This document shows positions 1 to 64,000 of a DNA stretch of 64,000 nt, piece by piece; positions within the stretch are counted from its first letter, which is position 1, and the number at the start of each line of letters is the position of its first letter. This DNA is from Acidobacteriota bacterium (GTDB taxonomy: Bacteria > Acidobacteriota > Vicinamibacteria > Vicinamibacterales > UBA2999), in assembly GCA_016210845.1 (NCBI GenBank), contig JACQTK010000142.1, positions 11,479 to 75,478 of the forward strand, read 5' to 3'. The notes below the pieces were generated by a model. The model made no database searches, had not been told where the DNA came from, and was given only the letters and a program-made list of their open reading frames with translations. A program made the position numbers and the translations under genes.

Positions 1-260
1 CGGCGCCACTCATCGAAGACGTCCAGCACGTCGGCCTCGCAGAACTCGATGCGCACCGGCCGCCGCCGCGGACCCTTGGCATAGTAGCGCTCGAAGTACC
101 GATCGATGCCGCGATAGGCCACGTTCAGCGGCACGCCCTGCGCCGCCCAGCCGCACACCTGCTCGAACGCGGGCCCGACGATGCGGATCAGATGTCCGTC
201 GTTCTTGCGGCAGAGATACGCCTCGACCTGACGGCAGTACCTCTCAGGACCGTCGTTCAC
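1..260 (-). CDS. hypothetical protein, N-terminal part (gene runs off the window start)
   Basis: Minus-strand frame is open from GTG (260..258) to the window edge (VNDGPERYCRQVEAYLCRKNDGHLIRIVGPAFEQV...). It is absent from the ORF track because no stop lies in the window. No family recognised. Confidence 0.3.
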   Translation of the reverse strand, partial: MNDGPERYCRQVEAYLCRKNDGHLIRIVGPAFEQVCGWAAQGVPLNVAYRGIDRYFERYYAKGPRRRPVRIEFCEADVLDVFDEWR

Positions 261-397
261 GCTTCTCGGTTCTCCATGGGCTCTGTTCGTGTTCCAGGTT
301 CGGTTCGAGGTTCGCTGCCCGGCGCATGGAGATCGTGGACCGAACCCTCGAACCCCGAACACAAACCGGGAACCGAGAAGCCAGAAGCGTGAACGAC
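252..397. repeat. ~145-bp imperfect palindrome (long hairpin) between birA stop and the start of the leftward gene
   Basis: gtcgttcacgcttct (252-266) pairs perfectly with agaagcgtgaacgac (383-397). gcttctcggttc (261-272) pairs with gaaccgagaagc (371-382). The GGTTCG-rich run 297-314 pairs with 341-360. Confidence 0.7.
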
Positions 398-402
398 ATC
401 TT

Positions 403-1209
403 TTAGACCCACTGTACTTCCCCAGCGATGATGCGCTCGCGACCGGTGTCTGTGCGCACGATCAGCGCGCCGCGCGCATCGATGTCCTCCGCCACGCCCA
501 CGCGCACGCCGTCGGCGGCTTCCCACCGTACCGCACGTCCGAGCGAGGGTGCCGCGCGGCGGCGCCAGCCGCCGATCACCATCCCCTCTCGTCCGCCCTG
601 CAGGTCGGCGTACCGTGCGGCCAGCGCGCACAGGCATTCGGCCAGCAGCAGGCCGCGATCCACCGCGCGGCCCAACTCGACCTCGAGGCTGGTGGCGCGC
701 GAAGCAATCTCGGGGGGATAGGCCGCAGGCGCAACGTTGATGCCGATGCCGAGGATCACGTATTGAACCGACGCAGTTGCCGTCGCGGGCGCGGCCTCGG
801 CGAGCACCCCCGCCACCTTGCGTTCGCCGAGATACACGTCGTTCGGCCACTTGAGATGCGAGTCGAGCCCGGTGGCCGCGCGAATCCCTTCGGCCACCGC
901 CACTCCGGCCGCGATCGTCAGCAGCGGCACGGTGTGCGGTGGCGGCGTCAGGACGATCGAGACGTAGAGCCCCGCGCCAGGCGGCGACACCCACGTTCGT
1001 CCGTAGCGTCCGCGCCCGGCGGACTGCGCGTCGGCCATCACGATGCAGCCCTCCTCCACCCCTCGTTCGGCCAGTGCGGCGGCCAGATCGTTGGTCGACG
1101 CCACTTCCGGATACCACAGAATCGCGCGGGCGAACGGGCCCAGTCGATCGGCGCACCGTGCCAGGGGCTCGCCGACGTCAGGCGGAAGCGGAGAGGGGGA
1201 AGATCTCAA
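403..1209 (-). CDS. birA: biotin--[acetyl-CoA-carboxylase] ligase (short form, no N-terminal HTH visible)
   Basis: 268-aa ORF with the BPL signature QSAGRGRYGRTWVSPPGAGLYVS and KWPNDVY. Confidence 0.85.
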   Translation of the reverse strand: MRSSPSPLPPDVGEPLARCADRLGPFARAILWYPEVASTNDLAAALAERGVEEGCIVMADAQSAGRGRYGRTWVSPPGAGLYVSIVLTPPPHTVPLLTIAAGVAVAEGIRAATGLDSHLKWPNDVYLGERKVAGVLAEAAPATATASVQYVILGIGINVAPAAYPPEIASRATSLEVELGRAVDRGLLLAECLCALAARYADLQGGREGMVIGGWRRRAAPSLGRAVRWEAADGVRVGVAEDIDARGALIVRTDTGRERIIAGEVQWV

Positions 1210-2044
1210 AGCTCAGGTCCACCGCGGGCGCCGAGTGCGTGAGCGCGCCGATCGACACGTAATCGGCGCCCGTGGCCGCCAGCTCCCGCATGCGGGCGAG
1301 CGTCACGCCGCCCGAGATCTCCGTCTTGGCCGCCCCGCGGCACCGCCTCACCGCCTCGACGATCTCGGCGGTCGAGAGGTTGTCGAGGAGGATGATCTCG
1401 GCGCCCGCCCGAAGCGCCGCATCCACGTCGCCGAGGCTCTGCGCCTCCACCTCGGTCGGCATCTCGCGGTTGGCCTTGCGCATCCGTGTGACCGCCAGCT
1501 CGACGCCGCCGGCCAGGCGGACGTGGTTGTCCTTGATGAGGATGCCTTCGTCCAGGCCGCTGCGGTGGTTGACGCCTCCGCCCGCCCGCACGGCGTACTT
1601 CTCCAGCGCGCGCAGCAGCGGCGTCGTCTTGCGCGTGTCCAGGATGAGGATCCCGCTGGCGGCCGCGTCGACGAACTGACGCGTCAGCGTGGCGATTCCC
1701 GAGAGCCGCTGCAGGAAGTTGAGCGCCGTGCGCTCGGCCGTGAGCATCGGCGCAGCGTGGCCGCGATACTCGGCCACGATCGCCCCGGGCTCGCAGCGGT
1801 CGCCGTCCTTGAGACGACAGGACACCGCGATGCCCGGATCGAGCTGCCGGAACGTCTCCGAGGCGATGTCGACGCCCGCGAGGACGCACGCGGATTTCGC
1901 CAGGATGACGCCGCGCCCCTTGAGGTCGCGATCGATGATGGTCTCGGTGGTCACGTCGCCCCAGCCGTAGTCCTCGGCGAGCGCGCGGCGCACGATCTCG
2001 CGATACACGCCCGGATCGAGCGGCTCGAACGGGACGGGCCTCAC
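1178..2044 (-). CDS. nadC: nicotinate-nucleotide diphosphorylase (quinolinate phosphoribosyltransferase)
   Basis: Motifs ALAEDYGWGDVTT, TAERTALNFLQRLSGIAT, LDTRKTTP and IKDNH. The ORF track extends to 2143, but those first ~33 codons are encoded by a repeat element, so I prefer the GTG at 2044 (288 aa). Confidence 0.85.
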   Translation of the reverse strand: MRPVPFEPLDPGVYREIVRRALAEDYGWGDVTTETIIDRDLKGRGVILAKSACVLAGVDIASETFRQLDPGIAVSCRLKDGDRCEPGAIVAEYRGHAAPMLTAERTALNFLQRLSGIATLTRQFVDAAASGILILDTRKTTPLLRALEKYAVRAGGGVNHRSGLDEGILIKDNHVRLAGGVELAVTRMRKANREMPTEVEAQSLGDVDAALRAGAEIILLDNLSTAEIVEAVRRCRGAAKTEISGGVTLARMRELAATGADYVSIGALTHSAPAVDLSFEIFPLSASA

Positions 2045-2065
2045 GCGCGGGTCTCCGGGGGGGTC

Positions 2066-2208
2066 GGACCGCGATACGGCCCTGTACGAGAGCGGCCGTA
2101 TAGCGGTCCCCGCGCGCGGAGCGCGCCAAGAAATACTGGCCAACCAGTCACGGGCCCGGGGTCAGTCTGCTGGTCCATGGGACATCAACCGAGAGTCCGT
2201 GACTGGTT
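2066..2208 (-). repeat. dual-hairpin element, copy C (same family as 9867-10012, 34702-34848 and 58612-58737)
   Basis: Hairpin GGACCGCGATACGGCC...GGCCGTATAGCGGTCC, conserved core CGCGCGGAGCGCGCCAAGAAATACTGGCCAACCAG, then hairpin AACCAGTCACGG...CCGTGACTGGTT. It overlaps the valS 3' end and the annotated nadC 5' extension. Confidence 0.75.
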
Positions 2209-4798
2209 CCTCTTCGAAGCGGAGCTGCACCTCGTCCACGTCCGCGAACGTCAGGCTGCGGATGTGCGCGGCCGCCTGAAAGTCGCGCGCCGCGGGCCGT
2301 AATCCCTCGCACGCCCGCGGCAGGATCGCTTCGATGATGGCGGTCCTGGCGGGCTTCTTGAGCATCGACTTCTGGCGCCGTACGTCGGCCAGCGCCCGCT
2401 GCGCCGCCCCGCGCACGGCCAGCGCCGCCTCGTCTTCGCCGCCAATCGGATCCAGTACCTCGCCAGGCGTCGGCCACGCCGTGCGATGGACCGATCCGGG
2501 CCGCCACCACGACCAGACCTCTTCTGTGACGAAGGGCAGGTACGGCGCAAACAGACGCAACAGGGCCGAGAGCGCCCCGAGCATCGCGCTGTTGGCCGAG
2601 GCGGCGGCGGCCGCGCCGAAGTCGCCGTAGCGCCGTGACTTGACCAGCTCGAGGTAGTCGTCGCAGAAGGCCCAGAAGAACGCCTCGGTGCGCTCGAGCA
2701 CGCGCGCGTAGTCGTACGCCTCGAGCTGTTCGGTGGATTCGCGCACCAGGATGGCGAGCTCGGTCAGCATGCCGCGGTCGAGCGGTTCGACGATGGGCCC
2801 GCGCGGCTCGGCCTGCATCAGCGCGAACCGGGCCGCGTTGAGGATCTTGATGGCCAGGCGGCGGCCCACCTTCATCTGTCCGGGATCGAAGGCCGTGTCC
2901 GTTCCAGGCCGGCCGCTGGCCGCCCAGTACCGCACGCCGTCGGAGCCGTGCTCCTCGAGCAGCGCCATCGGCGTCACGACGTTGCCCTTCGACTTGGACA
3001 TCTTCTTCCGGTCCGGATCGAGCACCCAGCCCGAGATGGCGGCATTGGTCCACGGCAGCGATCCATGCTCGAGCTCCGCGCGGAGCACCGTGGAGAACAG
3101 CCACGTCCGGATGATGTCGTGTGCCTGCGGGCGCAGGTCCATCGGGAACACGCGGGCGAAGAGCCCGGGATCGTCGAGCCAGCCGCCGGCGATCTGCGGC
3201 GTCACCGACGAAGTGGCCCACGTGTCCATGACGTCCGGATCGCCCGCAAAGCCGTGCGGCACGCCGCGCTGGTCCGCCGTGTACCCTTCGGGCGCGTCGG
3301 TCGAGGGATCGATGGGGAGGCGCGACTCGTCGGGCAGCAGCGGATGCGCGTAGTCGAGCGCGCCGTCCGCGTTCACGGGATACCACACGGGAAACGGGAC
3401 GCCGAAGAACCGCTGACGGCTGATGCACCAGTCGCCCGCGAGGCCGTTGACCCAGTTCTCGAAGCGGTGGCGCATGTACTCCGGATGCCACCGCAGCTCG
3501 CGGCCCCGCGCCAGCAGCGTTTCGCGGAACTCCATCGTCTTGATGAACCACTGCCGGCTGGTGATGATCTCGAGCGGGCGATCGCCCTTCTCGTAGAACT
3601 TCACCGGATGGGTGACGGGGCGCGGCTCGCCCGCCAGATCGCCCGACTCGCGCAGCAGCTCGACGATCCGCGTACGCGCCTTGGCGGCGGAGAGATTGGT
3701 GAGCTGGTCGTAGGCCCCCTGGGCCCGCGCGGGATCGCGCGAGTCCCACTCGGCGCTGCCCCACGCGACCGGGCGCAGCGAACCGTTCGGCGTGATGACG
3801 GCGCGCACGGGCAGCGCCAGCTCTCGCCACCATGTCACGTCGGTGAGGTCGCCGAAGGTGCAGATCATCGCGATGCCGCTCCCCTTTTCGGGATCGGCCA
3901 GCGGGTGTGCCCTGACCGGCACGGGCACGCCGAACAGCGGCGTGATCACCTCGGTGCCGAACAGCGGCCGGTAGCGCTCGTCGTCGGGATGCGCGACGAG
4001 GGCGACGCACGCCGGAATCAGCTCGGGCCTCGTCGTCTCGATCTCGACAGAGCCGCCCGCGGGACGCGCGAACCGGATTCGGTGATAGGCGCCAGGCTGC
4101 TCGCGATCCTCGAGCTCCGCCTGCGCCACCGCCGTGCGAAAGTCGACGTCCCACAGCGTGGGCGCCTCGAGCTGGTACGCGATGCCGCGCTTCACCAGGC
4201 GGAGAAACGACGCCTGCGAGACGCGCTGCGCCCGGCGGTCGATGGTCGCGTACGTCATCGACCAGTCCACCGAGAGGCCGAGATGCCGCCACAGGCCCTC
4301 GAAGGCCTTCTCGTCTTCGACGGTCAGCCGGTTACAGAGCTCGACGAAGTTGGGCCGCGAGATCGCGACGGCGTGCCTGCCTGGCTTCTCGCCCCTCGAC
4401 TGCGCTCGGGGCGACCCTGAGCCAGCTGAATGGGTCGGCGGGCGGAACGCGGGATCGTACGGCAGCGAGGGGTCGCACCGGACGCCGTAGTAGTTCTGCA
4501 CCCGACGCTCGGTGGGCAGGCCGTTGTCGTCCCACCCCATCGGGTAGAACACGGCCTTCCCGCGCATGCGCTGGAACCGGGCGATCACGTCAGTATGCGT
4601 GTACGAGAAGACGTGACCGACGTGCAGCGAGCCGCTGACCGTGGGCGGCGGCGTGTCAATCGAATAGATCCGCTCTCGGCTCCGGTCGCGTTCGAAGCCG
4701 TACGTCGCGTCGGCTTCCCATCGGGCGGTCCATTTGGCCTCGAGGCCCTCGAGGGCAGGCTTGTCGGGAAGGGAAATCGGGAGGGGTACGTCGGACAT
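2162..4798 (-). CDS. valS: valine--tRNA ligase
   Basis: 878 aa with a class I HIGH motif (SLHVGHVFSY), KMSKSKGN, and ValS-type editing and anticodon-binding regions. Confidence 0.95.
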   Translation of the reverse strand: MSDVPLPISLPDKPALEGLEAKWTARWEADATYGFERDRSRERIYSIDTPPPTVSGSLHVGHVFSYTHTDVIARFQRMRGKAVFYPMGWDDNGLPTERRVQNYYGVRCDPSLPYDPAFRPPTHSAGSGSPRAQSRGEKPGRHAVAISRPNFVELCNRLTVEDEKAFEGLWRHLGLSVDWSMTYATIDRRAQRVSQASFLRLVKRGIAYQLEAPTLWDVDFRTAVAQAELEDREQPGAYHRIRFARPAGGSVEIETTRPELIPACVALVAHPDDERYRPLFGTEVITPLFGVPVPVRAHPLADPEKGSGIAMICTFGDLTDVTWWRELALPVRAVITPNGSLRPVAWGSAEWDSRDPARAQGAYDQLTNLSAAKARTRIVELLRESGDLAGEPRPVTHPVKFYEKGDRPLEIITSRQWFIKTMEFRETLLARGRELRWHPEYMRHRFENWVNGLAGDWCISRQRFFGVPFPVWYPVNADGALDYAHPLLPDESRLPIDPSTDAPEGYTADQRGVPHGFAGDPDVMDTWATSSVTPQIAGGWLDDPGLFARVFPMDLRPQAHDIIRTWLFSTVLRAELEHGSLPWTNAAISGWVLDPDRKKMSKSKGNVVTPMALLEEHGSDGVRYWAASGRPGTDTAFDPGQMKVGRRLAIKILNAARFALMQAEPRGPIVEPLDRGMLTELAILVRESTEQLEAYDYARVLERTEAFFWAFCDDYLELVKSRRYGDFGAAAAASANSAMLGALSALLRLFAPYLPFVTEEVWSWWRPGSVHRTAWPTPGEVLDPIGGEDEAALAVRGAAQRALADVRRQKSMLKKPARTAIIEAILPRACEGLRPAARDFQAAAHIRSLTFADVDEVQLRFEEEPVTDSRLMSHGPAD

Positions 4799-4810
4799 TT
4801 CGTGACTAGT

Positions 4811-4876
<66 letters not shown>

Positions 4877-4884
<8 letters not shown>

Positions 4885-6040
4885 GGCTTCTTATCCGCTC
4901 GATTTCCTCGCGGACGAGCCGCTCGGCCACCCTCGACACGATCTCGACGACGACGTCGCGGGCCGCGCTCGGCGCCAACCGCTCCAGGACTCGACGTGTG
5001 ACCTCGTCGACGAGCGCGTCGGTCACGGCCGGCTCGGAGGCCCCGCTCGTCAGGCGAACGGGAGCCGCGCCTGGCTCGCCCTGCTCGACCGCGAGCAGCG
5101 CCGTAAACGCATCGGCCACGAGGCTCCGTGCGGGGGGACCTTCGGCCATCGGCGATCGGGGCGCGGGATGCGCCGCCCCCACACTCAGGTCCGATCCCTG
5201 CGGCGCACGCGTGGGCGTGATGTCCGGCGGTTCCACCGGTGGCGGCGTCACGGGCGCGGCCGGCGACAGGGACGCGAGCGGCGGCGGGTGGAGCGGGAGA
5301 TCGATGGCCGGCGCGGGCGCGGCTGCGAAGTCGGCGCCCAGGATCTCGTCCAGGGTGGGGATGTCGAGCCGATCGTCGAGCGCGTCCAGCTCGCGCGGCG
5401 CAGGCGGCGACGGCGCGGCCGCGCCGTCGAGGGTGGCAAACGCGGCATCGAGGCGATCGAAATAGTCGTCCAGCGACTCGTCAGGGGCCGGCGACGAGGC
5501 GGCGCGCTCCCCGGGCGGCGGGATCGCGTCGAGATCGAAGTCCTCGACGGCGTCACGGTCGACGACCGGCGCCGGACGGGCCTCCTCGCGCCGCGGGAAC
5601 TCCAGCGTGCGCGGGGCGAGCCGCTCCACGGGCCGCGGAACGTCGGCCGTCGCCCGGGTGGGCGTGCCCCTGGCGCCTTCGAGCAGCTCCCGCACGCGCG
5701 CGATCACCTGCTGCGGCTCGAACGGCTTGACCAGCACGCCGTCGCACCCCACCTGCTCGGCGCGGGCCTCGTCGACGGGCTCGAAGGCGCCGGCCAGCAG
5801 CAGCACCGGAATGTGCCCGAGGTCGGGATGCCCCTTCACGAACGCCGCCACGTCGTACCCGCTGCGCTTCGGCATGCCGATGTCGGCCAGCACGATGTCG
5901 GGCCGCTCGGCCGGAATGCGGGCAATGGCCTGCTCGCCGTCGCCGACGGTGACGACCTGCACGTCTTCACCCGAGAACGTGAGCTCGATCACGCGCTGAA
6001 TCGTGACGCTGTCGTCGGCGAGCAGCAGCTTGTGGCTCAT
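4877..6040 (-). CDS. response regulator receiver protein with a Pro/Ala-rich linker and an uncharacterised C-terminal helical domain
   Basis: The N-terminal ~120 aa are CheY-like (LLADDS..., DIVLADIGMP, VLVKPF). The remainder is low-complexity P/A-rich followed by a ~60-aa helical tail. Confidence 0.8.
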
Positions 6041-6044
6041 CGCG

Positions 6045-6455
6045 TCAGATCGACTCTACGCGTGGACGCACGTGCGCGGTGATGAAGTCGACGATCGCCT
6101 GCGTGCGCGTGCCAGGCAGGAAGATCCCGCGGATGCCCATCTCGTTCAACGCCGGAATGTCGACGTCGGGGATGATGCCGCCCACCACCACCAGCACGTC
6201 CTGCAGGCCCTTCTCCCTCAGCAGCTCCATGATGCGCGGGCAGATGTGCATGTGGGCGCCGGAGAGGATCGACAGGCCGATGACGTCGGCGTCCTCCTGG
6301 AGGGCGGCGCCGACGATCTGCTCCGGCGTCTGGCGCAGCCCGGTGTAGATCACCTCCATGCCCGCGTCGCGCAGCGCCCGGGCAATCACCCTGGCGCCGC
6401 GGTCGTGGCCATCGAGGCCCGGTTTGGCGATGACGACCCTGATCGTTCGATTCAT
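6045..6455 (-). CDS. acyl-CoA mutase small subunit (cobalamin-binding domain)
   Basis: 136 aa with [29 protein letters not shown] (DxHxxG B12-binding motif). Confidence 0.9.
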
Positions 6456-6457
6456 GT

Positions 6458-6590
<133 letters not shown>

Positions 6591-6595
6591 CAGCT

Positions 6596-8245
6596 TCAGA
6601 TTACCGGATCCTCCTCGTACTCGCCCCACACCTCACGCAGAGCGTCGCACATCTCGCCGATGGTCGCATAGGCCCGCACCGCGTCCAGCAACAGCGACAT
6701 CACGTTGGCGGTCCCCTGCGCGCCCCCTTTGAGCGCGTCGAGCGTCTGGCGGACGCGGGCGCCGTCGCGCGAGGCCCGCAGCCGATCCAGCCTGGCCACC
6801 TGACGCGCCGCCACCGATTCGTCGATATGGAGGATCCCGACCGGCTCCTCCTCTTCGGCGACGAAGTCGTTGACGCCGACGATGATCTGCTCCCGCGTCT
6901 CCACGGCCTGCTGGAACCGATAGGCGCTCTCGGCGATCTCCTTCTGGGGGTACCCGCGCTCGATCGCCTCCACCATGCCGCCCAGCCGATCGATCGTGTC
7001 GAAGTACGCGAGCGCCTCCGCCTCGAGGTCGTTCGTGAGCTTCTCCACGAAGTAGGATCCGCCCAGCGGATCCACCACGTTGGCCACTCCGGTCTCGTGC
7101 GCGATGATCTGCTGCGTTCGTACGGCCAGTGTCGCGGCCTCGGCCGTCGGCAGCGCCAGCGCCTCGTCCAGCGAGTTGGTGTGCAGCGACTGCGTGCCGC
7201 CGAGCACGCCCGAGAGCGCCTGCAGCGCGGTGCGGGCCACGTTGTTGTACGGCTGCTGCGCCGTGAGCGACACACCGGCCGTCTGGGTGTGAAACCGCAG
7301 CTGCCACGAGCGGGGGCTCGTCGCCTTGAACCGGTCGCGCATGACGCGGGCCCAGATGCGGCGGGCGGCGCGGTACTTGGCGATCTCCTCGAAGAAGTCG
7401 CTGTGCGCGTTGAAGAAGAAGGAGATGCGCGGCGCGAAGTCGTCCACGTCGAGCCCCGCGTCGATGCCGTACTGGACGTACTCCACGCCGTCGCGGAGCG
7501 TGAAGGCCAGCTCCTGCGCCGCGGTCGCCCCCGCCTCGCGGATATGGTAGCCGCTCACCGAGATGGTGTTCCTCTTCGGCACGTGCTCGGCGCAGAACGC
7601 GAAGACGGCGGTGACGAGCCGCATCGACGGCCGCGGCGGAAAGATGTACTCCTTTTGCGCGATGAACTCCTTGAGAATGTCGTTCTGAATCGTGCCCGAG
7701 ACGGTCTGCCAGCTCGCGTGCTGCTTCTCCGCCACCACGAGGTACATGGCCAGGATCATGGCGGCCGGCGAGTTGATCGTCATCGACGTGGTGATCGACC
7801 CCAGGTCGATGCCGCTGAAGAGCGTCTCCATGTCGGCGAGCGACGCGACGTTCACGCCGCACTTGCCGACCTCGCCGCGCGACAGCTCGTGATCCGGATC
7901 GCGGCCCATGAGCGTCGGCAGATCGAACGCGACGCTCAGCCCGGTGCCACCGGCTCGAAGCAGGTGCCGGTACCGCTCGTTGGTCTCCTCGGGCGTGCCG
8001 AACCCCGAGAACTGCCGGATCGTCCAGAGGCGGCCGCGGTATCCCGTCGCGTGAATGCCGCGCGTGTACGGGAACTCGCCAGGATCGCCGAGATCCCGCG
8101 GGTAGTCGACGCCGCGCACGTCGTCGGGTGTATAGAGTCGATCGATCGGACGGAGGGAGATGGTCCTGAACGGCCTCGGGCGCTCCGGCGACCGCCGTTC
8201 GCGACCCTGCTCCGCCGCCGCGGGCGCGCTCTTCATCCCCGTCAA
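6596..8245 (-). CDS. acyl-CoA mutase large (substrate-binding) subunit, isobutyryl-CoA-mutase type
   Basis: 549 aa of the MCM family ([36 protein letters not shown]). It has TIRQFSGF and [11 protein letters not shown], i.e. Phe and Gln at the positions that are Tyr89 and Arg207 in methylmalonyl-CoA mutase. Confidence 0.85.
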
Positions 8246-8267
8246 TTCTACTTACAATAGGGTATTC

Positions 8268-9518
8268 ATGGCCGAGCACGGCAGCATCTTCGAGGCGATG
8301 CTCCAGGAGTTCGACGGCGCCGCCCGCCTCCTCAAGCTCGAACCGGGGATCTGGAAGATCCTCACGCACCCCAAGCGCCAGATCATCGTCTCGTGCCCCG
8401 TGCAGATGGACAACGGAGACATCGAAGTCTTCACGGGGTATCGCGTGCAGTACAACATCACGCTCGGGCCCGCCAAAGGGGGGATCCGCTACCACCCCGA
8501 CGTGAGCCTGGATGAGGTGACCGCCCTGGCCGCCTGGATGACCTGGAAATGCGCCGTGGCGCACATCCCGTTCGGCGGCGCCAAGGGCGGGATCGTCTGC
8601 GACCCGACGCGGATGTCGAAGCGCGAGCTGGAAGCGCTCACGCGGCGGTACGTGGCCGAGATCATCGACGCCATCGGCCCCGAGAAGGACGTGCCCGCGC
8701 CCGACGTCAACACCAACGACCAGATCATGGCGTGGGTGATGGATACCTACAGCATGCACGTCGGCCACACGTCGACGGCCGTGGTCACGGGCAAGCCGCT
8801 CGAGCTGGGTGGATCGTTGGGCCGCCGCGAAGCCACCGGACGGGGCGTCATGATCGTGACGCGGGAGGCCGCCAGGCATCTGGGATTCGACATCAAGGGC
8901 GCCGCCATCGCCATTCAAGGCTTCGGCAACGTGGGGTCGGTCTCGGCCGATCTGCTGGCACGTCTCGGCGCGAAGATCGTGGCCGTGACCGACTGGAAGG
9001 GCGGCACCTACAACGCCCAGGGGCTCGACCTCGGCAGGCTGCTCGATCACGCGCGCGAGCACGCGACGGTGGACGGCTTTCCGGGCGGCGAGCCGCTCAC
9101 CAACGAGCAGCTGTTCGCGCTCGAGGTCGACGTGCTCATCCCCGCCGCGCTGGAAAACCAGATCACGATGGACAACGCGCCCGCCGTCCGGGCAAAGGTC
9201 GTGACCGAGGGGGCCAACGGGCCGACTACGCCCGACGCCCACAAGCTTCTCCACGAGCGCGGCATCTTCGTCATCCCCGACATCCTGGCCAACTCCGGCG
9301 GCGTGACGACGTCGTACTTCGAGTGGGTGCAGGACCGGTACGGCTACTTCTGGGAAGAAGACGAGGTCAACACGCGGCTCGAAAAGAAGATGTGCGAGGC
9401 GTTCGACGACGTGCTGCAGACCTCGCTCAAGTACAAGGTCGACCTCCGCACCTCCGCCTACATCGTGGCGATCTCCCGCGTGGGCACGGTCACGAAGATG
9501 CGCGGCATGTACGCGTGA
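8268..9518 (+). CDS. gdhA: glutamate dehydrogenase
   Basis: MAEHGSIFEAM... with catalytic PFGGAKGG and Rossmann GFGNVG motifs. I prefer the ATG at 8268 (416 aa) over the track start at 8160. Confidence 0.9.
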   Translation: MAEHGSIFEAMLQEFDGAARLLKLEPGIWKILTHPKRQIIVSCPVQMDNGDIEVFTGYRVQYNITLGPAKGGIRYHPDVSLDEVTALAAWMTWKCAVAHIPFGGAKGGIVCDPTRMSKRELEALTRRYVAEIIDAIGPEKDVPAPDVNTNDQIMAWVMDTYSMHVGHTSTAVVTGKPLELGGSLGRREATGRGVMIVTREAARHLGFDIKGAAIAIQGFGNVGSVSADLLARLGAKIVAVTDWKGGTYNAQGLDLGRLLDHAREHATVDGFPGGEPLTNEQLFALEVDVLIPAALENQITMDNAPAVRAKVVTEGANGPTTPDAHKLLHERGIFVIPDILANSGGVTTSYFEWVQDRYGYFWEEDEVNTRLEKKMCEAFDDVLQTSLKYKVDLRTSAYIVAISRVGTVTKMRGMYA

Positions 9519-9524
9519 TGCTCG

Positions 9525-9622
9525 TCGGTGCGAGCGCCCTCACGCTCGCCGGTGCGAACTCGATCTGTATCGGTGCGAGCCCGAGTCGTGTCGGTGCGAA
9601 TCTTCCGACACTTGTCGGTGCA
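9525..9622. repeat. five copies of (T/C)CGGTGC(G)A spaced 21-24 bp apart
   Basis: Motif starts at 9525, 9549, 9570, 9591 and 9615, in the convergent gap between the gdhA stop and the P460 stop. Confidence 0.7.
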
Positions 9623-9635
9623 CATTCGTTCCGGA

Positions 9636-10378
9636 TCAGAACCCGGGCTTGAGCGTACCCTTCTCGCGCGCGACCTCCAGCAGGGTCGGATAGAACTGCA
9701 CGAACGTGCGCTCCACGGCGGTGTGCTTCGTGTGGCAGTCGACGCACCTGGCCACGGCCTCACCCGACAACGGCCCCGCTGCGTCTCGGAGCGCCGCCGC
9801 CTGCCCGAAGTTGAAGAACGCCCAGCCCTCGGGGAAGCGCGCGTCCTTCACCTCTGCTTCGATGCCAACCAGCCAAGGGGCTCCGCCCCTTGATATCCCC
9901 CGGAGCCCCTTGGCTGGTTGCCAGCGTTTCTGGCCGCGCTCCGCGCGGCTAGGACCGCTATGCGGTCGGGACAACGAGTACAGAATTCGCGTTACGGGCC
10001 GCATAGCGGTCCAACCAGCTCACCTTGAAAGCGTCCAGTGGTGTTGGGAGGCGTGCCGGTCTGCGAGCGGCGGAACTCGAGCACGAGCACCGTCCCGTCC
10101 GGCCATCGGCCGGTCTGCATGAAGGCGCAGTAGGCCGAGGGATTCACGAAGGTGTTGGTGAAGGCGGGCGGCCCTGCCGGTGTGCCGCCCTCGCCCTCGT
10201 ACGTCAGTCCCAGGCCTGAGCCGAGGAACGGCCACTCGCGGTAGTCGAGCGGCCGCACCAGGTCCGTCCCGTTCATGTACCGCGGCCCGTCGGCGGGTGC
10301 CGACTGCCCGGCAACCGCCACCGCGAAGACCCCGCCGAACAGCAGACCGAGAACACCTGCGGCCGTCGTCATCGTCAC
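9636..10378 (-). pseudogene. cytochrome P460 family protein, split by a 146-bp element insertion
   Basis: The N-terminal fragment is ORF 9992..10378 (signal peptide, DYREWPFLGSG, FTNTFVNPSAY). The C-terminal fragment is in ORF 9636..10004 (VKDARFPEGWAFFNF, CVDCH heme motif). Deleting 9873-10018 joins ...GRFQGE to LVGIEAEVKD... in frame. Confidence 0.8.
9867..10012 (+). mobile_element. dual-hairpin element, copy A (non-autonomous, MITE/REP-like), inserted in the P460 gene
   Basis: AACCAGCCAAGGGGCTCCG...CGGAGCCCCTTGGCTGGTT, then a core, then GGACCGCTATGCGG...CCGCATAGCGGTCC. CCAACCAG occurs at both junctions (9865-9872 and 10011-10018). No ORF of its own. Confidence 0.75.
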
Positions 10379-10457
10379 GTCACACCCCCCGGGTCGACCC
10401 GCGCAATCTTAGCTCAACCGGCGCGCCCGCCATCCGGCGACGCCCCACGTCAGTTCG

Positions 10458-10895
10458 TCACGAGCGCTCGGTCAAAGGATTCGTCCATGACAGTCCGGGG
10501 AATCGCGAGAAGTCGCGATCGGTCGTGTACAGCGTGGCACCGTGCTCGATGGCGAGCGCCGCCAGCGCGGCATCCGTCACGAGCGGCCCCGTGCACTGGG
10601 CCTCCTGCACCAGGCGCCGCAGGATGTCCCAATGGCGCTCACCAGGATCGAGCAGATCGACGGTGGGGCGCTCGAGCCACGAAGACACGGCAGCCGTCGC
10701 CTCGGCGATCGACAACGGCTGCTCGAAGACCTTCGGGCTCGTGGAGATTCTCAAGAACGCCCACACGGTGGGCCACGTCAACCGGACGAGCTCGGACCCT
10801 GACAGGGCGGCTTCGAGCCAGTTCTTGCTCCCCTCATGCTGTGGAGCCCTCGGATGATAGGCGTACAGAAGCAGGTTGGCGTCCGGCAGAATCAT
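10458..10895 (-). CDS. vapC: PIN-domain toxin, VapC family
   Basis: MILPDANLLLYA... and ...LYTTDRDF acidic PIN residues. There is a 4-nt overlap with the upstream antitoxin. Confidence 0.8.
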   Translation of the reverse strand: MILPDANLLLYAYHPRAPQHEGSKNWLEAALSGSELVRLTWPTVWAFLRISTSPKVFEQPLSIAEATAAVSSWLERPTVDLLDPGERHWDILRRLVQEAQCTGPLVTDAALAALAIEHGATLYTTDRDFSRFPGLSWTNPLTERS

Positions 10896-11146
10896 CGGTG
10901 AGCCGGACCCTCGACACGCTCGAGCAGGTCGGCAATGTTGTCGAGGTCGAGGCCGGGCTTCAGGTTACCCAGATCGCGCGCGGCAACCCTGAAGGGGCCG
11001 GTCGACCGCGACGGCTGCCGGTTCATGAGACCGCGCCGAATGGCCTCGTTCACCACCTCGCGGAACGACTGACCGGATCGCCGCGCTTCGGCCCGCAACT
11101 TGGCAGCGACGTCGTCGTCCAGGGTGAGGGTGGTGCGCATGCCCAT
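10892..11146 (-). CDS. vapB: ribbon-helix-helix antitoxin, VapB/CopG-like
   Basis: 84 aa, MRTTLTLDDDVAAKLRAEARRSGQSFREVVNEAIRRGL, typical of an RHH N-terminus. It overlaps vapC. Confidence 0.7.
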   Translation of the reverse strand: MGMRTTLTLDDDVAAKLRAEARRSGQSFREVVNEAIRRGLMNRQPSRSTGPFRVAARDLGNLKPGLDLDNIADLLERVEGPAHR

Positions 11147-11229
11147 GATGCTAGGACTGAGACATCATGATGTCAAGCAAGGCTCATCTAGGATGCGGAC
11201 GCGGCGTCGGCGCAGGGTGATTTAATCGA

Positions 11230-13893
11230 TCAGTCCGCAGGGGCGAGGCGCCGCAGCTGATCGACCCAGTTCTGGATGACGAGGGCTTCGGCGCGTCCCC
11301 CGCTCTGCGCCCCGAGGACCTCGATGGCCAGGAAGCGCTGGCCATCTGCGGTCACATCGTAGTTGCGGCCGGGACGAGCCGGATAATCGAAAAGTGCGTA
11401 CTGAGAGCCCTCGAACAGCGCTTCGGGTCTGCCCGCGCTGAACGTCCCTGCGGTCTGTACGGGCACCGCCATCATCTGCCCGTCCAGGCTCCAGAAGAAC
11501 AGCTCCCGCCCGCTGCGCGCCCAGCCCGCCCGCGTCCCGCCGGCGTTCGAGACCTGCCATCGTCCCCGCTCGACCTCAGGGAACGGGCGCACGTAGATCT
11601 CGAACTGGCCCGACTCATTCGACTCGTAGGCCAGCCATCGGCCGTCGGGTGACACTTCGGCATTGCGCTCGATAAATGGGGCCGCCAGGAGCGGCCGCAC
11701 CGCACGCTGACCGCCCAGCGTCAGCAGGTGCAGGTCGTTTTGCTGGCGAAACACCACGTGCCGGCCGTCCGGCGAGATGGTTTCAGGCAACTGGCCGACC
11801 TCCGCCTCCGTGAGACGCGCGTCGCTGCCGGTGCCATCCGCGGCCTTCCAGAAGATGCTGGCGACGCCCATCTCCTGTGAGCTGAATACGATCCGCCGCC
11901 CATCCGGGCTCCACAGCGGATAGCGGTCGAGTCCGCCATCGGAGGTGAGACGCGTGAACGTGTCCCGCGCGACGTTCCAGATCCAGACGTCGCGGTTCTC
12001 ACCCTGGATGTCGAGCGCCACTTGTGAGCCGTCGGGCGAGATACGGGGGTAGGTGTACGTCCGAGGCGGAGCTCCGATCGGATTCGCGCGTCCCTGCCGA
12101 TCCAGCCAGACGAGCTGCCTGTCAACGGCACGGTTACCGGTGTCTGGAAGGTAGACCAATGTGCCATCACCGGCCAACGCCAACTGGGCAGCGCCGGTGT
12201 CTTCCGGCACGTTCAGGCCTTCGAGCACGGGTGTCGCCGGACCGGTAAGCTCGAGCCGGTCAAGGTCGAATGGTGCTGCCCACAATGAGGCCTCACGTGC
12301 GAAGACGATGTGGCCACTCGACACGTAGTACGGCACCGTCCCGCCGACGAGCGTGCGGCGCTCGCCCGTGTCCAGCGTGACGACGGCCACCCGCGCAGTG
12401 TCGAGTGAGCCACTCCAGATCGTGAAGAGCGCGGCACGACCCCCTGGCAGAAGATGGGGCCGGCGATGGCTGACTTCACCTTCCGCCAGCGTCGTGACGC
12501 GTTCGGGCTCGCCGCCGTCTTCCGAAACTCGCCAGAGTCCGTCCGTCTGAAGCCCATAGAGGATCCTGCCGTCTGTTCCCCAACTGGCACCGATGATGAC
12601 GGCGCTGGATATCACGATGGGCGGGCCTCCCTGGAGCGATACCTTCCTCAAGTTCCCGTCGTTGAAGAATCCCAGCCACCGGCCGTCAGGCGAAAAGAAG
12701 GGAGTACGGGGGCTCCCTTCGGTGCCCGGAATCGATCGGATCTCCACGTCTCCCATGTCGCGGCGGTACAGCCGGTCCGGCCCCGCATAGACGAAGGTAC
12801 GCCCATCCGGCGAAATCGCAATGAGCGGAGGATTCCCCGCGAGGCGCAGGAGCCCGGACGGCAGGCTGAGCGCAAACGTCGTGGCCGGTCGGACGACGGG
12901 ACCAACCGGCGCGAGGAAGACTAGGCCAACGGCGAGTCCACCAACCATGAGACCCGCGGCTGCACCCAGAACGGCCTGGCGCCACCTGGTCCAGCGCCCG
13001 ACGGCAACCGGTGCAGGCTGCGCTCGAACCGCCGTATCGAACGCACCCTCGAGCGCCAGGCGCACGTCGTGAATGTCGCTGACGCGCTCCTTCGGGTTCT
13101 TGCGCAGCGACCGCCGCAGGAACACCTCGACGCTCGGCGAGAGTGCCGCTGGCAGCGCGCTCCAGTCGGGCTCCAGCTTCACCACGGCCGCCAGCGTCTC
13201 GGTGACATCCTCGCCCTCGAACGCGCGCCGCCCCGTGAGCATCTCGTACAGCACACAGCCGAAGGCCCAGATGTCCGCCCGCTTGTCCGTGGGCTTCCCT
13301 TTCGCCTGCTCCGGGCTCATGTACGCCGCCGTCCCCAGGATGACGCCTGCCAGCGTCATCGCCGGCGTCGTGATCGTCGGCGCCTGCGACAGCACGGCGC
13401 TGGCGGCGGGCGGATCCATCGCCTTGGCCAGCACGAAGTCGAGCACTTTCACGGTGCCGTCCTCGCGCACCTTGACGTTGGCGGGCTTCAGGTCGCGGTG
13501 GACGATGCCCTGTTCATGCGCACTTTCGAGCGCCTCGGCAATCTGCCTCGCGATGGGCAGGGCTTCGTCGAGCGGAAGCGCCCCCAGCCTGATGCGGTCG
13601 GCGAGCGTGGGCCCCTCGACCAGCTCCAGGACGAGCGCCTGCAGGCCGTCGGCCTCCTCGAAGCCGTAGATGGCGGCGATGTTCGGGTGGTTCAGCGCGG
13701 CCAGCACCTGGGCCTCGCGCTTGAAGCGGGCGACGCGGTCGGCGTCGAGCGCAAACGCCTCGGGGAGGATCTTGAGGGCGACGTCGCGATTGAGCTTCGC
13801 GTCGCGCGCACGATAGACCACGCCCATGCCGCCGGCGCCGATCTCGGCGACGATTTCGTACGGCCCGACGCGCGTGCCGGCCGACAGCATCAT
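11230..13893 (-). CDS. serine/threonine protein kinase fused to a TolB-like (PD40/WD40-like) beta-propeller
   Basis: GAGGMGVVYRA...VALK, HRDLKPANV and AYMSPEQ, then a TM segment and repeated SPDG(R/S) propeller blades. The DFG motif reads DFV. Confidence 0.9.
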   Translation of the reverse strand: MMLSAGTRVGPYEIVAEIGAGGMGVVYRARDAKLNRDVALKILPEAFALDADRVARFKREAQVLAALNHPNIAAIYGFEEADGLQALVLELVEGPTLADRIRLGALPLDEALPIARQIAEALESAHEQGIVHRDLKPANVKVREDGTVKVLDFVLAKAMDPPAASAVLSQAPTITTPAMTLAGVILGTAAYMSPEQAKGKPTDKRADIWAFGCVLYEMLTGRRAFEGEDVTETLAAVVKLEPDWSALPAALSPSVEVFLRRSLRKNPKERVSDIHDVRLALEGAFDTAVRAQPAPVAVGRWTRWRQAVLGAAAGLMVGGLAVGLVFLAPVGPVVRPATTFALSLPSGLLRLAGNPPLIAISPDGRTFVYAGPDRLYRRDMGDVEIRSIPGTEGSPRTPFFSPDGRWLGFFNDGNLRKVSLQGGPPIVISSAVIIGASWGTDGRILYGLQTDGLWRVSEDGGEPERVTTLAEGEVSHRRPHLLPGGRAALFTIWSGSLDTARVAVVTLDTGERRTLVGGTVPYYVSSGHIVFAREASLWAAPFDLDRLELTGPATPVLEGLNVPEDTGAAQLALAGDGTLVYLPDTGNRAVDRQLVWLDRQGRANPIGAPPRTYTYPRISPDGSQVALDIQGENRDVWIWNVARDTFTRLTSDGGLDRYPLWSPDGRRIVFSSQEMGVASIFWKAADGTGSDARLTEAEVGQLPETISPDGRHVVFRQQNDLHLLTLGGQRAVRPLLAAPFIERNAEVSPDGRWLAYESNESGQFEIYVRPFPEVERGRWQVSNAGGTRAGWARSGRELFFWSLDGQMMAVPVQTAGTFSAGRPEALFEGSQYALFDYPARPGRNYDVTADGQRFLAIEVLGAQSGGRAEALVIQNWVDQLRRLAPAD

Positions 13894-13948
13894 GGGCGTG
13901 CCGCGCGCATTGTAATGTGGGTCGCCCAGAGGGGGCTACAATGGCTCC

Positions 13949-14365
13949 ATGCGGCGGCTGTTTCGGGCCGATGCGGCGCGACGGGAAGCGATCGCCGAAG
14001 CGCTCGCCACGCGGCTCGCCGGCGAGCCCGCCGTGCGGTTCGCCTACCTGCACGGCTCCCTGCTCGAAGGCCTCGGCTTCCACGACATCGATGTCGCGGT
14101 GTCCCTTTCACCCGACGCGCGCGGCCGCGAGACCGAGATCGCCCTGGAGCTCGGCTCGCACCTCTCCCGCCTCGTGGGCGCGCCCGTCGACGTGCGTGTG
14201 TTGGAGCAGGCGCCCGTCACGTTCCGGGTCCATGCGCTCCACGGGCGGCTCCTCGCCTGGCGGGATGAAGAGGCCCTGACCATCATGCTCGAAGACACGA
14301 TGCGCCGCTACTTCGATCTGGCACCCGTGCTTCGCCGCGCGACGGCAGACGCTTTTGGCAGATGA
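13949..14365 (+). CDS. mntA: nucleotidyltransferase-domain antitoxin (MntA-like)
   Basis: YLHGSLLEGLGFHDIDVAV (minimal NTase GS...DxD motif). It overlaps the downstream HEPN gene by 4 nt. Confidence 0.7.
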   Translation: MRRLFRADAARREAIAEALATRLAGEPAVRFAYLHGSLLEGLGFHDIDVAVSLSPDARGRETEIALELGSHLSRLVGAPVDVRVLEQAPVTFRVHALHGRLLAWRDEEALTIMLEDTMRRYFDLAPVLRRATADAFGR

Positions 14366-14778
14366 CGCTCAACGCCGACCTCGTCCGGCAGAGATGCGGC
14401 GAAATCGCGGAGTCGCTGGCGAGGTTGGAAGTCCTCCGGCAGATGCCGAAAGCCGACTTCCTCGCCAGTCAGGATGCCAAGGATATCGCCTGTTACCGGC
14501 TTCTGCTGGCGATCGAGGCCGCCCTCGCCCTTTGTTATCACTGGTCCGCGAAGCACCTCCGCACCACGCCAGAGGATTACGCGGCGTGTTTCGGCGCCCT
14601 GGCCGACGCAGGGCTGATCACGCGTGCGCTGGCCGATCGGCTCCAGCGGATGGCCCGCTTCCGCAACCTGCTGATCCACATGTACTGGAAGGTCGACTAC
14701 GAGCGGGTATATCAGATCCTGCGCGACGACCTCGATGACCTGCGCGCCTTCTCCGCGGCGGTTGCCGCGCAGCTCTGA
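14362..14778 (+). CDS. hepT: HEPN/DUF86 toxin (HepT-like)
   Basis: RMARFRNLLIHMY contains the Rx4HxY HEPN RNase motif. Confidence 0.7.
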   Translation: MTLNADLVRQRCGEIAESLARLEVLRQMPKADFLASQDAKDIACYRLLLAIEAALALCYHWSAKHLRTTPEDYAACFGALADAGLITRALADRLQRMARFRNLLIHMYWKVDYERVYQILRDDLDDLRAFSAAVAAQL

Positions 14779-14815
14779 CGCTACGTGGAAGGTCCGCCTC
14801 GACGAATGACGGATT

Positions 14816-16870
14816 TCAGGACCCCACGCGGAACGCGACCAGCTCCCTGGCTTCGCCCGTCGCGCCGCTGACGGTGATCTCCACGAGATACTCGCCCGCC
14901 GCGATCGCGCTGAGCCCCAGGTCGATCTGGTGCGTAGCGCCGGCCGCCGCGGCGGCCACGGGGACGTCCGCCATCTTCTGCCCGCTGCGATTGAGCAGCG
15001 CCGCCGTCGGCGCGGCGCTGCCGTAGACGTCGAACCGGATCAGCAGCCGTTCGGTGCGCGAGAACTCCCGTCCCGCGACGGGGACGGCGGCGGGATCGGC
15101 GGCCACGGTCTGCAGCTCACGCGCCGTCCGCACCCGGTGGACGCGCGGCGTGCTCAAGGCGGCGTCGGGCGAGGTGAGGTCCGGGACGGCAACCGTGCGA
15201 ATCTCCTGATCGAGCACGCCTCCGCCGCCGACGGCTTCCACCGAGAGCCGCAGCTCGAGCTCGCCCGGTGGCGCGTCGAACACCAGCCGCTGCGCGCCCG
15301 CTGCCGGGGGCGCGGGCGGCGTCGCAGGAGCACCTGCCGACGCCAGCGCCGCGTCGGGCGAGCGGCCCCGAAACACCAAATCCCCCCGCGCGTCGGCCGC
15401 AATCACCGAGAGCCGACCAGGAGCCTCGCGCCGGACGCCTGGCGGCTGCGGCAACGGCTCCCACACGAGCGTCACGCGCGTCCGGCCGCCCTCACCGCGC
15501 GCCGTGCCCACCCACGTCCGCACGTACCGTCCGGCCTGCACGGGCGTCGCGATGGACGCCAGCGCCTGCAGGATCGGCTTTGGCGTCTCCGGCGTCACGG
15601 CGGTGGCCCTGGCCGCTTCTTCCACGCCGAGTGCCCAGAAACCCCTGCGCGCCCGCACGTCGACGCCGCGCCGCCTGACGTTCACCTTGATCTCGTGGAA
15701 CTTGCCGTCGCTCGGCGCCTGCGAAGAGTTGTAGCCGAGCAGATAGTAGAAGCTCGAGTCGCGCACGATCTGGGCGAGGCCCGGCGCCAGGTCGTTGCGA
15801 TTGACGATGGCGCGGCCGTCGGTTTCCTCGGCGAGGACGCGCAGCGTGTCCTGCGACGCCTGGAGCGCACGCCGATCCTGGTTCGGCCCGACGGTCTCGT
15901 CGATGCCGAACTCGCCAGTGGCCAGGCCGCGCGGATCCACCGAGTAGATGGCCGTGTTGTTGCGGTTGGCGGCCGTGAAGACCTCGCGCATCTGAAGCAG
16001 CAGGTCCGACTGGGCGAAGAAGCTCGCCGTTTCCTCGCGCGGATTGTTCTCGCCCGCCTGCGGATTCCGGGCGTTCGGATTGGTGAGAATCGGAGGCAGC
16101 AGCGCATCGCTGCTCCGGAGCTGCGGCGGCAGCAGCGCGGTGAGCCCTTCGCTCACGTAGATGATGGCCTTGCGCCCCTCCCGGAGACCGCCCAGCCGCG
16201 TCGCCAGGCCGCGCAGCGCCGCCATGACCACCTGGTTGCGGACGCGCTCGACGACCTCCGTCGGCTGCCGCACGTATTGCTCCTCGAACGTGTTGCGGGG
16301 CCGGTAGTCGAACTTGCGTCCCTCGAACCGCTGGAGCGCACCCGCCACCGACGCGTGGTTCCGCGTGAACCCGAGCGCGTCGAGCGGCGTGAGCGGATAC
16401 ATGATGCCCACGATGTCGTTGGGCCGCAGCTGCTCCTGCACGAACCGGACGAGCGCGTCCCGGACCTGGATCGAGTTGCCGAGCCGCACGTGGTAGTCGT
16501 CGAGGAAGAACACGAACACGCGGGCGTCGTCTCGGGACAGCTCGATTTCCTCGTCGTCTCGCGTGCGGATCTCGCGCGGCGGCGGATCGCCCGGCCGCGG
16601 GTTGCCGTCGACGCGGATCAGCCTGAACTGCTCGATGGTCTGCCGCTCGCCATCCTCGAACACCTCGAAGTCGTCTTGGGTCAGGTCCGCGACGGGCTGG
16701 GACCTGTCGTCGGTGACGATGACGTCGACGCGGACGAAGTTGATGCCCGTGCGGAAGGTGGGCTGCTGAGGCGGGTCCTGGGGCTGCTGCGCAGCGTCCG
16801 GACGCGCGGCCCCGGCCTGGCACAGGACCAGCGTCAGCGCGGCGAGCAGCGCGGCCGGCGGTCGGCGCAT
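14816..16870 (-). CDS. secreted VWA-domain protein (VWFA-related Acidobacterial-type N-terminus)
   Basis: Signal peptide, then QQPTFRTGINFVRVDVIVTDDRSQPVADLTQDDFEVFEDGERQTIEQF, followed by a VWA-like fold region. Confidence 0.75.
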   Translation of the reverse strand: MRRPPAALLAALTLVLCQAGAARPDAAQQPQDPPQQPTFRTGINFVRVDVIVTDDRSQPVADLTQDDFEVFEDGERQTIEQFRLIRVDGNPRPGDPPPREIRTRDDEEIELSRDDARVFVFFLDDYHVRLGNSIQVRDALVRFVQEQLRPNDIVGIMYPLTPLDALGFTRNHASVAGALQRFEGRKFDYRPRNTFEEQYVRQPTEVVERVRNQVVMAALRGLATRLGGLREGRKAIIYVSEGLTALLPPQLRSSDALLPPILTNPNARNPQAGENNPREETASFFAQSDLLLQMREVFTAANRNNTAIYSVDPRGLATGEFGIDETVGPNQDRRALQASQDTLRVLAEETDGRAIVNRNDLAPGLAQIVRDSSFYYLLGYNSSQAPSDGKFHEIKVNVRRRGVDVRARRGFWALGVEEAARATAVTPETPKPILQALASIATPVQAGRYVRTWVGTARGEGGRTRVTLVWEPLPQPPGVRREAPGRLSVIAADARGDLVFRGRSPDAALASAGAPATPPAPPAAGAQRLVFDAPPGELELRLSVEAVGGGGVLDQEIRTVAVPDLTSPDAALSTPRVHRVRTARELQTVAADPAAVPVAGREFSRTERLLIRFDVYGSAAPTAALLNRSGQKMADVPVAAAAAGATHQIDLGLSAIAAGEYLVEITVSGATGEARELVAFRVGS

Positions 16871-16896
16871 GCCCGGATGATAGCATTACGGTCGGC

Positions 16897-18057
16897 GTGC
16901 CGCAGATCGACTCGGTTCGGGCGTTGACGCAGCTCAGCGAGGACGAAGCGCTGTTCCGCGACAGCGTGTACGAGTTCGCCGACCGCGAGATCCGGCCGGT
17001 CGTCCGTGAGATGGACGAGCGGGCCAAGATCCCACGCGCGCTCATCGACCGGCTCTTCGGCCTCGGCGTCATGGCCATCGAGATTCCCGAGGCACACGGC
17101 GGCGCGGGCGCGTCCTTCTTCCATGCGGTGCTCGCGGTCGAGGCGCTCTCGCGCGTCGACCCATCGGTGGCGGTGCTGGTCGACGTGCAGAACACGCTCG
17201 TCATCAACGCCCTGGTGCGCTGGGGCCATGAGGATCTGCAGCGCCGCTGCCTCGGCCGCCTCGCCGCGGGCGCCGTGGGCGCCTACGCGCTCTCCGAGGC
17301 GGGATCGGGGAGCGACGCGTTCGCGCTCGCGACGCGCGCCGCCGCGCGCGGCGACGAGTTCGTCCTCACGGGCCGCAAGCTCTGGATCACCAACGCCAAC
17401 GAAGCCGACCTCTTCATCGTCTTTGCCACGGTCGATCCCGGCGCGGGCTACCGCGGCATCACGGCCTTCATCGTCGAGCGCGGGACCGCGGGGTTCACGG
17501 TGGGCAAAAAGGAGGACAAGCTCGGCATCCGCGCCAGCAGCACGTGCGAGCTGCTGCTGGAGGACTGCCCCGTGCCCCGCGCCAGCGTGCTGGGCGAGAT
17601 CGGCAAGGGCTACAAGGTGGCGATCGAGACGCTCAACGAGGGGCGCATCGGCATTGGGGCGCAGATGGTGGGCCTGGCCCAGGGGGCGCTCGACCATGCG
17701 ACACAGTACACCAGGGAGCGCAAGCAGTTCGGCAAGGCCGTGGCCGAGTTCCAGGCGGTCCAGTTCCAGCTCGCGCGGGCGGCCACCGAGCTCGAGGCGG
17801 CGCGGCTGATGGTGTACAACGCCGCACGGCTGCGCGACGCGGGCGAGCCGTTCGTCAAGGAGGCGGCCATGGCCAAGATCTTCTCGTCGGAGGTGGCCGA
17901 GCGCGTCACGTCGCTTGCGGTCAACCTCTACGGCGGGTACGGGTTCGTGAAGGACTACCCGGTCGAGAAGCTCTATCGCGACGCCAAGATCGGCCAGATC
18001 TACGAGGGCACGTCGAACCTGCAGCTCCAGACGATCGCGAAACAGATCCTCGGCTGA
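16897..18057 (+). CDS. acyl-CoA dehydrogenase (short/branched-chain type)
   Basis: 386 aa with [25 protein letters not shown] and a C-terminal [18 protein letters not shown]. Confidence 0.9.
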
Positions 18058-18111
18058 CGGCTATGTCGGACACGCTGCGGCTCAGGGTGGTCGGCGTGCC
18101 CTGGGGCGGCT

Positions 18112-18230
<119 letters not shown>

Positions 18231-18234
18231 TTCT

Positions 18235-19488
18235 TCAGTTCAGCGTCCACAACGCCAGCGACGAGACGTCCTTGACGAAGACCCGGTTGCCGGAGATGAC
18301 CGGCTGGGTCCAGGTCTCCGTATCCGCCAGCTTGTAGCGCCGGACCGGCGACGAGGCGGTTCGCGTCACGCGCGAGATGACCAGCTCGCCGTCCTCCTCC
18401 AGGCTGAAGACCAGATCGCCCGCGGTCTGCATGGCCGCCTGCGCCGCCTGGCGCGGGTCGGAGGTCCACAGTGTCTTCCCCGTCGTCGGGTCGAGCGCGA
18501 AGTATTGCCCCATATTGCGCGAGGTGAGCCCCACGAGCATGTCACCCACAATCACGCCGTTGCTCATCCGGCCTGGCAGGTCGGGGTTCTCCCACGCGGT
18601 CTCCACCACCCACCGAGTGTTCTGGCGCACCGGTCGCACGGCGGTCATCGGCCCGCTGTGTCCCCACGCGATGATCGTCTGGCCGTACAGCACCGGGGTG
18701 ATGGAGTTCGTGAAGTTGGAGCTCACGAACGGCCGCTCCCAGAGCGGCGCGCCGGTGGACACGTCGATGCCCACCAGCTTCCCCTGCGTAATCGCGACCA
18801 GCTGCCGCGTGCCGCCGATCGTGGCGACGATCGGCGATCCATATCCAGGGCCGTCACCGGTCCAGCTCCACCTGGCGTCACCGGTGTTCACGTCGAACGC
18901 GGTGAGCGCGCCCATGTCGTGGCCGCCCACGTGGAAGACCACCAGGTTGCCCTCCACGACCGGCGAGAAGGCGTGGCTCGTGTACATCGGCACGTTGGCC
19001 GAGCCTGGCCTCTGCCACACCTGCTTGCCGCTGGCGGCGTCGAAGGCCGTGACGATCCCCGTCATGCCGATGCTGTACAGCCGGCCGTTGGCGAACACGG
19101 GCGTCGACTTCGGCCCCGGGCCGTGGCGGGCTGCCGCCGAGTTCATCGTGAACGGGGCGGGGTATCCCGTCCGCCACAGCACCTTGCCGCTGGCGGCGTC
19201 GAGCGCGCGCATCGTCTCGTTCTCGCCGAGCCGCGAGAACAGATAGACGCGATCGCCCACGACGAGCGGCGTGGCGTAGCCCAGGCCCGCGTCGATCGTC
19301 CAGCGCTGCGTGAGCCGCTCCGGCCACGACGCGGGAGCCGTGAAGCCCGCGATCGCGCCGTCGCGGTTCGGCCCGCGCCACTGCGTCCAGTCGTTCGCCG
19401 GCCGCTGCGCCCCGCTCGGCCCGGTCGCGCCGACCGCCAGAACCACCACGGCACCTGCCACACGTCCCACAGAATGCATGAATGCCAT
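18235..19488 (-). CDS. secreted PQQ-like (BamB-type) beta-propeller repeat protein
   Basis: Signal peptide, then [11 protein letters not shown] and repeated propeller blades. Confidence 0.8.
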
Positions 19489-19491
19489 GTC

Positions 19492-20739
19492 CTACCTCGC
19501 TCGAATAGTGAAGGCCGCCAGAGTCCCCTGGTTGCGGATGTACAGCCGTCCGCCGCTGATCACCGGGTGCGCCCAGCTCGGCCACCCCTGATCGCGGATC
19601 CTGAACCGTCCCTTCTCCCGATAACCCTCAGGCGTCGCCTCGACGAGCCCGACGACGTTGTTCTCGCTCAGCACGTAGAGGTGCCCGTCGGCGTAGCTGA
19701 GCGATCCCTTCCCCACGCTGCGGTGCCGCCACATCACCTTGCCGGTCTCGAACTCCATGGCGACGAGGATGGCGTTGTTGAAGCCGTAGAGGTAGCCGTT
19801 GACCAGCACGATCCCGCCATGGTGGTTCTGCATGTCGCGCGTGAAGTAGACCTGCTGCGCCCGCACCTCGCCGCCCTCGGCTCGCAGCGCGAGCAGCACC
19901 CCGCCGGTGCCGTAGTTCGAGCTGTAGAACACCTTGTTGTCGTGGAAGATCGGCGTCGTGATGTTCGCCGTATCGTTCGCGGGCGAGCGCTCGCGCCACA
20001 TCAGCGTGCCGTCGGAGGCGCGCACGCCGACGCCCGCTTCGGATGTGAGCGTCATGATCGTGCGGACGCCCTGCACGTCGGCCACGATGGGCGACGCGTA
20101 GCCGGCCTCGTCGCTCAGTTCCTTGCTCGTCCACACGGTGCGGCCGGTCATCTTGTCGAGCGCCACCATGCCAGCCCCGCGGCCGCCGGGCGTCACGACC
20201 ACGAGGTTGCCGTCGACCAGTGGCGACTCGCTGATCTCCCACGGGATGTTGCGGCCGCCGAAGGCTTGCAGGACGTTCCGCTGCCACACGGACGTGCCGT
20301 CGGCCACGCGCAGGCAGGCCAGTTCGCCGTTCTCGCTCAGCACGTAGACGCGGTCGCCGTCCACGGTGGGCGTGCCCCGCGGCCCGGGCCCCTGACCGCC
20401 GCCGTTGCCCGACGGCCCCAGCGCCTTCGACCAGAGTGGGCGGCCGTCGGCGCGGTTGAGCACCGAGACGATGCTCTGGCCGCTGCGCATGCCCTGCACG
20501 AACACACGGTCGCCGCTCACGGCCACCGAGCCGTAGCCGCCGCCCAGGTTCGATACGGACCAGACGAGCGGCGGCCCCGACGGCGGCCACTGCGACAGCA
20601 GACCCGTTTCCCTCGACAGCCCCGAACGATCCGGCCCGCGCCACTGGGGCCACTCGCCGCTCGGCAGCGTCTGGCCGCCGAGGACGGCCACCGCACCAAG
20701 CGCCACGCCGAGGACCCGCAACGCCCGCAGCTTCAGCAT
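19492..20739 (-). CDS. secreted PQQ-like beta-propeller repeat protein
   Basis: [22 protein letters not shown] signal peptide, then [12 protein letters not shown] prefer the internal ATG at 20739, which avoids overlap with the PiT gene. Confidence 0.8.
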
Positions 20740-20746
20740 GCCTTCC

Positions 20747-21874
20747 TCACATCGCCACGGCGATCGTCCAGTACGCCAGGCCACCCAGCAGCGCGCCGCA
20801 CGGCAGCGTCAGCAGCCACGAGGCGGCGATGGCGCCGACCACCGGCACGTTGGCGCTCCGCGCCGCCACGCCGATCCCAACGAGCGAGCCCACCGATACG
20901 TGCGTGGTCGACACCGGAAGGCCGTTCATGCTCGCCAGCAGGACAAGGATGCCGGTGGAGAGATTTGCCGCGAATCCCTGCCCGTGCGACATCGGCGTGA
21001 TGCGATGGCTCATCGTCTCGGCCACCTTCCTGGCCTGCAGCAGGCCGCCGAGCGCCATCGCGGACGCGACGACCAGAGCGCCGCCCCGCACGTCGAACGC
21101 CGCCACCGTGAGCAGCAGCGCCGCAATCTTCGGCGTGTCGTTCACCCCGCGCGCAAAGCTGACCACGCCCGCGCTGAGCACGTGAGCCGCATCCACCAGC
21201 GCCTGCACGCGGACGCCGAGAAAGGTGCCCGCATAGCGCTCCTCGCAGGACTGCACCTCACCGGCGGCGACGTCCAGCAGCACGGGAGCCGGCCGGTTCC
21301 ACGCGGTCATCGACACGGGCTGCGGAATGGGAACAACCTGCCGTCTTTCCCCGACGCAGACGCACCACTCTTTGGTGATGCCGCACCGCACGCGCAGGTG
21401 CCGCAGGCCCGTGACGAGCGCTCCGGCCAGCGCGATTGCCAGCAGCGGGCTGACCAGCAGCGGCAGCAGGAACCCCTCGACCAGCGGCCGCACGTTCACG
21501 TCGGCGCCCGCGGCCATCAGGCTGCTGCCGGCGATCGCGCCGGTCAACCCGTGCGTCGTCGAGACGGGAAGCCCGGCGAACGTGGCGACGATGATCGTCA
21601 ACCCTGTGCCGAGCGCAATCGCGAGCAGGAGCGGTGTCGAGCCGACGATCTCGTCGGGCACGATGCCGCCGCCGGAGAACCGGACGACCAGCGCCTGCGC
21701 GAGCACCAGTGAGACGATCGATCCGGCGAAGGTGGCCACGGTGGCCCAGACCAGCGCCGTCCCATAGCCAGCCGTCCTCGACCCGTAGAGCGACGCGACG
21801 CCCTTGAAGTTGTCGTTGGCTCCGTTCGCGTACGCCAGGAAGCACGTGGCGAGCAGCAGGAGGACGATCAGCAC
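20747..21874 (-). CDS. inorganic phosphate transporter, PiT family
   Basis: [21 protein letters not shown] plus a second [12 protein letters not shown] repeat. I chose the GTG at 21874, preceded by GGAGCGGAGG. The upstream part of track ORF 20747..22339 is off-frame junk. Confidence 0.8.
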
Positions 21875-22587
21875 TGCGGCCTCCGCTCCTGAACACGGGC
21901 ATGCGGCCGTCTGCCGACGGGGCTGGCGCCACGGCGTGCGCGACCTGCCTGCGCGATGTCCGAGCGCACCAGGAAGCTGCGCATGAGGGCGGCTCTGATC
22001 GCGGCGAGCCCCATCGGGAGGTTCGTCACGAACTCCGTGTGAGGCCGGCCCGCGCGGTAGGACGGCTGCCGCGCAGGGTCCTTCAGATAGCGCGTCATGA
22101 CGGACGCGTCGAACGCGTACAGCACGGTGCCGTGATGCAGCAGCGCGCGGCGTCCCCGCCGCTGGGCGCTGCCGGCCACCTTCCGGCCGTCGAGCGCGAG
22201 GTCGCTGACCGCTTCCACGGTCAGGCCCGGTACGCCGAGCGCCGCGGCCATGCGGCCCAGGATCACGTCGTAGCTGTGCGCCACGTGGCGCAGCTCGGGC
22301 CGCGCGTCGAGCGACATCAGCAGGGAATAGTTGAGACACCCGCGGCCCACGACCACCGCCCCTCCGCCCGACGTGCGTCGCACCACCGGCACACGGTCGG
22401 CCGCGCAGGCCTCCTCATCGATCTCCCGCCAGGCGGGCCCGAACGACCCGAGGATGACGGCCGGTTCCGTGGACTCCCAGAACCGCAGGGTCTCGCGGGC
22501 CGCGCCGCCTTCGAGCTCGTGGAACAGCGCCGCGTCGAAGGCGACGTTCCAGCGGGCGTCCGGGGGGCCGTTCTCGATCAGGCGCAT
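21868..22587 (-). CDS. lipoate/octanoate-protein ligase family protein (LplA/LipM-like)
   Basis: 239 aa of the BPL/LplA/LipB fold: RRTSGGGAVVVGRGCLNYSL and DGRKVAGSAQRR (putative catalytic Lys). It is divergent from the operon starting at 22673. Confidence 0.7.
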   Translation of the reverse strand: MRLIENGPPDARWNVAFDAALFHELEGGAARETLRFWESTEPAVILGSFGPAWREIDEEACAADRVPVVRRTSGGGAVVVGRGCLNYSLLMSLDARPELRHVAHSYDVILGRMAAALGVPGLTVEAVSDLALDGRKVAGSAQRRGRRALLHHGTVLYAFDASVMTRYLKDPARQPSYRAGRPHTEFVTNLPMGLAAIRAALMRSFLVRSDIAQAGRARRGASPVGRRPHARVQERRPQC

Positions 22588-22672
22588 GCGATCCTCGGCT
22601 CTGGTGAATTACTTCGTGCACGGAGGGCGTATTTACGAATCGTCTAACATAGCACCATCCTCGATCCTGCCC

Positions 22673-23824
22673 ATGCCCGTCTATCTCGACTGCGCCGCGA
22701 CGACGCCGCTGGATCCCCGGGTCCGGGAGGAGATGCTGCGCCACCTGGGCGATGAGGCGGGCAACGCGGGCAGCCGCACGCACGAGTACGGGCGCCGCGC
22801 GCGCACGGCCGTCGAGCGTGCGCGCGACGAGGTGGCGGCGGTCGTCGCCACCTCGCGCGGCGACGTCATCTTCACCAGCGGCGCCACCGAGAGCAACAAC
22901 CTCGCGATCCTCGGGCTCGTGCGCTACGGCGAGGCCACGGGCCGGCGGCACGTCGTCTCGACCGCCATCGAGCACCACGCGGTGCTCGAGCCGCTCGCCG
23001 AGCTCGAGCGCCGTGGGTTCCACCTAGAGCGGCTCCGGCCGGACGCGGGCGGCGCGGTCGACGCCCACGCCGTGCGGCGCGCCGTCCGACACGACACGCT
23101 GCTCGTCAGCGTGATGCACGTGAACAACGAAACGGGCGTCATCCAGCCGGTCGAGGAGATCGCGTCGCTCCTCTCCTCGACCGACGCCTTCTTCCACGTC
23201 GATGCGGCGCAGGGATTCGGCAAGCAGATCGCCGCGCTGCGGCATCCGCGCGTCGATCTGATCAGCGTCAGCGGACACAAGCTTCACGCGCCGCAGGGCG
23301 TCGGGGCGCTCGTCGCGCGGCGCCGCGGACGCGCGCGTCCGCCGCTGGAGCCGCTGATGTTCGGCGGCGGGCAGGAGCGCGGCTGGCGTCCGGGCACGCT
23401 GCCCGTGCACCTGATCGCCGCGCTCGGCACGGCGGCGCGGCTCGCGCTCGAGGAGCACGACGAGCGAGAGCGGCGGTGCCTCGACCTCCGCGTCCGTCTG
23501 CTCCAGGGCCTCGCGCCGTTGTGCCCCGTGTTCAACGGTGATCCGAACCGATCGGTCGCGCACATCGTCAACGTCTCCATTCCGGGCGTCGAGGCGGAGG
23601 CGGCCATCGAGGCGTGGGGCGATCTCGTCGCGATCGCGCATGGCGCCGCGTGCACGTCCCAGACGTACACCTGCAGCCACGTGTTGACCGCGATGGGCGT
23701 GTCACCCTCGGCGGAGGAAGGGGCGCTTCGCCTGTCGTGGAGCCACGTGACGCCGCTGCCCGATCTGGCCGCGATGGTCCACGCCATTGACGAGGTTCGC
23801 GCCACGCGCGGGAGCTCGGGGTGA
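22673..23824 (+). CDS. cysteine desulfurase (NifS/IscS class)
   Basis: MPVYLDCAATTPLDPRV..., PLP lysine motif SVSGHKLHAPQG, and active-site Cys in HGAACTSQ. Confidence 0.85.
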   Translation: MPVYLDCAATTPLDPRVREEMLRHLGDEAGNAGSRTHEYGRRARTAVERARDEVAAVVATSRGDVIFTSGATESNNLAILGLVRYGEATGRRHVVSTAIEHHAVLEPLAELERRGFHLERLRPDAGGAVDAHAVRRAVRHDTLLVSVMHVNNETGVIQPVEEIASLLSSTDAFFHVDAAQGFGKQIAALRHPRVDLISVSGHKLHAPQGVGALVARRRGRARPPLEPLMFGGGQERGWRPGTLPVHLIAALGTAARLALEEHDERERRCLDLRVRLLQGLAPLCPVFNGDPNRSVAHIVNVSIPGVEAEAAIEAWGDLVAIAHGAACTSQTYTCSHVLTAMGVSPSAEEGALRLSWSHVTPLPDLAAMVHAIDEVRATRGSSG

Positions 23825-24288
23825 CCCCGCCGGCCGCCCCGACGATCCCGTACCGGCGGTCGCGGTTTTCCACGCCTCTGCCCGTCGATCGCCGGTATAC
23901 GGCGGCGCACTACTGGGTGCGGGAGGAAACGCAGGGCATCTGGCGCGTCGGCTTCACCAGGTTCGCCACGCGCATGCTGGGCGACCTTGTAGAATACGAC
24001 TTCTCCGTGGCCGCCGGTGACGCCGTTCAGGTGGGCGAGGAGATCGGATCGATCGAAGGCTTCAAGGCGGTCACGAGCCTGTTCAGCGTCGCCGAGGGCG
24101 AGTTCCTCGGCGCGGGCGACGGCCTGAGCGCCGACATCACGGCCGCCGAGTCCGATCCGTACGGCCGGGGTTGGCTCTACGCGGTGCGCGGGCGCCCCGA
24201 CCCGCAGAGCGTCGACGTCCAGGGCTACATCGCCATTCTGGACGCCACGATCGACCGCATGCTCGAAACGAGGTACGGCACGACGTGA
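23821..24288 (+). CDS. glycine-cleavage H-protein-like lipoyl-carrier protein
   Basis: GcvH layout: HYWV...VGFTRFATRMLGDLV, SIEGFKAVTSLFS (Lys at the lipoylation position) and DPYGRGWLY. Its GTG overlaps the upstream stop (GTGA). Confidence 0.7.
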   Translation: MTPPAAPTIPYRRSRFSTPLPVDRRYTAAHYWVREETQGIWRVGFTRFATRMLGDLVEYDFSVAAGDAVQVGEEIGSIEGFKAVTSLFSVAEGEFLGAGDGLSADITAAESDPYGRGWLYAVRGRPDPQSVDVQGYIAILDATIDRMLETRYGTT

Positions 24289-25415
24289 GCGCGAGAGCGG
24301 ACTACATCATGGTGGGCGGCTTCCTCGGTGCGGGCAAGACGACGGCCCTGCTGAGGCTGGCGGCGCACCTGACCGCGGGCGGCCGCCGCGTCGGCCTGAT
24401 CACCAACGATCAGAGCTCCGGTCTCGCCGACACCGCACTGGTCGACTCGTACGGGTACCCGGTCCAGGAGATCAGCGGCGGCTGTTTCTGCTGTCGTTTC
24501 AACTCACTCACCGCGGCGGTCGAGCGGCTGACCGCCGCGTCCACGCCCGACGTGTTCCTCGCCGAGCCTGTTGGAAGCTGCACCGACCTCCGCGCGTCGG
24601 TGCAGTATCCGCTGCGGCGGCTCTCTGGCGGCGCCTACCGCATCGCTCCGCTGAGCGTGCTGGTCGATCCCATCAGGGCCGCGCGCATCCTCGGCCTCGA
24701 CGCGGGCAAGGCGTTCTCGCCGAAGGTGCGCTACGTCTACGGCACGCAGCTCGAGGAGGCCGAGGTCATCGTCATCAACAAGGCCGATCTGCTCGACACT
24801 GTGGGGCAGGAGCGTCTCGAACGCGCGCTGCGTCAGACGTATCCCCACGCCGATGTTCGTACCGTCAGCGCGCGCACGGGCGCCGGCCTGGACGGCTGGT
24901 TCGCGCGCGTCCTCGACCTCGAGTCGGACACGCGGCCCGCGCCAATGCTGGACTACGACGCCTACGCCGAAGGGGAGGCTCTGCTGGGCTGGTGCAATGC
25001 CACCTTCCGCGTGGACGCCTCGGCGCCCTTTGACGGCAATGCCCTCCTCACCGAGCTGGCGACCGGGATTCGCGATCGGCTGATTGGCGAGATCGCGCAC
25101 GTCAAGATGACGCTCGCGCCGCTCGACGAGGGCAGGGACATCGGGGCGGTCAATCTGGTTGACGGCGAAGGCGAGCCCGAGCTGTCGCACGCGCTGCAGG
25201 ACGAGGTGACGTGCGGCGAGCTCATCGTGAACCTGCGCGCCGAGGCCGACCCCGAGCGGCTGCGGCAGACGACGATCGACGCCCTCGCCGCCGTCGCGGG
25301 GCGCCACCGTGTCGCCACGAGCGTCGTGCACATCGAGCACTTCCGGCCCGCCAGGCCGTCGCCGACGCACCGCATGGCGACCGCCGACGCGCGCGGTGCC
25401 GAACTGGGGGCCTGA
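24285..25415 (+). CDS. G3E-family P-loop GTPase (CobW/HypB/UreG-like metallochaperone)
   Basis: IMVGGFLGAGKTTALLRL Walker A and VINKADL. GTGA overlap with the upstream gene. Confidence 0.75.
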   Translation: MSARADYIMVGGFLGAGKTTALLRLAAHLTAGGRRVGLITNDQSSGLADTALVDSYGYPVQEISGGCFCCRFNSLTAAVERLTAASTPDVFLAEPVGSCTDLRASVQYPLRRLSGGAYRIAPLSVLVDPIRAARILGLDAGKAFSPKVRYVYGTQLEEAEVIVINKADLLDTVGQERLERALRQTYPHADVRTVSARTGAGLDGWFARVLDLESDTRPAPMLDYDAYAEGEALLGWCNATFRVDASAPFDGNALLTELATGIRDRLIGEIAHVKMTLAPLDEGRDIGAVNLVDGEGEPELSHALQDEVTCGELIVNLRAEADPERLRQTTIDALAAVAGRHRVATSVVHIEHFRPARPSPTHRMATADARGAELGA

Positions 25416-25417
25416 GC

Positions 25418-25747
25418 ATGGCGGCGCGCATCCTTTACTGCCACTGCGCCTACGCGCGGGTCGTGCCTCCCGAGACCAAGGACGCGGTGCTGGACGGCCT
25501 CGCCTGCGCGGAGGCTGAGTTCGAGGCCGTTCCGGACCTCTGCGAGATGGCGGCCCGCAAGGATCCGCGCCTCGCGGAGCTGGCGGCCGGGGAACCGCTG
25601 CGCATCGCGGCCTGCTATCCCCGTGCCGTCAAGTGGCTGTTCGCGTCGGCGGGGGTAAACATCGAGGGCAAGGCCGCCGTTATCCTCAACATGCGCACCG
25701 AGCCGGCTGAGCGGGTGCTCGAGGGCCTGTTGCATGACGAGCGTTGA
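25418..25747 (+). CDS. small Cys-rich protein of unknown function
   Basis: 109 aa, MAARILYCHCAYARVVP...GLACAEAEF...DLCEMA...IAACYP. It starts 2 nt after the upstream stop. No family recognised. Confidence 0.55.
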   Translation: MAARILYCHCAYARVVPPETKDAVLDGLACAEAEFEAVPDLCEMAARKDPRLAELAAGEPLRIAACYPRAVKWLFASAGVNIEGKAAVILNMRTEPAERVLEGLLHDER

Positions 25748-26504
25748 CGTGGCGGCGACGAGAGTCGTGATCGAGGCGACACGTGGCGAGGGCACGGATC
25801 GCCAGCGCCGGTTCGACGTCATGCGAGCCCTGCTCGAGAAGGGCTATGCGGTCTCCGCGTCCCGGACGGTCCCCGCCGCCGATGACGATCGTGTGCGGGT
25901 GCTCCGCCACGCCGACTACGCGAACGGGCCGTCAGCGCTGCTCGCCACACTCGACCGCGCGCGCGAGCAGGGCGGAAGGCCTCAGGGCGGCGCGTGGAAG
26001 CCCTGGTTCCCCGTGATCGACTACCAGCGCTGCACCAACTGCATGCAGTGCCTGAGCTTCTGTCTGTTCGACGTCTACGGCGTCTCGGCCGACAAGACGA
26101 TCGAGGTGCGGAACCAGAGCAACTGCAAGACGGATTGCCCTGCGTGCTCCCGCGTCTGTCCCGAAGTCGCGATCATGTTCCCGAAGTACCGCCACGGACC
26201 GATCAACGGCGAGGAGGTGCACGCCGACGACATCCGCCGCGAGGCGATGAGGGTGGACATCTCCGCCCTGCTCGGCGGCGACATCTACGCCGCGCTTCGT
26301 GACCGCAGCGCGAAGGCGACGTCGCGCTTCTCCAAGGAGCGAGACGATGCCCGCGCGCTGAAGGAGCGGCAGACGTGTCTCGTCGCGCTGCAGAAGGCGC
26401 TCGACGTGCCGGCCGAGGTGCTGGCGTCGCTGCCCACCTCCGACGAGATCCGCGCCAGGGCGGCAGCGGCCATGGCCCGCGCCCGCGAGGCGACGGGAGA
26501 ATGA
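25734..26504 (+). CDS. 4Fe-4S dicluster ferredoxin-domain protein with N- and C-terminal extensions
   Basis: CTNCMQCLSFC and CKTDCPACSRVCP cluster motifs. It overlaps both neighbours. Confidence 0.8.
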   Translation: MTSVDVAATRVVIEATRGEGTDRQRRFDVMRALLEKGYAVSASRTVPAADDDRVRVLRHADYANGPSALLATLDRAREQGGRPQGGAWKPWFPVIDYQRCTNCMQCLSFCLFDVYGVSADKTIEVRNQSNCKTDCPACSRVCPEVAIMFPKYRHGPINGEEVHADDIRREAMRVDISALLGGDIYAALRDRSAKATSRFSKERDDARALKERQTCLVALQKALDVPAEVLASLPTSDEIRARAAAAMARAREATGE

Positions 26505-27697
26505 TGCTCATCCCCCTCGCGCGGCGTGTCCTGACGGAAGCCGACCCGAAGGTCATCGGCAAGTTCGTCTACAACTTCGGGATCAAGGGCGTGCGCTCGG
26601 TCGAGCTGTACAAACGCCGGCTCCGCCGCGGCCAGTCCTTCCCCCCGTTCCTGTTCATCTCCGTCATCTCGGGCTGCCAGCTTCGATGTCAGGGGTGCTG
26701 GGTGGACGTGGAGGCGCCGTCGAAGCGCCTGTCGCGCGAGGATCTGAACCGCATCATCGGCGACGCACAGGCGCACGGCAACAGCTACTTCGGCATCCTC
26801 GGCGGCGAGCCGTTCCTGCATCCGGAGCTGCTGGAAGTCTTCGGCGATCATCCGGACTGCTACTTCCAGGTGTTCACCAACGGGCAGCTGATCACCGACG
26901 CGGTGGCGCGCGAGCTGCGGCGGCTGGGCAACGTCACGCCGCTCGTCAGCCTCGAGGGCACCGAAGCGGTCAGCGACGTCCGCCGCGGCCGCCTCAACGT
27001 CTTCAGCAAATCGCTGGCGGGGCTGGAGCAGTGCCGCCGCCACAAGCTGCTGATCGGCGTGGCCACCAGCGTGTGTCAGAGCAACATCGACGATCTGGTG
27101 ACCGAAGCCTGGCTGCGGCGGCTGATCGCCATGGGCGTCCACTACGTCTGGTTCCACACGTACCGCGTGATCGGGCCGCACGCCTCGCCCGAGCTGGCGC
27201 TGCGTCCCGAGCAGGTGGTCGCCGTGCGGCGCTTCATCGTCCGGATGCGCGCGCGCCTGCCCATCGCCATTGTCGACGCCTACTGGGACGACCGCGGCGA
27301 GGCGCTCTGCCCGATGGCCACGGGCGTGAGCCATCACATCAGCCCGTACGGCGATGTCGAGCCGTGTCCGATCATCCAGTTCGCCCGCGAGACGGTGCGT
27401 GATCGCGACAGTCTGTTCGACACGATGACGCAGTCGACCTTTCTGCAGGAGTTCCGCGAGACGGCCGCCCGCACCACGCGAGGGTGCATCGTCCTCGAGC
27501 GGCCGGATCTCGTGCGCGACCTGGTGGTCAGGCACGGCGCGCGCGACACCACCCAGCGCGGCACGGCGCTCGCGGAGCTCGAGCGGCTGGAGCGCCGCAC
27601 CAGCCAGCACAACCCGGGGCAGGAAGTCCCCGAGGATCACTGGGCCTACCGCTTCGCCAAGAAGCACTGGTTCTTCGGCTTTGGAGCGTATACGTGA
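26501..27697 (+). CDS. radical SAM enzyme (subfamily not identified)
   Basis: CQLRCQGC (CxxxCxxC) near the N-terminus, GGEPFLHPE, and a Cys-containing C-terminal region (ALCPMATG...VEPCP). ATGA overlap with the ferredoxin stop. Confidence 0.8.
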   Translation: MMLIPLARRVLTEADPKVIGKFVYNFGIKGVRSVELYKRRLRRGQSFPPFLFISVISGCQLRCQGCWVDVEAPSKRLSREDLNRIIGDAQAHGNSYFGILGGEPFLHPELLEVFGDHPDCYFQVFTNGQLITDAVARELRRLGNVTPLVSLEGTEAVSDVRRGRLNVFSKSLAGLEQCRRHKLLIGVATSVCQSNIDDLVTEAWLRRLIAMGVHYVWFHTYRVIGPHASPELALRPEQVVAVRRFIVRMRARLPIAIVDAYWDDRGEALCPMATGVSHHISPYGDVEPCPIIQFARETVRDRDSLFDTMTQSTFLQEFRETAARTTRGCIVLERPDLVRDLVVRHGARDTTQRGTALAELERLERRTSQHNPGQEVPEDHWAYRFAKKHWFFGFGAYT

Positions 27698-29418
27698 TGA
27701 AGCTGCCTGGTCTGGACGTGATGCGGATGGTGCCCGAGCGGAGCCGCGTGCCGCAGGCCAACATTCCGCAGACGCTCGCCGAGCGGGAGCGCCTGCGCGC
27801 GATCGTCGCGCGCTACGTGGCCGAACGCCGTGAACGCCTCGTCCCGCCGCTGGTGCTGGAGGAGCTCAGGACGCATGCGGACCGGGTGGCGACCGTCGCG
27901 GGGATCGATCCCGGCTACCGCGACTACGCGGGCGTCCTGCTCAACAACGAGGTCTGGCGCGAGGCGCTGGCGGCGATTCCCTACGATCGCCGCCTCCTGC
28001 TGCTGCCGAAGTGCCTGCGCGTCGAGGACAAGTGTCCGGCCCCGTTCGACGAGTTCGGCCTGCTGTGCAAGCAGTGCGGGCTCTGCACGATTCAGGATCT
28101 GCAGAACGAGGCCGAGCGTCTCGGCTACGCGGTGCTCGTGGCCGAGGGATCGGCCATCGTCATGTCGCTCATCCAGACCGGGAAGATCGATGCCATCGTC
28201 GGGGTGAGCTGCCTGTCCGTCCTGGAACGCGCGTTCCCCTATATGGAAGCGGCGGCGGTGCCAGGCGTCGCCATCCCCCTGCTCCAGGACGACTGCAAGG
28301 ACACCACGGTCGATCTCGACTGGGTGTGGGACGTCATCCACGCGAGCAGCGACGATCGCACGCGGCGCCTGGACCTCGACGGCCTGCGGTGCGAGGTCGA
28401 GGGCTGGTTCGAGCCCGCCACGCTCGACCGGCTGCTCGGCGGTCCGCCCTCGGGCCCCGCCGATCGCGTGGCGCGCGCGTGGCTGACGCGCGCGGGCAAG
28501 CGCTGGCGCCCGTTCCTGGCTGCCTGCGCGTTCAAGGCATGGCAGGACGATCCGTCCGCCCCGCTGCCCGACGCGATCAAGCGCGTGGCCGTCGCGGTGG
28601 AGTGCTTCCACAAGGCGTCGCTCGTGCACGACGACATCGAGGACGGCGACGCGACGCGCTACGGGGAGCAGGCGCTCCACGTCGAGCACGGCGTCCCGGT
28701 GGCGCTCAACGCGGGCGACCTGCTGATCGGCGAGGGCTATCGGCTGCTGGCGGAATGCGACGCGCCCCCGGCCGTACGCGCCGCGCTCGTGCGCATCGCG
28801 GCCGAGGGCCATCGTCAGTTGTGTCTCGGGCAGGGCGCCGAGCTCGACTGGGCGCACCACCCGCGCGTGCTCGGCGCCGCGGAAGTCCTGGAGATCTTCC
28901 GCCGCAAGACCTCGCCTGCCTTCGAGGTGGCGCTCCGCCTGGGCGCCGCGCTGGCGGGAGCGCCCGACGACGTCCACGAGACGCTCACGCGCTACAGCGA
29001 CGCGCTGGGCGTGGCGTACCAGATTCGCGACGACATCGAGGACCTGGACGCGGCCGACGCCCCGAACGGCGTCCAGGCCATGCGGCCGTCGCTGCCGCTG
29101 GCGCTCGCCTGCGAGCGCGCCACCGGTACCGCGAAGGCGCGCCTCCAGCAGGCCTGGCTGACCGGGCATCCTGCCGACGTCGAGACGCTGCGCCGCCTGG
29201 TGCTCGAATCGGGCGCTGCCGATCGCTGCCGGATGCTCGTGGAGCTGTATAAGGAGCAGGCCATTCAAACGCTGCCGGAGCTGCAGAACGCCAGCGTGAA
29301 GGGGCTGCTCCGCCGCGTGGTCGGCAAGATCTTCCGCGTCGAGATCCAGGGGTGGTGCAGTGAGTTTGAGGCTCGAAATGCTGCAGGTGGCGCGGTTGGC
29401 GCCGCAGCAGCTGGGTGA
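27697..29418 (+). CDS. fusion protein: Cys-rich DUF116-like N-domain plus polyprenyl diphosphate synthase
   Basis: N-terminal LLLLPKCLRVEDKCPAP...CKQCGLC. The C-terminal half has both Asp-rich motifs, LVHDDIEDGD and YQIRDDIEDLD. Its ATG shares one nucleotide with the upstream stop. Confidence 0.8.
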   Translation: MKLPGLDVMRMVPERSRVPQANIPQTLAERERLRAIVARYVAERRERLVPPLVLEELRTHADRVATVAGIDPGYRDYAGVLLNNEVWREALAAIPYDRRLLLLPKCLRVEDKCPAPFDEFGLLCKQCGLCTIQDLQNEAERLGYAVLVAEGSAIVMSLIQTGKIDAIVGVSCLSVLERAFPYMEAAAVPGVAIPLLQDDCKDTTVDLDWVWDVIHASSDDRTRRLDLDGLRCEVEGWFEPATLDRLLGGPPSGPADRVARAWLTRAGKRWRPFLAACAFKAWQDDPSAPLPDAIKRVAVAVECFHKASLVHDDIEDGDATRYGEQALHVEHGVPVALNAGDLLIGEGYRLLAECDAPPAVRAALVRIAAEGHRQLCLGQGAELDWAHHPRVLGAAEVLEIFRRKTSPAFEVALRLGAALAGAPDDVHETLTRYSDALGVAYQIRDDIEDLDAADAPNGVQAMRPSLPLALACERATGTAKARLQQAWLTGHPADVETLRRLVLESGAADRCRMLVELYKEQAIQTLPELQNASVKGLLRRVVGKIFRVEIQGWCSEFEARNAAGGAVGAAAAG

Positions 29419-30253
29419 GTCCCGCGATCTCGTCGCCGCGTTCCTTCGCAGCCGACTCGCGGCCGACGGCGGGTTCCAGAACCGCGACGGAGACAGCGAC
29501 CTGTACTACACGGTCTTCGGTCTCGAGGGGCTCGTCGCGCTGCAGGAAGCGGTGCCCGCCGAAGCCGTCACGCCGTTTCTGCGACACTTCGGCGACGGCG
29601 AGGGGCTGGACTTCGTGCATCTCGCCTGCCTCGCCCGCTGCTGGGCCGGCGTCTCCCGCGATCTCACGGGCGTGCCGAGCCGCGCGATCCTCGCGCGGCT
29701 CGAGGACCACCGGACCGGCGACGGCGGATACGCGCAGACGCCCGAGGCCCCGCATGGAAGCGTGTACGCCGGCTTCCTCGCGCTCGGGGCGTACGAGGAT
29801 TTCCACGCCGCCCTGCCGGAACCGGATCGTCTGCTGGACTCGATCGGCGGCCTCCGCGCCCACGACGGCGGCTACGCGAACCGTCCGGGTGACGCGCACG
29901 GCGTCACCACGGTGACTGCGGCGGCCGTGGCCCTGCTCAAGACGCTCGGCGGCCCCATCGATCCTCACCTCGGCATGTGGCTGCTCGATCGCTGCCAGCC
30001 CACCGGCGGCTTCGTCGCCACGCCGGCCGCGCCCATCCCCGACCTGCTGTCGACGGCCACGGCGCTGCACGCGCTGGCCGCCCTGCACGTCCCGCTCGAG
30101 GGGGTCGCCGAGCCCTGCCTGGACTTCGTCGATTCGCTGTGGACCAACCGTGGAGGGTTCTTCGGAAGCTGGGTCGACGATACGCTCGACTGCGAGTACA
30201 CGTACTACGGGCTGCTGGCGCTGGGCCACCTGACGGCGGCGAGTCCTGCATGA
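29360..30253 (+). CDS. prenyltransferase/squalene-oxidase repeat protein (terpenoid cyclase/PT beta-subunit-like alpha-alpha barrel)
   Basis: Repeated DGGF/DGGY/TGGF motifs (ADGGFQNR, GDGGYAQT, HDGGYANR, PTGGFVAT). It starts at a GTG inside the upstream gene's 3' end. Confidence 0.7.
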   Translation: MSLRLEMLQVARLAPQQLGESRDLVAAFLRSRLAADGGFQNRDGDSDLYYTVFGLEGLVALQEAVPAEAVTPFLRHFGDGEGLDFVHLACLARCWAGVSRDLTGVPSRAILARLEDHRTGDGGYAQTPEAPHGSVYAGFLALGAYEDFHAALPEPDRLLDSIGGLRAHDGGYANRPGDAHGVTTVTAAAVALLKTLGGPIDPHLGMWLLDRCQPTGGFVATPAAPIPDLLSTATALHALAALHVPLEGVAEPCLDFVDSLWTNRGGFFGSWVDDTLDCEYTYYGLLALGHLTAASPA

Positions 30254-30324
30254 TCCATGCAGTGGATGGCGACGAGGAGGAAATACTCGGCGCTGGGCCA
30301 CCTGACGCGGCGAGTCCTGCATGA
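30217..30324 (+). repeat. 36/37-nt direct duplication of the stop/start junction between the two terpenoid-barrel genes
   Basis: ggcgctgggccacctgacggcggcgagtcctgcatga (30217-30253) recurs as ggcgctgggccacctgacgcggcgagtcctgcatga (30289-30324) with one indel. The second copy supplies the ATG of the cyclase gene. Confidence 0.85.
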
Positions 30325-32327
30325 GTGATGTGGCGGCCGCAGGCGCACTCGACTGGACGATCGAGACACTTGCCGCCCGCCTGCTCGATCGGCGCACGCC
30401 CGCCGGACATTGGGAGGGATATCTGGCGGGCAGCGCGCTGGCCACGGCCACCTCCGTCGTCGCGCTGACGCTGGACGGGCGGCAGTCGGGCCGCGATCAT
30501 CGCGCGCTCGTCGCCGCGGGTCGCGCCTGGCTCGTCGCCAACCAGAATGACGATGGCGGCTGGGGCGACACGACGATCAGCCTCAGCAACCTGAGCACGA
30601 CCGTGTTGTGCTGGGCCGCGCTGACCGACGTACGTAGGGCGCGGCATTGGCACCCTACCGCGCAGGCTTGCGCGGTGGGGACCCCGCCTGAAGCCGCGCC
30701 AGGGCGGGCCGTAAAGGCCCGCCCTACGGCAACTGTTCTGGAGGCGGACGTTGAGGGCCTTCCTACGGCCCTCGATCGCGCCGAGCGGTGGCTGCGCACC
30801 CAGATTGGCGACGTGACCGCCGCGTCGCTGCGGCGGGCGATCCTCGCGCGGTACGGCCGCGATCGGACCTTCTCGGTGCCCATTCTGGCCGTGCTGGCAC
30901 TCACCGGAACGCTCGGCGCGGGCTGGCGCGCGTGGCGCCTGGTGCCGCAACTTCCCTTCGAGCTGGCCGCGTGTCCGCACCGATGGTTCCGGTGGCTGCG
31001 CCTGCCCGTGGTCAGCTACGCGCTGCCCGCGCTCGTCGCGCTCGGGCAGCTGCGCCACCATCACGCGCCGACGCGCACCCTGCCGCTCCGCTGGCTCCGG
31101 TCCGCGCTGCGGCCGCGAACGTTGGCCGTCGCGCGCGCCATGCAGCCCGCCAGCGGCGGCTTCCTCGAAGCCGTGCCGCTGACGGCGTTCGTCGTCATGA
31201 GCCTCGTGTCCGCGGGCTCGGCGAAGGATCCGTTGATCGCACGCGGTATCCGGTTCCTCAACGACTCGGTGCGCAGGGATGGCAGTTGGCCCATCGACAC
31301 GAACCTTGCGACCTGGGTGACCACGCAATCGGTGAAAGCGCTGGGCGGTCAGTGGCTTACGCCGACCGATCGGCATGGCCTCCTGCGGTGGCTGCTCGAT
31401 CAACAGGTCGCTGAGGAACATCCGTTCACGCACGCACAGCCCGGGGGATGGGCCTGGACCGATCGGTCTGGAGGCGTGCCCGACGCTGACGATACGGCGG
31501 GCGCGGTGATCGCGATCCGGATGCTGGCGGGCCCTCAGGCGTGGTCCCCGCCGCGCACGCCTGCGCGGCGGGGTGCCGACGGCCCGCCCGGCGGCACCGT
31601 AACCGAGGCTGCCACGGCAGGCATCACCTGGCTGCTCGACCTGCAGAACCAGGACGGCGGCATTCCGACGTTCTGTCGAGGCTGGGGTGGCCTGCCATTC
31701 GACCGGAGCGCCCCCGACCTCACGGCGCACGCCCTCGAGGCATGGAATGTCTGGCTCGATGGGGTCGTATTGGAGGTACAACGTCGCGTGGTCACGGCCG
31801 CGGAGCGCGCGGTCGCGTACCTGGCGCGGCGCCAGCGGCCCGACGGGAGCTGGCTGCCGCTCTGGTTTGGCAATCAGCACGTGGCGGGCGAGCTGAACCC
31901 GACGTACGGCACGGCCCGCGTCGTGAGCGCGCTGACGACGCCGCTTGCGCGCCGATCGGCGCAGTCGGCTGGAAGCCTCGAGCGCGGTGTCGCGTGGCTG
32001 CTGCGCGCCCAGAACGAGGACGGCGGCTGGGGCGGCGGCGGCTCGCCGTCGTCCATCGAAGAAACGGGCCTGGCGCTCGATGCGCTCTGTCGCCGCCTGG
32101 GCGACCACGAGGGTCGCCCCTGCGGAGGTTCAGCGCCCGGGCTGGCCGTGGCGGTGCGCCGCGGCGCCGACTGGCTCGTCCGCGCCACGGACCAGGGGCG
32201 ACGGACGCCGCCGTCGCCCATCGGCCTGTACTTCGCGCGGCTCTGGTACTCCGAGGAACTGTACCCGCTCGTGTGGAGTCTGAAAGGGTTGACGCAGGCT
32301 CGTGCGCATCTGACGTTGACACCCTGA
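30321..32327 (+). CDS. class II terpene cyclase, squalene-hopene-cyclase-like
   Basis: 668 aa with catalytic-type PDADDTAG (DxDDTA) at 31482-31493, several QW-like repeats (NQNDDGGWG, LQNQDGGIP, RRQRPDGSW, AQNEDGGWGG) and PGGWAW. Confidence 0.8.
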   Translation: MSDVAAAGALDWTIETLAARLLDRRTPAGHWEGYLAGSALATATSVVALTLDGRQSGRDHRALVAAGRAWLVANQNDDGGWGDTTISLSNLSTTVLCWAALTDVRRARHWHPTAQACAVGTPPEAAPGRAVKARPTATVLEADVEGLPTALDRAERWLRTQIGDVTAASLRRAILARYGRDRTFSVPILAVLALTGTLGAGWRAWRLVPQLPFELAACPHRWFRWLRLPVVSYALPALVALGQLRHHHAPTRTLPLRWLRSALRPRTLAVARAMQPASGGFLEAVPLTAFVVMSLVSAGSAKDPLIARGIRFLNDSVRRDGSWPIDTNLATWVTTQSVKALGGQWLTPTDRHGLLRWLLDQQVAEEHPFTHAQPGGWAWTDRSGGVPDADDTAGAVIAIRMLAGPQAWSPPRTPARRGADGPPGGTVTEAATAGITWLLDLQNQDGGIPTFCRGWGGLPFDRSAPDLTAHALEAWNVWLDGVVLEVQRRVVTAAERAVAYLARRQRPDGSWLPLWFGNQHVAGELNPTYGTARVVSALTTPLARRSAQSAGSLERGVAWLLRAQNEDGGWGGGGSPSSIEETGLALDALCRRLGDHEGRPCGGSAPGLAVAVRRGADWLVRATDQGRRTPPSPIGLYFARLWYSEELYPLVWSLKGLTQARAHLTLTP

Positions 32328-32387
32328 TGAGGCGGCGGTCACTATAAACCGCCGGGCTCGCGCCACGATCGCATCGCGCACGCGATC

Positions 32388-32470
32388 GCGCACGCTGAAG
32401 CGTGCGCTCTACAGGACCGCCTGTAGAGCGGGGGCTTCAGCCCCCGCGTCGGGGCTTGCCCCCGCGTCGG
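32388..32470. repeat. cluster of three consecutive perfect 8-9-bp GC hairpins with 4-nt loops, plus a short direct repeat
   Basis: gcgcacgc-tgaa-gcgtgcgc, ctctacagg-accg-cctgtagag and gcgggggc-ttca-gcccccgc, then cccccgcgtcgg twice. Confidence 0.8.
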
Positions 32471-32472
32471 AG

Positions 32473-34728
32473 ATGGAAACGCCCATGCCGAGACTAGGTG
32501 CTCTCCTCGTTGGAGTCTTCCTGATTTTCGCCCTTTCCCTGTCGGCGCAGGGCCCCCGCCGCGTCGCCGTCGGCGACTGGCCCGAGCTGCGCGGCCCCGC
32601 CCGCGACGGCATCTCGCGGGAGACCGGCCTGCTCGAGCGATGGACCCTCAACGGGGAGAACTTCCTCTGGCGGGCACCCTACGGCGGGCGTTCGGCGCCG
32701 ATCGTCATGGGCAACCGCGTGTACGTGCAGAATCCGGCGGGTCGCGGCGCGGATCTGCAAGAGCGCGTCATGGCACTCGACGCCGACACGGGCGCCCTCG
32801 CCTGGGAATACCGCTTCAACGTGTTCCAGAGCGACGTGCCGCCGCACCGCATCGGCTGGGCTTCTCCTGCGGCCGATCCGGAGACAGGCACCATCTACGC
32901 CCTGAGCGGAGGCGCCCAGGCGATCGCGTTGAGCCGCGACGGTCAGCTCCTCTGGGAGCGCTCGTTCGGTGAAGAGTTCGCGGCCTTCACCACGCACGGC
33001 GGCCGGACGATGTCGCCGGTCGTGGATGGGGATCTGGTGATCGTGAGCGCTGCGGTGTCGAACTGGGGCACGTCCGCGAATCGCGCGCATCGCTTCATCG
33101 CGCTCGACAAGCGCACGGGCGACGTCGTCTACGTCGCCAGCCCGGGTGGCCGGCCGTACGACACCGCGTACGCCTCGCCGCTCATCACGACCATCGGCGG
33201 CATGCGGCTGCTCATCGCGGGCCTGGGCGACGGCGCCGTTCACGCCATCAAGCCGCAGACGGGCGAGCGCGTGTGGAGCTTCCCCGCCGCGAAGCGAGCC
33301 GTCAACACCGGTGTGGCCGTCAAGGGCAACACGGTGTTCGTGTCGCACGGCGACGAGAACCTCACGGGCACCGAGCTTGGCCTCGTGGCGGCCATCGACG
33401 GCTCGCAGACAGGAGCGATTGAGACGACGACATGGGCCGTGCGAGGCGTGGAGATGCTCTACTCCTCCCCGATCGTCGACGGCTCGCGTCTCTATCAGAT
33501 CGACGGCAGCTCGACGCTCAGGGCGTTCGACACGGAGGGCGGTCGGCAGCTCTGGTCGCAGCGGCTCGGTCTGGCGCAGAAGGCCAACCCCGTCCTGGCC
33601 GACGGCAAGATCTACGTCGGGACCGACGACGGCATGTTCTTCGTCGTGCGGCCGCAGGCCGACCGAGCCGAGGTCCTCAGCCGAGTGGAGCTGCCGAACA
33701 GCACGAACAGCTGCTGCGGTTCCGAAGGCACGCCTGAGCAAATCGTGGCAGGCGCGGCGGTCTCGCGCGGGCGGGTCTTCTTCGTGTCGAGCGACGCGGT
33801 GTACGCCATTGGCTCGCGGCAGGCACGGGCGGCCACCGGATTCGCCGTGGACGAGGCCGTGCAGAGCGGCCAGGGGATGCCTGCCCACCTGCAGGTGTCG
33901 CCGACCGAGCTGATGCTGACGCCTGGCCAGACCGTGAGGCTGCGCGCGCGGCTCTTCGACGATCGGGGCCGGTTCCTCAGGGAGGAGACCGCCGCCGCGT
34001 GGTCGCTCGAAGGCCTGAAGGGCACGATCGCCGACGGCACGCTGACCATCGCCCCCGATCCAGTGGATCAGGCCGGCACGATCACGGCCACGGTGGGCGG
34101 CCTCCGCGGCCAGGCGCGCGCGCGCGTCTCACGCCCGCTGCCGTGGACGGACACCTTCGATGCCTACGCGGACGGCGCCGCCCCGCCCGGCTGGGCCATC
34201 GTCACGGGAAGTCGGCTCGCGGTGGCCACGCTCGACGGCCAGAAGGTGCTGCAGAAGGCGCCGACCGAAACGATCTTCAAGCGCACCCGTGTGTTCCTGG
34301 GGCCGACCACGTGGTCGAACTACACATTCGAAGCCGACGTACGCGTCGCCGAGCGGCGGCGGCAGATGGGCGACGTCGGCATCACGGCGCAGCGCTACTC
34401 GCTCGTGCTGTACGGCACGTCGCAGCGCCTGAAGCTCGAGCCGTGGGAGCCCGAGACGACGCGCACGCTGACAGTGCCGTTCGCGTGGAAGCCCGACACC
34501 TGGTACCGGCTGAAGCTCCGCGTCGAGAACCTGCCGAATGGCCAGGTGCGGGCGCGCGGCAAGGCCTGGCCCGCGGGCGAGCCCGAGCCCGCCGCATGGC
34601 TGATCGACAAGACGGATCCGATCGGCAACCGCCAGGGGGCGCCCGGTCTCTTCGTCGACGCGCAGTGGGGCGCGCACGTGGATAATTTCGTCCTGACGTC
34701 GAACCAGCCAAGGGGCTCCGCCCCTTGA
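32473..34728 (+). CDS. secreted PQQ-like beta-propeller protein with a C-terminal beta-sandwich-like domain
   Basis: Signal peptide and WPELRGPARDG propeller, then a ~200-aa C-terminal region that looks LamG/DUF1080-like by eye (unverified). The last 8 codons and the stop are supplied by a repeat element. Confidence 0.75.
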   Translation: METPMPRLGALLVGVFLIFALSLSAQGPRRVAVGDWPELRGPARDGISRETGLLERWTLNGENFLWRAPYGGRSAPIVMGNRVYVQNPAGRGADLQERVMALDADTGALAWEYRFNVFQSDVPPHRIGWASPAADPETGTIYALSGGAQAIALSRDGQLLWERSFGEEFAAFTTHGGRTMSPVVDGDLVIVSAAVSNWGTSANRAHRFIALDKRTGDVVYVASPGGRPYDTAYASPLITTIGGMRLLIAGLGDGAVHAIKPQTGERVWSFPAAKRAVNTGVAVKGNTVFVSHGDENLTGTELGLVAAIDGSQTGAIETTTWAVRGVEMLYSSPIVDGSRLYQIDGSSTLRAFDTEGGRQLWSQRLGLAQKANPVLADGKIYVGTDDGMFFVVRPQADRAEVLSRVELPNSTNSCCGSEGTPEQIVAGAAVSRGRVFFVSSDAVYAIGSRQARAATGFAVDEAVQSGQGMPAHLQVSPTELMLTPGQTVRLRARLFDDRGRFLREETAAAWSLEGLKGTIADGTLTIAPDPVDQAGTITATVGGLRGQARARVSRPLPWTDTFDAYADGAAPPGWAIVTGSRLAVATLDGQKVLQKAPTETIFKRTRVFLGPTTWSNYTFEADVRVAERRRQMGDVGITAQRYSLVLYGTSQRLKLEPWEPETTRTLTVPFAWKPDTWYRLKLRVENLPNGQVRARGKAWPAGEPEPAAWLIDKTDPIGNRQGAPGLFVDAQWGAHVDNFVLTSNQPRGSAP

Positions 34729-34848
34729 TACCCCCCGCGGAGTCCCTCGGCTGGTTGCCAGTATTTCTTGGCGCGCTCCGCGCGCCCAGGACCGCTACGC
34801 GGGGGCACAACGAGAACACACTCTTCGTTCAGGGCCGCATAGCGGTCC
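34702..34848 (+). repeat. dual-hairpin element, copy B
   Basis: Near-identical to copy A: AACCAGCCAAGGGGCTCCG...GGAGTCCCTCGGCTGGTT, core GCCAGTATTTCTTGGCGCGCTCCGCGCGC, then GGACCGCTACGCGG...CCGCATAGCGGTCC. Confidence 0.8.
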
Positions 34849-34868
34849 AGTAGGATTCAGAGAGGGTC

Positions 34869-36305
34869 ATGCGCATTCATTTCCTGCTCTTCACGGGCGT
34901 CCTGATCGCAGCCAGCGCGGCCGGAAGCTCTCGCGTCTTCGCCTCCGATCCAGGCACGGGCGACTGGCCGATGTGGGGCGGCACGCCCGATCGGAACATG
35001 GTGTCGAACATGAAGGGGCTCCCTGCCGACTGGGACGTCAAGACGGGCAGGAACATCACGTGGGTGGCCGAGCTCGGGTCGCAGAGCTACGGGAATCCCG
35101 TGGTGGCCGGCGGCATGGTGTTCGTCGGCACCAACAACGAGCTGATGCGCGACCCCAAGCAGCCTGGCGATCGGGGCGTCCTGATGGTGTTCCGCGAGTC
35201 GGACGGCGAGTTCCTCTGGCAGCAGGCGCACACCAAGCTCGAGTCGGGGCGCGCGAACGACTGGCCGTTCCAGGGGATTGCCTCGTCTCCGCTCGTCGAG
35301 GGCGAGCGCCTCTATTACGTGAGCAACCGCGGCGTCGTGCAGTGCCTCGACATTCAGGGGTTCCGCGACGGCGAGAACGACGGCCCCTTCACGGACGAGA
35401 CGCTGACCGGCCAGTTCGACGCCGACGTGATCTGGGCGTTCGACATGATGGAAGAGGTGGGCGCCTATCCCCACAACCTGTCGAACTCGTCGCCGGTCGT
35501 GTGGGGCAATCTGATCTATGTGAGCACGTCGAACGGGCAGGACGAGAGCCACGTCAACATCCCCTCGCCGCGCGCGCCGTCGATCATCGCGCTCGACAAG
35601 CTGACCGGCGAGCTCGTCTGGGAAGACAACTCCGTGGAGGATCGCATCCTGCACGGGCAGTGGTCGACACCCGCGGTGGGCTCCATCGGGGGCGTCGTCC
35701 AGGTGGTGTCGGCGCAGGGCGACGGCTGGGTCCGCGGCTATGAGGCGGACACGGGCAAGAAGCTGTGGGAGTTCGACACCAACCCCAAGGACTCGGTGTG
35801 GCCGAGGACGCGCAACGAGCTGATTGCCACGCCCGTGATCTACGAGGACCGCGTCTACGTCGCCAACGGCCAGGACCCCGAGCACGGCGAGGGCGTGGGC
35901 CACCTGTACGCGATCGACGCCACCAGGCGGGGGGACATCACCGAGTCGGGCCGCGTCTGGCACTTCGACACGATCCGCCGCTCCATCTCGACGGCGGCCA
36001 TTGCCGACGGCCTGCTCTACATCGCCGACTTCAGCGGGTACTTCCACTGCCTCGACGCGAAGACGGGGCGGCTGTATTGGACGCACGACGTCTTCGCGGC
36101 CGTGTGGGCGTCCCCCTTCGTCGCCGATGGCAAGGTGTACCTCGGCGACGAGGACGGCGACGTGGTGGTGATGGCGCACAGCCGTGAGAAGAAGGTGCTG
36201 GCGGAGATGAACATGGGAAGCGCCGTCTACGCGACGGTCGTGCCCGCCAACGGCGCGCTGTTCCTCAACAATCGGAGCCAGCTCTTCGCGATCGCGAACA
36301 AGTAG
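34869..36305 (+). CDS. secreted PQQ-like beta-propeller repeat protein
   Basis: MRIHFLLFTGVLIAASAAG signal peptide, then WPMWGGTPDRNM and propeller blades. Confidence 0.8.
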   Translation: MRIHFLLFTGVLIAASAAGSSRVFASDPGTGDWPMWGGTPDRNMVSNMKGLPADWDVKTGRNITWVAELGSQSYGNPVVAGGMVFVGTNNELMRDPKQPGDRGVLMVFRESDGEFLWQQAHTKLESGRANDWPFQGIASSPLVEGERLYYVSNRGVVQCLDIQGFRDGENDGPFTDETLTGQFDADVIWAFDMMEEVGAYPHNLSNSSPVVWGNLIYVSTSNGQDESHVNIPSPRAPSIIALDKLTGELVWEDNSVEDRILHGQWSTPAVGSIGGVVQVVSAQGDGWVRGYEADTGKKLWEFDTNPKDSVWPRTRNELIATPVIYEDRVYVANGQDPEHGEGVGHLYAIDATRRGDITESGRVWHFDTIRRSISTAAIADGLLYIADFSGYFHCLDAKTGRLYWTHDVFAAVWASPFVADGKVYLGDEDGDVVVMAHSREKKVLAEMNMGSAVYATVVPANGALFLNNRSQLFAIANK

Positions 36306-36317
36306 AGCCGAGACACA

Positions 36318-37466
36318 ATGAGACGGGCCACAGAGGCACGGAGACGCAGAGAACCCTATTCCAGTTGGACTCTGTGTCTCTGCGTCTCTGTGGCCTGTTT
36401 GAGTGGCCAGACGCAGCGGGCGGCGCCGGCCTCCGAGTGGCGGCAGTTCCGCGGCGCCCCGCAGCTCACCGGTGTCTCGGCCGGCGTGCTGCCAGCCACG
36501 CTGAAGGTGCTGTGGACGTACGACGCGGGCGAGGTCGTCGACTCGTCGGCGGCCATCGTGGACGGCGTGGTGTACGTGGGCGGCGGCGACGGCGACCTGC
36601 TCGCGCTCGATCTCGCGTCGGGCTCGCTGCGGTGGAAGTACGCGGCCGGCAACCTCATCGGCGAGTCGTCGCCCGCCGTTGCGGGCGGGACCGTCTACAT
36701 CGGCGACCTCGGCGGCGTGCTCCACGCGGTGAGCGTCCGCGACGGCAGGCCCCGATGGACGTTTCAGACCGGCTCCGAGATCAAGTCGTCGCCGGCGGTG
36801 GCGGGCGACGTCGTGCTGGTCGGCTCCTACGACGGACATCTCTACGCCCTCGACGCGCGTACGGGCGCACTGCGCTGGAAGGTCTTGACGCAGGGGATGG
36901 TGCACGCCACGCCCGCCGTGCAGGACGGGCTGACGTTCGTCGCGGGGTGCGACGCGATCTTCCGCGCCATCCGTGTGGCTGACGGCGGCGAGGTGTACCA
37001 GATCGAGGCGGGCGCCTATACGGCCGCCTCGCCCGTGCTCGACGGCGATCGCGCGTACTTCGGCACGTTCAACAACGAGGTGCTGGCGCTCGACCTGAGG
37101 CGGCGGACCGTGGTGTGGCGCTATGCCGATCCGGACTCGCGCTTCCCCTACTACTCGTCCGCCGCGCTCGACGGGGGCCGCGTGATCGTGGGCGGCCGCG
37201 ACAAGCTCGTGCATGCGGTCGACGCCGCATCCGGGAAGGCCGCGTGGACGTTCGCCACGCGCGCGCGCGTCGACTCCTCGCCCGTGGTGGCGGGCGGCCG
37301 CGTGTACGTCGGCTCGAGCGACGGCCGTCTCTACGTCCTCGACGCGGCGTCGGGCAAGCGCCTCTGGGAGTTCGACACCGGCGCAGGCATCACCGCCTCG
37401 CCCGCCATCGCCGCCGGACGCCTCGTCATCGGCACGCAGGACGGCACGCTGTACGTCTTCGGGTAG
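36318..37466 (+). CDS. secreted PQQ-like beta-propeller repeat protein
   Basis: WRQFRGAPQLTG and regular ~40-aa blades (VYVG..DG.LYALD). The N-terminus is uncertain because codons 1-26 lie inside a hairpin repeat. Confidence 0.75.
   Translation: MRRATEARRRREPYSSWTLCLCVSVACLSGQTQRAAPASEWRQFRGAPQLTGVSAGVLPATLKVLWTYDAGEVVDSSAAIVDGVVYVGGGDGDLLALDLASGSLRWKYAAGNLIGESSPAVAGGTVYIGDLGGVLHAVSVRDGRPRWTFQTGSEIKSSPAVAGDVVLVGSYDGHLYALDARTGALRWKVLTQGMVHATPAVQDGLTFVAGCDAIFRAIRVADGGEVYQIEAGAYTAASPVLDGDRAYFGTFNNEVLALDLRRRTVVWRYADPDSRFPYYSSAALDGGRVIVGGRDKLVHAVDAASGKAAWTFATRARVDSSPVVAGGRVYVGSSDGRLYVLDAASGKRLWEFDTGAGITASPAIAAGRLVIGTQDGTLYVFG
36326..36395. repeat. CACAGAG-type hairpin repeat overlapping the 5' end of the third PQQ gene
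   Basis: GGCCACAGAGgcacgGAGACGCAGAGA ... TCTCTGCGTCTCTGTGGCC. Related motifs (CCACAGAGACACAG, CACAGAGGCACGGAGA) recur at 37485-37500 and 37624-37640. Confidence 0.7.
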
Positions 37467-37491
37467 AGAGCTTTCACACCCACGGGCCACA

Positions 37492-37537
37492 GAGACACAG
37501 CGCGGCGCGCCGCAACCAAAACGCCGCGCTGTGTCTC
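37492..37537 (+). terminator. perfect 16-bp stem hairpin downstream of the PQQ operon (no U-tract)
   Basis: gagacacagcgcggcg (37492-37507) pairs with cgccgcgctgtgtctc (37522-37537). It starts 26 nt after the stop at 37466. Confidence 0.4.
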
Positions 37538-37759
37538 CAGAGACGCTGTGACACAGGTGCTACCAACCCCGAGAATCGGCCTGAATAATCTGCGCGTGTG
37601 GCGTCGATTTTCGGGGTTCGTAGCACAGAGGCACGGAGAACTCTTTGCGCAGGGCGCTGCGGGCCCAATCCGCCAGTGTTGGCCGCCTGCATGGCTACCT
37701 CGGGACGGCGGTCCAATCAATGCTGGTTCGGCCGCTGGAACGAACATCGGGGCTTTGGT

Positions 37760-37993
37760 ATGGTTGCAGACAGGATCATCACCATGAAGAATTTCACAGC
37801 GGTCATCGAGCGGGACGCCGACACCGGGCTTTACGTGGGCTGGGTGCCAGGCTTTCCGGGGGCGCACAGCCAAGGCGCGACGCTCGACGAGTTGCGGTCG
37901 AATCTTCAGGAAGTGATCGAAATGCTTCTTGAAGAGGGCGCCCCCCGACTTGAAAGCGAGTTTGTCGGCACTCAGACCGTCGAAGTGGCGTAG
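37760..37993 (+). CDS. hicB: HicB-family antitoxin
   Basis: FTAVIERDADTGLYVGWVPGFPGAHSQGATLDELRSNLQEVIEMLLEEG. The start could be the ATG at 37760 or at 37784. Confidence 0.75.
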   Translation: MVADRIITMKNFTAVIERDADTGLYVGWVPGFPGAHSQGATLDELRSNLQEVIEMLLEEGAPRLESEFVGTQTVEVA

Positions 37994-37996
37994 TCC

Positions 37997-38305
37997 GTGG
38001 CAAAGCCGCCGGTTCTCAAGCCTCGCGAGGTCGTGGCGCTCCTCGGGCAATTGGGGTTCGTGGAGGTCCGGCAGCGAGGATCTCACCGCCAGTTTCGGCA
38101 TCCCGACGGTCGCGGAACGACTGTGCCGTTTCATCAAAGCCGCGACATTTCGCCAACTCTCCTTCGTCAGATCGCGAAGGACATCGGCCTTTCGGTCGAA
38201 CACTTTCTGGCGGCACAGGCAGGCCAGCAGCCGAACCCCGCGCTGCAGCCGACGGCCGGTGAGGCGGACGTACCAAAGAAGCCGTCCAAACCCGGCCGCG
38301 GCTGA
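37997..38305 (+). CDS. hicA: HicA-family mRNA interferase toxin
   Basis: KPREVVALLGQLGFVEVRQRGSHRQFRHPDGRGTTVPFH (YcfA/HicA core) with a Pro/Ala-rich tail. Confidence 0.75.
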   Translation: MAKPPVLKPREVVALLGQLGFVEVRQRGSHRQFRHPDGRGTTVPFHQSRDISPTLLRQIAKDIGLSVEHFLAAQAGQQPNPALQPTAGEADVPKKPSKPGRG

Positions 38306-38327
38306 GCGCGATCGTTGACAGCGAGAC

Positions 38328-38523
38328 CTACTCCTTGCCGATGTCGGGGACGCTCAGATTTCGGCAGATCTTCCGCGCGAGGTTATTGGGAATCTCAGTG
38401 TGGCGCAAGAACTGCTTCAACCGCGCCAGTTTGTGGATTGGTCCAAAGAGAATGGGAGCTGCCTTCCCGCTTGAGCACGCACCCGTGCCTGCGCAGGTGC
38501 TGAAGAAGGGTGCTCCGTTTCAC
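38328..38523 (-). pseudogene. hicA: HicA-family toxin with an internal frameshift
   Basis: A GTG overlapping the hicB stop gives VKRSTLLQHLRRHGCVLKREGSSHSLWTNPQTGAVEAV, which then hits a TGA. The expected continuation (F)LRHTEIPNNLARKICRNLSVPDIGKE* is in the +1 frame. The span is 196 nt, not a multiple of 3. Confidence 0.6.
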
Positions 38524-38735
38524 GTCACGGTCACCGTCTCCCGTTCAGCATCTGGCGGTACGCCGCGAAGGCCGTCTTCACGGCGGTCCTCGAGAATCAG
38601 TGCAATGGCTTCAGCGAGATTCCGGCGCGCGTCTTCCTTGGTACGCCCCTGCCCGTTGGCTCCCGGGATTTCCGGGCAATACGCCACGTACCAATCGCCA
38701 TCCCGTTCAAATACGGCTGTAAATTCGTTGTGCAT
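38520..38735 (-). CDS. hicB: HicB-like antitoxin
   Basis: MHNEFTAVFERDGDWYVAYCPEIPGANGQGRTKEDARRNLAEAIALILE. Confidence 0.75.
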   Translation of the reverse strand: MHNEFTAVFERDGDWYVAYCPEIPGANGQGRTKEDARRNLAEAIALILEDRREDGLRGVPPDAERETVTVT

Positions 38736-38892
38736 GGGCGGTTCCTGCGATCTACGATACCGCCGGCTGAGGCTCCCTGTCTAACGGGCGGCCCGACATC
38801 GAGGCGCGGCAGCCGACGAGCCGCAAGCGGCGGAAGGGCACGTCCAGCGCGCGTTCCCGCGCGGCTCGCGGCTGAGGGTCATCGCCTCCATC

Positions 38893-40461
38893 GTGCAAGA
38901 GTCGCCTGCGGTGAGCCGCGGGGCGCCTCATACCTTGGTGCCGCTTGACAGATCCGATCAGTCACGTATATTCGCAGGAGCGGTGAGAAGCAGGGACACT
39001 CTCCTCGTCCTGGTCGCGGCCGTTGCACTCGGCGTCGTCGTCGCCACTGGCGTGGCAGCGCAGTCGCCTCCCGCCGACCGGACCGCGCAGCAGCACGCCG
39101 TTCTCCGGCTGCAGAACGACGTGGCCGCGCTGGAGCTGTTCAGGCCGGCCTTCCCGTTCTGGCGCCACATCTTCACCATCCCCGATGGCGCCGTGATCTA
39201 TGGCAGCGCGATCGACGGCCGCCTGCTGGCCACGTTCCCCCTCAACGGCAATTGGGTGCGCGACGCCGTCTGGAGTGACGACTCGCTGGCGGGCGCGCTG
39301 GCAGGGCACCGCCTCCCCCCGAGGCTGTCGCAGAGGCGCGACGAGGTGGCGCGGCTGCTCCAGGAATCGGCTGGCCCCGTGCTGCACAATGCCACGCGCG
39401 GCCTCTCGCTCCTGCCCAACGAGCGTCGCTACGCCGCGTTTCTGGACGAGTGGGGCGCCATCTACGAGCGCTTCGCCCTGCCCGCCGACATCGGCCTGGC
39501 GCAGGCGGTCGTCGAGTCCGGGCTCAGCGGCAGGGCTCGCTCGGAGGCGAGGGCGATCGGCTTCTGCCAGTGGCTGATCGCGAACTGGAACCGGCTGAAG
39601 CGCCTCTCTCCGCACGTCATCGAGGGCTACAACCAGACGACGCAGGCGCCGTACTGCGCCGCGTACCTCACCATCCTCGCCACCAAGTACGGCAGCTTCA
39701 TTCCCGCCCTCTCGGAGCACCACACCGGGGGCACCAACGTCGGCCGGACGCTCATCAACGGCGAGCGGCTTGGGGGTGTGGACGTCCGCGAGCGGTACTT
39801 CCTCGGCGCCGAGTTCGCGCGCGACCTGCGCAGCCTGTCTCCGGGCCGGTACCGGGACGTCTATGGAAGCTACGGCCCGCGGTCGTTCTTCTATGCGGAA
39901 ATGGTGTTCGGCAACATGGCGAACGTGACGCGCCTGCGGACGGAGGTGCCGCGGTCGAAGATCTTCGCGATGCGGACGCGCCGCGCCCTGCCGCTGGCCG
40001 AGGTCACGCGGCGGACGGGGCTGTCGACCGACGAGGTGCGGCGGTTCAACCCAGCGCTCGTCCGGAGCGTCCCCGCGGGCGCCACCATCTACCTGCCCCG
40101 GTACGTCGAGGCGTTCGGCTCCGACGTCTCGTTCTGGCACCGGCCGCCGAGCGCGGCGTACTCGCAGGCGCTCGAGGAGTTCGTCCGACTGGATGTGCCG
40201 CTGGAGCGGTGGGACGATCGGGCGTTCGATGCGGTACTGACCGACTTCCGCAGGCGGTTCGCCGCCACCCGGACGGAGGAGGGCACGGTGATGGCCACGA
40301 CGCTCGCCTTCGTGCTGGAGGATCGCCGCACCAGCGGGCAGGCGCAGATCCTCGCCGACTTCCGGACCAACCCGCGCGTGCTGCGGCTGTTCGACCGGGC
40401 GCGCATGGAATGGGACAGCTTCCTTCTGTCCAGCGCGGCCGTGCCCACGAGTCTCGAGTGA
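38893..40461 (+). CDS. membrane-bound lytic transglycosylase (SLT domain plus LysM-like domain)
   Basis: SLT catalytic region GLAQAVVESGLSGRARSEARAIGFCQW and a LysM-like LAEVTRRTGLSTDEVRRFNPAL...GATIYLP. The start is ambiguous (GTG at 38893 or 38983). Confidence 0.75.
   Translation: MQESPAVSRGAPHTLVPLDRSDQSRIFAGAVRSRDTLLVLVAAVALGVVVATGVAAQSPPADRTAQQHAVLRLQNDVAALELFRPAFPFWRHIFTIPDGAVIYGSAIDGRLLATFPLNGNWVRDAVWSDDSLAGALAGHRLPPRLSQRRDEVARLLQESAGPVLHNATRGLSLLPNERRYAAFLDEWGAIYERFALPADIGLAQAVVESGLSGRARSEARAIGFCQWLIANWNRLKRLSPHVIEGYNQTTQAPYCAAYLTILATKYGSFIPALSEHHTGGTNVGRTLINGERLGGVDVRERYFLGAEFARDLRSLSPGRYRDVYGSYGPRSFFYAEMVFGNMANVTRLRTEVPRSKIFAMRTRRALPLAEVTRRTGLSTDEVRRFNPALVRSVPAGATIYLPRYVEAFGSDVSFWHRPPSAAYSQALEEFVRLDVPLERWDDRAFDAVLTDFRRRFAATRTEEGTVMATTLAFVLEDRRTSGQAQILADFRTNPRVLRLFDRARMEWDSFLLSSAAVPTSLE
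40351..40461 (+). repeat. left copy of the 111-nt direct repeat (last 36 codons plus stop of the lytic transglycosylase gene)
   Basis: Aligns with 51833-51943. A 56-nt core is identical (40369-40424 = 51851-51906), and both copies end in a TGA stop. Confidence 0.9.
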
Positions 40462-40483
40462 GCCGGACCGCGCTCACGCGCCG

Positions 40484-41310
40484 TATCCGATCGAGACCCA
40501 CCCGCAGCGCGAGCAGGCCGACGAGGAACAGCAGCATCTGGAGCGGGAGGACCCACCGGGCCCACTGGGGCCAGGGGATCCCGGCCAGCGCGACGACGCC
40601 CATCAGCACCGCGTTGGTGGGCACGATCATGTTCGTGAATCCGTCGCCCATCTGAAACGCCAGGACGGCCGCGTGACGCCCACCGGATCCGAGAGCGGCG
40701 CCATCAGCGGCATCGTGAGCGCCGCCTGCCCGCTGCCGGACGGCACGAAGAAGTTGATCGCGGTCTGGGCGGCGAACATCGCCATGGCCGCCGTCGCCGA
40801 GTTCGTGCCCTCGAGCGCCGAGGCCATGGCGTGCAGAATCGTGTCGATCACCTGGCCGCCCTGCAGCACGATCAGAATGCCGCGCGCGAGCCCGATGAGC
40901 ACCCCCGTCGGGGCGAGCTGACGCACGCCGTCCATGAAGGCGGCGGCCGTGCCGTTGCCGTCGAGCCCGCCGGCCGCGCCCATGATCACGCCGAGCGCGA
41001 TGAAGAGCGCCGCGATCTCGACGATGTACCAGCCGAAGCCTCCCTGCCCCGCCGGGAGCACGCCCCACACGAGCACCGCGAGACCCGCGCAGAAGATCGC
41101 CAGCACGGCCTGATGCCGCCGCGTGAACGCGGCCTCGAGGCCCGTCAGGTGCAGGCCCTCGCGCCGCTTCACCTCGTCTATCGCATAGGTCGGGCTCTTC
41201 ATCGGGTCCCGCCGCACGCGGTGGGCGTGCCTCATCACGAAGGCGATGGTGAGGGCGGTCGTGACGAGCCAGAGGCCGGCGCGGAACCCGGCGCCCGAGA
41301 ACGGCGGCAC
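40484..41310 (-). pseudogene. YfcC-family membrane transporter fragment (5'-truncated, frameshifted)
   Basis: ORF 40627..41310 (…FFVPSGSGQAALTMPLMAPLSDPVGVTR) loses frame near 40675. The continuation AAVLAFQMGDGFTNMIVPTNAVLMGVVALAGIPW... is in the frame of track ORF 40046..41332. Only about 280 of the ~460-500 aa expected remain. Confidence 0.6.
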
Positions 41311-41521
41311 GCCCGCGATCTCCTGGGCTCAACGCCTTCCGGCATCACGGACACGATCACTACCTCTCGCTCGCAACATGGACAAACCACTTGTCGTGCT
41401 CAACGCCTTTCGGCATCAGAGCCTCCCACACGCGCAATATGCGTCACCCACCCTGACAACGCGTGTCAGGGTGTCCAGAGGAATCTGGCGGGGTGTGGTA
41501 GCGGCGAGTATAGTAGACGTA

Positions 41522-41845
41522 ATGTCCATCCCGCTGCCCGCCCAAGCGCCTCCGATTCGCGAAACCGACGGCGCTCTCCGTGTCGGCCGGACCGGCGTGA
41601 CACTCGAAACGGTGCTCTGGGCCTTTCAGCAAGGCGCCACCCCCGATGACATCAAGAGACGGTTTCCCTCGCTCGAACTGGCTGATATCTACGACGTGAT
41701 CGCCCACTATCTGCGTCATCGCGACACCGTCGATGCGTATCTGCGAGAACGCGAACAGGTGTATCGCGAGACGACCGAGCAGCTCAAGAAGGAATTCCCG
41801 CAAGACGATCTTCGGGCACGTTTGCTCGAACGCGTCAAGCGGTGA
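41522..41845 (+). CDS. DUF433-domain protein (putative antitoxin)
   Basis: RVGRTGVTLETVLWAFQQGATPDDIKRRFPSLELADIYDVIAHYL is a typical DUF433 core. 4-nt overlap with the downstream gene. Confidence 0.65.
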   Translation: MSIPLPAQAPPIRETDGALRVGRTGVTLETVLWAFQQGATPDDIKRRFPSLELADIYDVIAHYLRHRDTVDAYLREREQVYRETTEQLKKEFPQDDLRARLLERVKR

Positions 41846-42198
41846 TCGCGTTCCTGTGGGACGAGAGCGCCAATGAAGACGTGTTGCGCGCCTGGCGGCA
41901 CGACATGCCCAACTGCGACGTCCTTACCGTTCATGAGGCGCAGCTCTCCGGGGTCAGCGACGACGAGATCGCCGACTGGGCGCGCGCACATGATCGTGTC
42001 ATCGTGACCCAGGACCGCACCACGATGCCCGGCGTCGTCGTCCGTCGCATACGGTCTGGACAATTCGTACCCGGGATCGTGGTGATGGACTTGACACAGT
42101 TGTCGCCAGGCGCCGCGGCAGAGGAGTTGGCCCTGATCGCAGAGGCAAGTCTCCCCGGCGAGCTGGCCAATCGCGTCGTATTCCTCCCGCTGCGCTAG
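41842..42198 (+). CDS. DUF5615/PIN-like protein (putative toxin partner of DUF433)
   Basis: 118 aa, FLWDESANEDVL...DDEIADWARAHDRVIVTQD, in the usual DUF433-DUF5615 gene order. Confidence 0.55.
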   Translation: MIAFLWDESANEDVLRAWRHDMPNCDVLTVHEAQLSGVSDDEIADWARAHDRVIVTQDRTTMPGVVVRRIRSGQFVPGIVVMDLTQLSPGAAAEELALIAEASLPGELANRVVFLPLR

Positions 42199-42207
42199 AG
42201 AGAGGCC

Positions 42208-42693
42208 TCAGCGCGAGACTCGGACTTTGTCTGTCTTGGCCAGCCCCGCTCGCCTACCGTCACCAGCCGCAAGCAGCCCCCGAGCGCGATAGGCACTCAG
42301 CGCAGCTTCGAGCTCGGCCGCCACGGCGCGGCCGAGCGCCGCGGGCGCCAGCACCTCCGCCTCAGCCCCGAACTGCATGACCCATCGCTGAATCTCGCCC
42401 AAGCCGGCAATCCGCATCCGTAGCACACATCCGCCATCGAGCAGACCTTCAACACGCGCGGTGCTGTGCCACTTGCGCTCCCGTATCCACCGTGCCTGCC
42501 TGGGCGTGAACCGAATGACGACGTCTACTGGGCGCCCGCCCTTCTCGATCGCAAAGGCCGCGGCGAGGTACGCGCGCGGATCGAAGTCGCTCGGAATCTC
42601 GAAACTCTCGGTGGTGATCGTGACACGCCGAATGCGGTGCACTGCGAAGTCTCGGACCGCCGCGCGCCTCTCGTCCCAGGCTGCTACGTGCAT
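42208..42693 (-). pseudogene. WYL-domain regulator, C-terminal part only (HTH and first half missing)
   Basis: HVAAWDERRAAVRDFAVHRIRRVTITTESFEIPSDFDPRAYL is the distal WYL-domain pattern, followed by a WCX-like tail. There is an in-frame stop upstream and only ~200 bp before the divergent STAND gene. Confidence 0.55.
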
Positions 42694-42896
42694 AGGCTGC
42701 GTCGCCGGCTTCGACGGCCCGGTGCCATCGCGCCGCCATCTGCGCGCCGCGCCGCATCCTCACCCAGGGATGTAGACGTTTCTTGCGAGCCTTTGCCATA
42801 CTCTGGATTTCCGGCGGGCAATTGTACTTCTTGACGAGCAGTTCGCCGCCGCGCGCCGGTCTGGCTCTGAGCGGACTCTTGTACACAGCGGGTGAG

Positions 42897-45665
42897 ATGG
42901 ACGGATCTGGGCGTACGCGAAACGAATGGCGTCACCTGCTGGCTGGCCAACTACGCCGTGCCAAACGAAGACTCAAGGAAGAACTCGACGAGTCCACTTG
43001 GCGTTCCTCTAGGTACGGAGCCGCCAAGCTGCCAGAGGTTTTGAGGGGTTTTCCCCAACTCCACGACGACTGGCTTTCTTGCCGGAGGTGCAACGACCAG
43101 TCTGCCCGTGATTTCATCGAAGGTTGTTTGCTGAGGGACACTGACGGACCACGGCGCACGGCCGACAGAGTGATCTCCGCGAATTACCAGTCCTCCTTTC
43201 GAAGCGACAGCGACATCCTGCCCCGGCGACATTTTTGGTGTCAGGATCTTAGCACGTTGCCAGTCATCGAGGACTGGCACACTGGTCGAGAGATCGAGCT
43301 CGCCGCAATTAAGGATCTCATTGACAGCGTCCGTGTGCGGGGGGGCGTCGTCGGAATTGTCGGACGTGGCGGCACGGGGAAAAGTGTCTTTGCCGGTCTG
43401 CTGGTTCATCACCTCTATGGGCACCGCGAAAGTGTCGTATTCGTAGACGCCAAGAAGTACCCCACTGCCGAACAGATTCTCCAACAACTGTTGCGCCAAC
43501 TCGGTGCAGCGGAATCTTCTGTACGGGGTGTTTCTGACTTGCGGGATTCGCTGGAGCGGTGGGTCGAAGGTCGACAGTGGACCTTCCTGGTTGATGCTGT
43601 GAACGAAATGCGGCCTCCTTTTTCGACGGCCTGGTTGCCGCGGCTGACTCCTGGCAACGTCATGGTCGTCGTTCTTCAGCCCCAGGAGTGGCTGATTCAG
43701 GCGATGGACTTCTGGGGAACATGGGCGCGGTACCCCCTGCGGAAGATGGCGCGATCGAGCGTGCGCAAGTGGCTGAAAGCCGCGCACCCGGTTGAGTACG
43801 ATGAGCTCGAGCGGCTGGGCGGATCCGCGATCGATGAAATGCTCGAACGGACGGATGGGTACTTGCCGGACGTGAGTCAATACTCTGAACGTCTTGTCCG
43901 GGAGATACGGGCTGCGCGCGCGAGCGGCCGCGATCCGCATTACGTCGACTTCGATTTCTCGGTGCCCGGATTGCCCGAGCGGGAGCGAGGTGGGCAACTC
44001 TGGAATCGCATACTCGCCGGCGCCGATGACGCCGAGATGATGAAGGAGTTCCTGTCATACCTCTTCTGCGCCCGGGGTCTCCCAGGCATCGTGATGGCAA
44101 CGCTTCTCTCGCGACGATTTGGTCGTTACGTGTCGATTGATGACGTTCAGGACTTGAGGCGAAACGCCAGGGGGGCGATCGATGAAGGCCCGGTGCTGCA
44201 CCACACCGTGTGGTTGTACCTGGCCTCCGTCCTTGACCAGCAGGACATCGCGAAGCGGCATCGCGACATCTTCAAGGCTCTCAGGCGCAGCGACGCGTAC
44301 TGGGTGGAACAGGCTACAACGCACTTGATGGTCTCCGACATCTCACATCACGAACGCATGACCGCACTGACCGATCCCGAATTGCTCTCTCGACGTCTGC
44401 GAACGCCCGGATTTGGCGTCATTCACGGAGAGGCACTCAGGAACGAGTTCTCCCGCGCCGGAACCGAGGAAGAGCGGCGCAAGGTGGCCGCCAGGCTAGG
44501 ATGCCGGTGGCGCAGAGAGGTCGAGCGACGCCCCTTTTCCGCAGCAGAGTACGACGAGCTCTTGGATCTTCTCGAGGTCGCTGGACTGCCAGGATTCGCC
44601 AGTCTGGCCGCGTTCGTCGCCGACCGCGCCTTTCGACGTACGACGAAACCTAAGTATCTCCAGCGCTGTGGTTGGATTCGCTATCAGGCGCTGGACCAGT
44701 GGGACAGGGCCCTTCGCGACATGGTCAACGCGTCCGAGCTGTTTGGCGACACGTCGGTCGAGGCGGCCAGGTGCAACCGGCTTCGGGCCTTGGCGCTCTT
44801 CGACATGGGCCGACGCGAGGAGGCCAAACGCTGGGCGCGAGCCAGCCTCAAGACGTTCGACAAGCTCGGGTATAGGCGCGATGCAGCGCGCGCGCGGGAA
44901 ACCCTCGGAGTCATCCTCGATGCTGAGGGGCGATGGGATCTCTCTGTTGAACGCTATAGAGACGCGGAACGCCAGTTCGACAGAGATCCGGTGGACAAGC
45001 TGCGAGTGCTGCTGAATCGCTCAATTGCAACACTGTTTCTCGAGGGAATCGAACGAGCCTGGGCGGATCTAAAGGCCATTGAGAACCCCATCATGGACAC
45101 CGGCGATCATCAGCTTGCCGACTATTTCCACGTAAACTGCTGCGTGATCGCACTCCTTCGAGAGAATCCCGCGGAGTTTGGGCGCCATGCCGAGCGGGCC
45201 GCCGGAACGACAGAGGATTGGCTTCGCGACTCACTGCACGAGAACCGAGCCGTTGCGGTCTGGCGATTCGACAAGAATCCGTCAGCAGCACTCAAGGAGT
45301 TCAACCGGCTCAAGCGCAATTTCGCCAGACAGAAGGATGCCTGGGGCCTTATCGACAACAGTCTCAATGCAGGGTTCGTCCATGTTGATTGCGGTCGACA
45401 GACCGAGGCCCGCCGTAACTTCACGCTCGCCTACAAGCTGAGCAGGGCGCGTCACTACCCTGTGGGATACGGTCTTGCCTGGAGAGGACTGCAACTGTGC
45501 AATGAGATGCCAACGGGCGACGCACGAATGGCGAGGTACTGGTATGACAAGCGCCTCGACCACCTTTTTGGACCACGAATTCCGTTCGTGCCCCTGTACG
45601 TGCTTCTTGCCGAATCCTTGAGTATGGACGTACGGGGCTATGGCCTTTACGCAGTTGAGCCTTGA
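42897..45665 (+). CDS. STAND-class P-loop NTPase with a C-terminal TPR-like array and an uncharacterised ~190-aa N-terminal domain
   Basis: Walker A GIVGRGGTGKSVFAG and Walker B WTFLVDAVNE. The C-terminal ~350 aa are helical repeats (…ARCNRLRALALFDMGRREEAKRWARASLKTFDKLGYRRDAARARETLGVIL…). The track start at 42783 is a TTG, so I prefer the ATG at 42897. Confidence 0.75.
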   Translation: MDGSGRTRNEWRHLLAGQLRRAKRRLKEELDESTWRSSRYGAAKLPEVLRGFPQLHDDWLSCRRCNDQSARDFIEGCLLRDTDGPRRTADRVISANYQSSFRSDSDILPRRHFWCQDLSTLPVIEDWHTGREIELAAIKDLIDSVRVRGGVVGIVGRGGTGKSVFAGLLVHHLYGHRESVVFVDAKKYPTAEQILQQLLRQLGAAESSVRGVSDLRDSLERWVEGRQWTFLVDAVNEMRPPFSTAWLPRLTPGNVMVVVLQPQEWLIQAMDFWGTWARYPLRKMARSSVRKWLKAAHPVEYDELERLGGSAIDEMLERTDGYLPDVSQYSERLVREIRAARASGRDPHYVDFDFSVPGLPERERGGQLWNRILAGADDAEMMKEFLSYLFCARGLPGIVMATLLSRRFGRYVSIDDVQDLRRNARGAIDEGPVLHHTVWLYLASVLDQQDIAKRHRDIFKALRRSDAYWVEQATTHLMVSDISHHERMTALTDPELLSRRLRTPGFGVIHGEALRNEFSRAGTEEERRKVAARLGCRWRREVERRPFSAAEYDELLDLLEVAGLPGFASLAAFVADRAFRRTTKPKYLQRCGWIRYQALDQWDRALRDMVNASELFGDTSVEAARCNRLRALALFDMGRREEAKRWARASLKTFDKLGYRRDAARARETLGVILDAEGRWDLSVERYRDAERQFDRDPVDKLRVLLNRSIATLFLEGIERAWADLKAIENPIMDTGDHQLADYFHVNCCVIALLRENPAEFGRHAERAAGTTEDWLRDSLHENRAVAVWRFDKNPSAALKEFNRLKRNFARQKDAWGLIDNSLNAGFVHVDCGRQTEARRNFTLAYKLSRARHYPVGYGLAWRGLQLCNEMPTGDARMARYWYDKRLDHLFGPRIPFVPLYVLLAESLSMDVRGYGLYAVEP

Positions 45666-46671
45666 GGACATGCGCTGCATCAATCCTGCTCGCGTGGCGT
45701 ACGCGCATGACCTGATGGCAGACGAGTACGACCAATGCGACGACCTCTGGTACCCGTGGCTCTTCGCTCAGATCCACGATTTCATCGTCGCTGACTTAAG
45801 CAGGGACCCACCCGATTGTAGGGTCGCCATTGATGCAGGATGTGGAACTGGCTTTCAATCGTTTCTTCTTGCTCAAGCGGGATTCCAAGTACACGCCTTC
45901 GATCTCGCGAACGCACTTGTGGCGCGCGCGCGTGACAAGTCCGACACTTTCGCGGTAACACCCTTGCAGTCACCCCCCCTTTTTCAGGCCGACGTTGACC
46001 TGGCTTGGCTCGCAAACCATCACAAGAGGCTACGCGAGGCACTCGAATCGCTGCGACAGGGCCGTCGCGTCGTTCCACCGCGCTTCCGTACGGGAGACGT
46101 GACGACGTTCGACTACGCCAGTCTCGTTCCGAATGTCATTGTGTGCTGTGGGTCGGTGCTGAGCTTCGTTGACGATTACTGTGCCGTTCTTCAGAAGATG
46201 GCCCACGCCTTGGCACCTGGCGGACGCATTTATCTCGAAGTTGAGCAGCGCGTAAACGGCGACTTGGTATGGCCGGCCATTGACAATCTACTGGGTGGCC
46301 GCATCGGATACCAGCAGACTTGGCGCGGCTTGCTGCGAAACCTATTCGCTAGACCGGGACGGGCAGTCCGAATCGATTACCCTTTTGAACTCCATACCGG
46401 CGAGGAGGTCATCCTTCCGATGTGGTTGTTCTCCGTCTCCGAACTACATCGACTGTTCGACTCCGTGGACCTCCGGGTTCGCGACAGATTGGGAATCCAC
46501 CACGTAACGAACATCCTGCCGAGTCCCTGGTTGCACCGAAGTCCCCCATCGAGGCGGACGATGACGATCTTCGAGCCGTTACGCGTTGCCGACGGCAGCC
46601 TTGGACGAGTATGGCCGTTTGCCCGACTGGGATGTAGCGTGATGTACTCGTTGGAAAAACCCCTCAGCTGA
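45640..46671 (+). CDS. class I SAM-dependent methyltransferase
   Basis: Motif I AIDAGCGTGFQSFLLA and post-I HAFDL. It overlaps the STAND gene's 3' end by 26 nt; an alternative ATG lies at 45670. Confidence 0.75.
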   Translation: MAFTQLSLEDMRCINPARVAYAHDLMADEYDQCDDLWYPWLFAQIHDFIVADLSRDPPDCRVAIDAGCGTGFQSFLLAQAGFQVHAFDLANALVARARDKSDTFAVTPLQSPPLFQADVDLAWLANHHKRLREALESLRQGRRVVPPRFRTGDVTTFDYASLVPNVIVCCGSVLSFVDDYCAVLQKMAHALAPGGRIYLEVEQRVNGDLVWPAIDNLLGGRIGYQQTWRGLLRNLFARPGRAVRIDYPFELHTGEEVILPMWLFSVSELHRLFDSVDLRVRDRLGIHHVTNILPSPWLHRSPPSRRTMTIFEPLRVADGSLGRVWPFARLGCSVMYSLEKPLS

Positions 46672-46791
46672 CCTCACCAGAGGGCTCGCGTCCGAGGCCC
46701 TCCCTGCAAAGTCGATCCCGGCCTCTGCGTCTGCTGCGTCTGGGATCCTTTGGTGCAATGGTTCCGCGACCTCTCAATAGGAGTGGAACCA

Positions 46792-47112
46792 GTGATTCAG
46801 CACACCTCCGAAGCTCAGGCCCCGAAGTCTTCCAGACGCGGACGGCCCCCGCTGCCAGCGGAACGCAAACGTGTACACCGGTTCAATTTGCGCGTCACGC
46901 GGGCTGAACTGGACGCCATCTATCTCGCCGCCATTCGACACAGGGTTGACGCCACATGCCTCGTGCGGGCCGTCATCCGGCAATTCCTGGTCAGGCCCGG
47001 TGACCTGGATGCAGGCAACGAGCTGTCCGTTGCGGCCGAACACCTGCAGACACGCCCACCAGAGCCCACGGCAACTCGAATCAAGATCACATGTCCAAAC
47101 TCGACCGGCTGA
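46792..47112 (+). CDS. ribbon-helix-helix DNA-binding protein (MobC/CopG-like)
   Basis: RRGRPPLPAERKRVHRFNLRVTRAELDAIYLAA resembles the MobC/RHH N-terminal pattern. The GTG at 46792 lies 8 nt after TAGGAG. Confidence 0.5.
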   Translation: MIQHTSEAQAPKSSRRGRPPLPAERKRVHRFNLRVTRAELDAIYLAAIRHRVDATCLVRAVIRQFLVRPGDLDAGNELSVAAEHLQTRPPEPTATRIKITCPNSTG

Positions 47113-47167
47113 TTGCGGTGCCCGGAAACTCTCCTTCTCTCGCGGCAGACGCAGAATCGGAGACCCT

Positions 47168-47527
47168 ATGAAACAGACGCAGCTTCGATTGCACCGTCGG
47201 TTGTGCATGAATTGCCATCAGCGCGACGCGAAGTTCCGATCCCGCGGCGGACGGGTGAGGAGCGATCGGACCCACCCCCGCTTGTGCTTCGCCTGCTACC
47301 GATCTCTTCGCGACCGGGTCCGTGCGATGCGACTGGTGGCGACCGGGAGGGCGATACATCCATGGGCCCCAGGTTGTCAGGAACGCAAGCTGTCTTCCGT
47401 CAACAACAGTAGGAGAAGTCGCCATGCTTCTGATCGCCCTCTTGTTGGTCCAGCCCCTCAGCGCCCCGTTGGGCGCGGTGTCCCCAGGGCCCCCGGCCAC
47501 TATGCCCGGCGTCGTCAGACACGCTGA
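47168..47527 (+). CDS. possible small zinc-ribbon protein
   Basis: MKQTQLRLHRRLCMNCHQRD...PRLCFACYRSL has two CxxC pairs, with GGAGA 5 nt upstream. The 3' third overlaps the next gene by 104 nt and looks like off-frame sequence. Confidence 0.3.
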   Translation: MKQTQLRLHRRLCMNCHQRDAKFRSRGGRVRSDRTHPRLCFACYRSLRDRVRAMRLVATGRAIHPWAPGCQERKLSSVNNSRRSRHASDRPLVGPAPQRPVGRGVPRAPGHYARRRQTR

Positions 47528-48200
47528 TCAATCGGCTCTCGCGCTCTCGCCCGATTCTAGGCCACTGAACGAGGAAGACACCCGGCTGCGTCGCCTCTAT
47601 ACGACGGCGAAGGTCGACGACATCGCGCGCCGCTATCGATCCGCCGGGCGGGTGCGCGACCTGTCGCCCACCAGCCGCGTGCTGCTCCTCCAGGTGCTCC
47701 TTCCGGAACACGCGACGAGCGTCCTCGAGGCCTTCGCACCGATTCTCGCCGACGAGGAGCTGGCCTGCGTGGCGCTTGTCGCGGTGCTCCGGGCCAACGC
47801 GCCAATCCGGCCGTCCGACACGGTGGCGCGGCGACTGGCGCGGACGAGCGACGGCCGACTGGCCATGACGCTGAACACCCGCAACGTGCCACCAGCCCCG
47901 CGGCCGCTGGCCTCGCTGCGTGCCGCCCGCCTCGCCGTGATCGAGGAGTACTTTTTCAAGCAGGACTCCCCGGACGCGCAGGCCGCCGCGCTCGAACGGC
48001 TGGTCCATCTCACGATGGACGCATTCAAGACCGGCCAGTTCACGCCGAACGCGCCGGCGCCGCCCATTCGCGTCGCGCCCAGAAACGTCACGGACCTTGC
48101 GCTCAAGCTGGCCGTGCTCCCATACGTGACACACTCCAACGAGTTCCTGGCGCTCTTCGACGCCGTGGTCAACGGCACACCGCCCGGAGGAGACCGATGA
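47424..48200 (+). CDS. secreted protein of unknown function (island operon gene 1)
   Basis: Strong RBS (AGGAGAAGTCGCC-ATG) and an MLLIALLLVQPLSAPLGA signal-like N-terminus. No family recognised. Confidence 0.6.
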   Translation: MLLIALLLVQPLSAPLGAVSPGPPATMPGVVRHADQSALALSPDSRPLNEEDTRLRRLYTTAKVDDIARRYRSAGRVRDLSPTSRVLLLQVLLPEHATSVLEAFAPILADEELACVALVAVLRANAPIRPSDTVARRLARTSDGRLAMTLNTRNVPPAPRPLASLRAARLAVIEEYFFKQDSPDAQAAALERLVHLTMDAFKTGQFTPNAPAPPIRVAPRNVTDLALKLAVLPYVTHSNEFLALFDAVVNGTPPGGDR

Positions 48201-49051
48201 GAAACATCGCAGTCACTCTCTTCTTCATCGTCGTCATGGCATTCGGCCTGCCGGGGCCCGCCTCGGGCCAGAGCAGCCGCGCGGTGGGCATCGCCGTCGA
48301 CGCTGCCCAAGTCGAGTTCGACAACGCGCGCGCGCAAACGGTCGCCGCGCAGGAGCGCTACAGTCAGCAGTCCCAGGAGCTTGCCACCCGCGTGGCGCGC
48401 GGCGAAATTCCCCTCAGCCGCGCCTCGCAGCTGCAGCGTTTCTTTCAACTCGACATCGTTGACGCCCAAATGGACGAAGCGCTGGCCTATCTGCGTGTGA
48501 TCGACTCCCGAACCCTGGACTACCGAACGAAACGCGACGAATACACGAAGGCCATCAACGACGTTCGCGGCATCCTGAACCGCAACAACGTACAGCGGCA
48601 GCAGCTCGCCCGGGAGCTCCGCGAGCGCCGGGGCCCGGCGGTGCTGGTCGGCCGGGAATACACGGCTCTCACCGGCGGGCGCATTGCGGGTATCGGCGAC
48701 GATCAGCAGATGCTCAACGAGATCGAGGGCTTGCTCAAGCGGTACAGCGCCTCGCAGATCGAAGCCGAGAACGCGTTGAGCGCTCTCCAGCGCGAGATCG
48801 ACGTCATCGACCGTAACCTCCCGCTCCTGGAGGCCCGACGCGGGATCGCCAACCAGCTCGTCGAACTGCTCCGAATGAGGGCCATCCTGTTGCGGGCCGG
48901 GGCCGGCGCGGGCGCGAGCGAACCGCTGCCGGATGTGCTGACCTTGGAGCCCCTTCCGTCCCTGTTTGGACCATCGCCAGGCACGCCACTCTTTGGCGAG
49001 GACGTCGTCGATCCCGACGCCCTTCGACGGCGCCTCGAGGAAGTACAGTGA
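48197..49051 (+). CDS. secreted coiled-coil protein (island operon gene 2)
   Basis: ATGA overlap with gene 1, an MRNIAVTLFFIVVMAFGLPGPASG signal peptide, and long heptad-like helical stretches. Confidence 0.6.
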   Translation: MRNIAVTLFFIVVMAFGLPGPASGQSSRAVGIAVDAAQVEFDNARAQTVAAQERYSQQSQELATRVARGEIPLSRASQLQRFFQLDIVDAQMDEALAYLRVIDSRTLDYRTKRDEYTKAINDVRGILNRNNVQRQQLARELRERRGPAVLVGREYTALTGGRIAGIGDDQQMLNEIEGLLKRYSASQIEAENALSALQREIDVIDRNLPLLEARRGIANQLVELLRMRAILLRAGAGAGASEPLPDVLTLEPLPSLFGPSPGTPLFGEDVVDPDALRRRLEEVQ

Positions 49052-49380
49052 ACGTCGTCAGCCTCTGGACCAACGCGCTGGTCGGCGTCGGCCCTGTGTT
49101 CCACGTCGTGTTCACCGCGTATCTGTACGCCTGGGCGTTCGCGCTGACGCGCGAGAGCTTCGCGGTGGCCCGCATGCTGGCCGCCCACGTCGGCCTGTGG
49201 GGCATCGTGGGGACCTACCTGAGCTTGATCGTCTCCTTGCAGATCGACCTAGCAGACGACGGCGGCCTGAAGACCTTCCAGAAGCTGCTGTCGTTCGGGC
49301 CCGAAAGCAGCCTCATCGGCCTCACCTTGTTCCTGGCGATGAACGTGCTGCATCACTTCGTCCAGGAGAGCGACACATGA
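49048..49380 (+). CDS. small 3-TM membrane protein, possibly a minimal ExbB/TolQ/MotA-like channel subunit (island operon gene 3)
   Basis: GTGA overlap. Three hydrophobic segments. HVGLWGIVGTYLSLIVSL resembles the ExbB/TolQ LGLLGTVxG motif. This is a by-eye match only. Confidence 0.45.
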   Translation: MNVVSLWTNALVGVGPVFHVVFTAYLYAWAFALTRESFAVARMLAAHVGLWGIVGTYLSLIVSLQIDLADDGGLKTFQKLLSFGPESSLIGLTLFLAMNVLHHFVQESDT

Positions 49381-49805
49381 CACTCTCGGCGCGCATTCAC
49401 CAGCCGCTGCCACGCAAGACCGACGCGTCCGCGGACGGTCTACTGTCGTCGTTCCTGACGGACACGATCCTGGTCCTGGCCATTGCGCTCCTCGTCTACA
49501 TTCCCGCCGCGCACAACCGGCTGGCACTCCAGCAGCGCCAAGCGGCGGCCAGCGCCGACAGGTCGGCCACACGCGAGCCGCTCCGTCTCGACGTCATCGG
49601 CGAGAACGTGCTCGTCGGCACGCCCGCCCGGTCGGCCGCGTCGCTGTCGGCCGCGGAACGGGCGGCGTACAGCGGCCGCACCGGTCTGATCCGGGTGTAC
49701 GGCAGCAGCATTTCCGCGGCCGCCATGACCGAGCTCTCCCGCGTCTATCACGAGCTCGGCCTGACTTCGTGGGCGTTTCACTTCGAATCGGAGAGTCTGC
49801 GATGA
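49377..49805 (+). CDS. single-TM protein, possibly ExbD/TolR-like (island operon gene 4)
   Basis: ATGA overlap. One TM (FLTDTILVLAIALLVYIP) followed by a ~90-aa periplasmic domain (LRLDVIGENVLVG...LIRVYGSS) in the ExbD arrangement. By-eye match only. Confidence 0.45.
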   Translation: MTLSARIHQPLPRKTDASADGLLSSFLTDTILVLAIALLVYIPAAHNRLALQQRQAAASADRSATREPLRLDVIGENVLVGTPARSAASLSAAERAAYSGRTGLIRVYGSSISAAAMTELSRVYHELGLTSWAFHFESESLR

Positions 49806-50314
49806 AGATATTGATGGCGTTCCTGTTGCTGCTGGCCCTGCTCGCCATGGCGGCCGCCGGTGGACATTACTACTTACAGCCGTATCTACAGTCCCATTCG
49901 CCTGGCGACACATCGCACGCACCGGGATCAACCGCGGCACGCCAATCGGGTCCCGTTGATCCGAACCGGCTGTTCGAAACGATTCCACCGCTTGCGGGCA
50001 GCCCGCCGCCACCTGCGCCTCTGCCCGACGCCAAAGGCGGAGCGTTCATTCTCGAAGCGCCCTCGCTGGCACCGCCCGCGCCCGTATCGCCTGCGACGGC
50101 GCCGGCGGACCGTCTGGATCTGCCGGTGGAACCTGGGCCGGATCTGTTGGTGGAGCCGCGGTTCATCGACCCGTCGGATCTCGAGACCCCCCCAGAGGTG
50201 CTCGAGCGGCGCATCGTGAACCGGGCCAAGGAGATCCTGGACAAGGTGCCGATCCTTCCCGTTCCCTTGGCCGACGTCCCGACGAACGAACAGCCGGCGG
50301 CGCCCGGACGATGA
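49802..50314 (+). CDS. membrane-anchored proline-rich protein with TonB/TolA-like architecture (island operon gene 5)
   Basis: ATGA overlap. N-terminal TM (MKILMAFLLLLALLAMAAAGG), then Pro-rich PPPPAPLP...PPAPVSPATAP. Confidence 0.55.
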   Translation: MKILMAFLLLLALLAMAAAGGHYYLQPYLQSHSPGDTSHAPGSTAARQSGPVDPNRLFETIPPLAGSPPPPAPLPDAKGGAFILEAPSLAPPAPVSPATAPADRLDLPVEPGPDLLVEPRFIDPSDLETPPEVLERRIVNRAKEILDKVPILPVPLADVPTNEQPAAPGR

Positions 50315-50346
50315 CGTTCGAATTCGCCGAAAGGAGCTGAAGGCCA

Positions 50347-51126
50347 ATGCGTGAGTACTACCTTCCCTGGTTCCTTCCTATCCTGTTTACGGTCGCTCTG
50401 GTCTTCCACTACGTGGGAGCGGCGCTCGACTACCTGACTCCCGAGCCATCCGCGTTGGTGGACATCGGTCCCCTGGGCCGCCAGATGCCGCCGCCAACGC
50501 CGGCCGACCCCGCGGAGACCGAGCCTGAGCCGATAGAGACACAACCGGCTTCCCAACCTCGGGCCCCTCGCTCCCAGGCGGCCAAGGCCGCCGAGCGGTC
50601 GGGCGCCACGACGAGCCGCCCGGCGGGCCCCGAGCGTCCTGACGTCCACCGCACAACGGAGGCATTGGCAGCCAATGGACCGTCGCAGATCGTCGTCGTC
50701 GGAGACGAGGACGGCATACACAAGCATGAGAGAGCGCTCCCGGCCGCGCCCGCTCCGCCCGCGGCCGACCCCAAGCCCCAGCTCCCGACGGCCGCCCAGT
50801 TGGGCGAGATGGAATTCCACATCGATGCCTCACCTGGCTCGATCGAGGACCTCGTCCGCAATGTCGACGGCGCCTTCATGCGGGGAACCCGTCTGTACGA
50901 CGTCCACGGCAATCCGCTGGCCTCGACGGCGAGGTTCACGAGCGGGTCCAAGCTGATCGTGTTCTACGCACTGGATGGCGGGTTGTCAGTCGTGTTGCCG
51001 AACCGGGTTGTCGACGAAGTGCTGCAGCGCGTGGCGCTCAAGTCGGGGAACGGAACGCTACGACGCGTCCGCGTCCTGGCCCGATTCGATCCGTCGGGCG
51101 TTCTAAGAGACGTCGATGTTCTCTAA
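50347..51126 (+). CDS. membrane-anchored proline-rich protein with a C-terminal globular domain (island operon gene 6)
   Basis: AAAGGAG RBS, TM (WFLPILFTVALVFHYVGAAL), a Pro/Ala-rich spacer and a ~110-aa C-terminal domain. Confidence 0.55.
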   Translation: MREYYLPWFLPILFTVALVFHYVGAALDYLTPEPSALVDIGPLGRQMPPPTPADPAETEPEPIETQPASQPRAPRSQAAKAAERSGATTSRPAGPERPDVHRTTEALAANGPSQIVVVGDEDGIHKHERALPAAPAPPAADPKPQLPTAAQLGEMEFHIDASPGSIEDLVRNVDGAFMRGTRLYDVHGNPLASTARFTSGSKLIVFYALDGGLSVVLPNRVVDEVLQRVALKSGNGTLRRVRVLARFDPSGVLRDVDVL

Positions 51127-51802
51127 TCGCCTGGCCCTGGCACTCGCCCTGCTCGCGTCCCCGGCCGTGACGTCGGCGCAGTCGAGCGTGCCTTCGCACC
51201 TCTTGGAACTTGCCGATCGCGACCTCGAGCAACTGATCTCCGCCCGTGCCGATGGAATCCACAGACGTGCCAGCAGCCGTTATGGCTCCACGTTCTCAAC
51301 CGCCCCGCCCACGACCGTCCGGCGGCGACCGGAAGCATCGATCCGGACGAACCCCGCATCACCCGCGATCTCTGCAGTAACGAGCGCAGCGCCTTCCACA
51401 CCTGCCGCGACCTCGCTCAGGATCCAGGCGGTCCAGGTCGCCGAGACGCTGGGAATGCCGGCCCACCTCGCGCTGGCCCTCATCAGCGTCGAGTCGGGCT
51501 GGAAGCCGCGCGCCGTGTCGCCAAAGGGAGCGATCGGGTTGACCCAGGTGATGCCCGCCACGGCCAAGGGGATGAACGTCACCTGCGATCTCTTCGAGCC
51601 GCCGTGCAACCTGCACACCGGGCTTACGTACCTCCGGCGCATGCTCGACCAGTTCAAGGATCCGCGACTTGCGCTGGCGGCGTACATCGGCGGCCCTGGC
51701 GTCTTCTCGAAACGCTATTCAGAGGCGACGCGCCAGGAAATCGAGAGCTACGTGCGGAATGTGATTGTCACGGCAAACCAGTTGGCGCCGGCTCGGCAAT
51801 GA
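51116..51802 (+). CDS. secreted SLT-domain lytic transglycosylase (island operon gene 7)
   Basis: Signal peptide MFSNRLALALALLASPAVTSAQ. SLT motifs LALALISVESGWKPRAVSPKGAIGLTQVMPATA and AAYIGGPG. Confidence 0.75.
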   Translation: MFSNRLALALALLASPAVTSAQSSVPSHLLELADRDLEQLISARADGIHRRASSRYGSTFSTAPPTTVRRRPEASIRTNPASPAISAVTSAAPSTPAATSLRIQAVQVAETLGMPAHLALALISVESGWKPRAVSPKGAIGLTQVMPATAKGMNVTCDLFEPPCNLHTGLTYLRRMLDQFKDPRLALAAYIGGPGVFSKRYSEATRQEIESYVRNVIVTANQLAPARQ

Positions 51803-51832
51803 GAGTGTCACTCACACACCTTCGACGCCGGG

Positions 51833-51943
51833 CTGGCCGACTGCCGCACGAACCCGCGCGTGCTGCGGCTGTTCGACCGGGCGCGCATGGAATGGGACAG
51901 CTTCCTCCTCTCCGGCGCCGCCGACACCACGAGCCTCGAATGA
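51833..51943 (+). repeat. right copy of the 111-nt direct repeat (orphan 3' end of the lytic transglycosylase gene)
   Basis: Encodes LADCRTNPRVLRLFDRARMEWDSFLLSGAADTTSLE*, versus LADFRTNPRVLRLFDRARMEWDSFLLSSAAVPTSLE* at 40351-40461. Confidence 0.9.
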
Positions 51944-52007
51944 ACGGCGCGCGCACGCAACGCGCAGGCGTATCAGCGGCTTCAGCCCGCGCACCCGGAC
52001 GCAGGAC

Positions 52008-52241
52008 TTACGGCGCGGGCGGCAGCGTGTTCAGCAAGCGAAGAGCGGCTTGGTTTGCAGCAATCGCCGCATCGATGGCCCCGCCCTGTGCATGGTTCGC
52101 CGCCTGGACTGCGGTGATAGCTGTGCGGAGCCCGTCCATCGCCTTGTCGAAGGCGGTATTGGCGTCGCGGAGCGCACGAAACACCTCGTCATGCTGGTCG
52201 AGGATGTTTCGAATCTCCCGGCGCATCTCGTCGCCGCTCAT
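52008..52241 (-). CDS. small helical hypothetical protein
   Basis: 77-aa ORF of plausible composition. No family recognised. Confidence 0.3.
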   Translation of the reverse strand: MSGDEMRREIRNILDQHDEVFRALRDANTAFDKAMDGLRTAITAVQAANHAQGGAIDAAIAANQAALRLLNTLPPAP

Positions 52242-52274
52242 ACGACCATTGTAGACCTTTCCCTCGGCTCGGGC

Positions 52275-52651
52275 TCAAACTGCACTGGCGGTAAGAACAG
52301 TCGCAACCCGCCTCGCGATCTCGGTGCAGAGCCGCGCGTGCTGGTCGGCATCCAGATGCACCCCATCGACGAGGCTCGTTGTCGTGACGGAGCCCGCGTC
52401 GATGAAGTGGCACTCGAGTTCGGTTGCGACCTGCCGATAGGCTTCGGCAAGTTGCGGCCAGGTTTGAAGGGATCATCCCAGACGGTGCGGCGGCCGTTCA
52501 GGCAGTCTTCGATTACACGCACCCGATGCCCTGTCCTGGTGAGCTCGGCTTCGAGCACTCCAGGCCAGCGCACGTCGAACGGCAGTCGCTGCCGCGTGTT
52601 CGGGATGATGCCCCACGTCAACGAATCCGAGTAGACGAGGATCTGACGCAT
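52275..52651 (-). pseudogene. SGNH/GDSL hydrolase with an internal deletion and frameshift
   Basis: The N-terminus MRQILVYSDSLTWG...VIEDCLNGRRTVWDDP carries blocks I and II. After FKPGRN the frame shifts to LAEAYRQVATELECHFIDAGSVTTTSLVDGVHLDADQH... (block V, DxxH). About 75 central residues are missing. Confidence 0.65.
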
Positions 52652-52669
52652 CGGCCGACAACTACGTGC

Positions 52670-52808
52670 CCATGAGCCTGAGGCGTGGACCTCCGGAGCA
52701 AACCGTAGTCACGCGTTAGCGCGACGCGAGGCAAAGCCGTTCGCTTCGAGCGAAGTGTAAGTCGAGCGGAGCCGGTTTGCGAAGGAGGTCTACGCCTCGG
52801 GCTCGTGG
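52670..52808. repeat. ~140-bp imperfect palindrome downstream of the second B12-binding subunit gene
   Basis: ccatgagcctgaggcgtggacctccggagcaaaccg (52670-52705) pairs at about 30 of 35 positions with the reverse complement of 52767-52808. Inner small hairpins are also present (ttcgct-tcg-agcgaa). Confidence 0.7.
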
Positions 52809-52814
52809 CCTCTC

Positions 52815-53225
52815 TTAGATCTCCTGGACCTGCGGCCGGACGTGCTGCTGGATGAACGCGATGATGTCCTGCATGCGCGTGCCAGGCTGGAACACGCCCG
52901 AGATCCCGATCTCCTTCAGCTTCGCCGCGTCGACTTCCGGAATGATCCCGCCGACGACCACCAGCACGTCGTCGAGCCCCTTCTCCTGCAGCAGCTGCAT
53001 CACGCGCGGACAGATGTGGGAGTGCGCGCCAGAGAGAATCGACAGCCCGATGACGTCGGCATCCTCCTGGAGCGCGACCTGCACGATCTGCTCGGGCGAC
53101 TGCCGCAGGCCCGTGTAGATGACTTCCATGCCCGCGTCGCGCAGCGCACGCGCGATGACCTTGGCCCCGCGATCGTGGCCGTCGAGCCCGGGCTTCCCGA
53201 TGACGACGCGAATCTTCCGTTCCAT
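52815..53225 (-). CDS. acyl-CoA mutase small subunit (cobalamin-binding domain), second copy
   Basis: [40 protein letters not shown] chose the ATG at 53225 by alignment with the copy at 6045-6455. Confidence 0.9.
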
Positions 53226-53229
53226 ACCC

Positions 53230-53751
53230 TTATTCCACCACCGCGAGGACACGGCCGGCTTCCACCGACATGCCCTCCTTCACCGCGATCTCCTTGACGC
53301 GGCCGGCCTTCGGCGACCCGATCTCGCTCTCCATCTTCATCGCCTCGACGACCACCAGTCCCTGGCGCACCTTCACCTCGTCGCCTGGAGCGACCAGCAC
53401 GCGGACGACCTTTCCTGGCATCGGCGCGAGGACCCGCTGCTCGCCCTGGGCGCCACCGAGCCCTTCCCCGCCGCCGCGGCGGAGACGCCGCCCGTTGACG
53501 ACGGCCCGCAGGAGGCCGTCGCGGGTGCGCACCAGCAGCTCGCCCCGCTCGGCGCCGTCCGCCATCTCGACCTCGTGGCAGGCGCCGCCCGCGTTCAGCA
53601 TGATGAGCGACAGCGTCGAGCGGTCGACCTCGCGCGCGTCCACCAGCTGCTCGACACCGTCGATGCTGATGCGAAACCGGCCGGCGTGTCCGGCCACCGG
53701 GTCGACCGCCACGGTCCGCAGCTTGCCGTTGACCTCCACCTCGAACGTCAT
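53230..53751 (-). CDS. biotin carboxyl carrier protein domain protein
   Basis: The C-terminus [13 protein letters not shown] contains the biotinyl-lysine motif (AMKM). Confidence 0.85.
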
Positions 53752-53807
53752 TGGACCGCTCTACGGCTCCTCATAAGAATCCTGGACCCCTCGTACAGCC
53801 CCAACCA

Positions 53808-55343
53808 TCAAGGGACGAGCCCGTGACTGGTCCGCTGTCCTTCGAGCCGCGCCACCCGCTGCCAGGACGACCGAGCCGCGCTGCGGTTGGCCGCGCCCGC
53901 GCGCATGAGCCCCTGCATGTACGTGTGCAGGGCCGCGCCGATCACCGCCGCCTCCTCGCTCTGACTCGACACTTCCTGGAACGGCTGGCCCTCGCGCGCG
54001 GCCAGCACGCGATCGAGGAACGTGACGTCGAACCGTCCCGCCAGGAAGTTCGGGTCGCGCAGAATCCATTGGAAGAACGGGATGGTCGTCGTCACGCCGC
54101 CGACGATGTACTCCGACAGGGCACGCGTCATGCGTGCAATGGCCTGCTCGCGATCTTCGCCCCACGCGATGAGCTTCGAGATGAGCGAGTCGTAGTAGAT
54201 CGGGATCTCGAACCCTGCGGCCACGCCGCTGTCGTCGCGGACGCCAGGGCCCGCGGGCGATCGGAGCTGCCGGATCAGGCCCGGAGCGGGCATGAACGTG
54301 CGCTCCGGATCCTCCGCGTACACGCGGCACTCGATCGCGTGTCCGCGCGGCGTCAGCAGGCGCTCCGGATCGAGGGTCAGCTTCTCGCCGCGCGCGATCC
54401 GGATCTGCCACTGCACCAGGTCCAGCCCCGTGATCATCTCGGTGATCGGATGCTCCACCTGGAGCCGCGTGTTCACCTCGAGGAAGTAGAAGTGCCCCGT
54501 CTCGTCGACCAGGAACTCCGCCGTGCCCGCGTTGACGTACTTGGCGCGCCTGGCCACCGCCGCCGCCGCATCGGCCAGCGCCTGCCTCAGCTCGGGGCTC
54601 ACGGCGAGCGACGGCGTCTCCTCGATGACCTTCTGGTGACGCCGCTGAATCGAGCACTCGCGCTCGACGAACGGCAGCACCGTGCCGTGCTCGTCGCCAA
54701 GGAACTGGATCTCGATGTGCCGCGGGCGGGAGAGGCGGCGCTCGAAGTAGATGGCCGCGTCGCCGAACGCGCTCTTGGCCTCCGACCGCGCCGTGCGGGA
54801 CGCGCTCGCCAGCTCCTCCGGCGAGGCCGCCACGCGCATCCCCTTGCCGCCGCCGCCGGCCACCGCCTTCACGAGCAGCGGGTATCCGATGTCGGCCGCG
54901 ATGGCGGCGACCTCCGCCTCGGGGAGCTCCTCGGGCAGCGGGCCATCGGTGCCCGGGACGACGGGCACACCGGCCTCGACGGCCACCTGCCGCGCCGCGG
55001 TCTTGCCGCCGAGCAGCTCCATCACCTCCGCGGGCGGGCCGATGAAGGTCAGCCCCGCCTCGCGCACGGCGCGCGCGAACCGGGGGTTCTCGGCGAGGAA
55101 GCCGTAGCCCGGATGGATGGCGAACGCGCCCGTGCGGCGCGCGGCGTCGATGATCTTGTCGATGCGGAGGTAGCTCTCGCCAGGGGTGTTGCCGCCGAGC
55201 GCCACCGCCTCGTCTGCGTACCGGACGAACGGCGCCGTACGGTCGCAGTCGGAGTAGACGGCCACGGTGGCGATCTCCATGTCGCGGCACGCGCGCATCA
55301 CGCGGATCGCGATCTCTCCCCGGTTGGCGACGAGAACCTTCAT
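53808..55343 (-). CDS. acyl-CoA carboxylase biotin carboxylase subunit
   Basis: MKVLVANRGEIAIRVMRA..., ATP-grasp GGGGKGMRV and FLEVNTRLQVEHPITE. Confidence 0.9.
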   Translation of the reverse strand: MKVLVANRGEIAIRVMRACRDMEIATVAVYSDCDRTAPFVRYADEAVALGGNTPGESYLRIDKIIDAARRTGAFAIHPGYGFLAENPRFARAVREAGLTFIGPPAEVMELLGGKTAARQVAVEAGVPVVPGTDGPLPEELPEAEVAAIAADIGYPLLVKAVAGGGGKGMRVAASPEELASASRTARSEAKSAFGDAAIYFERRLSRPRHIEIQFLGDEHGTVLPFVERECSIQRRHQKVIEETPSLAVSPELRQALADAAAAVARRAKYVNAGTAEFLVDETGHFYFLEVNTRLQVEHPITEMITGLDLVQWQIRIARGEKLTLDPERLLTPRGHAIECRVYAEDPERTFMPAPGLIRQLRSPAGPGVRDDSGVAAGFEIPIYYDSLISKLIAWGEDREQAIARMTRALSEYIVGGVTTTIPFFQWILRDPNFLAGRFDVTFLDRVLAAREGQPFQEVSSQSEEAAVIGAALHTYMQGLMRAGAANRSAARSSWQRVARLEGQRTSHGLVP

Positions 55344-55441
55344 GGCGCGTCTGCGCCCCGCCACGACAGAAGCGCATCCGCGCTAGTCATGCAAACCTTC
55401 ACGAAACTCTGGTCAGCCAAGGAAGGCGTCACGGGTTTGCA

Positions 55442-56983
55442 TTACAGCGGGATGTTGCCGTGCTTCTTCGGCGGGTTCTTGTCCCGCTTCGTCTCGAGGC
55501 CCTCGAGCGCGGCGATGAGCCTGGGCCGCGTGGTGCGCGGCTGGACGACCTCGTCCAGATAGCCGCGGCTGGCCGCCACGAACGGGTTGGCGAACTTCTC
55601 GCGGAACTCGGCGACCTTGGCGGCGCGCAGCGCCACGGGGTCCTTGGCGGTGTCGAGCTCCCGCTTGTAGAGGATGTTGACGGCGCCCTCGGGGCCCATC
55701 ACCGCGATCTCCGCCGTGGGCCAGGCGAAGTTCAAGTCGGTGCGAATGTGCTTGCTCGACATGACGCAGTAGGCGCCGCCGTACGCCTTGCGGGTGATCA
55801 CGGTCACCTTGGGCACGGTGGCTTCGGCAAACGCGAACAGCAGCTTGGCGCCGTGCCGGATGATGCCGCCGTACTCCTGCTGCGTCCCGGGCAGAAAGCC
55901 CGGCACGTCCTCGAACGTCACCAGCGGGATGTTGAACGCGTCGCAGAAGCGGACGAAGCGCGCGCCCTTGACCGAGGCGTTGATGTCGAGCGTGCCCGCC
56001 AGGTGCGCGGGCTGGTTGGCCACGATGCCCACCGACCGCCCGCCCAGCCGCGCGAAGCCGATCAGGATGTTCTCCGCATAGTGGCGCTGCACCTCGAGGA
56101 ACTCGCCGTTGTCGGCCACGGCATGAATGAGGTCGCGCATGTCGTACGGCTGGTTCGGCAGCGGCGGCACCAGCGAATCGAGCGCCGCGTCCTGCCGGTC
56201 CCACGGGTCGCCGGTGTCGCGGCGCGGCGGCTCGTCGAGATTGTTGCCCGGCATGTACCCGAGCAGCTCGCGGATCAGGGCGAGACATTCACGGTCGTCC
56301 GCCACGGCGAAATGGGCCACGCCGCTCTTGACGTTGTGCGTCATGGCGCCGCCCAGCTCCTCCTTGGTGACCTCCTCGTGCGTGACCGTCTTCACCACGT
56401 CGGGCCCGGTGACGAACATGTAGCTCGTGTTCTGGACCATGATGGTGAAGTCCGTGATCGCGGGCGAGTAGACGGCGCCGCCCGCGCAGGGGCCCATGAT
56501 GGCGGAGATCTGCGGGACGACGCCCGAGGCGAGCGTGTTGCGCAGGAAGATGTCGGCATAGCCGCCGAGCGAGACGACGCCCTCCTGGATCCGGGCGCCG
56601 CCGGAGTCGTTGAGGCCCACGACCGGGGCGCCCATCTTCATCGCCAGATCCATGATCTTGACGATCTTGGCGGCGTTGGTCTCCGACAGCGATCCGCCGA
56701 AGACGGTGAAGTCCTGCGCGAAGGCGTACACCTGGCGCCCGTCGACCTGGCCGTGCCCCGCCACCACGCCGTCGCCTGGCACGAGCTGATCGCCCATCCC
56801 GAAGTCGCGGCACCGGTGCGTGACAAGCTTGTCGACTTCCTCGAAGGTGCCCGGGTCGTAGAACAGCTCCATGCGCTCGCGGGCGGTGAGCTTCCCCGCG
56901 GCATGCTGCTTGCGCCGCCGCTCCTCGCCGCCTCCTTCCTCGGCGCGGCGCTCGAGCTCGGAGAGAGTCCGTTGTGTGCTCAT
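55442..56983 (-). CDS. pccB: propionyl-CoA carboxylase beta chain / methylmalonyl-CoA carboxyltransferase
   Basis: 513 aa of the carboxyltransferase family, with [20 protein letters not shown] and a C-terminal KHGNIPL. Confidence 0.85.
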
Positions 56984-57014
56984 CGCGTCGGTGAAACGGC
57001 GGTGGCCATCCAGG

Positions 57015-58562
57015 CTAGGCGCTGCGCAGCGCGGACCGCTGAATCTTGCCCGTGGCGGTCTTCGGCAGCTCGTCCATGAACTCGATCCACCGCGGGCGCT
57101 TGTACGCCGCCATGTTCGCCTTGCAGTACTCGATCAACTGCGTTTCGAGGTCGGGCGAGGCCGAGTACCCGGGGCGCAGCGACACGAACGCCTTCGGCTT
57201 CACCAGCTGGTCCTTGTCGGGATATCCCATGACCGCGCACTCGTACACGGCGTCGTGCTGGCGCAGCGTGCTCTCGATCTCGGTCGGCGACACCCAGATG
57301 CCGCCCGCCTTCAGCATGTCGTCCACGCGGCCGGCGTAATGATAATAGCCGTCCCCGTCGACGTAGAACTTGTCCCCGGTGAACAGCCATTCGCCGCGGA
57401 AGCTGTACTGGCTCTTGTGATACTGATGCAGGTAATAGAGGCTGAACGTCTCCCCCTTCACCTGCAGATCGCCGATCTCCCCCCGCGGCACGACCCGGCC
57501 CTCTTCGTCTGTCAGCTTCAGCTCGAACCCCTCGACGCACGTGCCCAGCGTGCCAGGACGGTTGTCGCCAGGGCGGTTGGACAGGAAGAGGGCGAACGCC
57601 TCGGTCGTCCCCATCGACTCGATGATCTCGAGGCCCGTGCGCTCCTTCCACGCATGCGCGAGCGCCGCGGGGAGCGACTCGCCGGCCGCCGCGCACACGC
57701 GGAGCGACGACAGGTCGTAGCGCTCGTTGAACCCCTCCACCGCCATCAGGCTCGCGTAGCCCGTGGGCACGTTGAACAGGAACGTCGGCTTGAACCGATC
57801 GATCGTCTCGAGGAGGCTGGTCGCGACGCGCGGCGGCTGCGACTGGAGCACCAGGCTCGCGCCGACGTGCCACGGCGAGAACAGGTTCACGCCCAGGCCG
57901 TAGGTGAAGAACAGCCGCGCGATCGCGAACGTCCGGTCGGTGTCCCGCAGGCCCAGCGTGTCGACCGTGTACAGCTGCGAGCTGATCGGCATGTCCTTGT
58001 GCGCGTGCTGAATGCCCTTCGGAGGACCGGTCGTCCCGCTCGTGTAGTTCAGCGTGCACCAGTCGTCGCGGTGCGTGGGCGCCGCGGCGAGCTCCGTCGA
58101 CTCGCCCTCGATCCACTCGGCGTACGACGCGGTGCCGCGAGGCGCCGCACCAATGACAATCACATGTTCCAGAAACGGCCGCTCGGCACGGATCTCCTCG
58201 ATCTTCGGCAGCAGGCTCTCGTGGACGATCGCCACGCGCGCCCGGCTGTCGTCCAGCATGTACGCGTACTCTTTCGGCGTCTGCGTGGTGTTCATGCCGA
58301 CCGCGACGCCGCCGACCTTCAGCACGCCAAAGAACGAGGTCACCCACTCCGGCAGATCCAGTGAGAGGATCCCGACGTAGTCGCCCATCCGGACGCCGAG
58401 CTTTGTCAGGGCGTTGCCGGCCTGATTCACCTCCCGCGAGACCTGCCGGAAGGTCATCTCGCGTTCGAGGCTGTAGAGGGCCACCTTGTCGGCCCGCGCG
58501 GCCAGGTTGTGTTCCAGGATGTCGACGCAGTTGTACTGAAGCGGAAGATCGGACATTCTCAT
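57015..58562 (-). CDS. AMP-dependent acyl-CoA synthetase/ligase (aryl/short-acid CoA-ligase-like)
   Basis: [16 protein letters not shown]-binding motif, [12 protein letters not shown], and C-terminal [10 protein letters not shown]. Confidence 0.85.
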
Positions 58563-58611
58563 TGTTCGGGTACGCCGGGGCGAGGTTGCTACCACCGCCG
58601 AGTTTTACACA

Positions 58612-58737
58612 CTCGCCCCGCCGCGGCAAGTGGAGCCACCAGGCGCCCCGGCGCGCGGAGCGCGCCAAAGCAGATACTGGCCAACCATCCAAGGGCTCGT
58701 CTCGGGAGGACGAAGATACGCGAGCCCTTGGATGGTT
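58612..58737 (-). repeat. dual-hairpin element, copy D (divergent, second hairpin degenerate)
   Basis: CGCGCGGAGCGCGCCAAAGCAGATACTGGCCAACCATCCAAGGGCTCG...CGAGCCCTTGGATGGTT. It lies in the divergent promoter gap between the CoA ligase and the CoA transferase. Confidence 0.65.
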
Positions 58738-58847
58738 CGATAAGGCGCGGCCTCGCGCGGCCTTGACTCAGGCGACCTGCCTGTGCGATGTAGGGATGTT
58801 CGGTATCCTCGCATCTTCTCAACCTTCCATCCTGCTTGGGGACAAGG

Positions 58848-60068
58848 ATGAACGCCTCGCGCAAGCCGCTCGACGGTATCAACGTACTGACGTTTGAGAT
58901 TCAGGTCGCCGGCCCCTACTGCACCATGATGCTGGCCGACCAGGGCGCCAGCGTCATCAAGGTGGAGAACCCGAAGGGCGGCGACACGGCCCGCGGCGGG
59001 GCCCCCAGGATCGCGAACGACAAGGGCGAGACCCAGAGCGGGTATTTTCTGCGGTTCAATCGCAACAAACGGAGCCTCACCCTCAATCTCAAGAGCGACA
59101 AGGGGCGCGAGCTGTTCCGCGAGCTGGCCCGCCAGTCCGACGTGGTGGTGGAGAACTTCCGCCCGGGCCTCCTCGACGAGATGGGCCTCGGATACAAGGC
59201 GCTCTCCGAGCTCAATCCAGGCCTGATTTACGCGTGCATCTCGGGCTTTGGCAGCCTGGACGGCTACCTCGGACCCTACAGCAAGCGACCGGCCTACGAC
59301 ATCGTGGCCCAGGCCATGGGCGGGCTCATGAACACCTGCGGGCAGGCGGAGGGACCGCCGACCTGGCTCGGCGTCGCCCTGGGCGATATCGTCTCGGGCA
59401 TGCAGGCCGCCTACGCGATCATGCTCGCGCTCTACCAGCGCACGCAGACCGGACGAGGGCAGTACATCGACATCTCCATGTACGACACGATGATCGGCCT
59501 GGCCGAGCGCTCCGTCACGGCGTACTCGCTGACCAAGCACGTCCTCGAGCGCGGCCGCGAGCCGTACATGGCGCCGTGGGGACCGTTCGAGTGCCAGGAC
59601 GGCTACGTGGGCCTGATTGTGGCCACCGAGGGCGACTGGGCGAAGTTCTGCCAGGCGATCGAGCGGCCCGATCTGGTGGGCCGCGAGGGGACGACATCGG
59701 GACCCGACCGGGCGAAGAACATGTCGGGCTGGCTCGGCGACATCGTGAACGGCTGGTTCCGGCAGCGCACCAAAGCCGAGGCCACCAGCACGCTGCTGGC
59801 CGCGGGCCTGCCCGTGGGGCCGGTCCAGAACGCGCGCGAGATCGTCGAGGATCCGCACGTGGCGGCGCGCAGGCTGCTGATCGACGTGCCGGATCCGATC
59901 CTCGGCTCGGTCACGCTGGTGGGCCCGGTGGCCAGGATGTCGGGCAACGGAGCCCCGCTGGCCGGTCCGGCTCCGCTGTTGGGACAGCACAACGCGGAGA
60001 TTCTGACAGAGATGCTGGGGTACACCGCCGAGCAGGTCGGCCAGTTGAAAGCGGAAGCGGTTATTTAG
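58848..60068 (+). CDS. class III CoA-transferase (CaiB/BaiF family)
   Basis: LDGINVLTFEIQVAGPYCTMMLADQGASVIKVENP and VVVENFRPG. Confidence 0.85.
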   Translation: MNASRKPLDGINVLTFEIQVAGPYCTMMLADQGASVIKVENPKGGDTARGGAPRIANDKGETQSGYFLRFNRNKRSLTLNLKSDKGRELFRELARQSDVVVENFRPGLLDEMGLGYKALSELNPGLIYACISGFGSLDGYLGPYSKRPAYDIVAQAMGGLMNTCGQAEGPPTWLGVALGDIVSGMQAAYAIMLALYQRTQTGRGQYIDISMYDTMIGLAERSVTAYSLTKHVLERGREPYMAPWGPFECQDGYVGLIVATEGDWAKFCQAIERPDLVGREGTTSGPDRAKNMSGWLGDIVNGWFRQRTKAEATSTLLAAGLPVGPVQNAREIVEDPHVAARRLLIDVPDPILGSVTLVGPVARMSGNGAPLAGPAPLLGQHNAEILTEMLGYTAEQVGQLKAEAVI

Positions 60069-60100
60069 GTGGCGAGGTAGCTACCGGGGAGAATCCAGTC

Positions 60101-61324
60101 GTGAGCCAAGAAGTCGCCGTCATCAGCGCCGTCCGCAGCCCCTTCGGCAAGTTCGGGGGCGCCTTGAAGGATTTCACCATTGGCAAGCTGGGCGGGCTGG
60201 TGGTGGCCGAAGCCATTCGACGGGCGGCCATCGCGCCCGAGGAGGTCGAGGAGGTGGCCACGGGCGTCAACCTTCCGGGCGCCGATCGATCGCTGGCGCG
60301 CCAGGTGCTGATCGAGGCGGGCGTTCCGCCGTCGCGCGTGGCATACACCGTGGACCGGGCCTGCTGCTCCTCGATGGCGGCCGTCAACCTGGCGTCGCGC
60401 TCCATTCGTCTGGGTGAGGCCAAAGTGGCCGTCGGCGGCGGCGCCGAGAACATGAGCAAGGTGCCCTACTTCCTGACCGATGCCCGGTGGGGCCATCGCC
60501 TGGGCGACGTCACGCTCAAGGACCAGCTGGTGATCGCCTGTCCCATGACGGGCAAGCCGCGCGCGCTCCAGGCCAGCCAGGAAGCCGACGAGCACGGCGT
60601 GACGCGCGAGGAGCAGGACCGCTGGGCGGTGCGCAGCCATCAGAACTATTTCAAGGCCAAGGACGCCTGCACGTTCAAGGACGAGATCATGCCGATCGAG
60701 GTGAAGCAGGATCGCGGCGATCCGCTCGTCGTGAGCGAAGACGAGGCCCCTCGGGCGGATACGACGCTGGAACGGCTGGCGAAGCTGAAGACGATCTACG
60801 GCAGCTCCACGGTGACCGCCGGAAACGCGCCTGGCCTCAGCACCGGGGCGACCGCCCTCGTGTTGATGTCGCCGGAAGAAGCGAAGCGGCGGGACAAGGC
60901 GCCGCTCGCCACGCTCATCAGCTGGGCGATGGCGTCCGGACATCCGGATCGCATCGCGTCGATTCCCGCGGAGTCGGCCCGCCTGGCGCTCGAGCGCGTG
61001 GGCATGACGATCGAGCAGATGGACCTGGTCGAGATCAACGAGGCGTTCGCGGCCGTGCCGCTCGTGGCCACGCTCGTCCTGGCCGGCAAGGACGCGAAGA
61101 AGGCCGAGGCGATCCGCGCCAAGACGAACGTCAACGGCGGCGCCATCGCCATCGGCCATCCGACGGGGGCGACTGCCGGACGAATGATCATGACGCTCAT
61201 CTACGAGCTGCGCCGCCGCCGGCAGGCGGCGGGCGACACGCGGCCCTACTACGGCATCGCCAGCCTCTGCGGCGGCATCGGCGAAGGCGAAGCGGTCATC
61301 GTCAAGGTCGACGGCCAGCTGTGA
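60101..61324 (+). CDS. acetyl-CoA C-acyltransferase (thiolase)
   Basis: VAVISAVRSPFGKFGG, active-site TVDRACCSSMAAV, and C-terminal NVNGGAIAIGHP...LCGGIGEG. The start is the GTG at 60101. Confidence 0.85.
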   Translation: MSQEVAVISAVRSPFGKFGGALKDFTIGKLGGLVVAEAIRRAAIAPEEVEEVATGVNLPGADRSLARQVLIEAGVPPSRVAYTVDRACCSSMAAVNLASRSIRLGEAKVAVGGGAENMSKVPYFLTDARWGHRLGDVTLKDQLVIACPMTGKPRALQASQEADEHGVTREEQDRWAVRSHQNYFKAKDACTFKDEIMPIEVKQDRGDPLVVSEDEAPRADTTLERLAKLKTIYGSSTVTAGNAPGLSTGATALVLMSPEEAKRRDKAPLATLISWAMASGHPDRIASIPAESARLALERVGMTIEQMDLVEINEAFAAVPLVATLVLAGKDAKKAEAIRAKTNVNGGAIAIGHPTGATAGRMIMTLIYELRRRRQAAGDTRPYYGIASLCGGIGEGEAVIVKVDGQL

Positions 61325-63012
61325 GCAAGGACAAGGCCACCGAGGCCGACGTCGACGTCAGCACCAAGGCGGAGTGGCACGCCCGTATTGCCGCTCCGTC
61401 CCTCGAGATCGACAAGGAGCGGCGGACCGAGTTCACCACGAGCTCCGGCCTTCCGCTGGAACGCGTCTATACCCACGAGGACTGGCCCAGGGACGCCTCG
61501 CCCGCCGCCCGCCTGGGTTACCCGGGCGCCTATCCCTTCACGCGCGGCGCCACGCCCTCGATGTACCGCACCCAGTTCTGGGTGATGGGGATGTACTCCG
61601 GCTACGGATCCGCGGAGGAGGCAAACGAGCGCTATCGGATGCTGCTCGAGCGGGGCCAGACGGGCTTCTCGATCGCCCTGGACCTGCCCACGCAGTGCGG
61701 CTACGACGCGGATCATCCGATCGCGGCCGGCGAGGTGGGTGTGACCGGCGTGCACATCGGCTCGCTCGCCGATATGGAGCGGCTGTTCGAGGGGATCCCG
61801 CTCGAGAAGGTGCGCCAGATCCGCACCACGGCGAACGCCATCGGCCCGATCATCGCGGCCATGTACATCGCCGCGTTCGAGAAGCGCGGCGTGAGCATCC
61901 GCAACACGCGGATGTTCATCCAGAACGACGTGCTCAAGGAGTACATCTCGCGCGGCACGCAGATCTTCCCGCCCGAGGCGGGCGTCAAGCTGTCGGCCGA
62001 CGTCATCGAATACTGCGCCAGGCACCTGCCGAGCTGGACGTCGCTCGCCATGAGCGGCTACCACATCCGCGACAGCGGCAGCACGGCCGCGCAGGAGCTG
62101 GCGTTCACCTTTGCCAACGGCCTTGCCTACGTGGAGGAGGTCCGACGCCGCGGCCTCCCCATCGATGCCTTCGCGCCGCAGCTCTGGACGTTTCTCGGCG
62201 GCGGGATCGACGTCCTGGAGGAAGTGGCCAAGTATCGGGCGGCGCGGCGCATCTGGGCGCGGCTGATGCGGGAGCGGTACGGCGCGCAGAACCCCGAGGC
62301 GATGAAGCTCAAGATCTTCGCATACACCCTGGGCGGGAATCTCGTGGCCCAGCAGCCGCTCAACAACATCGCGCGGGTGGCCATCGAGACGCTGGCGGCC
62401 GTGCTCGGGGGCGTGCAGACGATCGCCACCTCGTCCTATGACGAGGCGTTCGCCATCCCGACCGAGGACGCCGCCACCATCGCGCTGCGGACGCAGCAGA
62501 TCGTGGCGAACGAAGCGGGGGTCACGGGCACGGTCGATCCGCTGGGCGGCTCGTACGCCATCGAGTCGCTGACCGACGCCATCGAGCGGGACGTCTACGC
62601 GTACCTCGAGAAGATCGAGTCGCTGGGCGGTGCCGTCCGGTGCATCGAGAACGGCTACTACCATCGCGAGCTCGGCGAGGCGGCCTCCCGCTACCAGCGC
62701 CAGATCGAGACCAGCGAGCGCATCCTCGTGGGGCTCAACGCGTATCAGAGCGACGAGGAGCAGAAGATCCCCGTCTTCAAGGGCAATCCCGAGACCGAAC
62801 GGCGCCAGATCGAACGGGTGAAGGCGCTCCGGCAGCAGCGCGACCACACGCTCGTCGAGCGCCGGCTCGAGGAGCTGGCGGCCCAGGCCCGCGCCAAGGA
62901 GAATCTCGTTCCAGGCCTGGTCGAGGCCGTGAAGGCCTATGCCACGCTGGGCGAGATCTGCGAGACACTTCGAGGCGTGTACGGCGTGTATCAGACCAGC
63001 CAGGTGATTTGA
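61321..63012 (+). CDS. acyl-CoA mutase large subunit, methylmalonyl/ethylmalonyl-type (Tyr/Arg determinants)
   Basis: YPFTRG, DLPTQCGYDADHP and [18 protein letters not shown]. It retains Tyr (VMGMYSGY) and Arg (YISRGTQIFPP) at the MCM Tyr89 and Arg207 positions. GTGA overlap with the thiolase stop. Confidence 0.8.
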   Translation: MSKDKATEADVDVSTKAEWHARIAAPSLEIDKERRTEFTTSSGLPLERVYTHEDWPRDASPAARLGYPGAYPFTRGATPSMYRTQFWVMGMYSGYGSAEEANERYRMLLERGQTGFSIALDLPTQCGYDADHPIAAGEVGVTGVHIGSLADMERLFEGIPLEKVRQIRTTANAIGPIIAAMYIAAFEKRGVSIRNTRMFIQNDVLKEYISRGTQIFPPEAGVKLSADVIEYCARHLPSWTSLAMSGYHIRDSGSTAAQELAFTFANGLAYVEEVRRRGLPIDAFAPQLWTFLGGGIDVLEEVAKYRAARRIWARLMRERYGAQNPEAMKLKIFAYTLGGNLVAQQPLNNIARVAIETLAAVLGGVQTIATSSYDEAFAIPTEDAATIALRTQQIVANEAGVTGTVDPLGGSYAIESLTDAIERDVYAYLEKIESLGGAVRCIENGYYHRELGEAASRYQRQIETSERILVGLNAYQSDEEQKIPVFKGNPETERRQIERVKALRQQRDHTLVERRLEELAAQARAKENLVPGLVEAVKAYATLGEICETLRGVYGVYQTSQVI

Positions 63013-63809
63013 TGGACTATTCGCAGTTCACAGATATTCTGTTCGAGCGCCGCGACAACGGCGTCCTCTGGATCACCCTCAACAAGCCTGAGAAGTTCAA
63101 CGCGGCCGATGCAGCGATGCACCAGGCCTTCGTGGACATCTGGCCGCTCATCGACAAGGATCCCGCCGTGCGCGTGGCCGTGATCACGGGCGCCGGCAAG
63201 GCGTTCTCGGCCGGGGGCGATCTGGACCGCGTGAAGAACGCCTACGGCGATCACGACGAGATCGTCGCCATCCTCGAGGAGGCCCGCGACATCGTCTACA
63301 ACATGCTGCACTGCTCGAAGCCGATCATCTCGGCGGTCAACGGCGTCGCGGTTGGGGCGGGCGTGGTCGTGGCCCTGCTGTCGGACATCTGCATCATGGC
63401 TGAAGGGGCGCGCCTGGCCGACGGCCACCACAAGCTGGGTGTCGCGGCGGGCGACCACGGCGCGATCATCTGGCCGCTGCTGTGCGGGATGGCCAAGTCG
63501 AAGTACTACCTGATGACCGGCGACTTCATCAGCGGCAAGGAGGCCGAGCGCATCGGGCTCGTCAGCCTCTGCGTCCCCGATGCGGAGCTGCAGGCGAAAG
63601 CGATGGAGGTGGCCACGAAGATCGCCACGGGTCCGCGCTACGCGACGCGGTTCACCAAGCGGGTGCTCAACCAGTGGCTGCTGCAGGCCGGGCCGATCTT
63701 CGACCACTCGCTCGCGCTGGAGATGATGGGCTTCTTCTCCAAGGACCTGCTGGAGGGCGTCGACAGCGTCCGCGCCAAGCGGCCCGCGAAGTTCCCGTCC
63801 AACGAGTAA
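63012..63809 (+). CDS. enoyl-CoA hydratase/isomerase family protein
   Basis: [17 protein letters not shown] and [19 protein letters not shown] crotonase motifs. Its ATG shares one nucleotide with the mutase stop. Confidence 0.85.
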
Positions 63810-63895
63810 CTCTGCCCTGCGCGGCCATTCCCAACGCCCAAGTCCACAACTCCCAAGGGATTGAAAGGGCGGATCGATCAGGCTATTCTAGCTTT

Positions 63896-64000
63896 GTGAA
63901 AAGGGCCAGTATCACCGAGGCAAAGAACCAGCTGAGCGCTCTGCTCGACCGGGTCCGGCACGGCGAGACCGTCATCATCGAGGACCGCGGCACTCCCGTC
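63896..64000 (+). CDS. Phd/YefM-family antitoxin, N-terminal part (runs off the window end)
   Basis: The GTG at 63896 gives VKRASITEAKNQLSALLDRVRHGETVIIEDRGTPV, a typical Phd/YefM N-terminus. Confidence 0.6.
   Translation, partial: MKRASITEAKNQLSALLDRVRHGETVIIEDRGTPV

What the first reader, a model, noticed from the sequence alone, without database searches (positions are those of the whole stretch)
34702..34848. Four-copy ~146-bp dual-hairpin element family with compensatory stem substitutions
The copies are at 2066-2208, 9867-10012, 34702-34848 and 58612-58737. They share a core, CTGGTTG(G)CCAGTATTTCTTGGCGCGCTCCGCGCGC. On one side is a conserved hairpin, GGACCGCTATGCGG...CCGCATAGCGGTCC. 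On the other is a hairpin whose sequence differs between copies (AACCAGCCAAGGGGCTCCG, AACCAGTCACGG, AACCATCCAAGGGCTCG). In every copy both arms of that hairpin changed together, so the structure is preserved rather than the sequence. The elements donate coding sequence to neighbours: the valS C-terminus, the nadC N-terminal extension, and the stop codon of the 32473 gene. I do not recognise the element as a described MITE, REP or ncRNA family.
Basis: seen in the sequence. Interest (0 to 1): 0.65.

Follow-up and report, generated by a model that had tools for sequence, protein, structure and literature searches.

The report
Hairpin-rich miniature mobile element family
The four repeats are real copies of an abundant, previously undescribed small mobile DNA element of soil Acidobacteriota (Vicinamibacterales). 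It inserts next to the short sequence AACC, has split one gene in this window, and has rewritten the ends of two others.

Summary
The window has three full copies (2066-2208 -, 9867-10012 +, 34702-34848 +), one 5' half (58650-58737 -) and a degenerate 3' remnant (~53751-53800 -).

A covariance model finds about 80 more copies in 68 loci from Vicinamibacterales MAGs, up to five per 8 kb. Each copy has three hairpins, not two, around a conserved core (GCCAGTATCTCTTGSCGCGCTCCGCGCGS). Covariation is strong: 97% of cells pair against 30-38% when partners are slid, and 15 of 30 pairs show double changes.

It is a mobile element, not an RNA gene. Copy 9867 sits inside a cytochrome P460 gene, and removing exactly 146 nt restores an intact 198-aa ORF. 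Of 81 orthologous valS-nadC junctions examined, none carries the element. 79 homologues plus a syntenic empty locus show that the element's "AACC(AG)" start is native host sequence.

The mobile unit is therefore 5'-AG[C/T]C...GCGGTCC-3' (~139-143 nt). It inserts 3' of AACC in a fixed orientation, with no terminal inverted repeats and no target duplication. The flanking AACC pairs with an internal GGTT.

This logic resembles HUH single-strand transposition (IS200/IS605-derived PATEs, REP/RAYT, IS91). No transposase was found, so membership is untested. There is no match in Rfam, plasmids, phages or the literature.

The parts
34702..34848 (+). Full copy plus its 4-nt target. 34702-34705 is host AACC, part of the native Asn-Gln codons AAC CAG. 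The mobile unit is about 34706-34848 (143 nt), with the breakpoint ambiguous within CCAG. HP1 is 34702-34756, the linker GCCAGTATTTCTT is 34757-34769, HP2 is 34770-34786 and HP3 is 34789-34848. The upstream PQQ-propeller ORF (32473-34728) now ends inside HP1 with the tail PRGSAP*.
   Evidence: (147 bits)
9867..10012 (+). Full copy (146 nt) inserted inside a cytochrome P460 gene on the - strand. HP1 is 9867-9919, HP2 is 9933-9949 and HP3 is 9952-10012. CCAACCAGC is present at both junctions (9865-9873 and 10011-10019).
   Evidence: (162 bits)
9636..10378 (-). Cytochrome P460 gene split by the element into 10378-10013 and 9866-9636. Deleting 9867-10012 gives a 198-aa ORF that matches Pfam PF16694 positions 1-124 of 125 in a single stretch. 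It is 70-77% identical to the best-listed intact homologues, which are about 192-244 aa and mostly 195-201 aa.
2066..2208 (-). Full copy between valS and nadC. 2205-2208 (AACC on the - strand) is native valS sequence. The mobile unit is about 2066-2204 (139 nt). HP3 is 2066-2109, HP2 is 2111-2127 and HP1 is 2142-2208. valS (2162-4798) now ends in HP1 with the tail VTDSRLMSHGPAD*. The old valS tail and stop survive as non-coding sequence at 2045-2065, just upstream of the nadC GTG at 2044.
   Evidence: (93 bits)
58650..58737 (-). 5' half only: HP1 at 58683-58737, then the linker, then HP2 at 58650-58666. There is no HP3. It lies in the divergent intergenic region between an AMP-ligase gene and a CoA-transferase gene.
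   Evidence: (67 bits)
53751..53800 (-). Degenerate remnant of the 3' end. TTGGACCGCTCTACGGCTCCT... is the reverse complement of ...AGGAGCCGTAGAGCGGTCCAA. It lies in a 56-nt intergenic gap. The coordinates are approximate.

Best explanation
This is a family of non-autonomous mobile DNA elements that is abundant in some Vicinamibacterales (Acidobacteriota).

Anatomy. The mobile unit is about 139-143 nt, 5'-AG[C/T]CAAGG...GCGGTCC-3'. It comprises:
- a long variable hairpin (HP1) whose loop carries the conserved CTTGATATCC;
- a conserved single-stranded linker, GCCAGTATCTCTT;
- a short GC hairpin (HP2);
- a long hairpin (HP3, GGACCGCTATGCGG...CCGCATAGCGGTCC) with a conserved loop, ACGAGTACARAATTC.

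Shown:
- It inserts in one orientation immediately 3' of the host tetranucleotide (A)(A)CC, usually followed by A.
- It has no terminal inverted repeats.
- Two of the three reconstructed sites show no target duplication. The third has a flanking repeat (see evidence against).
- Both junctions are C|A steps (AACC|AG... and ...GGTCC|AR).
- The host AACC pairs with the element's GGTT at the foot of HP1.

Inferred:
- This is the logic of HUH single-strand or rolling-circle transposons (IS200/IS605 and their PATE derivatives, REP/RAYT, IS91). A flanking tetranucleotide that resembles the element's own 3' end is read by pairing with an internal guide next to a terminal hairpin. The hairpins are the protein's handles.
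- That would explain why stems covary while loops and the core stay constant.
- The enzyme would act in trans and has not been found.

Consequences in this window:
- one gene is destroyed (P460);
- two genes have new C-terminal tails (valS and the PQQ-propeller gene);
- the valS-nadC overlap (GTGA) is broken.
For: Family and structure:
- About 80 copies in 68 MAG loci, up to five per 8 kb.
- 97.0% of cells pair, against 29.9-38.1% with slid partners. 15 of 30 pairs show double changes, and 0 of 500 shuffles reach the observed values.
- An independent MAFFT/RNAalifold alignment gives 13 of 30 compensated pairs.
- A second family keeps the same core and the same three-hairpin plan but has completely different stems: L023:5061-5203, and a copy nested in L007:1899-2208.

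Mobility:
- The P460 gene is interrupted, and removing 146 nt restores the frame, a contiguous Pfam match and a gapless alignment to the empty orthologue L069.
- None of 81 orthologous valS-nadC junctions carries the element, and 80 of those loci (about 250 kb) contain no copy at all.
- Copies within one genome are about 85% identical. Between genomes the figure is mostly 74-80% (up to 83% for window versus CAZDLW).

Breakpoints:
- 79 homologues of the PQQ protein end in ...NQ*, and the syntenic empty locus L152 reads AAC CAG TAA. AACCAG is therefore native.
- Removing AGTC..GGTCC (139 nt) restores the valS tail EEEPTPPETRA*, compared with AEEPAPVPETRA* in L072. Also removing AACC leaves no stop.
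- Excising AG..GGTCC gives an in-frame stop within 2-9 codons in 7 of 9 informative copies. Excising AACC..GGTCC gives 10 or more codons or no stop in all seven, and 18 or more or none in five of them.
- Left flank: A 71%, A 75%, C 100%, C 100% (the CC is partly fixed by the anchoring pattern, but it pairs in 65-67 of 67 copies). Right flank: A 82%, then A 66% or G 26%.
- The left and right dinucleotides do not correlate within a copy, so they are not a target duplication.
- A tandem junction GGTCC|AGCC occurs in L055.

Literature on the comparison families:
- IS200/IS605 elements insert 3' of a tetra- or pentanucleotide, and their cleavage sites are chosen by guide tetranucleotides beside the hairpins (PMC5027513, PMC8266576).
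- IS91/IS801 use tetranucleotide targets (GAAC, GGAC, CAAG, CGAC) and produce miniature one-ended fragments (PMC3189936).
- RAYTs cleave at CT or CA next to REP hairpins (PMC8266576).
Against: - No HUH or any other transposase gene was seen in the window or in about 500 kb of loci. Genes lying between closely spaced copies are housekeeping genes. No long element bounded by HP1 and HP3 was found.
- In IS608 both guide and cleavage site lie 5' of the hairpin. Here the target and the guide flank the hairpin and simply extend its stem.
- HP1 and HP3 do not resemble each other, unlike most IS200/IS605 ends.
- Copy 9867 carries an extra AACC (146 nt inserted, with the 9-nt CCAACCAGC at both junctions). 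That needs either a 4-nt duplication or a 'long form' of the element.
- GGTT never varies in the sample, so guide-target covariation could not be tested.
- The excess of G among non-A bases at the two flank positions (14 of 19) fits G.T wobble, but also plain transition bias.
- The junction data fit a recombinase with a CC crossover core equally well.
Confidence: 0.6

Rival explanations
1. The element moves through a double-stranded circular intermediate. A conservative site-specific recombinase (IS110-like DEDD, serine or tyrosine) exchanges strands at a CC core shared by the circle junction (...GCGGT-CC-AGCC...) and the target (AA-CC-AR). Target choice might be aided by an RNA transcribed from the element (bridge-RNA-like).
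For: - The breakpoints can only be placed 'at or within CC' at both junctions of copies 34702 and 2066.
- The L055 tandem junction GGTCCAGCC equals the predicted circle junction.
- Copy 9867's target shares 9 nt (CCAACCAGC) with the joined ends.
- 11-12 of about 60 copies have CC just 5' of AACC, and two have GTCC.
- The element is a multi-hairpin, roughly 145-nt unit with conserved unpaired segments.
Against: - No such recombinase was seen.
- Most targets share only AACC-A with the junction.
- The stems show no G:U versus A:C asymmetry, which argues against a functional RNA from one strand.
- There is no promoter-like site.
- The stems are long perfect helices, not internal guide loops.
Confidence: 0.2
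2. The copies are REP/BIME-type elements kept by the host for a function, such as mRNA 3'-end stabilisation, transcript punctuation or a protein-binding site. They would be dispersed by a domesticated RAYT.
For: - They are mostly intergenic or at gene 3' ends, and many start right at a stop codon (TGA|ACC).
- There is a 2:1 bias for the same orientation as flanking tandem genes (26 vs 13), a hand tally from the heuristic gene calls.
- HP3 looks like a REPIN: two inverted 14-mers around a spacer.
- Cleavage at C|A is known for a Marinomonas RAYT (PMC8266576).
- Loops and core are conserved, as expected for binding sites.
Against: - There is no conserved GTAG 5' of the palindromes. The HP3 5' arm (GGACC...) is usually preceded by TA, so the local sequence reads CTAGG/TAGG.
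- The unit is a fixed 140-nt three-hairpin composite, not a 20-50-nt palindrome.
- One copy inactivates a gene.
- The element is absent from every orthologous site examined in relatives, so it is not a conserved regulatory feature.
- No RAYT was seen.
Confidence: 0.12
3. The copies are genes for a structured small RNA, or a cis-regulatory RNA family.
For: - Strong covariation in three helices with conserved loops.
- Very stable folds.
Against: - No Rfam match.
- Copies occur in either orientation relative to transcription and inside a coding gene.
- G:U-type and A:C-type mismatches are equal, 26 vs 23.
- No promoter or terminator.
- The element is absent at every orthologous site examined.
- Truncated halves are common.
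Confidence: 0.05

Closest known systems
PATEs / IS200-IS605-derived miniature elements (Y1 HUH 'peel and paste' single-strand transposition)
   Same: - Hairpins at both ends, with no terminal inverted repeats. No target duplication in two of the three reconstructed sites.
- The left end always lies 3' of a specific tetranucleotide that stays in the flank.
- The flank tetranucleotide (AACC) resembles the element's 3' terminus (GTCC).
- An internal tetranucleotide next to the left hairpin (GGTT) is complementary to the target.
- Re-use of the same target would explain the tandem copies.
   Different: - No TnpA or TnpB was found.
- The guide lies 3' of the hairpin, so target plus guide simply lengthen the stem. 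In IS608 both lie 5' of the hairpin.
- The two end hairpins are unrelated in sequence.
- The element has an extra conserved core plus a GC hairpin in the middle.
- The target is G+C-rich (AACC), unlike TTAC or TTGAT.
REP / REPIN / BIME elements with RAYT (TnpA_REP)
   Same: - High copy number.
- Extragenic palindromes near gene ends.
- HP3 resembles a REPIN.
- C|A cleavage step, as for the Marinomonas RAYT.
- Stem structure matters more than stem sequence.
   Different: - No GTAG motif.
- A fixed 140-nt composite of three different hairpins.
- Orientation-specific insertion next to AACC.
- One intragenic, gene-disrupting copy.
IS91 / IS801 family (Y2 HUH rolling-circle transposition) and its miniature one-ended fragments
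   Same: - Target tetranucleotide of the GAAC/GGAC type (here (G)AACC, with GGACC/GGTCC at the other end).
- No target duplication (with the copy-9867 exception) and no true inverted repeats.
- Truncated fragments that keep one intact end.
- From memory only: the HP1 loop CTTGATAT resembles the CTTG|ATA nick site of phiX174/pC194-type Rep proteins.
   Different: - The nick-like motif sits in a hairpin loop inside the element, not at an end.
- No IS91-like ORF or ends were seen.
- Both 5' and 3' halves occur as orphans.
Classical bacterial MITEs (Correia, ERIC, RUP, Nezha and similar)
   Same: Small, non-coding, abundant, structured, and able to fuse with or disrupt ORFs.
   Different: These have terminal inverted repeats and fixed-length target duplications. 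This element has neither.

Membership tests
Classical TIR-MITE | Terminal inverted repeats | tested here: not met
   The 5' end is AG[C/T]CAAGG (or AACCAGCC). The reverse complement of the 3' end is GGACCGCTATGC. There is no inverted identity. The hairpins are local, not end-to-end.
Classical TIR-MITE | Target-site duplication of fixed length | tested here: not met
   The three reconstructed sites show flanking identities of 4, 2 and 9 nt that are part of the conserved ends. Left and right dinucleotides do not correlate across about 60 copies.
IS200/IS605-derived (PATE) | Hairpin (imperfect palindrome) at or near both ends, no TIR | tested here: met
   HP1 lies at the 5' end and HP3 at the 3' end. 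Both covary.
IS200/IS605-derived (PATE) | Left end always 3' of a specific tetra- or pentanucleotide, no duplication (PMC5027513) | tested here: met
   The flank is (A)(A)CC in essentially all copies. It is shown to be native at copies 34702 and 2066. Copy 9867 has an extra AACC.
IS200/IS605-derived (PATE) | Cleavage sites chosen by guide tetranucleotides 5' of each hairpin (PMC8266576) | tested here: inconclusive
   GGTT is complementary to AACC but lies 3' of HP1. It never varies, so no covariation test was possible.
IS200/IS605-derived (PATE) | A cognate Y1 transposase (TnpA), with or without TnpB, carrying the same ends somewhere in the genome | not testable with these tools
   None was seen in 64 kb plus about 500 kb of loci. 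Whole carrier genomes could not be scanned.
IS200/IS605-derived (PATE) | Insertion bias for the lagging-strand template | not testable with these tools
   This needs complete chromosomes with a known origin. Only a 26:13 co-orientation with flanking genes was seen, a hand tally from the heuristic gene calls.
REP/BIME-RAYT | 20-50-nt palindrome preceded by a conserved tetranucleotide, usually GTAG (PMC8266576) | tested here: not met
   There is no GTAG. The HP3 5' arm (GGACC...) is usually preceded by TA, so the local sequence reads CTAGG/TAGG. The unit is a 140-nt composite.
REP/BIME-RAYT | Exclusively extragenic | tested here: not met
   Copy 9867 lies inside a P460 ORF. Several copies overlap the last codons of genes.
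REP/BIME-RAYT | RAYT gene flanked by its REPs | not testable with these tools
   Genes between closely spaced, inverted copies are housekeeping genes.
IS91/IS801 miniature fragments | Target tetranucleotide GAAC/GGAC/CAAG/CGAC abutting one end, with a similar tetranucleotide at the other end (PMC3189936) | tested here: inconclusive
   The left flank is (G)AACC: G is the commonest base at position -5 (42%) and 5'-GAAC precedes the final C. The other end is GGTCC, the reverse complement of GGACC. The register differs by one base.
IS91/IS801 miniature fragments | Sequence derived from an IS91-family end | not tested
   No IS91-family sequence was available for comparison. Blastn against plasmids found nothing.
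Any Rfam RNA family | Score at or above the family's gathering threshold | tested here: not met
   There are 0 hits over the window. Only chance-level hits appear in E-value mode.

The most novel reading that the evidence does not exclude
The element may belong to a so far unrecognised class of hairpin-guided mobile DNA. In that class the target would be chosen by base pairing with an internal guide (GGTT:AACC), and the conserved core would recruit an unknown trans-acting enzyme. Alternatively, its roughly 145-nt multi-hairpin transcript could serve as a guide or bridge RNA for a TnpB-, IscB- or IS110-type protein encoded elsewhere. The second family, with the same core but entirely different stems, hints at a broader superfamily with modular, possibly programmable, arms.
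Probability: 0.12. Interest if true: 0.75.

Novelty: new variant of a known kind. Interest (0 to 1): 0.45.

Why it matters
- Vicinamibacterales are abundant soil bacteria known mostly from MAGs. An element present about every 13 kb in this window, and up to five times per 8 kb in some loci, breaks assemblies. It also creates false ORF extensions and pseudogenes that annotators will misread; here these are the P460 split, the altered valS and PQQ tails, and a spurious nadC extension.
- The family gives a clean natural data set of stem covariation with conserved loops.
- It has a precise AACC|A insertion rule that should allow the unknown transposase to be identified.
- It may extend the range of HUH-type single-strand transposition to a new element architecture and a G+C-rich target.

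Tried and rejected
- Rfam, gathering and E-value modes: nothing.
- Blastn of a copy against plasmids and phages, and a pattern scan of viral contigs: nothing.
- Full-text search for five element sub-sequences, and for Acidobacteria plus MITE: nothing relevant.
- Autonomous parent. nhmmer with 5'- and 3'-half profiles found no half-pairs separated by an ORF. All-against-all blastp of about 1,200 ORFs found no multi-copy paralogues. Pfam on genes between close copies and on the window's low-GC island found no transposase.
- Exact-protein look-ups of two window proteins, to find polymorphic strains: not on record.
- Terminal inverted repeats, a 2-nt 'AA' duplication, and 4- or 9-nt duplications were considered. 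They were rejected because flank dinucleotides do not correlate and the identities differ between sites.
- An integron attC reading (AAC...GTT at the hairpin base) was rejected. The R-box consensus GTTRRRY is not met and the copies are dispersed.
- Sigma-54 or sigma-70 promoter and IHF-site readings of the core were rejected by eye and.
- The L038/L062, L050/window and L032/L064 orthologue pairs were too diverged at the junction to give further empty sites.
- Three pattern hits (L026, L042, L068) are chance matches without the element.
Full report
**1. Observation**

The shared core pattern GGTTG(N)CCAG-N9-13-CGCGCTCCGCGCG occurs exactly four times in the window and never in 100 shuffles. All four fold far better than shuffled controls on both strands, with z from -3.8 to -9.4. 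Rfam has no match at gathering thresholds, and only chance-level hits in E-value mode.

**2. Anatomy**

In the orientation of copy 34702 each full copy contains:
- HP1, a 53-67-nt hairpin (AACCAGCCAAGGGGCTC...GAGCCCCTTGGCTGGTT) with a conserved loop motif CTTGATATCC;
- a conserved unpaired linker, GCCAGTATCTCTT;
- HP2, GGCGCGC-TCC-GCGCGCC;
- HP3, GGACCGCTATGCGG...CCGCATAGCGGTCC, with a conserved inner loop ACGAGTACARAATTC.

There are therefore three hairpins, not two. The copy at 58612-58737 is only HP1, linker and HP2 (58650-58737). A further degenerate 3'-end remnant lies at about 53751-53800.

**3. The family elsewhere**

65 of them come from MAGs that are nearly all labelled Vicinamibacterales or Acidobacteriota. 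A few carry other labels that look like binning or labelling errors. The remaining three hits are chance matches without the element.

A covariance model built from 44 copies finds about 80 copies in these 8-kb loci, up to five in one locus (L023).

Copies within one genome are about 85% identical (maximum 96%). Between genomes the figure is mostly 74-80%, up to 83% for window versus CAZDLW. That suggests lineage-specific amplification that is not very recent.

By contrast, 80 metagenomic loci carrying nadC orthologues at 75-84% identity (about 250 kb) contain no copy. The distribution is patchy.

**4. Covariation**

On 67 copies, 97.0% of cells form standard pairs, against 29.9-38.1% when the 3' partners are slid by 1-3 columns. 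15 of 30 pairs have changes on both sides, and 0 of 500 shuffles reach any observed measure. That alignment is model-fitted. An independent MAFFT/RNAalifold analysis gives 13 of 30 compensated pairs.

Clear examples:
- the HP2 closing pair is G:C in 35 copies and C:G in 31;
- HP3 position 174:294 is G:C in 45 and A:T in 13;
- an HP3 subfamily reads GCCCGTTATGCG...CGCATAACGGGC.

A second family has a near-identical linker and HP2 and the same three-hairpin plan, but different stems. It is seen at L023:5061-5203 and as a copy nested inside HP3 of L007:1899-2208.

G:U-type and A:C-type mismatches in the stems are equal, 26 vs 23. There is no sign that one RNA strand is under selection.

**5. It is mobile**

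- *Copy 9867.* Pfam shows that the two small ORFs flanking copy 9867 are the N- and C-terminal halves of one cytochrome P460 domain. Deleting exactly 9867-10012 (146 nt) gives a 198-aa ORF with one contiguous P460 match, positions 1-124 of 125. That ORF is 70-77% identical to the best-listed intact homologues, which are mostly 195-201 aa, and aligns without a gap at the junction. It also aligns gaplessly with the DNA of an empty orthologue.
- *Copy 2066.* L053 and all 80 metagenomic valS-nadC junctions lack the element. There, valS ends on the nadC start (GTGA or ATGA overlap).
- *Copy 34702.* The syntenic locus L152 has the two PQQ-propeller genes 2 nt apart and no element.

**6. Where exactly it inserts**

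- 79 homologues of the upstream PQQ protein end in ...NQ*, and L152 reads CCC AAC CAG TAA. The AACCAG that looks like the element's first six bases is therefore the native Asn-Gln. The inserted DNA is 143 nt (AGCC...GGTCC), with the breakpoint ambiguous within CCAG.
- At valS, removing AGTC...GGTCC (139 nt) restores the tail EEEPTPPETRA*, close to AEEPAPVPETRA* in L072. Removing AACC as well leaves no stop.
- Together these two sites place both breakpoints at or within the CC of AACC|AG and GGTCC|A.
- Across copies whose upstream ORF runs into the element, excising AG..GGTCC gives a stop within 2-9 codons in 7 of 9 informative cases. Excising AACC..GGTCC gives 10 or more codons or no stop in all seven, and 18 or more or none in five of them.
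- Flank composition: left flank A 71%, A 75%, C, C; right flank A 82%, then A 66% or G 26%. The left and right dinucleotides do not correlate within copies, so they are not a duplication.
- There are no terminal inverted repeats.
- The host AACC pairs with the element's GGTT, forming the last four base pairs of 'HP1'.
- Copy 9867 is the exception. It has AACC on both sides (146 nt inserted, with CCAACCAGC at both junctions). This fits either a 4-nt duplication or a 'long form' that carried AACC from its donor and landed at GCC|AA. The 11-12 of about 60 copies preceded by CC fit the second reading.

**7. Mechanism**

*Shown:* orientation-specific insertion 3' of a tetranucleotide, without terminal inverted repeats and, at two of the three reconstructed sites, without target duplication; hairpins at both ends whose structure is conserved by covariation.

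*Inferred:* this is the signature of HUH single-strand or rolling-circle transposition.
- In IS200/IS605 the left end always inserts 3' of an element-specific tetra- or pentanucleotide. Cleavage sites are selected by pairing with guide tetranucleotides beside the end hairpins (PMC5027513, PMC8266576).
- IS91/IS801 use GAAC, GGAC, CAAG or CGAC and throw off miniature one-ended fragments (PMC3189936).
- RAYTs cut CT or CA next to REP hairpins (PMC8266576).

Here AACC (flank) and GTCC (3' end) are similar, both cuts are C|A, and GGTT is a plausible guide.

I could not find the enzyme:
- there is no half-pair separated by an ORF;
- there are no multi-copy paralogues;
- there is no transposase among the neighbours or in the window's low-GC island.

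The same junction data are also compatible with a recombinase that exchanges strands at a CC core via a circular form, and the L055 tandem junction GGTCCAGCC would be that circle junction.

I put 'non-autonomous mobile element' at about 0.9 and 'HUH-type mechanism' at about 0.4.

**8. Against an RNA-gene reading**

- Copies lie in both orientations relative to flanking genes: 26 same, 13 opposite, 11 convergent and 21 divergent contexts. This is a hand tally from heuristic gene calls.
- One copy lies inside an ORF.
- None of the orthologous sites examined carries the element.
- There is no promoter or terminator.
- There is no strand asymmetry in mismatches.

**9. Effects in this window**

- P460 is a pseudogene.
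- ValRS has lost its last 7 residues and gained VTDSRLMSHGPAD.
- The valS-nadC overlap is replaced by a 139-nt spacer. The old tail now serves as the nadC leader and keeps GGAG 9 nt before the GTG at 2044.
- The PQQ protein has gained PRGSAP.

**10. Source and novelty**

The PQQ protein is 100% identical to an NCBI MAG protein ('Acidobacteria bacterium') on a 79,345-bp contig.

Nothing similar was found in Rfam, plasmids, phages, IMG/VR or the searchable literature. Dfam and ISfinder could not be queried.

I classify it as a new variant of a known kind: hairpin-ended, non-autonomous elements without terminal inverted repeats or a regular target duplication.

Noticed in passing
window 4799-4869, 6445-6515, 6521-6605, 18131-18243: There are tandem heptamer arrays, (GCAGTAG)n and its complement (CTGCCTA)n, in several intergenic regions. 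The arrays at about 4.8 kb and 6.5 kb are inverted relative to each other and bracket two genes. Two opposed arrays abut at 6445-6605. Their function is unknown.
   Followed up: no
L023:5061-5203 (-); L007:~1979-2150 (+), nested in the HP3 5' arm of the L007:1899-2208 copy: A second element family ('B') has the same HP1-linker-HP2-HP3 plan and a near-identical linker and HP2 (GGCAGTATCTTCTTGCCCCGCTCCGCGGGC). Its stem sequences are entirely different and its loops are its own. This suggests a wider superfamily.
   Followed up: partly
window 42000-47500: A low-GC island (60-63% against about 68-70%) encodes a 960-aa STAND-type NTPase (AAA_16/NB-ARC plus TPR) and a SAM methyltransferase. Beside them lie a WCX-domain protein and a DUF5615 protein. 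It may be a horizontally acquired defence-like locus.
   Followed up: partly
window 32385-32470 and 37494-37617: There are other clusters of short G+C-rich hairpins in intergenic regions, for example GCGCACGCTGAAGCGTGCGC, CTCTACAGG..CCTGTAGAG and GGGGGCTTCAGCCCCC. They are unrelated in sequence to the element. The second cluster gave weak model hits (24 and 18 bits) on both strands.
   Followed up: no
window 40351-40461 vs 51833-51943; gene 40627-41310: A 111-nt direct repeat is 88% identical between sites 11.5 kb apart. Separately, the gene at 40627-41310 is a DcuC-family transporter ORF covering only profile positions 192-399 of 461, so it is probably truncated.
   Followed up: no
L003-L062 (CAZDLW...), L051 (DATBVX...) vs L030 (DATCJA...): MAG CAZDLW is labelled 'uncultured Bifidobacteriaceae' but carries dozens of copies of this Vicinamibacterales element at about 65% GC, so the label is probably wrong. 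A contig from the 'Steroidobacteraceae' MAG (L051) matches a Vicinamibacterales MAG contig (L030) at 99.5-100% wherever the two were compared, which points to cross-binning.
   Followed up: partly
L060, L050, L062, L016, L006 (CAZDLW loci): Another interspersed repeat of about 130 nt (77-92% identical) lies near several element copies in the same MAG. It is unrelated to the element studied here.
   Followed up: no
L023:5408-6221: A 166-aa DNA-alkylation-repair ORF matches only profile positions 55-178 of 213. It is bracketed by two inverted copies of the element, so it may be a gene truncated by insertions.
   Followed up: no
L006:176-219 and L039:752-802: Two independent 3'-end fragments of the element, from different MAGs, both start at the same internal point (GGGACAACGAGTAC...). 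This hints at a preferred internal break or alternative cleavage site.
   Followed up: no

What the first reader, a model, noticed from the sequence alone, without database searches (positions are those of the whole stretch)
40351..51943. 11.4-kb mosaic island bracketed by a 111-nt direct repeat of a gene's 3' end, with no recognisable integrase
The last 36 codons plus stop of the lytic transglycosylase gene (40351-40461) are repeated at 51833-51943. A 56-nt core is identical, and the flanks are synonymous-like or diverged. This is the classical signature of an element that integrates into a gene's 3' end and carries a replacement copy. Between the repeats lie a YfcC transporter fragment, a DUF433/DUF5615 pair, a truncated WYL gene, a lower-GC STAND-methyltransferase-RHH block (two sampled lines at 57% GC) and a seven-gene envelope operon. 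I found no integrase, recombinase or transposase. Either the element is immobilised or it uses an unrecognised mechanism.
Basis: partly seen in the sequence, partly recalled or inferred. Interest (0 to 1): 0.75.

Follow-up and report, generated by a model that had tools for sequence, protein, structure and literature searches.

The report
Orphaned gene tail in mosaic variable region
The 111-base repeat is real, but it is most likely a leftover second copy of a gene's tail, created by recombination in a hypervariable, pseudogene-rich stretch of an uncultured Vicinamibacterales genome, and not the attachment sites of a mobile island that moves by an unknown mechanism.

Summary
Bases 40351-40461 (last 36 codons plus stop of a conserved SLT/LysM-like gene, "LT") recur at 51833-51943 at 88% identity. 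A 56-nt core is identical (40369-40424 = 51851-51906), and the 13 mismatches are clustered non-randomly (P = 7e-4). No integrase, resolvase, DDE or HUH enzyme is detectable in any frame.

A relative's contig (L017, ~80-85% nt identity) is collinear with both flanks. It shows that the YfcC/DcuC fragment beside the left copy is native backbone (GC3 0.94, own stop codon 12 nt from the LT stop). The real synteny breaks are at 41329/41330 and 52814/52815, about 980 nt to the right of each repeat. The right copy lies inside compositionally foreign DNA, between a rare seven-gene operon and two further foreign-looking remnants.

Among 82 LT loci from relatives, none has a second tail copy or any of this cargo. 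The operon occurs elsewhere without an LT tail.

Best reading: an orphaned 3' end of a closely related LT allele, left by homologous plus illegitimate recombination, as in "3'-end displacement". An integrase-free single-crossover insertion remains possible. Ordinary genome plasticity; low interest.

The parts
38893..40461 (+). LT gene: conserved Vicinamibacterales protein with a divergent SLT-like domain and a LysM-like segment. The true start is probably downstream of 38893.
   Evidence: 2338 homologues, best 75% identity. All 41 aligned members hit PF01464 weakly (best 9.8e-6); the window protein scores 0.012 at residues 194-286. The family profile hits a LysM protein, 8rhe. GC3 0.90, like the backbone.
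40351..40461 (+). Left copy of the 111-nt repeat: the functional last 36 codons plus stop of LT.
40369..40424 (+). 56-nt core identical to 51851-51906.
   Evidence: longest identical run; P = 7e-4.
40474..41329 (-). YfcC/DcuC-family transporter pseudogene. It keeps the 3' ~285 codons, with its native stop at 40474-40476 (12 nt from the LT stop) and at least two frame disruptions. The first ~199 codons are missing. This is native backbone, not cargo.
   Evidence: PF03606 hits in two frames. 82% nt / 84.5% aa identity to L017 DcuC 13393-14251, at the same syntenic position. Stop codon homologous to L017's. GC3 0.94. Break at 41329/41330.
41327..41418 (.). Two copies of a 21-nt direct repeat (41327-41347 and 41398-41418, 95% identical). 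The first starts exactly where the YfcC homology ends, marking the left synteny breakpoint.
   Evidence: (family D8).
41522..42198 (+). DUF433 (41522-41845) and DUF5615 (41842-42198) gene pair, of toxin-antitoxin type.
   Evidence: PF04255 1.5e-8 and PF18480 1.3e-10. GC3 0.69 and 0.81.
42208..42693 (-). N-terminally truncated WYL/WCX regulator fragment.
   Evidence: WCX 1.3e-20. Only the last 25 positions of the WYL profile are present. PADLOC WYL / Cas3c-associated models match.
42783..46671 (+). Low-GC block: STAND NTPase with TPR repeats (42783-45665) and a class-I SAM methyltransferase (45640-46671).
   Evidence: AAA_16, NB-ARC, TPR_12 and Methyltransf_25. Weak mad8/mad2 matches. GC 57-61%, GC3 0.66-0.68. 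No plasmid match.
46750..47112 (+). Unverified, and not part of the conserved operon.
   Evidence: No hit in Pfam, NCBIfam, PADLOC or PDB. Not homologous to the first gene of the L005 cluster.
47322..51802 (+). Seven-gene operon of unknown function: 47322-48200, 48197-49051, 49048-49380, 49380-49805, 49769-50314, 50347-51126, and the SLT transglycosylase 51116-51802.
   Evidence: Collinear homologues in L005, with partial ones in L006 and L099/L100 (32-60% aa). Only SLT has a family (PF01464, 2e-21). The SLT orthologues are 206-221 aa and end at the same motif, so the stop at 51800-51802 is native. GC3 0.72-0.93.
51803..51832 (.). 30-nt linker between the SLT stop and the orphan tail. Inferred illegitimate junction, with no homology to LT or to anything else in the window.
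51833..51943 (+). Right copy: orphaned LT 3' end (36 codons plus stop) with no 5' part and no start codon. The family-invariant Phe (F490) is Cys here.
   Evidence: F490 is invariant in 41 sequences. GC3 0.89, unlike its neighbours. It is closer to the window's own tail (arms 76% nt) than to any of 81 orthologues (max 67%).
52008..52241 (-). 77-aa helical ORF of unknown function, convergent with the orphan tail.
   Evidence: Only weak hits. GC3 0.76. No relative in any fetched locus.
52278..52651 (-). Arylesterase-type SGNH hydrolase pseudogene with ~85 central residues deleted and a frame shift.
   Evidence: The N- and C-terminal pieces align to 3dci_A residues 23-84 and 170-230. They lie in different frames.
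52815..53252 (-). B12-binding (methylmalonyl-CoA mutase small subunit-like) gene. Synteny with the relatives resumes at its stop codon; this is the right breakpoint (52814/52815).
   Evidence: PF02310 1e-28. blastn to L011-L017 starts at 52817-52834. Alignment.
37467..38892 (+). Separate 1.4-kb lower-GC insertion between the 381-aa gene and LT. It carries HicB-like (37598-37993) and HicA (37997-38305) genes and is absent from L001 and L017.
   Evidence: Pfam; synteny; GC 62-64%.

Best explanation
The right copy is an orphaned 3' end of a second, closely related allele of the LT gene. It is a recombination relic, not an attachment site.

The stretch between the conserved PQQ/381-aa/LT block and the B12-binding/biotin-carboxylase/methylmalonyl-CoA block is a hypervariable region that holds different genes in every relative. 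In this lineage the ancestral content (<-YfcC <-ABG transporter <-OmdA-like, as in L017) was mostly replaced, in several steps, by foreign pieces: a DUF433/DUF5615 pair, a WYL fragment, a low-GC STAND-methyltransferase block and a rare seven-gene operon.

One step involved DNA from a close relative that carried its own LT allele with a different downstream neighbour. One end of the exchange was homologous. The other was an illegitimate join at 51832/51833. This left 36 codons of the second allele stranded 11.5 kb downstream of the resident gene, as in homology-facilitated illegitimate recombination or '3'-end displacement'. The 56-nt identical core is a crossover/heteroduplex tract or a later gene-conversion tract between the two homeologous copies.

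Shown: the repeat and its statistics; the synteny breakpoints; the native status of YfcC'; the mosaic composition; the absence of recombinases; the absence of recurrence.

Inferred: the recombination mechanism, and which side was the incoming DNA. That polarity is unresolved.
For: 1. L017 is collinear with the window at 32534-37466, 40480-41329 and 52822-63012 (76.8-85% nt, most blocks ~79-85%). Its order is 371aa-> <-DcuC <-ABG <-OmdA <-B12. So YfcC' beside the left copy is backbone. Its stop codon aligns with L017's, its GC3 is 0.94 against 0.89-0.95 for the backbone, and it is 84.5% aa identical to L017, like the intact neighbours.
2. The breakpoints are sharp at 41329/41330 and 52814/52815, not at the repeats.
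3. Everything in 41330-52814 has atypical GC3 (0.66-0.85; one small operon gene, op3, 0.93) except the tail copy (0.89). The segment contains three pseudogenes: YfcC', WYL' and SGNH'.
4. Homology between the copies ends exactly at the stop codon, and each copy has a different convergent neighbour. That is expected for two alleles from different genomic contexts.
5. The arm differences are mostly synonymous (8 of 12 differing codons). The arms are 76% identical, while no orthologue exceeds 67%. The source was therefore a functional LT gene of a very close lineage.
6. The invariant F490 is Cys in the right copy, so that copy is not under LT constraint.
7. No recombinase in any frame of 57 aa or more within 40300-52900, in Pfam or PHROGs. 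No tRNA. No Rfam family.
8. 0 of 82 LT loci have a second tail copy. LT neighbours differ in nearly every relative, and the neighbours of B12 also differ.
9. The mechanism has precedent: orphaned 3' regions formed by HFIR or C-terminal displacement (PMC5361080, read; PMC3240628, abstract listed).
Against: - The relic model does not by itself predict an identical 56-nt core within arms that are 24% diverged. It needs a crossover within the tail or an extra gene-conversion event.
- No same-species genome was available. The exact core has 0 hits in the genome and metagenome collections. So no allelic state, whether an empty site or a donor arrangement, was observed directly.
- L017 itself lacks LT at this position, with only a 10-nt spacer between the two stop codons. 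The inference that LT-> <-YfcC is the ancestral pairing in the window's lineage therefore rests on parsimony, using L001 (381aa-LT adjacency) together with L017.
- Polarity could not be resolved. The LT mosaic test was uninformative.
Confidence: 0.55

Rival explanations
1. Integrase-free single-crossover (Campbell-type) insertion. A circularised chromosomal fragment from a close relative, [LT tail - YfcC' - cargo - operon - SLT], recombined through RecA with the resident LT tail. The two repeats then do bracket the incoming DNA, and each repeat is a host/donor chimera. The host's original downstream neighbours were the 77-aa ORF and the SGNH gene.
For: - One event explains both the direct repeats and why identity is confined to a central tract flanked by diverged arms.
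- Homology ends exactly at the tail limits.
- A donor with an LT-> <-YfcC arrangement would put YfcC' back at the syntenic position automatically.
- No recombinase is needed.
Against: - It requires the host to have first lost YfcC-ABG-OmdA and gained the 77-aa ORF and SGNH gene, whose GC3 (0.71-0.78) is unlike the backbone.
- It requires recombination on only ~111 nt of ~76-88% identical sequence.
- The cargo is a patchwork with its own pseudogenes.
- No recurrence in 82 loci.
Confidence: 0.2
2. One reading: a site-specific integrative island. Its attP mimics the LT 3' end and its att core is the 56-nt identity. Its integrase has either been deleted (immobilised element) or belongs to an unrecognised family among the unannotated ORFs.
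For: - An identical core with diverged, largely synonymous arms restoring the gene's 3' end is the textbook att pattern.
- Eight ORFs between the repeats (the RHH-like ORF, the six non-SLT operon genes and the N-terminal region of the STAND protein) have no family assignment.
Against: - No tyrosine or serine recombinase, DDE or HUH enzyme in six frames.
- The DNA adjacent to 'attL' is a syntenic host pseudogene, and the DNA after 'attR' is not the host neighbour.
- Breakpoints are offset ~980 nt from the repeats.
- The LT tail is not a recurrent target (0 of 82 loci).
- The tail is hypervariable in the family, which makes it a poor conserved target.
- The operon occurs elsewhere without the tail and is not on plasmids or viral contigs.
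Confidence: 0.12
3. Old intragenomic duplication of the LT tail, with the right copy decaying as a pseudogene, followed by a recent gene conversion that homogenised 56 nt.
For: - The right copy resembles the window's own tail more than any orthologue's.
- F490C at an invariant site suggests relaxed constraint.
Against: - The arm differences are enriched for synonymous changes (8 of 12 differing codons), unlike pure neutral decay.
- Homology ends exactly at the stop codon instead of including flanking DNA.
- The neighbouring pseudogene YfcC' is barely decayed, which suggests recent events, yet the arms are 24% diverged.
Confidence: 0.07
4. Assembly artefact. The source appears to be a metagenome-assembled genome. 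The contig could be a chimeric path through co-occurring strains, or a mis-traversed repeat. The identical run of 56 nt equals k+1 for a k=55 de Bruijn assembler.
For: - A 100%-identical B12-binding protein is recorded on a 79-kb contig of an 'Acidobacteria bacterium' MAG, so the source is probably a MAG.
- 56 = 55 + 1 is a suspicious number. This is my own inference; the assembler is unknown.
Against: - The junction of SLT plus linker to the left arm of the tail (51832/51833) and the YfcC'/cargo junction (41329/41330) are not at any repeated k-mer in the window. At least one real genome must therefore carry the orphan tail after SLT.
- A 56-nt repeat is spanned by ordinary 100-150-nt reads.
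Confidence: 0.06

Closest known systems
Orphaned 3' regions left by C-terminal (3'-end) displacement in rhs, CDI and T6SS effector loci, proposed to arise by homology-facilitated illegitimate recombination (Jackson et al. 2009 and de Vries & Wackernagel 2002, as cited and discussed in PMC5361080; HFIR also in PMC3240628)
   Same: - A full-length gene is followed downstream by a promoterless fragment homologous only to its own 3' end.
- New DNA lies between the two.
- No integrase is involved.
- One homologous end and one illegitimate end.
   Different: - There is a single orphan, not an array.
- LT is not a polymorphic toxin, and there is no immunity-gene logic.
- 11.5 kb of unrelated mosaic cargo separates the copies.
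- No recurrence in 82 related loci.
- Which side was incoming is unresolved.
Integrative elements and genomic islands that insert into the 3' end of a tRNA or protein-coding gene and carry a replacement 3' end (att-flanked, integrase-encoding). From memory: ICESt1/ICESt3 at the fda 3' end, SCCmec at orfX/rlmH.
   Same: - Direct repeats made of a gene's 3' end.
- An identical core with diverged arms.
- The interrupted gene stays intact.
- Foreign, lower-GC DNA nearby.
   Different: - No recombinase.
- The repeats do not coincide with the synteny breakpoints.
- The DNA next to the left repeat is a native host pseudogene.
- The cargo is not a coherent element.
- The target is not reused in relatives.
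Hypervariable regions and defence islands between conserved core-gene blocks, remodelled by flanking homologous recombination
   Same: - Fixed flanks (381aa/LT and B12-binding) with different content in each relative.
- Toxin-antitoxin pairs, a WYL regulator fragment, a STAND NTPase and a methyltransferase.
- Pseudogenes and compositional patchwork.
   Different: - No complete known defence system was identified; only weak mad2/mad8 and WYL matches.
- The duplicated gene tail is an unusual by-product.

Membership tests
att-flanked integrative element / genomic island (tyrosine or serine recombinase) | Direct repeats (attL/attR) derived from the target gene's 3' end | tested here: met
   111-nt repeat, 88% identical, with a 56-nt identical core.
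att-flanked integrative element / genomic island (tyrosine or serine recombinase) | Element-encoded integrase or recombinase at or near one end | tested here: not met
   142 six-frame segments of 57 aa or more across 40300-52900 were scanned. There were no integrase, resolvase, DDE, rve or HUH families in Pfam or PHROGs. The only 'transposition' hit is a weak phrog_296 match (2.9e-4) that was not assigned to a segment; it probably reflects the AAA-type NTPase (inference).
att-flanked integrative element / genomic island (tyrosine or serine recombinase) | The repeats coincide with the insertion boundaries relative to an unoccupied site | tested here: not met
   Against L017 the collinearity breaks at 41329/41330 and 52814/52815. 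The YfcC' fragment after the left repeat is syntenic backbone. No same-species empty site was available.
att-flanked integrative element / genomic island (tyrosine or serine recombinase) | The same target is used repeatedly in related genomes | tested here: not met
   0 of 82 LT loci with an identifiable stop codon have a second tail copy or island genes (61 have at least 0.5 kb downstream, 40 at least 2 kb, 23 at least 5 kb).
Orphaned 3' end by displacement / HFIR (rhs-, CDI-, T6SS-like) | An intact gene plus a downstream promoterless fragment homologous only to its 3' end | tested here: met
   The right copy comprises 36 codons plus the stop. It is preceded by a stop codon and a 30-nt unrelated linker, with no homology upstream.
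Orphaned 3' end by displacement / HFIR (rhs-, CDI-, T6SS-like) | The orphan derives from a diverged functional allele, not from local copying | tested here: inconclusive
   The arms are 24% diverged with 8 of 12 differing codons synonymous, and homology ends at the stop codon with different neighbours. The 111 nt give little statistical power, and no donor allele was found.
Orphaned 3' end by displacement / HFIR (rhs-, CDI-, T6SS-like) | Variable toxic C-terminus with a cognate immunity gene; orphan arrays recur across strains | tested here: not met
   The LT tail has no toxin or immunity signature. There is a single orphan and none in 82 relatives.
Transposon / IS-mediated insertion | A transposase plus terminal inverted repeats and a short target-site duplication | tested here: not met
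   No transposase. There are no boundary inverted repeats. The only boundary feature is a 21-nt direct repeat at 41327/41398.
SLT lytic transglycosylase (PF01464), for the 522-aa 'LT' gene | The SLT domain scores above the Pfam gathering threshold | tested here: inconclusive
   The window protein scores 15.6 bits (E = 0.012) against a cut-off of 21.3. All 41 family members hit weakly, best 9.8e-6. 13 of the 120 listed homologues carry a precomputed PF01464 annotation.

The most novel reading that the evidence does not exclude
The 11.5-kb segment is a recombinase-free 'homology-hitchhiking' island. It carries a captured copy of the LT tail, whose 56-nt core lets it enter and leave the chromosomes of close relatives by host RecA-mediated single crossover. 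Alternatively, one of the unannotated operon proteins is a new kind of site-specific recombinase acting on that core. Either way the island would still be mobile within a Vicinamibacterales population.
Probability: 0.08. Interest if true: 0.6.

Novelty: new member of a known kind. Interest (0 to 1): 0.2.

Why it matters
It matters mainly as a cautionary example. A direct repeat of a gene's 3' end, with an identical core and no integrase, looks like a new integration mechanism. Comparison with a collinear relative shows a recombination relic inside a hypervariable region instead. It also documents a plasticity hot spot between two conserved metabolic gene blocks in uncultured soil Vicinamibacterales, and a rare, wholly uncharacterised seven-gene envelope-type operon. 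If the minority reading were true, it would show island mobility without a dedicated recombinase.

Tried and rejected
- Empty-site search: the exact 56-nt core has no match in 185,579 species-representative genomes or in the JGI metagenomes. No same-species comparison was possible.
- The contig of the 100%-identical B12 protein (P0242) could not be retrieved. It is probably the source genome.
- L010 turned out to match the other B12 paralogue's locus and was uninformative.
- The single-protein scan of genome contigs returned only 3 LT loci. The alignment-based metagenome scan gave 80.
- Right copy as part of an ancestral longer SLT gene: rejected. SLT orthologues are 206-221 aa and end at the same motif.
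- LT tail as part of an operon-borne element: rejected. L005, L006 and L099/L100 carry the operon with unrelated downstream DNA.
- Core identity due to purifying selection: rejected. Orthologue core identity averages 52%.
- Functional RNA or terminator in the repeat: rejected. No Rfam hit, fold z-scores of -0.9 to +0.2, and no terminator at either copy.
- Hidden ~1-kb duplication, suggested by the 979 vs 982-nt offsets: rejected. There is no homology beyond chance.
- Mosaic test of the LT gene to find the polarity of exchange: uninformative, because the relatives are too distant.
- Cargo on plasmids or viral contigs: none found. One search failed because of a coordinate error.
- Known defence systems: only weak mad2/mad8 and WYL matches.
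- Homology between the 77-aa ORF or SGNH gene and anything near LT in relatives: none.

Full report
**1. The observation**

The alignment of 40301-40520 with 51783-52002 and the window-wide repeat search (family D5) confirm a 111-nt direct repeat, 40351-40461 and 51833-51943. It is 88% identical, with copies 11,482 nt apart.

The left copy is the last 36 codons plus TGA of ORF 38893-40461. The right copy also ends in TGA. It lies 10 codons after, and in frame with, the stop codon of ORF 51116-51802.

The 13 mismatches leave an uninterrupted identical run of 56 nt (40369-40424 = 51851-51906). Random placement of 13 mismatches gives such a run with P = 7e-4.

In the arms, 8 of the 12 differing codons are synonymous. 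Homology ends abruptly on both sides: the 80 nt upstream and 79 nt downstream are no more similar than shuffled sequence.

**2. What the genes are**

The organism is an uncultured member of Vicinamibacterales (Acidobacteriota), judging from the names on the homologues.

The "lytic transglycosylase" is a conserved ~500-aa protein of this order (2338 homologues, best 75% identity). It has a divergent SLT-like domain, sub-threshold in the window protein (E = 0.012) and weak in all 41 aligned relatives. It also has a LysM-like segment.

Pfam confirms the following:
- a DcuC/YfcC transporter fragment
- DUF433 and DUF5615
- an N-terminally truncated WYL/WCX protein
- a STAND NTPase with TPR repeats
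- a SAM methyltransferase
- an SLT domain in the last operon gene

The "RHH" ORF and six operon proteins match nothing in Pfam, NCBIfam or PADLOC; the RHH ORF and two of the operon proteins also gave no significant PDB sequence match (only a non-significant 0.41 hit for one).

All 142 six-frame stop-to-stop segments of 57 aa or more between 40300 and 52900 were scanned against Pfam and PHROGs. None matched an integrase, resolvase, DDE or HUH family. The window has no tRNA or tmRNA and no Rfam family.

**3. The decisive comparison**

The first intact gene to the right (B12-binding, 52815-53252) led to L017, part of a 921-kb metagenomic contig. L017 is collinear with the window in three blocks:

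| Window | L017 | Content | nt identity |
|---|---|---|---|
| 32534-37466 | 19068-14268 | two PQQ propeller genes and a 381-aa gene | 79-85% |
| 40480-41329 | 14251-13393 | 3' part of DcuC/YfcC | 82% |
| 52822-63012 | 10401-60 | B12-binding, BCCP, biotin carboxylase, carboxyltransferase, acyl-CoA ligase, CoA-transferase, thiolase, methylmalonyl-CoA mutase | 77-84% |

In the window's orientation, L017 reads 371aa-> <-DcuC <-ABG transporter <-OmdA-like <-B12. So the YfcC fragment beside the left repeat occupies its ancestral position and orientation. Three further points support this:
- Its stop codon (40474-40476, 12 nt from the LT stop) is homologous to L017's.
- Its GC3 (0.94) and codon usage match the backbone (0.89-0.95).
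- Its 84.5% aa identity to L017 equals that of the intact neighbours.

It lacks the first ~199 codons and has frame disruptions.

Collinearity breaks sharply at two points:
- 41329/41330, where a 21-nt direct repeat begins.
- 52814/52815, the B12 stop codon, where four relatives stop aligning with one another as well.

The non-syntenic segment is therefore 41330-52814. It replaces about 3 kb of L017 (the 5' part of DcuC, ABG and OmdA). The right LT-tail copy lies inside this segment. It is followed by a 77-aa ORF and an arylesterase-type SGNH hydrolase whose central ~85 residues are deleted.

Every gene in the segment but one small operon gene (op3, GC3 0.93) has atypical GC3 (0.66-0.85), including the 77-aa ORF and the SGNH pieces (0.71-0.78). 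The LT-tail copy is another exception (0.89).

**4. Consequences for the att model**

An element integrated into the LT 3' end predicts that the native downstream neighbour follows the right repeat, and that element DNA follows the left repeat. The opposite is seen.

The model also predicts a recombinase, reuse of the target, and a coherent element. None of these holds:
- No recombinase was found.
- Of 87 LT loci gathered, 82 have an identifiable stop codon and 40 have at least 2 kb downstream. None has a second tail copy, YfcC, the 77-aa ORF, SGNH or any island gene next to LT.
- The tail is among the fastest-evolving parts of the protein, which makes it a poor conserved target.
- The seven-gene operon recurs in L005, L006 and L099/L100 at 32-60% aa identity. 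Each has a different downstream context and none has an LT tail. Its SLT gene natively ends where it does here.
- The operon and the STAND gene are absent from the plasmid collection, and the one operon protein that could be scanned (op2) is absent from viral contigs.

**5. Where the right copy came from**

Orthologue tails are 41-62% identical to the window's at protein level. At nucleotide level they reach at most 67% in the arms and 70% in the core. The two window copies are 76% identical in the arms and 100% in the core.

The right copy therefore comes from this genome's own LT or from a very close lineage. The core identity is not explained by selection.

Three observations favour a second allele from a close relative over a local duplicate:
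- the synonymous-rich arm differences
- the end of homology exactly at the stop codon
- the different convergent neighbours

Cys in place of the family-invariant F490 shows that the right copy is not maintained as LT.

**6. Mechanism**

The best-supported picture is recombination in a hypervariable interval. The neighbours of LT differ in nearly every relative, and so do the neighbours of the B12 gene.

An exchange with DNA from a close relative, homologous at one end and illegitimate at the other (junction 51832/51833), stranded 36 codons of a second LT allele. This is the logic of homology-facilitated illegitimate recombination and of "C-terminal displacement", which leaves orphaned 3' regions in rhs, CDI and T6SS loci (PMC5361080, read; PMC3240628, abstract listed).

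Two polarities fit equally well:
- Incoming [LT 3' part - YfcC' - cargo], which displaced the host tail together with its 77-aa/SGNH neighbours.
- Incoming [LT' tail - 77aa - SGNH' - B12 side], joined after SLT.

A test for mosaicism along LT was uninformative.

The identical core is a crossover/heteroduplex tract or a later gene-conversion tract. This step is inferred, not shown.

I rate it 0.2. A true site-specific element with a lost or unknown recombinase rates 0.12, an old internal duplication 0.07, and an assembly artefact 0.06.

**7. Loose ends**

The distance from each repeat to its nearest breakpoint is nearly the same (979 vs 982 nt). The two stretches share no homology beyond chance, so I treat this as coincidence.

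The 56-nt identity equals k+1 for k=55 assemblers, and the source is probably a MAG. The junctions at 41329/41330 and 51832/51833 are not at repeated sequence, so the orphan tail must exist in a real genome. Read mapping would settle this.

**8. Verdict**

The repeat is real and statistically non-random. The contents are as described, and there is no recombinase.

The island is not delimited by the repeats, and the att-site reading fails four of five defining tests. The region is a composite variable region with an orphaned gene tail. This is a known kind of recombination scar in a new organism, and it is of low interest beyond the rare uncharacterised operon it contains.

Noticed in passing
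window 47322-51802; L005 6477-10642; L006 1-991; L099 1-1090: Seven-gene operon with signal-peptide, transmembrane and Pro-rich proteins, ending in an SLT transglycosylase. No family match for six of the seven proteins in Pfam, NCBIfam or PADLOC. Only five full-length SLT orthologues exist among 5.8 billion proteins. Gene order is conserved in a 60%-GC contig of unknown taxonomy. Function unknown.
   Followed up: partly
window 4813-4856, 6458-6501, 6538-6588, 18148-18230; L001 ~10540-10600: Arrays of a 7-nt unit (CTGCCTA / AGTAGGC, 6-12 copies) at four intergenic sites. Two arrays form 46-nt inverted arms (98% complementary) that bracket 1.7 kb (4811-6590). The relative L001 has a different heptamer array (AGCCTAG)n just downstream of its LT gene.
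   Followed up: no
window 37467-38892: A 1.4-kb lower-GC insertion between the 381-aa gene and LT. It carries a HicB-like/HicA pair (37598-37993, 37997-38305) and a second HicB-like fragment on the other strand (38520-38735). It is absent from L001, where the LT start overlaps the upstream gene's stop, and from L017. A perfect 16-bp-stem hairpin (37492-37537) follows the 381-aa gene.
   Followed up: partly
L017 14257-14268 vs window 37467-40473: L017 has no LT gene between the 371-aa gene and DcuC. The two convergent stop codons are 10 nt apart. LT itself is therefore an insertion/deletion polymorphism at this position among close relatives, and its neighbours differ in almost all 87 loci examined.
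   Followed up: partly
window 40351-41329 vs 51833-52814: The distance from each repeat copy to the nearest synteny breakpoint is almost identical (979 vs 982 nt). The non-syntenic segment (11,485 nt) therefore nearly equals the repeat spacing (11,482 nt). No homology exists between the two stretches beyond the 111 nt, so this is probably coincidence.
   Followed up: yes
window 51800-51943: The orphan tail is in frame with the SLT gene, separated by one TGA stop and 10 codons. Read-through would append an LT-like C-terminus to the SLT protein. In-frame placement has a 1-in-3 chance, and nothing else supports read-through.
   Followed up: partly
window 41327-41347 and 41398-41418: A 21-nt direct repeat (GCTCAACGCCTTYCGGCATCA, 20 of 21 identical) spaced 71 nt apart. 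It lies exactly at the YfcC truncation point, upstream of the DUF433 gene. It could be an operator pair or the end of an inserted module.
   Followed up: no
window 9867-9902 / 34702-34737, 9968-10013 / 34804-34849, 2111-2158 / 58652-58699: Short intergenic repeat families of REP/MITE type. One has a hairpin (AACCAGCCAAGGGGCTCCGCCCCTTGATA, 97% identical copies) paired with a second motif ~100 nt away at both sites.
   Followed up: no
window 6047-6346 vs 52817-53116: Two paralogous B12-binding-domain genes (76% nt identity) in the same window, each next to methylmalonyl-CoA-type genes. L010 corresponds to the first paralogue's locus and contains an internal duplication of the domain (208-aa product), possibly an assembly artefact.
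   Followed up: partly
window 42783-46671: The low-GC STAND NTPase and methyltransferase pair weakly match the mad8 and mad2 models of the methylation-associated defence system in PADLOC (5.8e-5 and 1.3e-10). It may be a fragment or a distant variant of a defence system, sitting beside a truncated WYL regulator.
   Followed up: partly
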